Part shown: positions 1 through 32,000 of the stretch, one piece after another
Numbering within the stretch: position 1 is the first letter of the stretch
Layout of the letters: each line of letters opens with the position of its first letter
From: Pyrodictium abyssi
GTDB lineage: Archaea; Thermoproteota; Thermoprotei_A; Sulfolobales; Pyrodictiaceae
DNA length: 32,000 nt
Direction of reading: 5' to 3'
Assembly: GCF_036323395.1 (NCBI RefSeq)
Contig: NZ_AP028907.1
Coordinates: 570,001-602,000 of the forward strand
Made by a program: the position numbers and the translations under genes
Notes under the pieces: model-generated
What the model saw: the letters and a program-made list of their open reading frames with translations, nothing else
The model's database searches: none
What the model was told of the DNA's origin: nothing

Positions 1-76
1 TAAGGCGGATAGGCGTGGGCTACAAGGGCGCCCAGGGGAGTCCATAGCAAGGAGCCGATCGGAGGCGTCTCCCCCC

Positions 77-877
77 TTGGCGCGTATCGAGCGCGTAGCC
101 TCAGTCACCGTAGCAGTGGTGCAGCACGGCCCGGTACCGCTCTCCACGCTGCCCATGCTCCTCGGCAAGCTAGAGGAGGTCTACACCCGCGCCAGGGAGG
201 AAGAGCGGCCCGACTACGTGGAGCTCCACCTCTACCAGAGCCCCCTCCAGCTCGCCGAGGCGCTGGAGGGCGAGGCGCTGCGGGTCGGCGCGGGGGTGTC
301 TGCGCTCTATCCTACCGCCTACGAGGCGTGGACGGGTATACCCAGGATACACGTGGTGCCGGGCGAGCTAGCCGGGCTCGAGTACGGGGCCGCGCTCCTA
401 GCCCACGAGGCTGTGCATAGCGTGCTCCACCCCGGGCCCGGCTACTACGTGGTGGCTTTGCCCCGCCGCCTACCCGCGGCCCAGGGCCTCCTCGTAGCCC
501 ACGTCGCCGCGACTGTGGTGAAGGACCTGGAGGTACACCTCTGGATGGCCGAGCGGCGGCTAGACGAGGACCTGGAGGCCATCCGGCACTACTGGCTCTA
601 CAGCCAGCTCGTGGAGCCCCGCTGCGCCCTCCTCCAGGAGGCCGGGGACACGCTACGCGCAGCGACGGCCTGGATAGCGGCTGGCGCTGAGCCCCCGCTG
701 AGCGGGGAGTGCCGCGAGGCCCTAGCCGAGCCCCTGGAGCTGCTACGCGGGCTGGCAGAAGGGTGGCGCGCCAGGGCCCGGCCATGGAGCCGGGTAGGCG
801 AGGTAGTGGAATCCCTAGCGAGGCTCGTGGAGAGCGGCATCGTCCATACGCCGCAGGACTACACCGGGGAGGCCTGA
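77..877 (+). CDS. hypothetical protein with HExxH motif (possibly metallopeptidase-like)
   Basis: This is a 266-codon ORF starting at TTG 77. The translation is protein-like and contains LLAHEAVHSVLH (HExxH). The overlapping antisense ORFs (170..352, 312..887, 598..840) are Arg/Pro/Ser-rich, as expected for non-coding frames of GC-rich DNA. Confidence 0.5.
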   Translation: MARIERVASVTVAVVQHGPVPLSTLPMLLGKLEEVYTRAREEERPDYVELHLYQSPLQLAEALEGEALRVGAGVSALYPTAYEAWTGIPRIHVVPGELAGLEYGAALLAHEAVHSVLHPGPGYYVVALPRRLPAAQGLLVAHVAATVVKDLEVHLWMAERRLDEDLEAIRHYWLYSQLVEPRCALLQEAGDTLRAATAWIAAGAEPPLSGECREALAEPLELLRGLAEGWRARARPWSRVGEVVESLARLVESGIVHTPQDYTGEA

Positions 878-1020
878 AGGCAGCCACAGCGCCCTTGGCT
901 CCCCCTTATAAGCCTTGCTCACATGCTGTGTACTCTCCCAGTGAGCTAGGGGTATACCCTCCACACGCACTAGAAGAGAAACACGAAACAGCACAGAGAG
1001 AAGGAGAGGTGAGACAAGAC

Positions 1021-1632
1021 ATGACCAAGCCCGGTCTAGCCCTACTAGGCGTAGCCCTCGCAGCCCTCACGGGCGCAGCCATAGCGGGCGCATGGGCCCC
1101 ATGGTGGATAAGCCAGGCAAACGCCACGCCAGTAGCAGCGCCGTTCGAGCCAATGGCGGGAGCAGGATGCCCTGCCTGCCCGATGGCTGCCGGCCAGCAG
1201 TCGATGGCGGCCCCTGCAGCAGGTATGCCAGTAGCCGGCAAGCCCGGGGCAGTAGGCCCAGCAGCTGGCTGGCACGGCCACCACGGCGCAGCCAGGGGCG
1301 CCTGGGCCACAGCAACAGCGACCACAGTGACGGGCACAGTAACCAAGGTCTACCAGCCCCGTATGCTAGTGGTAGACACTGGTAGCGGCACAGCCATGGT
1401 AGTGCTGCCGTGCATGATGATAAGCCCCAGCGGCGGCCTAGTGACCGCCGACACGCTGCTAGCCAAGATACAGCCGGGCACAACCGTGACCATAGAGGGC
1501 TACGCCAAGGTGCAGCCACTCACCGGCTACACGATAGTCCACGCGACAGCGATAACGGTGGACGGCGAGACCTACACCTGGGCCAGCGGCTACATGGCCC
1601 AGCAGATAGCGGCCACAGCAGCTAGCAGCTAA
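1021..1632 (+). CDS. secreted or membrane-anchored Met/His/Cys-rich protein with a beta-rich C-terminal domain
   Basis: ATG 1021 follows AAGGAGAGGTGA (1001-1012), and a TATA-like CTTATAAGCC lies at 905-914. The N-terminus MTKPGLALLGVALAALTGAAIAGAWA looks like a signal peptide or anchor. A linker carries CPACP, repeated Met and GWHGHHG. The upstream part of the ORF (709..1020) is Arg/Pro-rich and is not counted as coding. Confidence 0.7.
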   Translation: MTKPGLALLGVALAALTGAAIAGAWAPWWISQANATPVAAPFEPMAGAGCPACPMAAGQQSMAAPAAGMPVAGKPGAVGPAAGWHGHHGAARGAWATATATTVTGTVTKVYQPRMLVVDTGSGTAMVVLPCMMISPSGGLVTADTLLAKIQPGTTVTIEGYAKVQPLTGYTIVHATAITVDGETYTWASGYMAQQIAATAASS

Positions 1633-1673
1633 CCCGAGGATAGGGGGACCAGGGGAAACACTCTACGCCTATG

Positions 1674-1682
1674 CCTTTTTGC
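1674..1682 (+). terminator. oligo-T tract after the 1021..1632 gene (archaeal-type terminator candidate)
   Basis: A T5 run at 1676-1680 lies about 45 nt after the TAA stop. There is no other support. Confidence 0.3.
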
Positions 1683-1860
1683 GTCCATGGAGTCTGTCTG
1701 CGTACCCTCTCCTAGCTCGGCCGGGGCTTGTCTCCTTAGAGGCCCTCTCGGAGAAAATCCTTGCCCAGGGCTTCTAGCCGTCTAGCCGGCTCAACCTCAA
1801 CGGGGCTTACGCTGATTCACCGTAATGGCGCTATGGAGTTCTATCCAGGTTCTAGCCCAT

Positions 1861-2063
1861 CCCTAACGCAACAGCATCTCTTGTTGAAAGATTTTCTTAT
1901 CTATTATATTGTGTCCTTATAAAATGTTATATTACTCTGTAATTCAGTTATTCTGAGATTTTCTTTCAATTAAAGTGCTAGATATAAATAGACTATTGTT
2001 GGTCAGTAATTAATATCCATGGAGTCTAGTGCGTGGAAATGGCGACGAGGAGGTGCTTGATAC
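1861..2063 (+). promoter_or_regulatory. strongly AT-rich upstream region of the molybdoenzyme operon with several TATA-like boxes
   Basis: About 180 nt of AT-rich sequence sit in an otherwise GC-rich context (for example CCTTATAAAATG, GATATAAATAG, AGTAATTAATATCC). A GAGGAGGTG box at 2047-2055 lies 8 nt before GTG 2064. Confidence 0.5.
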
Positions 2064-3212
2064 GTGAACATCAAACTAAACCTAGTGGTAGCCATAGCCA
2101 TGATTGTGGTTGGCGCTATTCTGCTCATACCTGCCCTGGACCGCTACTGCCCTAGCTGCGTCGCCGAGCGCAGCATATACCCGTTCACAGCTATGATGAC
2201 CGCCTACATCACCTACGCGGGATTCGCTGCAGGTCTCGTGCTAGTCGCCTCGCTCTGCAAGCTCATGGGCTGGCTCGACGACAAGTGGGCGAGCCACACA
2301 CTCTGGGCAGCGCTCGGCCTACTAGTAGCAGCGTGGATAACAGTGCTCCTCGACCTCGGCCGCCCCGACCACGCAGTCTGGCTTCTGCTAAACTGGCAGC
2401 CCGGCAGCAGAGTGGCATGGATGCCAGTCTTCTACACCGTGCTAACATTGCTACTGCTAGTACTCCTCCTCGGCCACATAAGAGGAGGCAACACCCGCTC
2501 TAACATGGTGCTACTAGCCGCTGCTGTCGTCGCTGCTGCGCTGCTAGAGCTTAACCTGGGCAGTGTCTTCGGCTTCGCTGTAGGCGTCCCAGCCTGGCAT
2601 GGGCTTTATCCTGCATTCTCGTTCCTTGTAGCCGGTGTTGCTGGTGGTGCAGCGGCTGCAGCCCTCCTAGCTCCTCTGGGTGCAAGGCTCCACGGTTCTG
2701 GCGGTACACCGCCGGTACGCCCTCTTGCCGGCCTAGCTGTTGGCGCCGCGCTGCTCTACCTGGTGATGGAGTACTGGAGGCTACTACAGGCCGGCTATGA
2801 CCCGGGTCTACGCGCCTTCTTCAAGGCTGCTGGCACGAGCCTCTGGCTGGAGCTAGGCCTCGTAGCGGCTGCGGTTGCCCTACTGTCGTTCGCCTATGTA
2901 AAGCGGAGCTATCATGGTCTAGCCGTAGCCTCTGTGATCCTCCTGGCCGGCCTAGTGGCCGCAAAGCATAGCTTCATTATACACGGCCAGGAGGCTAGGC
3001 TAGAGCCCTCACTGGTAGCCCCCGTGAACCCGTACGAGGCCCTCTACGGGGATACAGCATACCACGTATCTGGCACCGATGCAGCCGCTATCGCCGCGGC
3101 TATTCTCCTAGGGCTAGGCGTCTTCGCCCTAGGCGAGCTCCTCCTAGCGCTCGAGCCGGGCGAGAAGCCCGCAAGGCTACTCCTCTTCCGCAGCATCAGT
3201 GGTAAAAGCTAG
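2064..3212 (+). CDS. NrfD/PsrC-like integral membrane anchor subunit of a molybdopterin oxidoreductase
   Basis: GTG 2064 has a Shine-Dalgarno-like box. The 382-aa product has about 9-10 hydrophobic helices, matching the size and topology of NrfD/PsrC anchors. Its stop lies 18 nt before the catalytic-subunit ATG, so the two are in one operon. Confidence 0.82.
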   Translation: MNIKLNLVVAIAMIVVGAILLIPALDRYCPSCVAERSIYPFTAMMTAYITYAGFAAGLVLVASLCKLMGWLDDKWASHTLWAALGLLVAAWITVLLDLGRPDHAVWLLLNWQPGSRVAWMPVFYTVLTLLLLVLLLGHIRGGNTRSNMVLLAAAVVAAALLELNLGSVFGFAVGVPAWHGLYPAFSFLVAGVAGGAAAAALLAPLGARLHGSGGTPPVRPLAGLAVGAALLYLVMEYWRLLQAGYDPGLRAFFKAAGTSLWLELGLVAAAVALLSFAYVKRSYHGLAVASVILLAGLVAAKHSFIIHGQEARLEPSLVAPVNPYEALYGDTAYHVSGTDAAAIAAAILLGLGVFALGELLLALEPGEKPARLLLFRSISGKS

Positions 3213-3230
3213 GCATAGGAGGTGGTACAC

Positions 3231-5852
3231 ATGGTCGATGTATCTAGGCGTGAATTCCTCAAGGCAGTAGGCGCTGCGGGCGTAGCCGCAGCCATAGGCA
3301 GCTCCGCTGGGCTGAGCGTGGACAGGAGCAGGGCTGGGAGCCTCCAGCTAGCAGCTGAGCCCGTAGACGGGGAGCTAGTCCCCAACGTCTGCAGGATGTG
3401 TACAGCTGGCTGCAGTATACTGGTGCGCGTGAGAGACGGGAAGCCCGAGAGGATAATGGGCAACCCGCGCGCCGAGATACTCAACGCTTCTGCTGTCTGC
3501 GCCCGCGGGAACATGGGTATAATGCGTGTGCTTAACCCGGATCGGCCGCGGAAGCCGCTGGTCAGGACGAGCGGCACCCGGGGCTCCTGGGGCTTCCAGG
3601 AAGCCGGCTGGGGCGAGGCAATAGCTAGGGCTGCTGAGGCGCTGAGGAGGATACGCGAGGAGGGCAGGCCCGACAAGCTCATAATAATCCTGGGCGAGGT
3701 CGGCTGCGCCACCTACCACCCGCACGCGGTAGCATTTGCTAAGACGTTTAAGACCCCGAACGTGATCAGCATACCGCTATCGACGTGTATAATGCCCAAA
3801 GGGGTAGCGTGGGGCGTCACAGGCCTGGCTGGCAAGCATACCGAGGTGGTGCCGGACTACGCTAGGACCAGGTACTTTCTATCATTCGGCCGCAACCTAG
3901 GCGGAGCCGTAGCCGTGGGGCAGACGAGGAAGGCTGGCCGCAGCGTTAGGCGCTACAAGCTGGTGGTCCTCGACCCGAGGCTCAGCGAGTGGGCGGCGAA
4001 GGCCGATGAGTGGATCCAGATAAGGCCCGGCACGGATCTCGCGTTCCTCCTAGCTATGATAAACGTGGTGATAGAGGAGCGGCTCTACGACGGGGACTAC
4101 CTGGCCCGCTACACCAACGCACCCATGGTGATAAGCGGCGACGGCTACGCGCCCGCGAAGACAAGGAAGATAAAGAAGAGCATCGCCGGCAAGGAGGTCG
4201 AGCTCGTAGACTTCCTGGTCTACGACATGGCTTCGAAGAGCTTCCGCTGGGCGAGCGAGGCCAAGGCCCCGGCCCTAGAGCTGCCCGAGGAGGCCAGGGA
4301 GCTAGAGGGCAGGAAGGTACGCACAGTGTTCGAGGCGCTGGCGGAGCACGTGAAGGAGTACACACCGGAGTGGGCTGCGGAGATAACCGGGGTCCCGGCG
4401 GAGACCATCCGGAGGATAGCCAGAGAGTTCGCGGCCACCAAGCCGGCCGCGGTCGAGACCGGGTGGAATACCAACAAGTACTGGAACGGGTTCCAGCTCT
4501 ACCGCGCTGCTGCCGTGCTCGCAGCGCTAACCGGGAACCTGCTCGTACCCGGCGGCGTGGTGCTCTCAACGGCCGGTATAAAGAGCGTGCTGGGCAGAGC
4601 CAAGCCGCCGATAGCGCCGGACGTCTCCATCGTGAAGAAGGCCGAGGTCTCTACGGAGATAGTGCTGAGCGATGGGACCCGGGTGAAGGGCCCGCTACTG
4701 CCGCTCGGCCACGGCTACCTGGGCCTAGCAGAGGCGCTGAAGAAGGAGAAGGGCTGGGTGATACTGGTAGTCGGCGCGAACCCGGCGAAGACGTTCATGG
4801 GAGGCGTGTTCAAGGAGATAGCCAGGCTGCCCACGGTAGAGGCTGTCATAGACATAGGCTACAGCGTGGACGATACGGTGCTCTACAGCGACGTGTTCAT
4901 ACCCGAGTGCGCCTACACCGAGAGGAGCTACAATATACACGGCTTCCCGTTCACCACGGCTAAGGCGCTCCGCGCCGCGTTCAAGGCGCACGACCCGCCG
5001 CCAGGCGTAGAGTGCAAGGGCATGCTCGAGATACTCCTCGACCTCCTAGCCGCTGTCGACGAGAAGCTAGTGGAGAAGTACGCCGAGGTGCTCGCGGAGG
5101 AGCTAGGAGTGCCCAAGTGCGCCGGCGCGTTCGCCGAGGCCGCCCGCCGCTACCTGGCGAGCCGTAGGCACGACTCCTTCACGGCAGCGGTGCTGGAGGC
5201 CCAGGCCCGGTGCATGGGCGTAGACCTGGAGAAGCTGAAGAGAGAAGGAGTGATACTGATTAAGCCGGAGGAGTGGGGCCTCGAGATGAACCGCAGGATA
5301 CTCGAGAACGGGTGGCTCAACACCCCCACCGGCAAGGTAGAGATACTGCCGCTCAAGATACTGGGCCTCATGAAGAAGCGCAAGTTCCCCCTGAAGCCCG
5401 AATGGCACCCACTACCCACATGGGTGCCGCCACGCTGGCTCAGCAAGCAGCTCGCCGACGACGAGTTCACAGTGGTGACGGGCAAGGTGCCGACGATGAG
5501 CTACACCTCTACCTACAACAACCCGCTGCTAGCAACTAAGCTGACGCCGCCGGAGCACAAGAGGATATGGATACACCCGTCCAGGGCCGCGGGGCTCGGT
5601 ATACGCGACGGCGACATCGTTGAGGTCTGCGGCGAAAGCGGCAAGTGCTTCAAAGCCAGGGTATGGGTCACAGAGGCTGTCCACCCGGACGCCGTCTACA
5701 TCCCGCCGCACTATGGGCCAGAGCCGGGCCTAGAGCCGAGGTTCTACGAGGCCGAGGTGCCGCCACTCGCGGAGCTGACCAGGGACATAGTAGAGCCCGT
5801 CACCGGCGCCCACCTCATGTCCGATTTCCGCGTAAAGATTAGGAAGGCGTAA
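3231..5852 (+). CDS. molybdopterin (Mo/W-bisPGD) oxidoreductase catalytic subunit, Tat-exported, of the polysulfide/thiosulfate/tetrathionate-reductase-like class
   Basis: ATG 3231 lies 6 nt after AGGAGGTG (3217-3224); GTG 3222 is an alternative start. The N-terminus has a twin-arginine signal (VSRREFLKAVGAAGVAAA). It also has the Cys cluster CRMCTAGCSILV (C-x2-C-x3-C) and SAVCARGN as a candidate Mo-ligand Cys region. The length of about 870 aa is typical of this family. Confidence 0.93.
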   Translation: MVDVSRREFLKAVGAAGVAAAIGSSAGLSVDRSRAGSLQLAAEPVDGELVPNVCRMCTAGCSILVRVRDGKPERIMGNPRAEILNASAVCARGNMGIMRVLNPDRPRKPLVRTSGTRGSWGFQEAGWGEAIARAAEALRRIREEGRPDKLIIILGEVGCATYHPHAVAFAKTFKTPNVISIPLSTCIMPKGVAWGVTGLAGKHTEVVPDYARTRYFLSFGRNLGGAVAVGQTRKAGRSVRRYKLVVLDPRLSEWAAKADEWIQIRPGTDLAFLLAMINVVIEERLYDGDYLARYTNAPMVISGDGYAPAKTRKIKKSIAGKEVELVDFLVYDMASKSFRWASEAKAPALELPEEARELEGRKVRTVFEALAEHVKEYTPEWAAEITGVPAETIRRIAREFAATKPAAVETGWNTNKYWNGFQLYRAAAVLAALTGNLLVPGGVVLSTAGIKSVLGRAKPPIAPDVSIVKKAEVSTEIVLSDGTRVKGPLLPLGHGYLGLAEALKKEKGWVILVVGANPAKTFMGGVFKEIARLPTVEAVIDIGYSVDDTVLYSDVFIPECAYTERSYNIHGFPFTTAKALRAAFKAHDPPPGVECKGMLEILLDLLAAVDEKLVEKYAEVLAEELGVPKCAGAFAEAARRYLASRRHDSFTAAVLEAQARCMGVDLEKLKREGVILIKPEEWGLEMNRRILENGWLNTPTGKVEILPLKILGLMKKRKFPLKPEWHPLPTWVPPRWLSKQLADDEFTVVTGKVPTMSYTSTYNNPLLATKLTPPEHKRIWIHPSRAAGLGIRDGDIVEVCGESGKCFKARVWVTEAVHPDAVYIPPHYGPEPGLEPRFYEAEVPPLAELTRDIVEPVTGAHLMSDFRVKIRKA

Positions 5853-5876
5853 CACGCTATGCGGGGTGGCTAGCCT

Positions 5877-6518
5877 ATGACCCGGTACGCGATGGTAATA
5901 GACCTGGGGAAGTGCGTCGGCTGCTCAGCATGCGTGGCTGCATGCATAGCTGAGAACCTCAACAGCCCCACGTACTACCAGCCGCCGCCGCTGGCGAAGC
6001 TGCTAGGCCTGGTGGAGGAGGCCCGGCGGGAGGAGGCTAGGACGCTGATACACGAGCTGCTCTGGACGCGCACAAGCGTGCACCGCGTCTACGGCGGCGG
6101 CAGCATGACGGTGTACCACCTCATCTGCCAGCACTGCGACAACGCGCCATGCGTCACAGTATGCCCCACGGGGGCCAGCTTCCAGCGCCGCGACGGGATA
6201 GTGCTGGTGAACCCCGGCAAGTGCATACTCTGCGGCTACTGTATAGCAGCCTGCCCCTACGGCGCGCGCCACGTGAACCCCTTCACCCGGACCGTCGACA
6301 AGTGTACGTTCTGCGTACACAGGCTAGAGCAGGGCAAACAGCCGGCATGCGTAGAGACCTGCCCTACCGGGGCCAGGATACTAGGCGACCTAGAGGACCC
6401 CCGAGACCCCGTAGCGAGGCTCGTAGCGAGCGGCCAAGCCCGGCCAGGCTCCCCTGGAGCAGTCCTAGGCCCCACAGTGCCCCGGGTCTACACCGTGCCG
6501 CCCCAGAAGAAGAGCTAG
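5877..6518 (+). CDS. four-cluster 4Fe-4S ferredoxin-type electron-transfer subunit (PsrB/NrfC/DmsB-like)
   Basis: The 213-aa product carries the Cys motifs CVGCSACVAAC, CQHCDNAPCVTVCP, CILCGYCIAACP and CTFCVHR..CVETCP. It starts 24 nt after the catalytic-subunit stop. Confidence 0.93.
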   Translation: MTRYAMVIDLGKCVGCSACVAACIAENLNSPTYYQPPPLAKLLGLVEEARREEARTLIHELLWTRTSVHRVYGGGSMTVYHLICQHCDNAPCVTVCPTGASFQRRDGIVLVNPGKCILCGYCIAACPYGARHVNPFTRTVDKCTFCVHRLEQGKQPACVETCPTGARILGDLEDPRDPVARLVASGQARPGSPGAVLGPTVPRVYTVPPQKKS

Positions 6519-6554
6519 AGGCCACGCTAGATACGCCCTGGGCCAGCGGTACAC

Positions 6555-6563
6555 GGTTTTTAT
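6555..6563 (+). terminator. oligo-T tract after the molybdoenzyme operon
   Basis: A T5 run at 6557-6561 lies about 40 nt after the TAG stop at 6518. Confidence 0.3.
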
Positions 6564-6788
6564 ACTACAAGCCACGGCTCTCCTTATAGATCCTGGTATT
6601 CCGCGCCCCGAGCCCTATGTGCAGTGTCTCTGTCTCACCGGCTTCCTGTATACCGGAGAGTGTCCACGTCATGGGCGGCGTGGGCGAGACGTTGGAGAGG
6701 TTCTACAGCAGATGGGGCTGGCCAGAGAACCCCTCTGGCAGTGAGGCCTGCGAGCGCTTCAACGCGCTGCTAGACTACGCCCAGGCCC

Positions 6789-7292
6789 ATGGCGTCTGTG
6801 AGGCTAGCAGGCCTCGTGGAGCGGGGCAGCGTAGCTGTGCTCGACGTCACTGCTGGCAGCGGTATCGCGGGCGCAGCCTTCGCAGCCGCCCTAGCGCGGC
6901 TAGGCGCCAGGGTGAGGCTCACAGCCACGGACCTGCGCAGAGACGTGCTCGAGAAGGTTCATGGGTGGCTACGTCTAGCGGGCGTAGAGGACCGCGTCGA
7001 AGCCGAGACGGTGGTAGCTGATGCTGCCCGGCTCCCCGAGAAGCTGGGCTGCTGCTTCGACCTGGCAGTCATCTGGGGGAGCTCGCTCCCGCACTTCTCG
7101 CCCTGGCGGCTCCTGCTAGCACTGGCGAGCCTGAGGGAGCTACAGCCGCGCCACGGCGTGCTGCTTGTCGAACAGCGCGACCTCCTGCCAAGGCTGCTCT
7201 TCAACAACCTCTACGCGAGGATCAATGTCGAGTATGCAAAGGAGGACGGCCGTGGTGTAGTGGGAGTGCACGCAGGGTATGATCCAGCTTAG
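6789..7292 (+). CDS. class I SAM-dependent methyltransferase core, possibly the middle piece of a frameshifted gene
   Basis: VLDVTAGSGIAG matches motif I (GxGxG), followed by RVRLTATDL (acidic post-beta2 residue). Protein-like sequence continues in other frames both upstream (6671-6790) and downstream (7279-7650). Confidence 0.65.
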   Translation: MASVRLAGLVERGSVAVLDVTAGSGIAGAAFAAALARLGARVRLTATDLRRDVLEKVHGWLRLAGVEDRVEAETVVADAARLPEKLGCCFDLAVIWGSSLPHFSPWRLLLALASLRELQPRHGVLLVEQRDLLPRLLFNNLYARINVEYAKEDGRGVVGVHAGYDPA

Positions 7293-7650
7293 GGGTGTTG
7301 TCAGGAGTGTCTTCTACGAGCTGCCCGGCTACAGGTACTTCGCAACAATGCCTATGAGGGTCTGGGACCTGGCGTCGGTGGCTGCTATGCTTTGGGTCTT
7401 CTACCGCCGCGTCGAGCTAGTGGAGCCGAGCCGGGACCCCCTGGGGGCGGAGGTGCTCGTAGCCAGTGAGCCCCGCGGGGACGCGCCGAGCAGCAGGGAG
7501 CTCTGGGAGACACTGCCAGAACAGCTCCAGGGGGCCATAGGCAACAGTGGCTCCGAGAAGAGGGGTCTAGTCTACCTGCTCGCCCCGTATCTCTACGCCG
7601 AGCTGCTCGGCCAGCTCCCGGGCCCGTCTACGGTAGCCGGGAGCGACTAG
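7279..7650 (+). CDS. ORF that may be the C-terminal continuation of the methyltransferase in a +1 frame
   Basis: The ORF starts 14 nt before the stop of 6789..7292. VVRSVFYELPGYRYFATMPMRVWD and EVLVASEP resemble the terminal beta-strands of methyltransferases. The last ~28 codons overlap the convergent gene 7567..8466. Confidence 0.35.
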   Translation: MIQLRGVVRSVFYELPGYRYFATMPMRVWDLASVAAMLWVFYRRVELVEPSRDPLGAEVLVASEPRGDAPSSRELWETLPEQLQGAIGNSGSEKRGLVYLLAPYLYAELLGQLPGPSTVAGSD

Positions 7651-8466
7651 GAGTAGCCTCGGCCTGACCCCGGTCTCCTTCTCGTAGAGCCTGCCTATCC
7701 TGTAGAGCTCCGCCACGTCGGCGCGGTCTGCTAGGGACTTGTACTCGACCAGGACGTGCACGTCGTCCTTCACCAGCACGTCTACCTCTACCACCGAGGG
7801 GTGGCCGAACACTAGGCCCTCCCGGTCATAGGCGGTCCAGCGCACTGCCCGGTACCCCCGGAGCAGGTCCTCTACGAGGTACTTCACGGCCCCGCGGAAG
7901 GCCTCCTCCGTCGCCGCGCCGTAGCGGTGGCCTAGAGCCATTATCTTCGCCGTGAGCTCCTGTACCGCGCGGGACAGCTGCTCGAGACGCTCCTCGACAC
8001 GGAGCACCCTCTCCTCGAGCCTTTGCTGCCTCTCCTCCAGCCGCTGCTGTGCCTTCCGTAGCTCCAGGAACTCCTCCTCTAGCCTTGCGAACCGCTCCTC
8101 CAGTCTCGCAAAGCGCTCCTCCAGCTCCGCGAACCTCTCCTCTAGCTTGACGAACCTCTCTTCTAGCAGCTGCTGGCGCTCCTCTAGCTTCGCTATGCGC
8201 TCTTCTAGCCTAAGCATCCTCTCCTCTAGCTCTGCGAACCTTTCCTCGAGGCGGGCGAAGCGCTCCTCAAGCCTGGCAAACCGTTCCTCTAGCCTCTGCT
8301 GTCTCTCCTCCAGCACTTGTTGCCGCTCTTCTAGCCTTGCGAACCGCTCTAGCAGCTCCCGGTAACCCAGCAGCCCCATCACAGCGTGGCGGAACTCCCG
8401 GTCCTCCTCGAGGAGGTCTAGCAGCGCCTCCTTGAGAGCCCTCCGGTCCCCCGCTACACCCGCCAC
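7567..8466 (-). CDS. coiled-coil (LEERFAR heptads) protein with a C-terminal PD-(D/E)xK nuclease-like domain
   Basis: The 299-aa product has about 170 aa of heptad repeats at the N-terminus. The C-terminus reads VVEVDVLV..VHVLVEYKS (D..ExK core). From memory it resembles archaeal proteins annotated DUF3782-like. Confidence 0.85.
   Translation of the reverse strand: MAGVAGDRRALKEALLDLLEEDREFRHAVMGLLGYRELLERFARLEERQQVLEERQQRLEERFARLEERFARLEERFAELEERMLRLEERIAKLEERQQLLEERFVKLEERFAELEERFARLEERFARLEEEFLELRKAQQRLEERQQRLEERVLRVEERLEQLSRAVQELTAKIMALGHRYGAATEEAFRGAVKYLVEDLLRGYRAVRWTAYDREGLVFGHPSVVEVDVLVKDDVHVLVEYKSLADRADVAELYRIGRLYEKETGVRPRLLLVAPGYRRRARELAEQLGVEIRGEQVD
7990..8346. repeat. 17 tandem 21-bp units (coding heptad repeats)
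   Basis: The units all start CTCCTC/CTCTTC (for example CTCCTCTAGCCTTGCGAACCG) with strict 21-nt periodicity. They lie entirely inside the CDS 7567..8466. Confidence 0.9.
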
Positions 8467-9071
8467 GCCGCAGCACCCCGCAGCACTGGCGCCCTGCTCC
8501 CGCAGGCCCCGTGCCTACCCGGGCTGTGGCTCGGGCCCGGCACTACTAGATGGCCCTGGGTGTGCTTATGCTGGTTTCCCCCAGGGGCTTCCCGGCCTCC
8601 CTGGCTAGGCTCTCTATGAGCTGTACTACCCTGCTCCGCCGCGTTGGTCGCTGGGCACGCGTTGACGCAGGCGCGGCGCCCCGTGCACTTCTCGGGGTCA
8701 GTGACGGCTGGGCCCTGGACAGCGTCCTCAGGGCAGCTGCTGGCGCAGAGCATGCACTGCTCCCCGGCGCAGGCCGAGGCCATGAGGAGTATTGATGCCG
8801 CGAGCCTGGCGAGCCGCCGCCTAGGCCTGAGCGGCACCCCGGCTGGTGCCCCTACGCGGCCGCTGCGGGTGACCCGGGCCCAGGCCCCGCCGTCCCGGAG
8901 CGTCGCGGCCTCCTCGTCGACGCTGTGGGCTAGGCCGGCGGCCTTGGCTAGGCCCGGTATCCTGTCCCAGTCCGGGCTGCCGGGGAGGCCTGGGGAGGCG
9001 ACTAGCAGCTCCCCCTCGCGGCTGTACTCCCGCGCGGCAGCGGCGCCCCATGTGTTGAGCCTCTCCAGCAC
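8454..9071 (-). CDS. ferredoxin-like Cys-motif protein, possibly frameshifted near its 3' end
   Basis: CAGEQCMLCASSCP and CTGRRACVNACP resemble 4Fe-4S CP motifs. The last ~55 codons are low complexity. An alternative frame from about 8620 reads VVQLIESLAREAGKPLGETSISTPRAI with a stop at 8546-8548. Confidence 0.4.
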   Translation of the reverse strand: MLERLNTWGAAAAREYSREGELLVASPGLPGSPDWDRIPGLAKAAGLAHSVDEEAATLRDGGAWARVTRSGRVGAPAGVPLRPRRRLARLAASILLMASACAGEQCMLCASSCPEDAVQGPAVTDPEKCTGRRACVNACPATNAAEQGSTAHREPSQGGREAPGGNQHKHTQGHLVVPGPSHSPGRHGACGSRAPVLRGAAAWRV

Positions 9072-9168
9072 CCCGTCCGGGTCTAGGCCAGCCTGGCTGG
9101 CTAGCCCCAGCGCATGGATAAGGCTGCCAGTATGGCCCCCGGCTCCTCTAAAGCCCGGAGGCCGCTAC

Positions 9169-9870
9169 ATGGCCGCCCCCGGGGCCTCCGCTGTTATGCT
9201 GCCCGTAGCCGCTGTAGCGGCCGCGCTCCTCGAGGCCAGCGAGGGCTGCGTCAACGCCGAGGAGCTGGCTGGGAGGCTGTTCCTCCGCCCAGGGCTGGTA
9301 CGGGCCGCGCTCGAGAGGCTCGCCGAGGCTGGGGGCCTAGAGCTCAGCGGCGACAGAGCGTGCATAGCCGACCGCGTGGAGCTCGCCCTCGCGGCTGTAC
9401 GGCTCGGGGTCCCGGAGACAGCTGTGGCCCGGGGCCTCGACTGGAGGATGTTCGAGGAGTACGCGGCCCGGGCCCTCCGGGAGGCGGGGTTCGAGGCCCG
9501 CCGGGGGCTCCGGCTCCACGGCCGCGGCGGCCTAGAGCTAGACGTGCTGGGGCTCGACCCCGCCGGGGGCCTCGCGGTGGCCATCGACTGTAAGCACTGG
9601 AGTCCCAGGGTCTCTACGCCCTCCCGGCTTCGCGCAGCCGCGGCCCGGCACCGGGCCAGGGTGGAGAGGCTCGCAGCCAGCTGGCGGCGGCTAGGCCTCC
9701 CCCAGGGCAGGTGGAGGATAGTGCCTGCGCTCCTCGTGCTAAGGGAGAGCGTCCCCAGGCTAGCCGAGGGCGTAGCAGTGGTGCCCGCTTCGCGGCTCCG
9801 CGGCTTCATAGAGGAGCTGCCCGTGCTAGCCGAGGAGCCCGCCATACACGTAGTGAGGCTCGAAGCGTGA
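9169..9870 (+). CDS. winged-helix plus Mrr-cat/PD-(D/E)xK restriction-endonuclease-like protein
   Basis: The ATG is at 9169. LRPGLVRAALERLAEAGGLEL looks wHTH-like. FEEYAARALREAGF..LELDVLG..VAIDCKHW matches the nuclease core. The upstream part of the ORF (8644-9168) is Ser/Pro/Ala-rich antisense-type sequence. Confidence 0.75.
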   Translation: MAAPGASAVMLPVAAVAAALLEASEGCVNAEELAGRLFLRPGLVRAALERLAEAGGLELSGDRACIADRVELALAAVRLGVPETAVARGLDWRMFEEYAARALREAGFEARRGLRLHGRGGLELDVLGLDPAGGLAVAIDCKHWSPRVSTPSRLRAAAARHRARVERLAASWRRLGLPQGRWRIVPALLVLRESVPRLAEGVAVVPASRLRGFIEELPVLAEEPAIHVVRLEA

Positions 9871-9886
9871 GGCTCACTGGGGGCGG

Positions 9887-10333
9887 TCACGGCACTGTCT
9901 CGACTCCTAGCCTTCTCGCGAGCTTTCCCAGCTTCTCGTCGAATGTGGCGAGCACCGCGTCGTGGTACATCGCTGTGGAGAGTACTATGTAGTCGTTGAC
10001 CTCGCGCGGGCTTGCACTGTGCTCCTCTAGCAGTCTTAGAGCCTGGTATAGCACGGTAGGGGGCTCTGCCGGGTACCTGGCCCGGGGGTCTCCGAGGTAC
10101 TCCTGGAGCTTCTGTGCCACGAAGCCCGGCGGTACTCCGAGCTTCCTCACCATGACCCAGATATACTCGTGGAGCACTATAGACGGGAGTATAATCTCGC
10201 CAGCGGAGTCTATTATGTCCACAGCTTCTCCGTGGTGAGGGCTATCCTCGACTGTCTCGTAGACAAGTACGTTCGTGTCAGGGAGAAGTGGCTTCGTCGA
10301 GGAGCTCCTCGATGGCCTCCTCGATCTCCTCAA
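9887..10333 (-). CDS. vapC: PIN-domain toxin VapC
   Basis: The product contains LLPDTNVLVYE and ATFDEKL acidic PIN residues. TTG 10333 is the only start candidate in frame and overlaps vapB by 56 nt, so the exact start is uncertain. Confidence 0.85.
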   Translation of the reverse strand: MRRSRRPSRSSSTKPLLPDTNVLVYETVEDSPHHGEAVDIIDSAGEIILPSIVLHEYIWVMVRKLGVPPGFVAQKLQEYLGDPRARYPAEPPTVLYQALRLLEEHSASPREVNDYIVLSTAMYHDAVLATFDEKLGKLARRLGVETVP

Positions 10334-10538
10334 CTGTTATCCTCCTCCCGAGCCTTATCGTGAGCCTCTTACGCCTTATCGGGATGATCTTGATCACACC
10401 CTCATCTTCGTCGTAGAGCACCTCAACTAGGTCACCCTCCCTTATATTGGCCTTAGCCCTTACGGCAGCTGGTATGGTCACCTGGTAGTTCCGTGTAACC
10501 TTAACCACTTCACCCAAGCTATCCCTAGTAGTGGTCAT
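10278..10538 (-). CDS. vapB: AbrB/SpoVT-type antitoxin VapB
   Basis: The ATG is at 10538. VKVTRNYQVTIPAAVRAKANIREGDLVEV is a swapped-hairpin AbrB-like motif. The gene lies immediately upstream of the PIN gene. Confidence 0.88.
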   Translation of the reverse strand: MTTTRDSLGEVVKVTRNYQVTIPAAVRAKANIREGDLVEVLYDEDEGVIKIIPIRRKRLTIRLGRRITVEEIEEAIEELLDEATSP

Positions 10539-10542
10539 AACT

Positions 10543-10569
10543 CTACTAGTAGATAAGAGTTTCTACTAG
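10543..10569. promoter_or_regulatory. palindromic candidate operator in the vapBC promoter
   Basis: A perfect 12-bp palindrome TCTACTAGTAGA (10543-10554) starts 5 nt upstream of the vapB ATG. TCTACTAG recurs at 10562-10569, and CTAGTAG lies just inside the coding start. Confidence 0.4.
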
Positions 10570-10618
10570 GAGCCAAGGCGTGCACTAGGCTGTAACAAGC
10601 TTTGAACACCTAACACTT

Positions 10619-11677
10619 ATGGCGCCCATTCAAGGGGTCCTAGGAGGGGATCCGGGTCTGCCGGCTGAGGTTCTCGGGTGTAGGGTCTACCTGAACCGGC
10701 TAGCCGGGCCGGAGCCCCTGCTGGTTGCAGACTGCACTGTGGCCGGCACGGTGGCCTCTAGGGACGAGGCCCGTGCTGGGCTAGAGAGCCTCCTCCGGCT
10801 CCTAGGCGAGGTGCTCGGCCCGGGCGGGCTCGAGCCCGTGGACTATGGCGTGGAGCCGCTCGCGCGCCGGAGGTTCACTGTGCATAGTAGCCGGCTGCGG
10901 GGCGGCGGCGAGGCCCGGCTCGTGGAGGCCCGGGGCACAGCGCTAGCGGCCGCAGCAGTGCTCCCCGCGGGCACGGTGGCCCGGGTGGACCCCGGCGCCA
11001 GGGAGAGGCTCGAGAGGGGCGAGGCCATTAGGCTGGGCGAGGCCCTAGAGCCGCCCGTCTACCTCCCCGGGCCCGTGCTCGAGCCCGGCGACGGCAGGCC
11101 GGCCGGCCAGAAGGCTATACCGCGCTTCGTCACCTACGCCGCCGAGGGGCTCCCCGGGGCCACGCCCAGCACCCCGGCTATACGGGTCTACACGCCCCAG
11201 GGCACGTACGTCGTGGACCAGGAGGCCCTCCTGGAGGCGGCTGGGTGGCTTGTGCTAGACATGCACTGCGTCACGGGCTGGAGCGTCGAGGGGAAGCGCT
11301 GGCTCGCTGCCCCGCTACGCGAGGTCCTCCGCCGCGCTGGCGCCCCGGTGCCCAGCGGGGGCTGGCTGCTGGCCCGCAGCGCCGGGGGCTACTCCTCCGT
11401 CGCTCCGCTCGGGGAGGCCCTCGAGCACGGCTACATAGCCGTGGGCCTGGAGGGCGGGCCGCTCAGCCAGGACCGCGGCGCGCCGGCGAGGCTGCTGCTC
11501 CCCAGGCTCTATGGCTGGAAGCACGCCAAGTGGCTCGCCGAGATACACATCCTCACAGGCTACGTCGACGGCTACTGGGAGGCAAGGGGCTACCACGAGC
11601 GCGGCCTCGTAGCCCTAGAGGAGCGGTTCAAGATCCGCAACCCAGAGCTCCTGGAGGCGGCCGCGCGGCAGGCGTGA
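10619..11677 (+). CDS. sulfite-oxidase-family (YedY/MsrP-like) molybdopterin-binding oxidoreductase with an unassigned ~190-aa N-terminal region
   Basis: The C-terminal half carries LDMHCVTGWS, GGYSSVAPL, GGPLSQDRGAPARLLLPRLYGWKHAKWL and YWEARGYHERG. Confidence 0.82.
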   Translation: MAPIQGVLGGDPGLPAEVLGCRVYLNRLAGPEPLLVADCTVAGTVASRDEARAGLESLLRLLGEVLGPGGLEPVDYGVEPLARRRFTVHSSRLRGGGEARLVEARGTALAAAAVLPAGTVARVDPGARERLERGEAIRLGEALEPPVYLPGPVLEPGDGRPAGQKAIPRFVTYAAEGLPGATPSTPAIRVYTPQGTYVVDQEALLEAAGWLVLDMHCVTGWSVEGKRWLAAPLREVLRRAGAPVPSGGWLLARSAGGYSSVAPLGEALEHGYIAVGLEGGPLSQDRGAPARLLLPRLYGWKHAKWLAEIHILTGYVDGYWEARGYHERGLVALEERFKIRNPELLEAAARQA

Positions 11678-11780
11678 GAGGGCCCCGGAGGGTAGATAGG
11701 AGGGCACGCGTAGCCACGCTCCTAGTCCGGATAGAGGGGGCGCAGCAGAGGCTCAGCCGAGCAGGGGGTGCCGGCAGACA

Positions 11781-12218
11781 TTGGCGCGCGTGAGGGTTGA
11801 GGCGGAGGCGCGGCCCACCGAGGACGTGGAGAAGGTCAAGCGCGCTATACTCAATGTGTTTGCGCCGGACCGGCTCTGGGTCGAGGACCTGGGCCGCGGC
11901 TACCGGCTCGTGGTAGCCGAGTCGTATAGCCTGCGGGGGCTGCTGCGGCTCCACGAGAGGCTGCGCCGCGAGCGGATACTCGACGCTGCGCGGGGCTACA
12001 TGCTCCGCGGGATAGACCGGGGCGTCCTGGTGTTCCGGCTGAACAAGCAGGCCGCCTACGTTGGCCGCGTAAGCCTCGTGGACATGGACGCTGAGGCGGC
12101 CCTGGGCCCGATAACCTTCATCGTGGAGCACCGGGACCCGAGGGCGGTCGTAGACTGGCTAGCGCCCCCGACCCGTATGGGCCGGCCGCTTTACGAGAAC
12201 CCCATGCCCGAGGACTAG
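11781..12218 (+). CDS. UPF0201 (COG1931)-type predicted RNA-binding protein
   Basis: The start VRVEAEARPTEDVEKVKRAILNVF is typical of this archaeal family. The start codon is either TTG 11781 or GTG 11790. The antisense ORF 11628..12131 looks non-coding. Confidence 0.7.
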   Translation: MARVRVEAEARPTEDVEKVKRAILNVFAPDRLWVEDLGRGYRLVVAESYSLRGLLRLHERLRRERILDAARGYMLRGIDRGVLVFRLNKQAAYVGRVSLVDMDAEAALGPITFIVEHRDPRAVVDWLAPPTRMGRPLYENPMPED

Positions 12219-12307
12219 GGCTGGGCAAGCCCCCAGGCTGCAGCCCGGCTGCTTCTACGCCCCAGCGGCCCCGGCGGGGCTGGAAGCCTATTTACATGTT
12301 GTAGAAA

Positions 12308-12529
12308 GTGGATGCCGTCGGGGAGACCGTGTCTAGGGTTATACGTGCCCGCTACGAGAAGGGCGTGCTGAAGCCCCTAGAAGAGCTGGGGCTCGAGGAA
12401 GGCGAGGAGGTTGAGATCGTTATAAGGAGGAGAGCCTACGCTAAGAAGCTCCTAGGCAAGTACAGGGTTGAGGGGCTCCCTTCGGACAAGCATCTACTGC
12501 TAGACGAGGTCTACGGCGGTGAAGCCTAG
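12308..12529 (+). CDS. DUF104 (AF2212-like) antitoxin
   Basis: VIRARYEKGVLKPLEELGLEEGEEVEIVI is the family signature. The stop overlaps the start of the downstream PIN gene. Confidence 0.8.
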   Translation: MDAVGETVSRVIRARYEKGVLKPLEELGLEEGEEVEIVIRRRAYAKKLLGKYRVEGLPSDKHLLLDEVYGGEA

Positions 12530-12975
12530 AGCGTGCCTCGATACAACTATTCTCGTGGACTACCTCGTTAACGGTGTTGACAACATATCAAGGTACGCTA
12601 CCGTGTATAGGCTCGTGGTCCCCTCGTCCGTGCTATGGGAGACCACCTATATCCTCCTCAAGGCCAAGGCTATGCGGGACACGGGGATCCGTAGACACCT
12701 TCGAGGTCATCAGGTACCTACGGGGAAACCCCGGCTTACGTGAAGAACGCTACTAGGGAGATACACGGAGATATCCACGCCCTCCTCGGGTCCTACGGTG
12801 TCCGCGTCCTGGGAGTCCCGCGTTACGGGGAGATGGTGGAGGAGATGGAGAGGTACGGGCTACTGCCCAGCGATGCTCTCGTCGTGCTACCTGTAGGAGG
12901 CACGGCGTAAATATACTCATAACCAGGGATGAGGACTTCAAGAGGGTGGATTTCCTCCGCGTGATTATACCCTAG
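12519..12975 (+). pseudogene. PIN-domain VapC toxin disrupted by at least three frameshifts
   Basis: Frame 1 reads MKPRACLDTTILVDYL..SSVLWETTYILLKAKAMRD. Frame 2 reads VDTFEVIRYLRGNPG. Frame 3 reads VKNATREIHGDIHALLGSYGVRVLGVPRYGEMVEEMERYGLLPSDALVV. A further shift gives ATCRRHGVNILITRDEDFKRVDFLRVIIP, with a stop at 12973-12975. Confidence 0.8.
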
Positions 12976-13105
12976 CTCTACGCCAGTAGCCACGGCTGTA
13001 CCGCGTCTCCGGTGCTGCCGCCCTGTAGCTGCTGTGCGTATGTACTTCCCACGTCCATTCGGAGACCCGGGGCTGGCTAGGAGGGTGTGCGGGGAAAGAG
13101 CCCTG

Positions 13106-13852
13106 CTAGAGGCCTAGCTGCTCTAGGAGCTTCCTGGCTATCTGCTCTGTGTCCCTGGCCATCTCGGTGGCTAGGAGCTTCTCGGGGCTGCCTAGGGCGT
13201 CTTCTACGCCTGGGTCGTAGCGTATGCGGCCTAGGTAGCGGGCCTTGTACCGCTCGGCGAGCTCCTCGAGGCTGCCTGGGCCTGTGGCCATGTTCTCTAC
13301 GAGGTAGCGGTCTACGCCCTGCTCTTCTAGGATGGCTAGTAGCCGTTCAACGCCTACGCGGGCTAGCCGGGAGGGGGTGGCGACGGCTAGGACTCTGGGC
13401 CCGGGGAGGTACTCGAGTGTGTCGAGGGCCTCGTCGCGGAGCCCCGGCGGGGTGTCCACGACGAGGAGGTCTAGCTCGCCCCAGTTGGTGACCGCTAGCA
13501 CCTCCCGGATCGCGTCGTCTACGGCGTGGCCGCGGAGCGGGGTCGGCTTATCCCAGGTGTAGAACGCTACGGTCATGAACCTGACGCCCGCCACCTCTGG
13601 GGGTACTACGCCGTCCCTCTCCTCGGGCTGGAGCCTCCTCGGGTCGACGCCGAGGGCTATGTGGGCGGAGGGGCTGGTGACGTCGAGGTCTAGGAGGCCT
13701 ACCCGGCGGCCCATCCGGGCCGCGTGGAGCGCGGTCAGCACCGCTACCAGGGTCTTGCCGACGCCGCCCTTAGCGCTCATAACCGGGACTACCGCCTTCA
13801 CCCTGGAGAGCATCAGCCTGGCCCCGGCCAGCCGGGGGTCGATGGAGCCCAT
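13106..13852 (-). CDS. Mrp/MinD-family P-loop ATPase, likely ATPase-type HypB (Ni-insertion partner of HypA)
   Basis: The ATG is at 13852 (MGSIDPRL). The product has the deviant Walker A SAKGGVGKT, plus LLDLDVTSPS and LLVVDTPPG. It starts 18 nt downstream of hypA. The longer ORF to 14290 overlaps hypA with Arg/Pro-rich sequence. Confidence 0.86.
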   Translation of the reverse strand: MGSIDPRLAGARLMLSRVKAVVPVMSAKGGVGKTLVAVLTALHAARMGRRVGLLDLDVTSPSAHIALGVDPRRLQPEERDGVVPPEVAGVRFMTVAFYTWDKPTPLRGHAVDDAIREVLAVTNWGELDLLVVDTPPGLRDEALDTLEYLPGPRVLAVATPSRLARVGVERLLAILEEQGVDRYLVENMATGPGSLEELAERYKARYLGRIRYDPGVEDALGSPEKLLATEMARDTEQIARKLLEQLGL

Positions 13853-13869
13853 ACGCTCCACGCCCGGCG

Positions 13870-14277
13870 TCACCCCGCGGTCTCCTCCGAGCGCTTGACG
13901 GCTAGGGCTAGGCGGACGCCGCGGCCACTGGTTATCTCGTAGTCGCGGCTCCCGCAGAACGGGCAGCGGACGAAGCTGTAGACCGCCTCGGGGACGAAGT
14001 GTATGGCCTCGCGCGTGGCCTCGTCGAGCTCCACGGCGTCTAGGCCCCACTCGCGGCCGCAGACGCGGCAGCGGAACCGGGCGGGCTCTGTCTCGTAGCG
14101 CACCCGGGCCCCGGGCGCGATCTGGGGCAGAGCCTCGCCCAGGTAGGTCTCGACAACCCCCCGGTCGACGTTCTGGAGCTCGCCGAGGTAGACGACTATC
14201 TCCTCCAGCTCGTAGCCCCTCTTGACGGCCTCCTCGACCTCGGCTATAATGGCGCGTATGAGGGCCCACTCGTGCAA
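13870..14277 (-). CDS. hypA: hydrogenase nickel-incorporation protein HypA
   Basis: The start is TTG 14277. The N-terminus is MHEWALIRAII. The zinc motif is CRVCG..CPFCGS, and the length is 135 aa. Confidence 0.9.
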   Translation of the reverse strand: MHEWALIRAIIAEVEEAVKRGYELEEIVVYLGELQNVDRGVVETYLGEALPQIAPGARVRYETEPARFRCRVCGREWGLDAVELDEATREAIHFVPEAVYSFVRCPFCGSRDYEITSGRGVRLALAVKRSEETAG

Positions 14278-14330
14278 GAACCCGGCACACCCAGGGAGGA
14301 CGGGAGGTGCACCAAGAGGGGTTGAAGAGC

Positions 14331-14765
14331 CTAGCCCCCGTCGCTACACCTGCTAGCTACGCGCAGGATGCGGAGCGCCAGCAGCGCCGCGTTCTCCGCC
14401 GCGCCTATACCCACCCCGGCCACCGGCACGCCGCGCGGCATCTGGACTATCGAGAGCAGCGCGTCCACGCCCCGCAGCGGCCCTGCCGGCACCGGCACGC
14501 CTATGACCGGCTTAGCGGTCCGGGACGCTATGTAGCCGGGCAGCGCCGCCGAGAGCCCCGCCATGGCTATGTACACGTCTATCCCCTCGTCGTTCTCCCT
14601 AATGTAGCGGTCCAGCGCCTCCGGGTCCCGGTGCGCGCTAAGCACCCGCACCTCCGTCTCCACCCCAGCCTCCCTGAGCACCCTCTCCGCCCGCTCAGCA
14701 TACTCCATGTCGCTCCGGCTCCCGATGATGATGGCCACCCGGCCACGGCACGCAGAGCCGGACAC
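14331..14765 (-). CDS. purE: PurE (N5-CAIR mutase / AIR carboxylase family)
   Basis: The product carries [42 protein letters not shown] and [13 protein letters not shown]. Confidence 0.9.
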
Positions 14766-14991
14766 AGCCCGTCTACACCCCCACGTACACGCCTCCCCTG
14801 GGGCCCACTTGGGGCGGGCCCAGGGCCTCTACGCGGCCAAGTGCCAAGCCAGAGGGCTATAAAAGGCCTGGGGACAGCCCGGGGTGCACGGCTACGCGGG
14901 GATAGCTCTGCGAGGCGCCCGGGACCCCGGAGCTAAACGTTATCCCCGGGCTCAGCGAGACAGCCTTGCATGGTTCGTATGGGCGGTAGCT

Positions 14992-15272
14992 GTGGCAAAG
15001 AAGCGAGGCGCTCTAGCCATAGTTATCCCGGAGGACATTGTGGCTGCTGCAAAGGCCCCCGGGCAGGAGTTCGAGCGCGTAGCCAGGATAGAGCTTGCAG
15101 TGGCGCTGTACGCTCACGGGATACCCGGCCTCGGCCAGGCTCGGAGGCTCGCAGGACTGTCGAAGCGGGCTTCCTCGAGGAGCTAGCCCGGAGAGGCATA
15201 GAGAGGCACTATACCGAGGAGGAGCTAGAGGATGACCTCCAGTTCGCCGAGGCGCAGGCTAGTAGTGTCTAA
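14992..15272 (+). pseudogene. UPF0175-family antitoxin-like gene with one frameshift
   Basis: Frame A reads (GTG 14992) AKKRGALAIVIPEDIV..ELAVALYAHGIPGLGQARRLAGLSKR. Frame B continues AGFLEELARRGIERHYTEEELEDDLQFAE. The junction is near 15165. Confidence 0.7.
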
Positions 15273-15354
15273 CAGTAGTCCTCTCATCCGCTTAGTCTCA
15301 TTCACTAGGCCTAGCTGGCTCTGCCGCGCTGTACGCGGCCGCGGATTCTCCTAG
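15265..15354 (+). pseudogene. possible N-terminal stub of a DUF3368-type PIN-like toxin (usual UPF0175 partner)
   Basis: The stub reads VSNSSPLIRL, like the family's SPLI start, and is then unrelated sequence. It is overlapped by the convergent membrane-protein gene. The evidence is thin. Confidence 0.25.
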
Positions 15355-15886
15355 CCCCGAGCACGGCGAGCACAGTGCCTACGAGCCACACTGCTTCGCC
15401 CGGCAGTCCGCCCCACGGGAGGAACCCGAGCGGTAGCCCAGCGAGCTGGAGAGCTACACCAGCCCGGACCATGCGGCCGCAGGGCTCGCTTCCCAGCCTC
15501 CAGAGACCCACAGCTACTAGCATCGTGCCCACAAACCCTGCCACAATGCCGGCAAAGGCTAGCGCCATAGCCGCGAACACGAGCATGCTGGCGTAGCCGC
15601 CGAGGGACGACGCGCAGCCAGCAGAGGCTGCACGGCCAGCAGCCAAGGCGAGCCCCGCAATAGCTAGCGCCATCAGGGCTAGGCTAGCAGCTTCGAGCCT
15701 GGCGCCGGTCAGGCCTACGCCGTAGCCCGGCCGGTAGAGCCTCAGCAAGCCAAACCCCTTCCAGAGAAGGTAGACCGGCAGGGAGTAGACCGCGAGATGC
15801 GCGAAGACCGCGATAAAGACCCCCACAGGCGGCGGGCCCTCAGCAGCCCGGGGAGCCCTATCCAGCACCGCTACAGGATAGTCCAC
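15311..15886 (-). CDS. polytopic membrane protein, unknown function
   Basis: The start is GTG 15886. The 191-aa product has about 5-6 hydrophobic Ala/Leu/Gly-rich segments. Confidence 0.6.
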   Translation of the reverse strand: MDYPVAVLDRAPRAAEGPPPVGVFIAVFAHLAVYSLPVYLLWKGFGLLRLYRPGYGVGLTGARLEAASLALMALAIAGLALAAGRAASAGCASSLGGYASMLVFAAMALAFAGIVAGFVGTMLVAVGLWRLGSEPCGRMVRAGVALQLAGLPLGFLPWGGLPGEAVWLVGTVLAVLGARRIRGRVQRGRAS

Positions 15887-15972
15887 GAAGACAATAGCTC
15901 TATTACGAACATCTTGTAGAACGCCCTGTCATCCTCGCCCGGCACGACTATAAGAACGCGCTTCACCGTCAT
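15871..15972 (-). pseudogene. 33-codon stub resembling the N-terminus of a Toprim-like partner protein
   Basis: ATG 15972 follows GGAGG. MTVKRVLIVVPGEDDRAFY parallels MARLRILVEGCLDAAL of 17579..18253. The stub ends inside the start of the membrane-protein gene. Confidence 0.3.
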
Positions 15973-15992
15973 TGCGGGCGTTCCTCCCGCCC

Positions 15993-17365
15993 CTAGGCTC
16001 TGCGGAGGTCTAGGGCCGGCTCTTCCACCATGCCTAGCGCGTCCTCGCCCTCCCAGGAGCCCTTCACCGTGACCCTGCCGCGTACGAGCTGGAGGTGCTT
16101 GACCACAGTTCCCCCAGTACCCCGGCCTCCCTTGCCGCGTGGAGGAGGGCCTTCAGCATCTCTATGCTCTGCGTTGCTACGAGCACCTGGTTCCCCCTCA
16201 GCCACTATGCTGGCTACGAGCCCCGCAACAGCCTCGAGGCCGTCAGGGTGCACAAAGGCCTCCGGAGTATCCACCAGGGCCAGGGAGCCACGCGGCGAAG
16301 CAGCATAGAGGAGTCCCAGGAGCACAGCAGCACGCTGCCCATCACTCAGCCGGTAGACGCTTATCCTCCTGCCACAGGTGCTCCTCGCGTGCAGCTCGCG
16401 GCCAATTAGCTCAAAGCCACTAAACCGGGGTATGAAGGCCCGCAGGAGCCGCACTGCGTCCCGCTCCCTGGGCAGCCCGCGCTGCTTGACACTGTCGTAG
16501 TAGAGGGACTCGAACATGAACGGGCGATACGCGAAACCCGGGTGAAACACAAGGATACTCTTCCTTGTATCTAATGGTGTACTCCTCTCGAAGCGACGGC
16601 TTGCCGCCATAGAGTGTATAAGCCAAGTACAGATTGCCCTTATAGAGTCGAATGTATGAGGGAAGTGCCCCTCTAGCACCAAAACGGGGAGACGTTGAAA
16701 GCTCGTATTCCTCTCCTAGCACGTCATGTAGCATATGCAGCAGGTCGCTCAACCTGATCCTTATACTCAGAGAACCATATGGAAACTCATTCATTATTTC
16801 TTCTATGCCTTGATAGAATGACTCAATCACACGAAGCGTATCCTTCAATGTTAAGCTATAGGCTTCCGAATCGACTATTCTTCCAACAATATGGGGTCTT
16901 ATACGCGTAAACATATGATCCAGCGACAGAGGGTCGGCAGCCTTAACCAGTATCGCTTACACGTTCTATGCCATAATCTTCGCCATTCCCGCTCTCTTCT
17001 GATTCTCTAACGAGACCGGCTAAGAACGATGGAATCGCAGTCTGTTGCCTCATAGTCCTTATCATTGCAAGCGCCGGTGCTATGCTCTCCCCATGCCCTG
17101 TCAGTGCAACGGTATAGCCTAGAGCCTCTAGAAGCGACGTCTTACCAGACGCATTGCGGCCCACTATGATGGTGAAGCGCTGGAGACCGTTGACATCTAC
17201 CTCTAGGCCCTCCAGCTCGCCTTCGCTAATGTACGGTAGATATGCCTTAACCTCTTCTATATGTGTCACAGCCACCTCTACCCCAAAGACACGACTATAC
17301 CGAGAAGCACAATAAATGGTCCTATGCCGAGAAAAGCCGGTACCTCGGTTAGGCTCTATCCGCAT
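15993..17365 (-). pseudogene. ABC/AAA_21-like ATPase, a paralogue of 18276..19394, broken by at least four frameshifts
   Basis: The Walker A is GRNASGKTSLLEAL (ORF 16943..17365). The middle part lies in ORF 16420..16914. LSDGQR and LALVDTPEAFVHPD lie in ORF 15993..16682. NQVLVATQSIEMLKALLHAAREAG lies in a third frame. The junctions are near 16950, 16548, 16195 and 16100. GC content is lower than in the neighbouring genes. Confidence 0.75.
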
Positions 17366-17493
17366 TAGGTTGTATATAGCGAGAATCCCAGTATCTCAGC
17401 AAAGACTAGACTACATCCTACTTCAACGCTGAGAAGACCGGGCTACAGAGCCACCAGCTACAACAGAATACAGCAAGCACACTATAATGCCAC

Positions 17494-17524
17494 ATAGCAA
17501 CGATAGCAAATTAATAGCAAATTA
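17494..17524. repeat. short tandem direct repeat ATAGCAA / ATAGCAAATTA x2 in an AT-rich intergenic region
   Basis: The sequence reads ATAGCAA-CG-ATAGCAAATTA-ATAGCAAATTA. It lies between the stop of 17579..18253 and the start of the ATPase pseudogene. Confidence 0.6.
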
Positions 17525-17578
17525 CTATGTTTATCCTAGTGCCCCTTCTGCCGGGTAGTCCCGATTCTTGCCTATGCT

Positions 17579-18253
17579 CTAGGCTTGGCGGGCTATAATG
17601 CTTCTTATGAGCTGCTGGTAGCGTCTCGCGGCAGGTGTGTCGGCTAGGTCGAGCTTGTCTAGCGCCGCTCTAACGTCTATGCCGCAGTGGCGTTCTGCCG
17701 GGACGAGTACTGGTGTCCCGCCTCCCCCGGCGCAGGCTGCTAGGAAGAGGACTGGCTCGTACTTGGCGTAGTCGCGGGAGCAGCGGCTGCTGGGGCAGCG
17801 GCTGCATGCCTGCGGCGCCTCTGCCGGCTCGTAGCTGTACTTCTCCTCGAGCATCTCCCCTAGCACGTCCTCTACTGTGCCGCGGCAGGGGCTGCCGCTG
17901 CACCAGAACGATATGTAGCTGGTCCTCCGCGCCCCCTGGCTCACAACCGTTACCTCGAGGAGCGGGGGCGGCTGCGGGCCGCGCTTCAGCCTGGTCTCGA
18001 CGGCTAGTCCTCGCCTCTTCGCGTGCCTCTCCAGCACCCTGATGACCTCTTGCACCCGCTTGTCGACGCCTGCGTCGGCGTCGATAATGCCTAGTATCGT
18101 TGCCCGGGAAGCAGCTAGCCCCACCGTCTGCCTCACCACGCCCGTCCATCCCCCGGCTAGCTCGGCCTCGGCGTCTACGCCAGCCTTGCCCGCGAGCCAC
18201 TCGGCTAGAGCAGCGTCGAGGCAGCCCTCGACCAGGATGCGGAGCCTCGCCAT
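17579..18253 (-). CDS. Toprim-like (DUF4276/RloB/AriB-like) protein with a Cys-rich insert, partner of the upstream ATPase
   Basis: ATG 18253 lies 22 nt after the ATPase stop and follows a GGGAGGG box. RILVEGCLD is followed about 50 aa later by IIDADAG (Glu + DxD, the Toprim arrangement). Cys motifs are CSGSPC and CSRCPSSRC. Confidence 0.65.
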   Translation of the reverse strand: MARLRILVEGCLDAALAEWLAGKAGVDAEAELAGGWTGVVRQTVGLAASRATILGIIDADAGVDKRVQEVIRVLERHAKRRGLAVETRLKRGPQPPPLLEVTVVSQGARRTSYISFWCSGSPCRGTVEDVLGEMLEEKYSYEPAEAPQACSRCPSSRCSRDYAKYEPVLFLAACAGGGGTPVLVPAERHCGIDVRAALDKLDLADTPAARRYQQLIRSIIARQA

Positions 18254-18275
18254 ATCCCGGGGGCCCTCCCAGGGG

Positions 18276-19394
18276 CTAGAGGAGCGTGTAGCTCAGCCTC
18301 ACATCCCTGCTACCCGCTATATGGCTCAGCGCCTCGCACCCCGCCAGCCTCATGGAGCGGAGGCTGTCCCCGTCGCGGTCCAGCACCACCAGGGCTAGGA
18401 GGCGCTCGAGCTCATCCTCGCTGTCGGGCTCGGTGCATGCACGGCGCGACTCCTCCAGCAGCCGTGCCGGGCTCCTCCAGGCAGCACGGTCCCGGGTCAC
18501 CAGCGCGGCCGCGAGCATCCTGGCAGCCTCCAGGCTCTGCGTCGTGATGACGAACTGCTTCCCCCTCCTCGCCGCCTCGGCAGTCCTAGCGGCGATGGCC
18601 TCGAGTAGCTCGGGGTGCATTGCGGACTCTATCTCGTCCACGAGGATTATGTCCGCTAGGCTTAGCAGCAGTAGGTACTGGAGGCCACGCTGAAGACCCC
18701 GGCCAACACTGTAGAAGATAACCTTCCTCGGCCTCTCCTGGCCCGCGTCCTCGACGACGTAGGCGGCCATCTGGTCCCAGTCGTCGCTAGCGAGATCCAC
18801 CTTGAACCTCCTCCCGGCTATCTCGAGCGTAAGCGCCTCTAGGCTCTCCTGCTCCCGCTTCAACCTGCCAATAACCATGTCGAAGAAGTCATACGGTATT
18901 ATACCCGGGGTCAGCACGCCTACGCCGAGCTCCTGGCTAAAACAGTCCCTCCCATCAGCCCTCACGCCTATACCAGCCGGCTCCAGGGTGTAGGTCAGGC
19001 TACACTCCCGCCTAGTCGCCCTAAGCTCCACCTCGACGACGGTAACCAGCTGAGCGCCACGCGACTCCTGGCGAGACTCCCTCGTTATCTCCGTGCAGAC
19101 CTCCTCGCCGCCGAGGGAGACACAGGCCCTCGCCGACGCAGCCCCCGGCGGCACGAGCGAGGCGATTGAGTGCTTCTCGCTGCCACGAGCAGCATACATA
19201 ACCATCAAGTAGTAGTTCGCAAGCTTCACGTCAGCGTAGTTTAGGACGAGGCTCGTAGCCGCAGCCTCAAGGAGACTAGTCTTACCAGCATTATTAGGGC
19301 CGACCACTATGTTGAGCGCGGCACCGAGCTCCACACTATCCCGGAGACCCCGAAAACCATCCAGAGAAACACGCTCAAGCCGCCCAGCAGCCAA
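18276..19394 (-). CDS. ABC/SMC-like (AAA_21/OLD-N-terminal type) ATPase
   Basis: The Walker A is GPNNAGKTSLLEA, followed by ILVDEIESAMHP and FVITTQSLEAA. The preferred start is TTG 19394, 9 nt after GGAGGGTGG (19412-19404), with a TTTATT box at about 19441-19448. The maximal ORF to 19658 adds Pro/Arg/Gly-rich sequence that is unlikely to be coding. Confidence 0.85.
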   Translation of the reverse strand: MAAGRLERVSLDGFRGLRDSVELGAALNIVVGPNNAGKTSLLEAAATSLVLNYADVKLANYYLMVMYAARGSEKHSIASLVPPGAASARACVSLGGEEVCTEITRESRQESRGAQLVTVVEVELRATRRECSLTYTLEPAGIGVRADGRDCFSQELGVGVLTPGIIPYDFFDMVIGRLKREQESLEALTLEIAGRRFKVDLASDDWDQMAAYVVEDAGQERPRKVIFYSVGRGLQRGLQYLLLLSLADIILVDEIESAMHPELLEAIAARTAEAARRGKQFVITTQSLEAARMLAAALVTRDRAAWRSPARLLEESRRACTEPDSEDELERLLALVVLDRDGDSLRSMRLAGCEALSHIAGSRDVRLSYTLL

Positions 19395-19714
19395 GGCTAT
19401 ACGCCACCCTCCCCGATCCCGGACACAGCCATGCAGCCGGAATAAAGCACCCAGCACAGCACTGGGCGGAGCCAACGCCACAGCATGACGGGGCAGGGGC
19501 ACCGCGGCGCCTACACCTAGCAAGCCCGGCCAGGCACCAGGCCCCCGGCGAGGAAGGCGAGAGACCCGTCCCCTAGGCACCTCTAGCCTGCCGGGCGGCA
19601 GCTGCACGCTGCCGGGGCTAGGAGGCCTCTGCACACCCAGGAGCCCCCCGGGCCGCAACCCCTATAGGACGCCCACGGCAGATAGCCGTCGCGGAGGGCC
19701 CGCGGGCCCCAGGC

Positions 19715-19770
19715 GGGTCAGCGTCCTTGCTCGTCTTCACGGGTCTGCGCGGAATCGGCTCATCATCCCC
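19715..19770 (-). ncRNA. C/D-box sRNA (2'-O-methylation guide)
   Basis: The minus strand reads GGGG-AUGAUGA-GCCGAUUCCGCG-CAGA-CCC-GUGAAGA-CGAGCAAGGACG-CUGA-CCC. That is C box, 12-nt guide, D' (one mismatch), 3-nt spacer, C' (one mismatch), 12-nt guide, D box and a GGG/CCC terminal stem. The 56-nt total matches the canonical archaeal architecture. Confidence 0.7.
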
Positions 19771-19778
19771 GCGGGCCC

Positions 19779-20126
19779 TTAGACGAGACAGCGAGTCGTC
19801 GGCCCTGCGCCGCTCCCCGGCGGGACCAGACCCCGTGGTTCTCTAGCCCCGTGGGCCCCGGGCCCGGAGACGCCCGCGGTTACGCAGCAGCGCCCCCAGA
19901 GGCCCGGCGGAAGCCCCGGGGGCACCTGGAGCAGCCGGAAGAGGATGGCAAGGACCCGAAATGAGCCAGGAGAAGAAAACGATAACAAGCACCCACCAGC
20001 TAGGGCAGCCACAGCACGCCAACAGCCAGCTACCAGGCCCAACACCAGCCCCGAGCCAGAAGCAATAAGCCAAGAGAAGCCAGCGAGAACACATAACGAC
20101 AGCCGACATACCTCACAGAAGGCCAT
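19779..20126 (-). CDS. possible small Cys/Trp-rich hydrophobic protein (low confidence)
   Basis: The ATG is at 20126. The product begins MAFCEVCRLSLCVLAGFSWLIASGSGLVLGLVAGCW. The second half is GC-rich and low complexity. The strand is strongly G/T-skewed, so the ORF may be compositional. Confidence 0.25.
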   Translation of the reverse strand: MAFCEVCRLSLCVLAGFSWLIASGSGLVLGLVAGCWRAVAALAGGCLLSFSSPGSFRVLAILFRLLQVPPGLPPGLWGRCCVTAGVSGPGAHGAREPRGLVPPGSGAGPTTRCLV

Positions 20127-20153
20127 GCCGAAGCTATCTACGAGCCCGGAGGA

Positions 20154-20486
20154 CTAGGTAGGTAGAGCCTCCTGCCCGGCCGGAACCTCTCTCCGAGCGG
20201 TCTCGTCTCCGCCTCCAGGCCGTGCTCCCTGGCTAGCCCCGCGAGGGCCCCGGTGGACCGGTATGTATGCTCCGCCGAGGATGCTGTCCCCGATGGCGCC
20301 CCGTGCCTGCCACTCTAGCCTCTCTGCTAGCAGGCTGAGGTGTCTCTCCATTGCGTGGAAGTACTGGAGAAGGAAGCGGCGGTAGCCACGGGCTCTGCTC
20401 CCCCGTATCCTAGTGGCTAACTCGCGGAGCCAGGGGTGCCGTGTCTCCTGTTTCCAGGCGCGGGCTGCGGCCTCGCATGCCGGCAC
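20154..20486 (-). CDS. hypothetical protein (low confidence)
   Basis: This 110-codon ORF has a central part that is protein-like (WLRELATRIRG..FLLQYFHAMERHLSLLAERLEWQ). I recognise no motif. Confidence 0.3.
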   Translation of the reverse strand: MPACEAAARAWKQETRHPWLRELATRIRGSRARGYRRFLLQYFHAMERHLSLLAERLEWQARGAIGDSILGGAYIPVHRGPRGASQGARPGGGDETARREVPAGQEALPT

Positions 20487-20884
20487 CTGTATGCCTCAGA
20501 GCCGGCCGAGGTCCTCGCTGCTGTGGGCGAGGCCGGCCCAGAGCAGGCTCGAGCACTGTGTGCCCCGCGTAGCCGGGTTGATAGCGAAAGGGCAGACTCA
20601 TTAGTAGCCCACGAATGAATACGCCCTTAGGATAGCCGCTGCTAACGTGCTTTGATGAAATCTGCGAGAGGCTGGTAGGCTTGTAGCGATGCTAGACTCC
20701 TATACAGCTATGGTTTGTGTTATTGCTGTGTAGAGAGCTGTTGCTTTCCGTGAAGCAGCTCTAGTATTCTTTTCATTATCTTATCCGAGTTCTTGCTCTT
20801 TGGTATGCGTATTACGGCGTACTGTGTTGCGATTACTATTTCAGTCTCTTCTGTTGTAGCTGGCAACACTGGCCCGTAGCTTAT

Positions 20885-22861
20885 GTGTCCAGGAGTCTCT
20901 CGCGGCGATACTGGGTGCCGGGTGTTACTATTTTGGCTGGGGACGCGCCCAGTATAGGCCAGCTGCTATCCATATGCGGCGGGGAAGAGTACAAGGGCAC
21001 TATGCTTTGTAGGCTTATCAACGCCTATGCTGCGGGCGACCGTGGCGCAGCTGTCAGTCTTGCTCGTGACCTGTTCGGGCTTGTTAGGGAGCTTAGCGGT
21101 GCCGGGAGGGGTGGCGGGCCGCGTATTCTCGTTTCTGTTGGGCCTTCGAGGCACTGGCGCGATTCCTTCATGTATGCTGCTAGGCATGGCCTTGTGCCGT
21201 GGGCCTGTGGGTTTACCCTAGAGGACTCTGTTCTCGAATCCTCTAGGAGCGGTGGCCCGCATTATCGTGCCCTCTTGGATGCTCTTGCGAGGGGCTTCTT
21301 GGAGAGGGATGGCGTGTTTGAGGCTGTGCCGCCGATAATCCTGTATTATTCGAGTGGTGTTAGTGTTATTGGGTTTGGGCTTGTCGTCTGGGCTGACGTG
21401 TCTCCTTTGAGGGCTAGGCTATGGTCTGAAGAGCGTTGTCCGCCGAGCGGCAAGGGCACGTGCTATACCGTGAGATGGTATACGTTGCCTATTGCTCTGG
21501 GCTGTAGGGCTGTCGGCGAGCGGGGGGTTGTCGAGCCTGGTAGAGAGTGTGCTCTGGGCGGGATAGAGGCTGGTTATGCCAGGAACTGTGCTCAGAGTGT
21601 CTCCCGGGATGTTTACCCGCGTCTTGTTGAGGCGTTGCTGCGTGCCGTTGATGGCGGGGCTGGTGCTGAGAGGGTGGGGTATGCTGTTGAGCTGGTCTCC
21701 TCCGCGCTGGGGGAGGCGGGGCCTCCGCGGCCTAGCCGCCTGGACGCGTACCTGGGGGCTGGGCCCTCTGGCGTTGTGGCGGAGAGGGGCTGGAGGGAGG
21801 TCCTAGAGGACCCGGGCACCGTGGAGAGGATTGTCAGGGAGATACATGGTAGGGGTGTCTTCCTCCCGGAGCAGCTTGTCAGGGTTATCGTGTTCCTGGT
21901 CGCGAATGGTAATGTGCTGCTTGCTGGGCCTCCGGGGTACGGTAAGACCCTGCTTGCGAGGGTTATAGCCGGGGTCACCGGCTCGGAGCTCGTGCCTGCC
22001 ACGTGTCATGCTGGGTGGACGCGCTCGGAGTTCATCGGGGGCCCGTACCTCCGCCGGGGCGGCGTGGCCTGGAGGTCTGGCTACCTGGTGCGCGCTGTGG
22101 CTAGGGCTCTCCAGGGCCGCCGTGTCCTGCTGTTGCTCGACGAGGTGAACCGGGCTGAGGTGGACAAGGTATTTGGCGAGTTCTTCACGGTGTTCCCGTC
22201 GCCCTCGGCGGAGGAGTGGAGCATCGGAAGCCTCTGCGATATCGTGTGCGGGGAGAGCAGCGAGGAGGAGAGGGACGAGCCCGCTAGGATACTCTGCAGC
22301 GCGTGTGGTGATAGGGAGAGGCTGCAGCGGGTCCGGGATCTCCTGCGTATAGTCGCCACGATGAATACTGTCGACTATGCTACCGTGTTTGGCGTGGGGG
22401 AGGCGTTTGGGAGGCGCTTCTACAAGGTAGAGTTCCTGGCCTCCTCGGACGCCGGGTACATACTAGAGAGTGAAGTGAGGCCCGTGTTCCGCCACGTTGT
22501 GAAGCGCCTCGGCCTGGCCAGCGACAGGCTGAGGGGCCTCGAGGAGGTGCTCGAGAAGCTGGCTAGGTTCGTGGCGGAGCTTCGTAGGGCTAGGGATGAG
22601 GCTGGTGTAGCGGGTATTGTGGTGACGCAGCTCCCGGTAGGCCCGGCCTTCGTCAGGGAGGTGGTGACCGTGGCTGCTCGTATGCTGGCGGCGGGTGTTG
22701 TCGGGGACCCGGTCTGCGCTGTGGCCCGGGCGATAGGGGCGAGTATCCCGGTGACGGTGCTCGTGGAGGAGGAGTCGAGGGAGAGGCTTAGGAGGGCGTT
22801 GGCCGGCGCCTTCGGGGACGCTGTGGAGGAGAAGTGTAGACTCGTGGCTGGTAGGCCTTGA
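20885..22861 (+). CDS. McrB-like AAA+ (AAA_5) NTPase with an unassigned ~330-aa N-terminal region
   Basis: The start is GTG 20885 after an AT-rich region. The Walker A is GPPGYGKT. LLLDEVNRAEVDKVFGEFF matches Walker B plus the McrB-type DEINRA..KIFGEL element. IVATMNTVDYA parallels MNTADRS, and EAFGRRFYKVEF parallels ALRRRF. Confidence 0.87.
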   Translation: MSRSLSRRYWVPGVTILAGDAPSIGQLLSICGGEEYKGTMLCRLINAYAAGDRGAAVSLARDLFGLVRELSGAGRGGGPRILVSVGPSRHWRDSFMYAARHGLVPWACGFTLEDSVLESSRSGGPHYRALLDALARGFLERDGVFEAVPPIILYYSSGVSVIGFGLVVWADVSPLRARLWSEERCPPSGKGTCYTVRWYTLPIALGCRAVGERGVVEPGRECALGGIEAGYARNCAQSVSRDVYPRLVEALLRAVDGGAGAERVGYAVELVSSALGEAGPPRPSRLDAYLGAGPSGVVAERGWREVLEDPGTVERIVREIHGRGVFLPEQLVRVIVFLVANGNVLLAGPPGYGKTLLARVIAGVTGSELVPATCHAGWTRSEFIGGPYLRRGGVAWRSGYLVRAVARALQGRRVLLLLDEVNRAEVDKVFGEFFTVFPSPSAEEWSIGSLCDIVCGESSEEERDEPARILCSACGDRERLQRVRDLLRIVATMNTVDYATVFGVGEAFGRRFYKVEFLASSDAGYILESEVRPVFRHVVKRLGLASDRLRGLEEVLEKLARFVAELRRARDEAGVAGIVVTQLPVGPAFVREVVTVAARMLAAGVVGDPVCAVARAIGASIPVTVLVEEESRERLRRALAGAFGDAVEEKCRLVAGRP

Positions 22862-24228
22862 AGCCGAGGCGGAGGAGAGGGCTGCCGCCGTACACCGACT
22901 ACCTGGTCAGCCGGTGTGCGAGCCTCTACCTCCTCTTCCCGCGTACAAGCCTGTACTCCATGTCGGCTGGTAGGCCCGGGTACGTGGACACGGTGGTATC
23001 GCTGCTAGCGGCCCACTACATCCTGGTCTACGCGGCGAGGGCCGCGAGGAGCCTTGTCGTGGAGATGCACCGTGTGCTGAGCAGCACTGAGGTAGCGGAG
23101 TCTTACAGCCCTGCAGGCTACCTGGACGTGGCTGCGTCGGCCCGGAGCCTCATGAGGCTCGGTCCCCCGGTGTGGAGGCGGGTGAAGCGCGGCCCCGCCC
23201 CCGTCGACCGCCTATGCCTTTGCGGGCTCTTTGCGAGGATACTCTCCGCGGCGGAGAAGCTCAGCGAGAACACCGGCAGGGTCTACGACCACATGAGAAG
23301 CGTTTACGGGGTAGACGTCGAGGGTTCCCGCCCCCTGAGGCGTCTGCGGCGCCGCGCCGAGAGGGCGAGGGAGGACCTGGCGAGGATGGCTCTGCGCGAG
23401 TGCGGCCGCCTAGCCGCTGCGGGGACGAGTGTCTGCCGGGACGCGTTCACCCGGAGGGGCGGGAGGCTGAGCAGGTACTTCAACATCCTCGTGGATATCG
23501 TGGCGTCTCTCGAGAAGGCGGTGGAGGAGGGCAGGGTGGACCTCGACATTAGGGCTCGGGGCGCCGAGGCCGGCCAGGCGGCCCGGAAGCTGGCTCTCCG
23601 GATGGCTGTTGAGCGGCTGTACGAGCTCTACACGCTCTACATAGTCCTACGGGCCCTCTCAAGGCTCGGCGAGGTCCGGAGCGAGGACAGCACTATACTC
23701 GTCGAGTTCGGAAAAGGCATACGCGTATTCTACAATAGCCGCCCGAAGGCCGGAGACAAGCCTCTGAGCAGAGTAGCGCTAGGCGAATCCGACCACCTAG
23801 ACGACGGGGACCTGGAGAGGCTCTCGGGTATACCCGATATAACACTCGTCATAAACAACAGGGTGAAGGTAGTCATAGAGGTCAAGCACAGCTACAACAT
23901 AGGCTACCTGGCGCTCGCCAGGTTCAAGACCATAGCGTACATACACGAGTACGACGCGGACGCAGGGATACTAGTATACCCTGGCCTAAGCCATACACGG
24001 AAGAGAGGACAGGCTCGCGGGATGCTCGACGAGGAGTACGAGGCTACACGGACAGTCCTAGAGAGGGCCGAGACAAGAGGACACGCCACGATAAGACTTA
24101 GGGACAATGCAAGCCTCTACATCATGCCCCTCATCCCCGAGGAGAAGCGAGAACAAGACAACGTAGACAAAATGTACAAAGTCCTAAACAGCATCATACG
24201 AGAAGCAGACGCCTCAGGACTAGCTTAG
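22858..24228 (+). CDS. McrC-like partner with a C-terminal PD-(D/E)xK nuclease motif
   Basis: TTG 22858 overlaps the upstream TGA (TTGA). The product contains LYELYTLYIVLRAL, GIPDITLVINNRVKVVIEVKHS (D..ExK) and GILVYPG. ATG at about 22960 is an alternative start. Confidence 0.78.
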   Translation: MKPRRRRGLPPYTDYLVSRCASLYLLFPRTSLYSMSAGRPGYVDTVVSLLAAHYILVYAARAARSLVVEMHRVLSSTEVAESYSPAGYLDVAASARSLMRLGPPVWRRVKRGPAPVDRLCLCGLFARILSAAEKLSENTGRVYDHMRSVYGVDVEGSRPLRRLRRRAERAREDLARMALRECGRLAAAGTSVCRDAFTRRGGRLSRYFNILVDIVASLEKAVEEGRVDLDIRARGAEAGQAARKLALRMAVERLYELYTLYIVLRALSRLGEVRSEDSTILVEFGKGIRVFYNSRPKAGDKPLSRVALGESDHLDDGDLERLSGIPDITLVINNRVKVVIEVKHSYNIGYLALARFKTIAYIHEYDADAGILVYPGLSHTRKRGQARGMLDEEYEATRTVLERAETRGHATIRLRDNASLYIMPLIPEEKREQDNVDKMYKVLNSIIREADASGLA

Positions 24229-24333
24229 GACCTCGCTAGCTGGATGCTGAAGGTACTCTGCCCAGAGCCAGTTAAGTCATCACCCGTCAGCCACACTATA
24301 GCCTCAGGCGAAGTCTGTTACTTTCTCAGTGTC

Positions 24334-24528
24334 CTAAGTAAGGATCCTAGCTAGCTCGCTAACTAGTTGATTGAAGCCCTCAAGTGGCTTGCTACATTGT
24401 CTCTGGATCTCTTCATAGAGTTTGGGGTCGTTCTCTTCTATAGCGCTGAGGATATCCTCTGCAGGGTTCTGCCGCGACGTTATCAAGGCTTGTACATTGC
24501 CACGTAGACCTTTAAGATAGCTCTTCAA
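24334..24528 (-). CDS. small hypothetical protein
   Basis: The 64-codon ORF starts at TTG and has helical-looking sequence. It lies in the low-GC block. Confidence 0.35.
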   Translation of the reverse strand: MKSYLKGLRGNVQALITSRQNPAEDILSAIEENDPKLYEEIQRQCSKPLEGFNQLVSELARILT

Positions 24529-24649
24529 AGACCAGAGTTAAATAGAGCGAAATAAACCGCACTTATGATTCGCCGAATCACTACTTCATTTAACTTATGT
24601 CTCTCGTTCTTTAACATCCTCATAAAGTATTCTAGGAGCCTACGTGGAT

Positions 24650-24868
24650 TCAGCTCCTCCGGGTCCTGAGTGCTTGCTTGCATACTAGCGCCACCCGTCC
24701 AGCAACGTCGTCAAAGCCTTCGCTGACAAGCTGTTTCTTGACTGTCCTCGAAAGAATCTTCCACTCATCCCAGCCACAGTCTTCAATATAGATTCCGATG
24801 AACTGGGGTTGCCCCGTCTCTAAATCCTCCACAAGATTTATGCTAGTTACCTTAAGTTCTAGGTACAT
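24650..24868 (-). CDS. small hypothetical protein
   Basis: The 72-codon ORF overlaps the stop of 24852..25145 by 17 nt, suggesting operon-like coupling. Confidence 0.45.
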   Translation of the reverse strand: MYLELKVTSINLVEDLETGQPQFIGIYIEDCGWDEWKILSRTVKKQLVSEGFDDVAGRVALVCKQALRTRRS

Positions 24869-25145
24869 TCGTAAGCCATATAATCATGGATGCAAGTTTC
24901 CCTAGGTCTAGGAATCTAAGCCTCTTAATAGCATCTATGACCTCATCAGTTTCAGTGTACCGCTTGAGCGTCGTTAAAACGTCTTCTTTAGACATCCTAA
25001 GCATGTCATATAATTGGCGAATAGTTGGCGTCGCTCTCTGCTCCCTAAGTTTGATATGTAGCCTAGTAGTATTCTCTAGTGTCGTGTCGACAAATACATT
25101 CCTTACCGGGATGCCGAGCTCTATTGGAGGAATGCTAGATAGCAT
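24852..25145 (-). CDS. small hypothetical protein
   Basis: The 97-codon ORF is in the low-GC block. The frame stays open for about 23 codons upstream without a start codon. Confidence 0.45.
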   Translation of the reverse strand: MLSSIPPIELGIPVRNVFVDTTLENTTRLHIKLREQRATPTIRQLYDMLRMSKEDVLTTLKRYTETDEVIDAIKRLRFLDLGKLASMIIWLTNVPRT

Positions 25146-25252
25146 GTACGCTCTATCCCATGACTTTGAAAGCCTTGTTCCCAGGAGCAGAGTCTCGGTG
25201 TTAAAGTAGTCTTTTTACAAGCATCATAGTGCATCACCACACCACCCTATTC

Positions 25253-25504
25253 TCACTTCTTCTCAACGTCTTCTCGTATCTCACCCCAGGTTATCTTAGG
25301 CACCCACCTTACAACATATAGAGGCAGGCCCTGGATAGTCTTAAACAAGGTATTCTTGGAAACCATTATAGGTTCAATCTCAACCCTAATCAAGTACCTC
25401 CCGATTCTCTCGTCGCTATAGACGACCTCCTCGTATGCAGGCGCTTTCTCGACAATATCCACCCTAGTCCAACCCTCACTAACAGTCTTGCCCGGCTCCA
25501 ACAC
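25253..25504 (-). CDS. small hypothetical protein, possibly the 3' part of a frameshifted ~135-aa gene starting at ATG 25658
   Basis: The 83-codon ORF starts at GTG 25504. Upstream in frame it reads FGAEFDVNATGGIAVYPSEGALDEVRDKP without a start codon. Another frame reads MGSIIILRVAVVDVRGSGGGFSF up to a T-run near 25590. Confidence 0.45.
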   Translation of the reverse strand: MLEPGKTVSEGWTRVDIVEKAPAYEEVVYSDERIGRYLIRVEIEPIMVSKNTLFKTIQGLPLYVVRWVPKITWGEIREDVEKK

Positions 25505-26000
25505 CGGCTTGTCTCTGACCTCGTCTAAGGCGCCCTCGGAGGGATAGACTGCTATACCACCGGTAGCATTAACGTCAAACTCTGCTCCAAAAGGAGAAGC
25601 CTCCTCCCGAACCCCTCACGTCAACAACAGCCACACGTAGAATGATTATACTACCCATCGCTCACCTTGACATAACCCAACCCGCTATCCCTAAACCTCA
25701 GCCTATCATACAATATTTGCGTTCACCTAGCATCCCTCCCGCTTATAAAGTAGTATCCATCATGCTTGATAACCTCTGTAGAAGCTAATCACCTCAACCC
25801 GCCACAAATCGGGGATATTAATCACCTAGCCACAGTTCATAGGTCCTCTGTCAACAGCATTCTCCATTATTTCATCTACTAAGGCCCCACTTCTAAACCT
25901 AGTCATGTAGCCGGCCCGGTATCTCCCTGAGCTAGAGACACATAACAAGATAAAACCCTACCTTGAGAAGAGAAAAAGATTTGCATAGATTCTTTATATG

Positions 26001-26053
26001 TGGTTGGCCCGCCGTGGGTTTGAACCCGGGACCCCGCGGCTCCGGAGGCCGAG
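26001..26053 (-). other. tRNA-Arg(CCG)-like 3'-half relic (candidate att site), not a functional tRNA
   Basis: The minus strand reads CUCGGC-CUCCGGA-GCCG..GGUCCCGGGUUCAAACCCACGGCGGGCCAACCA. This gives an anticodon-arm-like hairpin with CCG, a T-arm-like GGGTTCAAACCC and an acceptor-like 3' end. The T-stem has two mismatches, and no D-arm or 5' acceptor lies upstream, where the sequence is AT-rich. Confidence 0.5.
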
Positions 26054-26132
26054 AACGTATAAGTAATGTTTCCAATAAAAACCATAAAATGGAAACATTC
26101 TTCACAAGTGATTATCTGTTTGGTTATCAACA

Positions 26133-26405
26133 TTGATGGCCTGGAACACCCAGCCTGCGGAAAAGCTAATTGCTTCAACGCACATAGTGTCCAGGCAGGG
26201 GCTAGAATTGTCCAGAGTCATAAGGGTGAGGTACGAGGATGGTGTACTGAAGCCGTTGAGTAGTGTTGACCTTGAGGAGGGCAAGGAGTATAAGGTGATA
26301 GTGGAGGAGGACATAGACGAGCTAATCAAGAGGTACCGTGGTGTTCTTGGGGAATCGTCTGTTGAGGAGTTCCGGGAGCTCGAGGAGGAGGCACAGGCCC
26401 AATGA
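26133..26405 (+). CDS. DUF104 (AF2212-like) antitoxin
   Basis: VIRVRYEDGVLKPLSSVDLEEGKEYKVIVEE is the family signature. The true start is probably internal (GTG at about 26187 or a nearby TTG). An ATGA overlap couples it to the PIN gene. Confidence 0.8.
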   Translation: MMAWNTQPAEKLIASTHIVSRQGLELSRVIRVRYEDGVLKPLSSVDLEEGKEYKVIVEEDIDELIKRYRGVLGESSVEEFRELEEEAQAQ

Positions 26406-26860
26406 TATGCCTCGATACGAACGTCATCTACCACTTCCTCTTTGAGACAGAGCTAACTAGCGCCTCAGAGAGAATCCTCCGGGAGGCCATTGCAGAGGGC
26501 ATGGCTATCCCCATGATAGTATACAATGAGTTGCTCTACATAGTGGGCGCCAAGATTGCTAGGATGAAATACGGTGTTAGGGGAAAATACTCCTTCCGGA
26601 TGCATATAGCCAGGCACGGATTCCCCGGAGAAGCCATAGAAAAGGTTAACGGTTTCATCCGGGACTTCAAAGTAACCATGCTAAGGGATTATCAAGACCC
26701 AGACGAGCTAGTCAAGACAATTAAGCTCTACAGGCTGGCGCCAAACGACGCACAAATAGTCTTAACCTGCAAGAATAGCGATATAGAGACACTGGCAACA
26801 TTCGACGAAGACTTCAAGCGGGTTCCATGGCTCAAAGTAGTCCCTCGATTCTTGATGTAG
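26402..26860 (+). CDS. vapC: PIN-domain toxin VapC
   Basis: The product reads MICLDTNVIYHFL..NDAQIVLTCKNSDIETLATFDEDFKRV. It is intact at 152 aa. Confidence 0.9.
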   Translation: MICLDTNVIYHFLFETELTSASERILREAIAEGMAIPMIVYNELLYIVGAKIARMKYGVRGKYSFRMHIARHGFPGEAIEKVNGFIRDFKVTMLRDYQDPDELVKTIKLYRLAPNDAQIVLTCKNSDIETLATFDEDFKRVPWLKVVPRFLM

Positions 26861-26986
26861 AGAGATTATCAACCGGGATTATCCTCGGTGAAGTAGGAAC
26901 TAGCCTCCTAGATTCTTGCTCAAATCTTAGAGTTGCGACTCTACTCTTCAGGGAGAAGAGGCCCTGTGTAGGGTGTTTATGTGGGG

Positions 26987-27037
26987 TGGGCCCGCCGCGG
27001 GTTTAAACCCGCGAGCCCCCTGGCCCCGAAGGCCGGC
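26987..27037 (-). other. second tRNA-Arg(UCG)-like 3'-half relic, paralogous to 26001..26053
   Basis: The minus strand reads GCCGGC-CUUCGGG-GCCAG..CGCGGGUUUAAACCCGCGGCGGGCCCA. It aligns by eye with the first relic over about 45 nt and for about 45 nt beyond the 3' end (CCACATAAA..TCTTCTC). It has a non-canonical T-loop and no 5' half. Confidence 0.45.
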
Positions 27038-27099
27038 ATCTAGGCGGTGGCTGGACTGCTGAGGGCTCTGCATGGGCTTCTGGCGGTGTGGGTGTGCTG

Positions 27100-27231
27100 A
27101 TGCCCGGCGTTGTCCTTGCTGGCGGGTGGTTGGTGTGCTGGCTTGTTTCTTGGGTCGCTGTTGCCGCTGGGTGGTGTCTCATGGGCTGTGCTAGGGGTTT
27201 CGCCGCCGGGGGTCCGGGAGTTGTTGTCTAG
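27100..27231 (+). CDS. possible 43-aa hydrophobic peptide (below the ORF-track cutoff)
   Basis: The product reads MPGVVLAGGWLVCWLVSWVAVAAGWCLMGCARGFAAGGPGVVV. It lies in a G/T-skewed segment and overlaps a second small ORF, 27072..27194 (MGFWRCGC..). It may be compositional. Confidence 0.2.
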   Translation: MPGVVLAGGWLVCWLVSWVAVAAGWCLMGCARGFAAGGPGVVV

Positions 27232-27356
27232 GTGTTCCCTGGCTGGCTTGGTGCTGTGGTGTTTCTGCAGTAGTTTTTAAATCGTAATAACTGGGGGCTG
27301 GATTTATACGTGGGTAGCTGCGTCGGGTCTGGAGGCCCTCCTGGGGGCTTCCTGAG

Positions 27357-28106
27357 TTGCGGTTGTCCGACTTGTTGCTCTACATTGTGTCGAGGTTTCC
27401 ACGGGGTATTGGCCGTACCAGGCTTATGAAGCTCTTGTTCCTAGTTGATGCTGTAGCTGCTGAGAGGCTTGGGCGCGTGGTTAGTGGTGTGGAATGGCGC
27501 CGCTGGCGCTACGGGCCTTTCTCCAAGGAGGTGCTTAATGTCCTGGACGAGCTCGTGGAGGAGGCGTTGCTGGCCCTAGATCCGGGCCCGGAGGTGAGGT
27601 ATGTAGCGCTAGCGGAGCCCCCTGAGCTTCCTGGGGATGTGAAGGAGGTCGTGGACTACGTTGTTGATAGGTATGGGTTTATGCCGCTAACGGAGCTCCT
27701 TAAGGAGGTATACGATAGGTATGACATACATGGTATGGCTATGGGTGAGAGGATTATTCTTGACTGGCGCCGGGAGCTCCTGGAGCTTGCCGAGAAGGCG
27801 GACAGTGATATGGACGCCCTCGTGGAGCTTATGGGTAGGCTCTACGACGCGTATAGGGATGCTCTCGAGGCCCTGCCTGGCGAGACCCTAACCCTCTACA
27901 ATATAGCCGCAGTGTACCTCGCCAGCCGCGACCCGGAGAGGCTGAGGAAGCTAACCACAACGCTCCTTGACGTACTAGACGAGGTCAAGAAGGAGATATC
28001 GACGGGTGGGAAGGGAGGGGCTGTCATCTCCGCCGAGACGCGGCGGAGGATAGCAGAGCTGTACCGTGAGCTGCGTAGGGCTGCCGTAGAGGCCCTGGAG
28101 GGCTAG
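27357..28106 (+). CDS. Panacea/DUF4065 (SocA-like antitoxin) domain protein with a helical C-terminal extension
   Basis: RTRLMKLLFLVDAVAAERLGRVVSGVEWRRWRYGPFSKEVLNVLDELVEE matches the DUF4065 pattern (KLqKLLY...w.yGPv). The start is ambiguous (TTG 27357, 27363 or 27372, or GTG 27387). Confidence 0.78.
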   Translation: MRLSDLLLYIVSRFPRGIGRTRLMKLLFLVDAVAAERLGRVVSGVEWRRWRYGPFSKEVLNVLDELVEEALLALDPGPEVRYVALAEPPELPGDVKEVVDYVVDRYGFMPLTELLKEVYDRYDIHGMAMGERIILDWRRELLELAEKADSDMDALVELMGRLYDAYRDALEALPGETLTLYNIAAVYLASRDPERLRKLTTTLLDVLDEVKKEISTGGKGGAVISAETRRRIAELYRELRRAAVEALEG

Positions 28107-28115
28107 GCGGACGGC

Positions 28116-29006
28116 TTGCAGTTTCTCTACCTGGACTCCTACTACTTCTACGCGCCCATTCCCCGGGTTCTCTGGCTCAGGGAGAAGCTGGGAAAGACGG
28201 GTATCCGCGGTTATAGGCTCCTCTATATGCAGTTCTCGAGCCCCAGCTATTTCCTAAAGAGCCTAACCCGTGTCATAGCCGGCTACAGTGTAACTAGCAT
28301 AGCAGTGCCAGCGTACAGCACTACAGCGCGTAGAGGGGGTAGAGGTGGTGCACTGAAGCCTCTGGAGAAGCTTCTCAAGATACTAGGCCCGCTGTTCAGC
28401 GGGAGGGAGAGGAGCAAGACCATCAACGTGCTTCACCTGGCTAGGCTGGTGGGGGAAGAGCAGGCAGCCATACTGGATTTCCTCATATTCCTGTACAGTC
28501 ACGCAGAGAGAGCGGAGAGAATCATCGCTGAGGGTGCATGCGACGCTAGGGTAGAACGTAGAGTGCCACGACACGTGGCTAAGCAGCTCCAGAGGCTTCC
28601 GGCGCCAGAGAGCCTTGCCCAGCTTATCCGGCAGCAGGTCTCTCTATACAAGCTGTATGCCGGGTACATGGCGTGTAGCGCCTGCCGGCTCCTGGGGCTC
28701 AGCTATCCACACGGCATGAACACTATAAACAGGCTCGATAACCTCGGGGAGGGAGACCTTACAGTGTTCCTGTCCACCCGTTGTCCGCAGTGCAGCAGCT
28801 CATGCCCGCCGGGGAAACACCGAGACGACATAGCGAGAGCGATCACGCTCCACAGATACGCGGCACAGAGGCCCGGCCACAAAATAGTCATAGCGAGTAT
28901 TGAATCCGTTAAGAAGCCTCCTAGGGACGAGAGCAAACGCGAATGCTTCTCCTGCCTCGCAGACTGCTTAGCATCACTCCTACCTAATATCGACACCATA
29001 ATGTAG
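28116..29006 (+). CDS. uncharacterised Cys-rich protein, candidate partner or toxin of the Panacea-domain protein
   Basis: The 296-codon ORF starts 10 nt after the upstream stop. It has a possible HTH-like stretch (INVLHLARLVGEEQAAILDFLIFLY) and Cys pairs (CSAC..CPQC, CFSC). I recognise no family. Confidence 0.6.
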   Translation: MQFLYLDSYYFYAPIPRVLWLREKLGKTGIRGYRLLYMQFSSPSYFLKSLTRVIAGYSVTSIAVPAYSTTARRGGRGGALKPLEKLLKILGPLFSGRERSKTINVLHLARLVGEEQAAILDFLIFLYSHAERAERIIAEGACDARVERRVPRHVAKQLQRLPAPESLAQLIRQQVSLYKLYAGYMACSACRLLGLSYPHGMNTINRLDNLGEGDLTVFLSTRCPQCSSSCPPGKHRDDIARAITLHRYAAQRPGHKIVIASIESVKKPPRDESKRECFSCLADCLASLLPNIDTIM

Positions 29007-29099
29007 TACTCCCTACAGTCTACCGACCCCTGCACTTATGGGCTGTGTAAGGGTTAACTGGTCCTAGGCTGCTGGAGCCCTATACGTGGGCTGGGGGCT

Positions 29100-29339
29100 G
29101 TGGCTGCTAGGAGGCTTAAGTGGATCGTTGTCGACCCCAGGGTTTGTCATGGTAAGCCCGTGTTCAGGGGTACTAGGATACTGGTCTCTGACGTGCTGGA
29201 GATGCTTGCTGAGGGCATGTCCATCGACGAGGTGCTTGAGGAGTATCCTCAGCTGAAGAGGGAGATGATCCTCGAGGCGCTGGGGGTGGCTGCCGAGCTT
29301 CTGCGGAGGGAGAGGCGTGTCATACCGCTTCCTGCTTGA
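29100..29339 (+). CDS. DUF433 antitoxin-like protein
   Basis: The product reads IVVDPRVCHGKPVFRGTRILVSDVLEMLAEGMSIDEVLEEYPQLKREMILEAL. Confidence 0.85.
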   Translation: MAARRLKWIVVDPRVCHGKPVFRGTRILVSDVLEMLAEGMSIDEVLEEYPQLKREMILEALGVAAELLRRERRVIPLPA

Positions 29340-29657
29340 CGAGAACATCCCGAGGAGCATCTATAGGATGCTTAGGAGGAAGGGCTTCCACGCCGAGTAC
29401 GTCCCCATGGAGTGGACGATGACACCGTGATGGGGATAGCCAGGGAGAAGGGCCTGGTGCTCGTGACCAGGGATAGTGGCTTCGCCGACGAGGTGCGTTA
29501 CCCGCCTGGCACGCACCCTGGCATAGTAGTGCTTCGTGTGCATCCCCCGCTCCTAAGCGTTCTAGCTGAGCGCCTAGCCAGGGCCCTGGAAAGGCTAGAC
29601 CGGCTGGACGGAAAGCTCGTGATCATCTACAATGATAGAGTCGAGGTAGTTGGGTGA
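29317..29657 (+). pseudogene. DUF5615 (Mut7-C/PIN-like) toxin-like gene with one frameshift
   Basis: GTG 29317 starts YRFLLDENIPRSIYRMLRRKGFHAEYV. The sequence then continues in another frame as GVDDDTVMGIAREKGLVLVTRDSGFADEV..GIVVLRV. The junction is near 29395-29405, at a C-run. Confidence 0.75.
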
Positions 29658-29955
29658 CCCCTCTTCCGCGTCGAAGGAGTACCCGTGTGAGCTACTCCGC
29701 TATAGCGCTATGCACGGTGCGTCGTAGACTGTTACCCCCTGGAGACTGCTAGCCGGGGATGTCGTGCTCTAGGCCGCTGGGCTCGAGTACGACCATGCCC
29801 TGTACCGGCTCCGCGGAGCCGCTAGCCGGGGGCTGATTCCCCGGGCCACCGGCCGATTCTGCCCAGCGTCTAGGAAGCGCGCCTAAGCCCCGGGAGGAAT
29901 AAGCCTGGAGGAAGAGGGTTACCAGTATTTCGAGAGCCCACAGCACCCCCGGGGG

Positions 29956-30298
29956 GTGCTGGCTTGTGCCCCGGGGGTTGTCCGCGCCAGCTACGAGAGG
30001 GGCGTCCTGAAGCTGCTCGACAGGGTGGACTCCAGGGGAGGGCGAGGAGGTGGTTGTAAGTATTAGGGGAGGGATATCCGCTCCATCCTCCGCAGGTATA
30101 AGGGGGGCTCTCGGCAAGGCTAGCCTGGAGGAGCTCCTCCGACTAGAGGAGGAGGCACACCCAATGAACCACCTGGTCTACCTAGACACCAGCATCATGC
30201 TGAGCATCCTCCTGGAGACAGAGAAGTACCAGGCTGCCCGGCCCAGGGAGCCCCCGGGGGATGCTATAGCAGAAGCACCCTCGTTATCTTCTCGTTGA
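29956..30298 (+). pseudogene. decayed DUF104 antitoxin (frameshift near 30030) fused or abutted to a truncated PIN N-terminus
   Basis: GTG 29956 starts VVRASYERGVLKLLDRVD. After a shift it reads GEGEEVVVSIRGG..LEELLRLEEEAH. It then reads MNHLVYLDTSIMLSILLETEKY, a PIN start, which is lost after about 25 aa. Confidence 0.6.
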
Positions 30299-30594
30299 CC
30301 TCCTGCCTCAGCATAGGCCCGGCTTCGCCCAGCTCCCCCGCTATAAGCTTCTTGTGCAGCGTCGCTATCTTCGTGAGCTTGATCACCGAGTCCACCTTAA
30401 GCCCGGTCATAGCGTACTCCGGGTGGCTGCGTGCCACGAGAACATTAGTCTCGGGGTCGTACCCTCTCTAGCCGCGACGAGATAAAGGCCACGACGACGT
30501 CCCGGCCGGAGTCGTGGAGCACCAGAGCAGGCCTCAGCTTACGGCTAGAGAGATCCGTAAAGGGGAAGTATATGAGCACTATCTTACCCTTCCA
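30264..30594 (-). pseudogene. MazF/PemK-like toxin with a frameshift and no clear start codon
   Basis: The first frame reads WKGKIVLIYFPFTDLSSRKLRPALVLHDSGRDVVVAFISSRLER. After a shift near 30458 it reads YDPETNVLVARSHPEYAMTGLKVDSVIKLTKIATLHKKLIAGELGEAGPMLRQEVNEKI. The only in-frame start is GTG 30579. Confidence 0.6.
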
Positions 30595-30728
30595 GGGTCC
30601 TCCTCCGTGTAGGCATCCGGCTCCTCCTCGAGGAACTCACGCAGGCTCTCCTCCTGGAGCCGCAGCAGCTCATACTCCTCGACAAGCTCCAGGAACCTGT
30701 CAAACTTGTCGCTCACAAGCAACCCCAT
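30579..30728 (-). CDS. 49-aa acidic helical protein, candidate antitoxin of the MazF-like gene (below the ORF-track cutoff)
   Basis: The ATG is at 30728. The product reads MGLLVSDKFDRFLELVEEYELLRLQEESLREFLEEEPDAYTEEDPGRVR. Its stop overlaps the GTG of the toxin frame. Confidence 0.4.
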   Translation of the reverse strand: MGLLVSDKFDRFLELVEEYELLRLQEESLREFLEEEPDAYTEEDPGRVR

Positions 30729-31166
30729 AATCCTCTCAATACGCTCCCGGAGCCCCCGGCGGGTCTACACCCCGAGGAACCTCGATGACGATAGTACCCG
30801 GCAAAGGAGCAGACACCCCAGCACCCGCGCCCGGATAAGCCTAGCCCACGCGCCACAGCCAGCCCTCGGCAAGTCCGCCAGCCATACTCTGCAAGGATAT
30901 ATGGTATCATCACGGTATAGCGTAGCCGGTGTACTATACAGTGGCTAGGAGTAGAAACATACTGCCCTACAGCGAGCGCCTAGGAGCCTGCCCTCCCCGG
31001 GCTAGGCCTGTGTAGCAGGTGGGTCTCCTCCCGGGGGCTCCGTGGGGGCTGTTGGCGGCGCTCCTGGGGGTGCCGGGGCCCGTAGCCCCCGGTGGGCGTC
31101 TCTTGCCGGGTGTGCATGTAGGCCTTTTAGGCTGCCGGTGTACTGGTTCGGGGGTGGTGTACTGGT

Positions 31167-32000
31167 GTGACGCGCTTCCTGCTTATGACGCCGGGCCCGA
31201 CTGTGGTGGACCCGGAGGTCCTCCTGGAGCTCGCCCGGCCGACGGCGAGCCACGTGTCGCCTGAGTTCGACGAGCTGCACCGCGAGACCCTGGAGATGCT
31301 GGGGAGGGTGTTCGGCACCCGGGGGCGTGTCGTGCTCTTCCCGGGGAGCGGTACTGCTGCGATGGAGCTGGCTGTGAGGAGCGCTGTGGGCCCTGGCGAG
31401 CGGGTGCTGGTGCTCCGCGCGGGCGTGTTCGGGGACTACCTGGCCGAGGCGGCTCGGAGCGTTGGGGCTCGGGTCGACGTGGCCAGGGTGGAGCCTGGCA
31501 GGGGGTTTACGGCGTCTATGCTGGAGGAGCTCCTCTCCAGGGCCAGCTACTCCGCTGTACTGTTCCAGCACGTGGACACCTCTACCTCTGTTGCTAACCC
31601 GGTGGCCGAGCTAGCCAGAGTGGCTAGGAGGCACGGCGCCCGGGTCGTGGTCGACGGAGTGGCCTCGATAGGCGGCATGGAGATGAGGATGGACGAGTGG
31701 GGCGTGGACGTATGCTTCACGGGCTCGCAGAAAGCGCTCGCCACGCCGCCGGGCCTAGCAGTGGTGGCGTTCCGCGAGGGCTTCGAGCCCCGCAGGGACA
31801 CCTCTACCGTCTTCTTCAACGTGGAGAAGCTCCTCGCGGAGATGGAGACCACCCGGAACTACTACGTGACGCCCGCTGTGAACCTCGTGTACGGCCTCAA
31901 CAGGTCGCTCCGCCGGATAATGGAGGAGGGGCTCGAGGAGCGCTACCGCCGCCACCGGGCCCTAGCCGAGGCCGTGCAGGCGGGCCTCGAGGCCCTCGGG
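31167..32000 (+). CDS. class V PLP-dependent aminotransferase (serine-pyruvate / alanine-glyoxylate type), 3'-truncated by the window edge
   Basis: The frame is open from the TAG at 31128-31130 to the window end. The start is GTG 31167 or ATG 31185. The product carries LLMTPGPTVV, FPGSGTAAMELA, VVVDGVASIGG and FTGSQKALATPPGLA (PLP-Lys motif). It is absent from the ORF track because it has no stop. The antisense ORF 31002..31571 is rejected. Confidence 0.88.
   Translation, partial: MTRFLLMTPGPTVVDPEVLLELARPTASHVSPEFDELHRETLEMLGRVFGTRGRVVLFPGSGTAAMELAVRSAVGPGERVLVLRAGVFGDYLAEAARSVGARVDVARVEPGRGFTASMLEELLSRASYSAVLFQHVDTSTSVANPVAELARVARRHGARVVVDGVASIGGMEMRMDEWGVDVCFTGSQKALATPPGLAVVAFREGFEPRRDTSTVFFNVEKLLAEMETTRNYYVTPAVNLVYGLNRSLRRIMEEGLEERYRRHRALAEAVQAGLEALG

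Follow-up and report, generated by a model that had tools for sequence, protein, structure and literature searches.

A DUF3226-like protein and its companion ABC ATPase in a variable island of the archaeon Pyrodictium abyssi

The genome of the hyperthermophilic archaeon Pyrodictium abyssi carries, on the minus strand, a two-gene module that is intact and, next to it, the remains of a different one. What these pairs encode, and how they relate to one another and to known defence systems, was examined in a window of 32,000 nucleotides, whose numbering is used throughout. An earlier note had read the locus as tandem intact and decayed copies of an ABC ATPase gene, each followed by a gene for a Toprim-like partner of the kind found in OLD, PARIS and AbiL systems.

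The intact gene pair

The first gene of the intact pair, here called ATPase-1 (18276..19394, minus strand), runs from a TTG start at 19394 to a TAG stop at 18278-18276 and encodes 372 aa. The NCBI annotation (PABY_06350) begins 20 codons downstream; the longer form is backed by the lengths of its homologues, 361-395 aa. The ABC/SMC-like segments that had been picked out, GPNNAGKTSLLEA, ILVDEIESAMHP and TTQS, are all present, and the protein carries a Walker A (GPNNAGKT), a signature-like GRGLQR, a Walker B (ILVDEIE) and the motif SAMHP. Invariant across 23 homologues are the Walker A, the GRGLQR signature, the Walker B residues D253/E254 and the MHP motif. All of them also have a Gln (that of TTQS) in place of the canonical H-loop His, which may make ATP turnover slow or unusual. 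Pfam AAA_21 (2.1e-16) and AAA_15 (1.8e-11) match the protein, as do the PADLOC models AbiLi (8.6e-13), PDC-M38A (1.4e-12), mad3 (1.9e-11) and HEC-01A (2.9e-11). The top PADLOC match, to AriA (1.4e-16, PDLC02980), is confined to the C-terminal 65 residues of a generic model of 304 positions. By these profile matches, ATPase-1 is assigned to the defence-type AAA_15/AAA_21 class of ABC ATPases. Ahead of the gene (19404..19446, minus strand) are two putative expression signals. One is a Shine-Dalgarno-like GGGGAGGGTGG at 19414-19404; the other, an A/T-rich TTTATT at 19446-19441, lies some 50 nt 5' of the TTG.

A spacer of 22 nt (18254..18275, minus strand), with its own GGGAGGG box at 18270-18264 as previously described, leads to the ATG of the partner gene at 18253, and the layout looks operon-like. 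Tight spacing is common in related loci, where a partner homologue follows the ATPase by 10-33 nt (L003/L004, L008, L009/L010, L012, L013 and L014, and the window itself); in L001 the partner lies about 30 nt after the ATPase but is frameshifted. A survey of related genomes, which the earlier note had called for, thus found the pair to be syntenic in each of the nine informative loci. Behind two remote ATPase relatives, of which one is bacterial, lie true DUF3226 genes. Both genes of the window are under purifying selection, with dN/dS of 0.14 for ATPase-1 (against its L009 orthologue) and 0.25 for the partner.

The broken pair and the surrounding island

The second ATPase gene, ATPase-2 (15993..17271, minus strand), is a pseudogene of another AAA_15/AAA_21 family, with an original length of about 436 aa. 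It is spread over three reading frames (ORFs 17365-16943, 16914-16420, 16682-15993 and 16186-16064), its ATQS/H-loop segment is out of frame, and its pieces match Pfam AAA_23 and AAA_21. When joined conceptually, they are 65%, 62% and 58% identical to intact 436-aa homologues over 99% of the length. The gene had been drawn from 17365, but its actual start lies at about 17271, where a GTG aligns to the start of the intact orthologue in L005 (83% nucleotide identity). Comparison with that orthologue bore out the proposal of at least four frameshifts, as four frame-disrupting indels fall inside the coding region: a 25-nt insertion near 17006, a 41-nt deletion near 16587, an extra G in a G run near 16197 and a loss of one nucleotide near 16110. 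The DNA here is indeed of lower GC (0.48 in 16501-17500, against 0.62-0.70 around it).

Behind ATPase-2 lies a stub of 33 codons (15871..15972, minus strand), MTVKRVLIVVPGEDDRAFYKMFV, whose sequence matches the beginnings of the partners encoded behind intact ATPase-2 orthologues. Homology to these 204-272-aa proteins covers its first ~26 codons (VLIVVPGEDDRAFYKMFV). The remainder of the gene has been lost by deletion, and the stub continues into the beginning of the following gene (15886). The stub is therefore a true remnant of a partner gene, as had been suggested; its supposed Toprim likeness did not hold up equally well. The partner-2 family has a Pro where the Toprim Glu would be, which makes a second Toprim-like partner a motif-level guess only. 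Searches of this family found no Pfam or PADLOC match and no detectable profile similarity to the intact partner or to DUF3226. The two ATPases are paralogous at the superfamily level but can be aligned by tblastn only at their Walker A and Walker B segments (39% identity over 46 aa and 34% over 61 aa). Since both the ATPases and the partners belong to different families, the two pairs are not recent paralogues, and their reading as intact and decayed copies of one duplication was not supported. The broken pair is instead what remains of a second, now dead module built to the same plan, left as the island turned over.

That the locus is a variable island with the turnover of defence islands, as the tandem arrangement had been taken to suggest, is seen in its neighbours. 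The intact pair adjoins the remnant of a gene for a type II DNA methyltransferase, of which the C-terminal third is left (20148..20591, minus strand; 82% identity by blastn to L007 1660-2101) and whose counterpart on the related contig L007 is intact (374 aa; PADLOC MTase_II 1.8e-11). It also adjoins a divergently transcribed McrBC-like pair (20885..24228, plus strand). This pair encodes a 658-aa AAA_5/McrB-like NTPase (Pfam AAA_5 3.3e-16; NCBIfam McrB 1.7e-9, below the model cut-off), followed by a 456-aa protein whose translation reads PDITLV...VVIEVKHS, a PD...(E)VK motif. In L005, a close and otherwise collinear relative, the McrBC-like pair adjoins the ATPase-2 pair, and the intact pair of the window is absent from the corresponding position; in L007 this place is occupied by a pAgo. 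VapBC and Panacea-type modules were also found nearby. In several relatives, the neighbours of the pair are housekeeping rather than defence genes.

This setting raises the possibility of a selfish toxin-antitoxin or addiction module, in which the partner would be a toxic nuclease and the ATPase its neutraliser, maintained by post-segregational killing without any sensing of viruses. A compact two-gene cassette with variable neighbours, present or absent between close relatives and here close to VapBC and Panacea-type modules, would fit such a role. Partner genes are also broken in some MAGs, as expected if a toxin were counter-selected. However, no relatives were found in plasmid and viral collections, no insertion signature or flanking repeats were found, and purifying selection acts on both genes. 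Moreover, the mechanism overlaps with that of abortive-infection defence, as PARIS likewise sequesters its nuclease (PMC11464382). An addiction module was accordingly judged unlikely.

The 224-aa partner and its family

The partner of ATPase-1, partner-1 (17579..18253, minus strand), contains the segments RILVEGCLD, IIDADAG, CSGSPC and CSRCPSSRC, exactly as the earlier note had quoted them. It is made up of an N-terminal alpha/beta domain (residues 1-142) and a helical C-terminal region. Its family is rare: among 1.84 billion proteins it has just 28 cluster representatives, none of them seen on more than two contigs. It is also divergent, the aligned sequences being only 21-86% identical to the window protein. 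In all 28, E9, G10, C11, D13, D58, D60, E128, C150 and C190 are invariant. The C-terminal region has a conserved C150-x2-C153, C174 and C190, and together with C11 these cysteines are conserved at 82-100%.

The nearest family was found to be DUF3226. The window protein scores 19.4 bits with this Pfam model, under the cut-off of 27, while 20 of the 28 family members match it (best 2.2e-6). By hhalign, the family aligns with a bona fide DUF3226/PDC-M38B protein at 87.8% probability (E 3.3e-6, 122 columns), lining up EG..D, GG..GV.R, DA.D, W and G.hED.L. Weak PADLOC matches are confined to small partners of ATPase systems and span residues 1 to ~140: eight members match PDC-M38B (down to 3.4e-5), four HEC-01B (~3e-4, over the N-terminal 60-85 residues), two AbiLii (E 0.0059), two mad4 (E 0.027) and one AriB (E 0.013). 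The window protein itself reaches only E 0.077 with PDC-M38B, which is not a useful level, and does not match HEC-01B. One member matches Pfam OLD-like_TOPRIM (E 0.16, strand 1 to the DxD); searches of the family with Pfam RloB and, by hhalign, against P2 Old gave nothing. By these comparisons partner-1 is a divergent relative of DUF3226, the family that provides the B protein of the PADLOC candidate system PDC-M38. Membership of the AriB/DUF4435, AbiLii/RloB or OLD families, towards which the earlier note had leaned, was rejected.

The Toprim-like fold proposed for partner-1 was borne out in part. In the AlphaFold2 model (pLDDT 93.7), the core has the beta-alpha-beta-alpha-beta-alpha-beta layout of Toprim domains, with E9 directly after strand 1 (residues 4-8) and D58/D60 at the end of strand 3 (52-59). 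The five invariant acidic residues, E9, D13, D58, D60 and E128, stand in Toprim order. Fold searches, on the other hand, showed no Toprim preference. Nothing in the PDB or BFVD fell below E 1e-3 for the full model, and for the domain alone the best matches were gephyrin E sub-domains (E 3e-4, TM 0.46-0.51), with Thermus OLD (6p74) at rank 32 (E 0.037, probability 0.97, TM 0.40, 103 columns). As these searches put generic Rossmann-like domains (gephyrin E and lumazine synthase among them) first, the Toprim assignment rests on the motifs together with weak profile matches.

These structural matches are to non-nucleases, and profile searches of PDB sequences with partner-1 gave chance-level matches only, none of them significant for a solved nuclease. 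They are consistent with a metal or redox adaptor or regulator, whose conserved cysteines would hold Zn or Fe-S and whose acidic residues would bind without catalysis. Against this, bona fide DUF3226 proteins keep the acidic motifs with few or no cysteines (L015 has none, L016 two at unaligned positions), so the acidic cluster rather than the cysteine set is the core of the family, and in both pattern and placement, on strands 1 and 3, it agrees with the catalytic sites of Toprim domains. A non-catalytic role is thus quite improbable, and partner-1, small and cysteine-rich, is probably a metal-dependent nuclease of the DUF3226 kind. RecR also combines a Toprim core with a CxxC...C...C pattern. 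A housekeeping repair or recombination module like bacterial RecF-RecR, with an SMC-like ABC ATPase and a Toprim protein with a Cys4 site, would agree with this pattern, with the housekeeping neighbours of some loci and with NCBIfam RecF (E 7e-6) and Rad50 (E 5.6e-5) matches to ATPase-1, but is hardly credible, given that these matches are confined to ~45 residues, those of the Walker A segment, and score well short of the family cut-offs while defence-system ATPases match best, that the partner family is so rare, and that the pair sits in a variable island and is absent from the collinear locus of a close relative.

Known relatives and a possible mechanism

The reading favoured here, with moderate confidence, is that the intact pair is an operon-like ABC-ATPase sensor and small nuclease effector, forming a divergent archaeal branch of the PDC-M38 family of ATPase and DUF3226 pairs. 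PDC-M38, a PADLOC-DB candidate of an AAA_15/21 ATPase (A) and a DUF3226 protein (B), exemplified by the metagenomic L015, has the gene order and tight spacing seen here. It differs in that the window partner scores below the Pfam threshold, that similarity to DUF3226 ends at about residue 146, and that the ATPases are remote (P0033 E 5e-4 and P0030 E 3.5e-7 against ATPase-1). Furthermore, L015 and L016 lack both the CxxC...C...C C-terminal region and the Cys of EGCxD. No literature on tests of PDC-M38 was found.

The nearest tested analogue is Hma-embedded candidate 01 (HEC-01), an ABC ATPase with a TOPRIM-like protein that its authors related structurally to the OLD Toprim metal site; it gave no protection in E. 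coli assays (Payne et al., bioRxiv 10.1101/2024.01.29.577857). It resembles the window pair in its separate ATPase and small partner, but the matches are weak and HEC-01 sits within bacterial Hma systems. PARIS, which consists of the ABC ATPase AriA and the DUF4435 Toprim tRNA nuclease AriB, also keeps the two functions in two genes. The AriB metal ligands E26, D30, D88, E90 and E122 (PMC11464382) follow the acidic order E-x3-D ... D-x-D/E ... E of partner-1. However, AriB is a DUF4435 protein of ~35 kDa, and the AriA and AriB matches are limited as described above. AbiL (AbiLi ATPase with AbiLii/RloB) and MADS3-4 likewise join AAA_15/21 ATPases to a small Toprim-like partner (PMC11464382); here ATPase-1 matches AbiLi and mad3, but few members of the partner family match AbiLii or mad4. 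Lastly, OLD-family proteins (P2 Old, Thermus scotoductus OLD and Gabija GajA) combine an ABC ATPase with a Toprim domain whose first motif, LLVEGxxD/E, has the same form as ILVEGCLD, but both domains are fused in one polypeptide rather than encoded by separate genes.

By analogy to PARIS, the proposed model for sequestration and release, and to OLD-family proteins, ATPase-1 would oligomerise and keep the 224-aa partner inactive. A viral or plasmid cue would change the nucleotide state of the ATPase, and the partner would be released or activated. It may then cut nucleic acid, either DNA or tRNA/RNA, with divalent metal ions held at the C-terminal edge of the parallel beta-sheet by E9/D13/D58/D60/E128, the acidic cluster. 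Either the infected cell would then cease to grow or the invader to replicate. C11, within EGCxD, and the C-terminal CxxC...C...C probably form a structural metal site or disulfides and so keep the protein stable at about 100 °C. On this reading, the pair is no new kind of system but a rare and divergent relative, from an archaeon, of candidate antiviral systems already catalogued in bacteria.

ATPase-1 and its adjoining partner gene

The intact pair lies on the minus strand and begins with an ATPase gene (ATPase-1, 19394->18276) which encodes 372 aa from a TTG start and contains the motifs GPNNAGKTSLLEA, ILVDEIESAMHP, and TTQS. As read from the sequence, the start has a Shine-Dalgarno-like GGGGAGGGTGG and, further upstream, an A/T-rich TTTATT ahead of it, and the stop codon is TAG at 18278-18276. 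After a 22-nt spacer with GGGAGGG, an ATG at 18253 opens the gene for the 224-aa partner-1 (18253-17579, minus strand), which reads RILVEGCLD, IIDADAG, CSGSPC, and CSRCPSSRC. The reading frames, motifs, spacer, and GGGAGGG listed for this pair in an earlier note were all found where it had placed them. The window belongs to the chromosome of P. abyssi, and both proteins are 100% identical to NCBI proteins of this species (PABY_06350 for ATPase-1). Based on homologue lengths of 361-395 aa, the 372-aa start of ATPase-1 is favoured over the 352-aa NCBI call.

ATPase-1 scores above the gathering score of both Pfam AAA_21 (61.3 bits, cut-off 27) and AAA_15 (44.7 bits, cut-off 32.1). The NCBIfam RecF, Rad50, and SMC-related models cover just the ~45-residue Walker A segment and fall far under their cut-offs, therefore ATPase-1 is not grouped with housekeeping SMC or ABC proteins, a placement which the earlier note had held to be fatal to its reading. 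Its top PADLOC matches are defence ATPases, namely the ATPase components of PARIS, AbiL, the candidate system PDC-M38, MADS, and HEC-01. Among 23 homologues (36-78% identity), the invariant residues are G32, N34, G37, K38, and T39 of Walker A, G231, R232, G233, Q235, and R236 of the signature-like GRGLQR, D253/E254 of Walker B, and M259-H260-P261. ABC ATPases canonically have a His in the H-loop (a TTHS-type motif). In its place all 23 homologues have a Gln, Q286 in TTQS, and the H-loop segment of the second, decayed ATPase of the window (ATPase-2, 16064-16186) reads ATQS.

ATPase-1 and partner-1 form a real and maintained module. The synteny expected in the earlier note was recovered, since a partner-1 homologue follows the ATPase in all informative loci. 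It lies 10-33 nt after the ATPase in the window and in further loci, which have identities of 86% at the amino-acid level (L009 and L010), 55% (L008, a Pyrodictiaceae MAG), 37% (L003 and L004), 35% (L012), 34% (L013), and 24% (L014). In L001 a frameshifted partner follows after about 30 nt, while L002 stops at a contig edge and is uninformative for adjacency. Compared with the L009 orthologues, ATPase-1 has a dN/dS of 0.14 and partner-1 one of 0.25. In the same comparison (L009 1979-3797, window 17579-19394), dS differs three-fold between the two genes (0.86 for ATPase-1 and 0.29 for partner-1); this gap between adjacent genes may reflect recombination within the cassette or a composition constraint.

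Family and putative active site of partner-1

Partner-1 belongs to a very rare family. When 1.84 billion cluster representatives were searched exhaustively by profile, 28 proteins were recovered at E <= 1e-3, and of ten clusters looked up nearly all were singletons, each on one or two contigs. A GTDB scan with a narrow alignment gave one Pyrodictiaceae MAG only. With both proteins, tblastn against 72,556 plasmids produced no match, nor did pattern scans reveal any relative among IMG/VR viral contigs.

The sole Pfam match of partner-1 is DUF3226 (PF11536), which at 19.4 bits (E 1e-3) is under the gathering score of 27 bits. DUF3226 is matched at E < 0.1 by 20 of the 28 family members, and the best score among members scanned individually (26.2 bits, homologue P0003) is still below 27. 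In PADLOC, the 28 members match small partners of ATPase systems only, and always through the N-terminal domain: PDC-M38B in eight (down to 3.4e-5), HEC-01B in four, AbiLii and mad4 in two each, and AriB in one. In the window, the A component of PDC-M38 is found at 1.4e-12 and the two genes are adjacent, while the match of partner-1 to the B component reaches only E 0.077. Decisive for the assignment were two remote relatives of the ATPase, P0033 and P0030 (P0030 from a Kofleriaceae bacterium), since the gene directly after each encodes a true DUF3226 protein (2.8e-54 and 3.9e-12). The metagenomic locus L015 encodes a clear PDC-M38 system (A 3e-59, B 8e-41) whose partner matches DUF3226 at 2.8e-54, and hhalign aligned the 28-sequence family to this protein with 87.8% probability (E 3.3e-6, 122 columns). 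The two share EG..D, GG..GV.R, DA.D, W, and G.hED.L, and the similarity ends near residue 146. By these alignments, partner-1 is a divergent DUF3226 relative. The literature searches made on DUF3226, PF11536, and PDC-M38 found no describing paper, and no solved structure of DUF3226 was found.

The earlier note had likened the pair to split OLD, PARIS (AriB), or AbiL systems, and membership in these families was not borne out. The PARIS partner is AriB (DUF4435), whereas partner-1 has no DUF4435 match and the AriB model is matched by a single family member at E 0.013. The AbiL partner is AbiLii/RloB, whereas the two AbiLii matches reach E 0.0059 and there is no RloB match in Pfam. In OLD nucleases (classes 1-3) the ATPase and Toprim are fused, whereas the window pair consists of two ORFs separated by a stop and the 22-nt spacer, the second with its own ribosome-binding site. 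Membership of partner-1 in AriB/DUF4435, AbiLii/RloB, or OLD is not supported, and its nearest relatives are DUF3226 and PDC-M38B.

Across the 28 aligned sequences (identity to partner-1 21-86%), E9, G10, C11, D13, D58, D60, E128, C150, and C190 are invariant, C174 is kept at 93%, and C153 at 82%. The bona fide DUF3226 protein of L015 has no cysteines and that of L016 has two at unaligned positions; the cysteines are an addition of the Pyrodictium-type branch. The AlphaFold2 model of partner-1 (pLDDT 93.7, pTM 0.90) has the core beta(4-8)-alpha-beta(28-32)-alpha-beta(52-59)-alpha-beta(84-90), and it continues into a beta-hairpin and helices. E9 comes right after strand 1, D58 and D60 end strand 3, and D13 and E128 are at helix starts. 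This is the Toprim arrangement of a Glu after strand 1, a DxD at the end of strand 3, and more acidic ligands on a four-stranded parallel beta-alpha core, with all five residues invariant. The metal ligands of AriB are E26, D30, D88, E90, and E122 (PMC11464382), an order mirrored by the E-x3-D ... D-x-D ... E of partner-1. Similarly, the first motif of the OLD family, LLVEGxxD/E (P2 Old, Thermus OLD, GajA), is the same in form. Given the topology of the model, the five acidic residues are predicted to cluster in space, and a Toprim-like metal-dependent active site is likely.

The Glu + DxD arrangement pointed out in the earlier note thus lies on a beta-alpha core, but fold searches did not single out Toprim. 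Searched against PDB and BFVD, the full model gave nothing below E 1e-3 and no Toprim in the top 50, its best matches being gephyrin E sub-domains (TM 0.34). Trimming to residues 1-142 (pLDDT 91.3) brought a slight improvement, with gephyrin E first (E 3e-4, TM 0.46-0.51) and Thermus scotoductus OLD (6p74) at rank 32 (E 0.037, probability 0.97, TM 0.40, 103 columns). Searches of PDB sequences with the single protein, the full-length profile, the N-domain profile, or a bona fide DUF3226 protein returned chance-level matches only, and hhalign of the family against P2 Old found nothing. None of Pfam Toprim, OLD-like_TOPRIM, DUF4435, DUF4276, and RloB matched partner-1 significantly; one family member matches OLD-like_TOPRIM at E 0.16.

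The decayed pair and turnover of the island

Downstream of the intact pair are the ATPase-2 pseudogene (15993..17271, minus strand) and a stub of its partner, partner-2 (15871..15972, minus strand). Joining four ORF fragments of ATPase-2 gives a 429-aa conceptual protein with 65%, 62%, and 58% identity to intact 436-aa ATPases over 99% of the length. Alignment to the orthologous gene of a relative (L005, 83% nucleotide identity) located four frame-disrupting indels: an insertion of 25 nt near 17006, a deletion of 41 nt near 16587, an additional G (+1) near 16197, and a one-nucleotide loss (-1) near 16110. Those near 16197 and 16110 do not close the long ORF but scramble the ATQS/H-loop segment. 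The count of at least four frameshifts in the earlier note is therefore correct, whereas the start it gave at 17365 has to be moved to about 17271. Sequencing error was rejected as a source of the frameshifts because the four indels, two of which span 25 and 41 nt, fall within 1.3 kb, while the long ORFs around them in the window are unbroken and the partner gene is itself cut short.

The two pairs had been taken for intact and decayed copies of one paralogous pair. In fact, ATPase-2 resembles ATPase-1 at the Walker motifs only, which places it in a different family, and partner-2 has no significant profile similarity to partner-1; this view was therefore given up. Intact ATPase-2 orthologues are followed by 204-272-aa proteins starting (V/I)AVPGxxDRAFY, and the window stub corresponds to the first ~26 codons of such a protein and ends where the next gene begins. 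Beside the stub, family members are found at L005 6336-6659, L006 2944-3558, and L007 6429-7247, always after ATPase-2-type ATPases. Their pattern is AVPGxxDRAFY ... D-x-E ... ALEDF. The family has no match in Pfam or PADLOC, and hhalign against partner-1 and DUF3226 was not significant; partner-2 is an unannotated, putative effector family. The stub is a true partner remnant, as suggested, but its Toprim-like character was not upheld, since this family has a Pro in place of the Toprim Glu. An echo of Toprim motifs in hhhh-x-G-x-x-D, D-x-E, and ALEDF is speculation from the sequence pattern. Among the MAGs, the partner-1 gene of L001 (7131-7840) carries its frameshift and the C-terminal part of the L006 partner-2 (2944-3558) is no longer similar to that of L007; these broken or scrambled genes could represent decay or assembly error.

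Further comparison supported the turnover of a defence locus proposed earlier. The GC content falls to 0.48 in 16.5-17.5 kb, which confirms the lower-GC DNA noted around the decayed pair. The window and L005 differ by about 2.6 kb, and L005 4595-4985 corresponds to window 20295-17284; the ATPase-1 pair is therefore absent from L005, while an McrBC-like pair and the ATPase-2 pair are present. In L009, the ATPase-1 pair follows the same upstream DNA as in the window, with different DNA downstream. In L007, an ATPase-2-family pair (5001-7247) comes after an intact gene for a type II methyltransferase and a gene for a 936-aa pAgo. The C-terminal third of this 374-aa methyltransferase is left in the window as a remnant (20148-20591, minus strand, 82% nucleotide identity to the L007 gene), which adds a second decayed defence gene to the island. 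The McrBC-like pair (20885-24228, plus strand) encodes a 658-aa AAA_5/McrB-like NTPase and, with a 4-nt overlap, a 456-aa protein with a PD...(E)VK nuclease-like motif (PDITLV...VVIEVKHS) and no family match; the same pair adjoins the ATPase-2 pair in L005.

The L007 pAgo (2133-4943, minus strand, PADLOC pAgo 9e-30), between the methyltransferase and the ATPase-2-family pair, occupies the place held by the ATPase-1 pair in P. abyssi. A repeat search and pairwise local alignments at the junctions of the cassette did not exceed shuffled controls and revealed no flanking repeats or insertion signature; a 55-bp repeat suggested there by MAFFT was spurious. Scans of the window for tRNA and Rfam families were empty.

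Beyond the McrBC-like pair, a low-GC stretch (24200-26400, 45-50% vs 60-70% elsewhere) with short ORFs only, none with family matches, may be foreign or degraded DNA. It is followed by two probable toxin-antitoxin modules on the plus strand: a PIN (VapC-type) gene (5e-16) with a likely antitoxin ORF (within 26133-26860, 4-nt overlap), and a SocA/Panacea-domain protein (1.5e-9) followed by an unannotated 296-aa protein (within 27357-29006, 10-nt gap). The island is bordered by housekeeping genes (13106-14765, minus strand) for an Mrp/NUBPL-type ParA ATPase, HypA, and PurE (AIR carboxylase), and here HypA is an overlapping reading frame on the same strand.

Proposed mechanism and significance

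By analogy, the most likely reading, and a moderately probable one, is that the pair works as a sensor-effector module, comparable to PARIS and other systems of the OLD type. We infer all of its steps. ATPase-1 would restrain the DUF3226-like nuclease (partner-1) until a foreign cue frees it, cleavage would depend on metal ions held by the acidic cluster, and the cysteines would stabilise the protein at about 100 C through a structural metal site or disulfides. Among tested systems, the nearest analogue, HEC-01, did not protect E. coli (10.1101/2024.01.29.577857).

The evidence for defence comes from context, that is, the variable island, the McrBC-like neighbour, the methyltransferase remnant, and the pAgo in a relative. 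The earlier note had suggested a check for the pair in defence islands of relatives; in the window it lies in such an island, whereas several other genomes have housekeeping genes next to it. A rival to the defence reading is that the pair is a purely selfish toxin-antitoxin module. Another concerns partner-1, which, rather than cleaving through the predicted acidic cluster, may be a non-catalytic metal or redox adaptor. A RecF/RecR-like repair pair is disfavoured because the partner-1 family is rare and patchy.

A bolder and rather unlikely extension would make partner-1 a metal-cluster- or redox-gated Toprim-like nuclease and partner-2 a second effector family, maybe of the same fold without the catalytic Glu. 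Here, nuclease activity would be coupled to the metal or redox state of the cell by a Zn or Fe-S site, or by a reversible disulfide, made up of C11 in EGCxD and the C-terminal CxxC...C...C. We know of no ABC-ATPase/Toprim defence system for which such a control layer has been described.

The ATPase-1/partner-1 pair is not surprising in kind. It is a new cysteine-rich archaeal variant of the known combination of an ABC ATPase and a small Toprim-like partner, nearest to PDC-M38 and DUF3226. To our knowledge, almost nothing is known about such systems in hyperthermophilic archaea. The locus contributes an archaeal branch of DUF3226 that is very rare and modelled with confidence. Its candidate catalytic residues are defined, which offers DUF3226 an active site for testing, and it has an additional set of cysteines. 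Close relatives supply natural "knock-outs" and presence/absence variants of the pair. Moreover, the locus is an example of defence-island turnover in Pyrodictiaceae, with an McrBC-like pair, a methyltransferase remnant, a pAgo, and two ATPase modules swapping at one place. If the sensor-effector reading is true, the locus would yield thermostable proteins for structural work, and the sensor-ATPase/nuclease paradigm would reach organisms growing near 100 C.

Follow-up and report, generated by a model that had tools for sequence, protein, structure and literature searches.

Two overlapping genes of the archaeon Pyrodictium abyssi, located within the 32,000-nucleotide stretch of DNA analysed here (hereafter, the window), probably encode a type IV restriction enzyme, dependent on DNA modification, of the McrBC type and its canonical NxxD clade. 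A first-pass annotation had described an McrBC-like pair, a reading that is upheld for the AAA+ half by sequence and for its partner by predicted structure and nuclease core. The architecture appears to be that of an ordinary EVE-McrB with McrC, and the lineage that carries it, within the hyperthermophilic Thermoprotei, is very divergent.

This assignment would give a function to proteins labelled 'AAA family ATPase' or, in the case of the Pyrolobus fumarii homologue, 'cyclic nucleotide-binding protein', a label which we reject, no such Pfam domain being on record for that protein. The hosts of the pair rank among the most thermophilic organisms known. The pair also indicates that in McrBC systems both reader and McrC-like subunit can drift past the Pfam, PADLOC and NCBIfam models; defence censuses in Thermoprotei may therefore undercount type IV restriction.

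By analogy with the Escherichia coli and Thermococcus gammatolerans enzymes, an N-terminal EVE/YTH-like barrel would bind a modified base flipped out of foreign DNA, with the invariant residues W106 and W180 probably forming its aromatic pocket, and the AAA+ domains would assemble as a hexamer, hydrolyse GTP and translocate DNA. One McrC-like subunit would put its N-terminal stalk into the AAA+ ring, where its basic finger would stimulate hydrolysis, and its C-terminal nuclease would cut the DNA.

The gene pair and its AAA+ module

Both open reading frames, their overlap and all the motifs quoted in the first-pass annotation were recovered on translation (Table 1). The two genes share four bases, TTGA, in which the TTG start of the second (22858-22860) runs into the TGA stop of the first (22859-22861). 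The NCBI entry identical to the AAA+ protein, filed under P. abyssi as an 'AAA family ATPase', has a length of 642 aa, therefore the annotated start is the TTG at 20933, 16 codons downstream of the GTG at 20885. The AAA+ protein contains GPPGYGKT, LLLDEVNRAEVDKVFGEFF, MNTVDYA and GRRF, and the partner contains IPDITLV..VVIEVKHS; most of the key motif residues are invariant across the homologues of both proteins in our alignments.

Table 1. Positions within the window of the two genes, their predicted domains and motifs, and the region upstream
Feature	Position	Strand	Basis
AT-rich intergenic region upstream of operon, presumed promoter region	20640..20884	+	G+C 44.5% vs window 62.1%
mcrB-like gene (658 aa, GTG start): reader region and AAA+ (AAA_5) NTPase	20885..22861	+	Pfam, hhalign, alignment
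N-terminal three-helix subdomain, aa 17-75	20933..21109	+	AlphaFold secondary structure, alignment
EVE/YTH-like (PUA-superfamily) beta-barrel core, aa ~76-250, predicted modified-base reader	21110..21634	+	hhalign, PDB, Foldseek
Linker, helical and partly disordered, aa 251-323	21635..21853	+	AlphaFold, alignment
McrB-type AAA+ NTPase module including lid, aa 324-646	21854..22822	+	hhalign, PDB profile, Pfam
Walker A GPPGYGKT, aa 348-355	21926..21949	+	all positions except one invariant in family
Walker B and McrB-type continuation LLLDEVNRA, aa 415-423	22127..22153	+	alignment, hhalign
McrB signature MNTVD, aa 493-497, NxxD type, in place of sensor I	22361..22375	+	alignment
RR of GRRF (R510, R511), sensor II / arginine finger region	22412..22417	+	alignment, hhalign
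mcrC-like gene (456 aa, TTG start), translationally coupled via TTGA	22858..24228	+	overlap; AlphaFold and Foldseek
N-terminal helical bundle and beta hairpin of partner, aa 1-268, putative McrC N-domain (DUF2357) counterpart	22858..23661	+	AlphaFold, Foldseek, conservation
PD-(D/E)xK core of partner, P326-D327...E341-x-K343	23833..23886	+	alignment

On sequence grounds, the AAA+ half was shown to belong to the McrB clade, with its catalytic motifs all intact. Pfam AAA_5 matches aa 343-512 (E 3e-16), and hhalign with E. coli McrB (EcMcrB) residues 176-444 spans the whole module at 26% identity (98.3%, E 1.4e-14). In the PDB profile search the module matched EcMcrB at 9e-13 and the T. gammatolerans McrB at 2e-9. 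The Walker B stretch LLLDEVNRA, followed by VDKVFGEFF, is aligned to IIDEINRANLSKVFGEV of E. coli McrB, in which the roles of D279, E280 and N282 have been described (PMC7680126), and R510 and R511 pair in hhalign with the RRRF of the same protein. No variation was seen in MNTVD, DEVNR or RRF across the family alignment. The motif MNxxDRS has been defined for McrB (PMC7680126) and McrB relatives divide into NxxD and NxD clades (PMC11090510); here N494 and D497, invariant in 8 homologues, are aligned to the MNTADRS of EcMcrB, and the trailing RS reads YA (MNTVDYA).

The top NCBIfam match of the protein is McrB, a weak one, and the E. coli McrB equivalog NF008457, for which the cut-off is 637 bits, reaches 37, matching aa 324-447 only. 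As judged from these profiles, the AAA+ protein is a member of the McrB family and not an orthologue of EcoKMcrB. Midasin/MoxR was considered as the nearest AAA+ relative and rejected: the high total score of midasin adds up six weak domains, none above 22 bits, and McrB gives the best PDB match over a single stretch (50.5 bits).

The N-terminal region and its remote relatives

The first-pass annotation could not assign residues 1 to about 330. This stands as far as curated libraries go, Pfam, NCBIfam and PADLOC giving no match to aa 1-330, and Pfam EVE, YTH and ASCH giving none even at E 10 when 8 and 18 family sequences were each searched alone. At the profile-profile level a link emerges: hhalign of the family profile with an EVE family gave 85.2%, E 6e-6 over 99 columns, accompanied by weaker YTH and ASCH signals. 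That EVE family was validated by its seed, which scores 36 bits against the 23-bit cut-off of Pfam EVE (PF01878). Compared with a single Pfam-EVE protein the profile gave P 5e-5. Of 47 unrelated ORFs used as controls for the EVE match, the best gave P 0.021.

The N-domain profile has a sole PDB sequence match, to the Pho92 YTH domain from yeast. Against YTHDF2 the profile gave P 0.0012, in an alignment that is meaningful locally only, in the beta3-beta5 region, and that places W180 on the Trp of the YTHDF2 motif GVW, which we take to be W486, a tryptophan of the m6A cage. As residues of a base pocket, W106 and W180 are candidates, the correspondence of W106 having been drawn by eye. When the moderately confident N-domain model (pLDDT 72) was set against known structures with Foldseek, ASCH / PUA-like domains came out on top, led by a Zymomonas mobilis ASCH protein (5guq), although weakly (E 0.04, TM 0.49 on target length); the order of secondary-structure elements in the model fits the PUA-superfamily pattern. 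A Foldseek search of the model against the viral fold library BFVD was uninformative.

Ten residues of the predicted barrel core (G86, W91, S94, G102, W106, G163, G165, W180, E183 and R197) are invariant in 18/18 aligned members, and between beta2 and alpha2 the reader carries a variable insert of 20-60 residues. The three-helix subdomain ahead of the barrel has C31 and C42 invariant in 8 closer relatives (Pyrodictium, Pyrolobus and metagenomic) and is shortened or missing in distant ones. The N-terminal region as a whole has six Cys, invariant in the closer relatives and not present in the distant clade. The linker consists of helices followed by a stretch with pLDDT <50 at model residues 265-292, and is poorly conserved.

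Taken from these alignments, the N-terminal region is most likely a very divergent modified-base reader of the EVE/YTH type. Among the EVE-containing proteins of defence systems, EVE-McrB is reported to be the commonest architecture (PMC7641849), and together with the EVE link this places the domain, in divergent form, within a known reader class and not in a new one. The earlier suggestion of a new reader domain is thus weakened by the EVE link, but not abolished, as there is no high-probability match to a well-characterised reader. The region might instead be a new fold or function, e.g., a Cys-rich metal-binding or protein-interaction module regulating the motor, with the EVE, YTH and ASCH signals being convergent or spurious. 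The blank curated libraries, the six invariant Cys of the closer relatives, the moderate model confidence, the Foldseek E-values, which alone are not significant, and the tiny size of the family (20 representatives) all speak for this. We regard it as very unlikely, given that three independent methods point to one superfamily, that the profile-profile E-value is far better than the controls, and that the distant clade lacks the Cys while the Trp/Gly/Glu/Arg core is invariant.

Within the EVE/YTH-type reading, we hold it possible, if doubtful, that the reader represents an unclassified EVE-like clade of hyperthermophilic Thermoprotei, with its own insert, a Cys-stabilised helical cap in the closer relatives and a specificity unlike that of known 5mC/5hmC or m6A readers. 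Candidate targets of such a clade are N4-methylcytosine or a hypermodified base used by archaeal viruses whose growth temperatures lie near or above 100 °C, where 5mC is chemically unstable. The known readers set against the predicted clade were EVE, SRA and DUF3578 for 5mC/5hmC, and YTH for m6A. If the specificity were unusual, the enzyme would be a thermostable modification-dependent nuclease useful as a reagent, and would hint at the DNA modifications used by hyperthermophilic archaeal viruses. In other respects the architecture and the mechanism inferred for it are standard.

The McrC-like partner

The partner is supported as McrC-like by its predicted structure and its nuclease core. Its AlphaFold model (pLDDT 81, pTM 0.79) has as its top three PDB matches in Foldseek the McrC chains 6ut6_G, 6hz4_M and 6ut7_G, from two species, with E-values of 2e-6, 1.2e-5 and 5.3e-5, probability 1.0 and ~470 columns, i.e., full length, at a high superposition rmsd of about 14 Å. 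Next in rank are Can2 and type II restriction endonucleases. P326, D327, E341 and K343 do not vary among 12 homologues, and the core is aligned to TDITIR..IVDAKYY of E. coli McrC (EcMcrC), whose catalytic residues are D244, D257 and K259. A conserved ES..GYLD...PPVWRRVRRG at aa 81-112 is a candidate for the stalk with its basic finger.

At the sequence level, none of six partner family members gave a sequence-profile match to the McrC, DUF2357 or PF10117 models. The partner had no match in the Pfam, NCBIfam and PADLOC scans, even with thresholds relaxed to E 1-10, and in the homologue search it had neither a source name nor a Pfam domain; its profile matched Cas4 (4ic1) at E 0.0046. Compared with the EcMcrC sequence, the partner profile recovered only the nuclease core (P 0.005-0.1), therefore the McrC assignment depends chiefly on synteny and on the structure predicted for the partner.

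Known systems, distribution and genomic context

The closest known counterpart is the EVE-McrB/McrC type IV system (Bell, Wolf & Koonin 2020, PMC7641849; census PMC11090510), in which an N-terminal PUA-superfamily (EVE-like) reader is likewise fused to an NxxD McrB-type AAA+ NTPase, and an McrC-like subunit with a helical N-domain and a C-terminal PD-(D/E)xK nuclease lies directly downstream, the two genes forming an operon with mcrB first in a defence island. The Pyrodictium pair differs in that its reader is too divergent for Pfam EVE and has the 20-60 residue insert, that closer relatives of this reader add the Cys-containing three-helix subdomain, and that its partner is missed by the DUF2357 and McrC sequence models. 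The McrBC census (PMC11090510) makes no mention of the family in those of its supplementary files that were examined.

T. gammatolerans McrBC (6ut3-6ut8; PMC7680126) is also from an archaeal hyperthermophile and has a PUA-superfamily (YTH-like) reader; its AAA+ module is matched by the family profile and its McrC is among the partner's top three structural matches. However, its N-domain is not detected by the Pyrodictium-family N-domain profile in the PDB search, the Pyrodictium AAA+ module scores higher with E. coli McrB than with TgMcrB, and the m6A specificity of the T. gammatolerans enzyme is not transferable to the Pyrodictium pair. E. coli K-12 McrBC (EcoKMcrBC) has Walker A, a DEINR-type Walker B, MNTxD and RRF in common with the pair, its nuclease core aligns, and its genes overlap too. 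In contrast, the E. coli reader is DUF3578/ADAM and not PUA-like, and the Pyrodictium McrC-like subunit is ~110 residues longer, with a more extensive helical N-domain.

Assignment to CoCoNuT (NxD clade) was rejected, the signature being NxxD and the partner lacking a coiled-coil insert, a cold-shock domain and HEPN, as was a three-gene LlaI-type organisation, the loci having two genes. These features bear on an explanation that we consider unlikely, namely that the same motor-nuclease machine carries a PUA-like domain binding RNA or DNA sequence/structure and not a DNA base modification, so that the system would target RNA or act site-specifically, like CoCoNuT or the LlaI/BsuMI-type McrBC relatives. 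PUA/ASCH-superfamily domains are mainly RNA binders (PMC7641849), the best fold match is the ASCH protein 5guq and the sequence match an RNA m6A reader, and non-canonical McrBC relatives with other targets are known (PMC11090510; bioRxiv 10.64898/2026.08.31.748284). Against this stand the GTPase motif, which is NxxD where the CoCoNuT branch has NxD (PMC11090510), the absence from the partner of the three domains just named, the two genes in place of three, and the strongest homology, which is to EVE, a predicted reader of modified DNA in defence contexts (PMC7641849).

Returning to the modification-dependent McrBC reading, the first-pass annotation had raised the matter of whether the pair are conserved neighbours. 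This proved to be so: examined gene by gene, the pair is adjacent or overlapping in five other loci, from Pyrolobus fumarii and four metagenomic sources, at identities down to about 20-25%. The N-domain is a rare one, with 20 out of 1.84 billion cluster representatives; a P-loop is found in 15/15 of its full-length relatives, and AAA_5 in 13/13 scanned against Pfam. A protein search with the divergent N-domain profile yielded one fragment only, already known, and a scan of GTDB genomes with the closer alignment yielded only one contig of a Pyrolobus MAG. The family is restricted to hyperthermophilic Thermoprotei, and its distribution is patchy, the named genomes among the homologues found being P. 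abyssi and P. fumarii only, plus the one Pyrolobus MAG.

A scan of the region upstream of the operon for sigma-70 promoters found nothing, as expected, the consensus being bacterial and the host archaeal. A terminator-like site at 24305-24317 was discounted, as it does not exceed what chance would give. The pair has no linked methyltransferase, the closest methyltransferase-like ORF lying ~13.6 kb upstream among metabolic genes.

The neighbourhood is a defence/toxin-antitoxin (TA) island comprising an AriA/AbiL/PtuA-like ATPase with a DUF3226 partner, a PIN/AF2212 pair and a Panacea-domain gene, and the genes flanking the pair in Pyrolobus fumarii differ from those in P. abyssi. This setting, the patchy distribution, the atypical codon usage described below and the McrB-specific signature with an McrC-like partner leave very little room for the pair being a housekeeping AAA+/nuclease, e.g., for DNA repair or chromosome processing, and not a defence system, an explanation suggested by the inclusion of MoxR- and midasin-type remodelling proteins among AAA_5 ATPases.

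The first-pass annotation had inferred horizontal acquisition from T-rich codons in the N-terminal part of the first gene and an AT-rich region ahead of it, and both observations were confirmed, the latter by its G+C content (Table 1). T makes up 0.33 of third codon positions over the N-terminal 330 codons, 0.18 over the AAA+ part and 0.08 over the partner gene, compared with 0.02-0.07 in the host-like ORFs of the window. Considered with the defence/TA island, the patchy distribution and the different neighbours in Pyrolobus fumarii, this odd codon usage makes a foreign or mobile origin of the pair plausible.

The AAA+ subunit

The two reading frames reported in the first-pass annotation, an mcrB-like gene (hereafter gene 1), encoding a predicted N-terminal reader region and an AAA+ module, and the gene for its mcrC-like partner, were confirmed in coordinates, lengths and 4-base start/stop overlap (ccTTGAag at 22856-22863), and every motif quoted for them was found in the ORFs of the window. 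The gene 1 product is 100% identical to a Pyrodictium abyssi protein at NCBI (642 aa, 'AAA family ATPase'), the annotated start therefore being the TTG at 20933; residue numbers here follow the 658-aa form.

The AAA+ half matched Pfam AAA_5 at residues 343-512 (E 3e-16), and the McrB model was the top NCBIfam match of gene 1, at 37 bits far under the equivalog cut-off of 637. When compared with the PDB, a profile built from eight gene 1 homologues found E. coli McrB, as one uninterrupted stretch, at 9e-13, with T. gammatolerans McrB following at 2e-9. Midasin was rejected as the closest AAA+ relative, its nominally better score being the sum of several weak domains. Aligned to E. coli K-12 McrB using hhalign (98.3% probability, E 1.4e-14), query residues 324-646 spanned McrB 176-444, i.e., the entire AAA+ module, lid included. 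The Walker A motif GPPGYGKT, the McrB-type continuation of Walker B (LLLDEVNRAEVDKVFGEFF in gene 1, IIDEINRANLSKVFGEV in E. coli McrB), the signature MNTVD (MNTADRS in E. coli McrB) and RRF all align, and the key residues of each are invariant in the gene 1 family. In all McrB homologues MNxxDRS replaces sensor I, its N and D being catalytic (PMC7680126), and the NxxD form in gene 1 places it in the canonical clade and not in the NxD/CoCoNuT branch (PMC11090510). Judged by its sequence, the AAA+ half of gene 1 is of the McrB clade.

The segment from Walker B to the signature motif (residues 438-487) exceeds its E. coli McrB counterpart by ~20 residues and holds four Cys (C451, C455, C471 and C474), with C455 and C471 invariant; these may form a disulfide or a metal site.

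The partner protein and conservation of the pair

The partner had no match in Pfam, NCBIfam or PADLOC models, and the same was true of five homologous partners from other loci. In an alignment of the partner family (12 sequences) the nuclease core P326-D327 ... E341-x-K343 is invariant. The profile of this alignment matched the Cas4 nuclease 4ic1 weakly (E 0.0046), and against E. coli McrC it paired PDITLV..VIEVKHS with TDITIR..IVDAKYY in the catalytic core and GILVYPG with GLLIYPH in a second segment (P 0.098, or 0.005 after the profile was enlarged). The AlphaFold model of the partner was good (pLDDT 81, pTM 0.79), and its three best PDB matches were McrC chains, each with a probability of 1.0 over ~470 alignment columns, namely E. 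coli McrC 6ut6_G (E 2e-6), 6hz4_M (E 1.2e-5) and T. gammatolerans McrC 6ut7_G (E 5.3e-5), with Can2 and type II restriction endonucleases ranking below them. The rmsd was high (~14 A), with which differing domain orientations would be compatible, and as such the equivalence of the partner and McrC N-domains is only putative. It is only through this predicted structure that the partner can be recognised as McrC-like.

In Pyrolobus fumarii, a 623-aa gene 1 homologue (41% identity) is followed by an overlapping gene whose 448-aa product shares 37% identity with the partner, and one metagenomic contig has the same arrangement. Three further loci encode far more distant N-domain/AAA_5 proteins (~20-25% identity in the N-domain), with a 447-474-aa gene directly 3' whose product is detected by the profile of the partner family (6e-17 to 3e-49). 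The N-domain, AAA_5 and partner co-occur in all of these relatives, and the pair is a conserved module; no conserved third gene was found beside it among the loci compared, the neighbours varying by locus. Together, the McrB-clade AAA+ half, the McrC-like predicted structure and the conserved pairing support the McrBC interpretation of the first-pass annotation. The P. fumarii homologue carries the NCBI name 'cyclic nucleotide-binding protein', which appears unfounded given that its precomputed Pfam matches are only AAA and AAA_5.

The predicted N-terminal reader region

When 1.84 billion cluster representatives were searched exhaustively in HMMER, using the N-terminal profile, only 20 proteins matched at E <= 0.001. 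Five were short fragments or a repeat artefact; all 15 full-length relatives have a P-loop (GPPGxGKT or G.PGTGKT), and Pfam AAA_5 was reported in 13/13 of those scanned or with precomputed matches, with no Pfam match to the N-terminal part in any. Those with a named source belong to Pyrodictium, Pyrolobus and one Desulfurococcales MAG, and one member is named McrB by IMG.

An AlphaFold model of residues 14-335 (pLDDT 72, pTM 0.75) has three parts, among them a three-helix cap and a helical, partly disordered linker. Comparing this model with known structures yielded PUA-like folds, albeit weakly: the top Foldseek matches in the PDB were the ASCH domains 5guq/5y6b (E 0.04, probability 0.77, TM 0.49 on target), followed by AF2351, EF3133, 3s9x and the ATP-sulfurylase N-domain. 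A profile of the core (residues ~76-250; 18 sequences), searched against 177,635 PDB sequences, had a single match at E <= 10, the yeast Pho92 YTH domain (E 0.43), pairing FY..G.G.IG.G...FW.EE...RW with LFFSINTSGRFCGVAE...IWEDEQ...FKVRWVI. By hhalign, human YTHDF2 (sequence checked against 4wqn) aligned to the same core segment (P 0.0012).

The core does not reach the Pfam EVE threshold, but one of the distant loci has a stand-alone gene whose product scores as a true EVE domain in Pfam (36 bits against a cut-off of 23), and the core profile matched this protein at P 5e-5, the best of 47 control ORFs scoring P 0.021. In a profile-profile comparison with the EVE family of this protein (14 sequences) the core aligned over 99 columns with 85.2% probability and E 6e-6. 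A visual comparison also matches the N-terminal halves, with W.I..SE.NW....vyG in EVE and fWvSaGs.EhW..S..ya...G..WG in the core. Across all 18 core sequences ten residues never vary, three of them Trp (W91, W106 and W180, numbered as in the window protein). In the YTHDF2 alignment W180 pairs with the Trp of the GVW motif, which we take to be W486, a tryptophan of the m6A cage; the correspondence of W106 was judged visually only. Six Cys are invariant in closer relatives and missing in the distant clade, and are probably stabilising, not functional. The core is thus very probably a highly divergent EVE/YTH-like domain of the PUA superfamily, and the proposal of a new reader domain is scaled down, on the EVE profile-profile match, to a divergent EVE-like reader. 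The stand-alone EVE gene lies ~2 kb upstream of its distant McrBC-like pair on a metagenomic contig (L010), and close relatives of its product occur at 34 metagenomic loci.

For the pair itself we observe the domain composition, intact NTPase and nuclease motifs, translational coupling and conserved synteny. By analogy with the E. coli and T. gammatolerans complexes of known structure (PMC7680126), the AAA+ subunit would form a hexamer and translocate by GTP hydrolysis, the partner stalk would enter the ring, its basic finger acting on N494/D497, and the PD-ExK domain of the partner would cut; EVE biology (PMC7641849) suggests that the reader may recognise a modified base in foreign DNA. One McrBC from a hyperthermophilic archaeon, with a PUA-like (YTH) reader, already has a solved structure (PMC7680126). 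The novelty here lies in a lineage, confined to hyperthermophilic Thermoprotei, that is too divergent for curated profile libraries to find its reader or McrC-like subunit; it has no mention in the supplementary files of the McrBC census that were searched or in literature linking McrB with these genera.

Composition, neighbourhood and origin

Both compositional claims of the earlier reading held: G+C is 44.5% in the 245 bases upstream of gene 1 vs 62.1% in the window, and the third-position T fraction falls from 0.33 over the first 330 codons to 0.18 over the AAA+ part and 0.08 over the partner gene, the host-like ORFs of the window having 0.02-0.07. Horizontal acquisition of the pair, as suggested there, is reasonable given the patchy distribution, the surrounding defence/toxin-antitoxin island, the different neighbours in P. 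fumarii and the atypical codons, whose bias declines 5' to 3'. This stepwise drop in third-position T across the operon, with third-position A very low throughout gene 1, could reflect mosaic origin, recent reader replacement, or strand or expression effects.

Features of the window and of related loci
Feature	Coordinates	Strand	Remarks
Gene 1 (mcrB-like)	20885..22861	+	658 aa, GTG start
Gene 1 residues 438-487	22196-22345		
Partner gene (mcrC-like)	22858..24228	+	456 aa, TTG start
Putative two-gene defence pair	17579-19385	-	Orientation divergent from McrBC-like operon
Three consecutive ORFs	15993-17365	-	Low-G+C stretch (~48-56%)
Low-G+C region	24334-26400		G+C 45-50%; immediately 3' of operon
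AF2212-like antitoxin gene (E 4e-19) overlapping PIN-domain gene (E 5e-16)	26133-26860	+	VapBC-type toxin-antitoxin pair
SocA/Panacea-domain gene (249 aa), 10 bases, then 296-aa gene	27357-29006	+	
Coiled-coil DUF3782 + PDDEXK_10 nuclease gene	7567-8466	-	~12.4 kb upstream of pair
Host respiratory genes	2064-6518 and 10619-11677		Flank the island
P. fumarii gene 1 homologue	L001 (CP002838.1) 6001-7872		
P. fumarii DUF3782 + PDDEXK_10 protein	L001 13410-13872		~4 kb downstream of homologous pair
Stand-alone EVE-domain gene	L010 2496-2945		

The region at 17579-19385 looks like a two-gene defence pair, an ABC-type AAA_21/AAA_15 ATPase (best PADLOC matches to AriA, AbiLi, PtuA and GajA models) directly followed by a 224-aa gene with a weak DUF3226 match (E 0.001). 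The three consecutive ORFs are probably a broken second copy of such an ATPase, a decayed defence gene: 16943-17365 holds a P-loop part and 15993-16682 the AAA_21 C-terminal part, with no match for 16420-16914. Immediately 3' of the operon, four small minus-strand ORFs (64-97 aa) had no Pfam match, and this region may be a virus or plasmid remnant. The SocA/Panacea-domain gene and its 296-aa neighbour, the product of which had no Pfam or PADLOC match, may be a Panacea-type antitoxin and an unclassified toxin. The DUF3782 + PDDEXK_10 proteins near the pair in the window and in P. fumarii may reflect linkage, or simply a family present in several copies. Codon usage is host-typical in all of the flanking respiratory genes, which encode an NrfD-like membrane subunit, a molybdopterin oxidoreductase catalytic subunit and a 4Fe-4S subunit on one flank, and a separate molybdopterin-binding oxidoreductase on the other.
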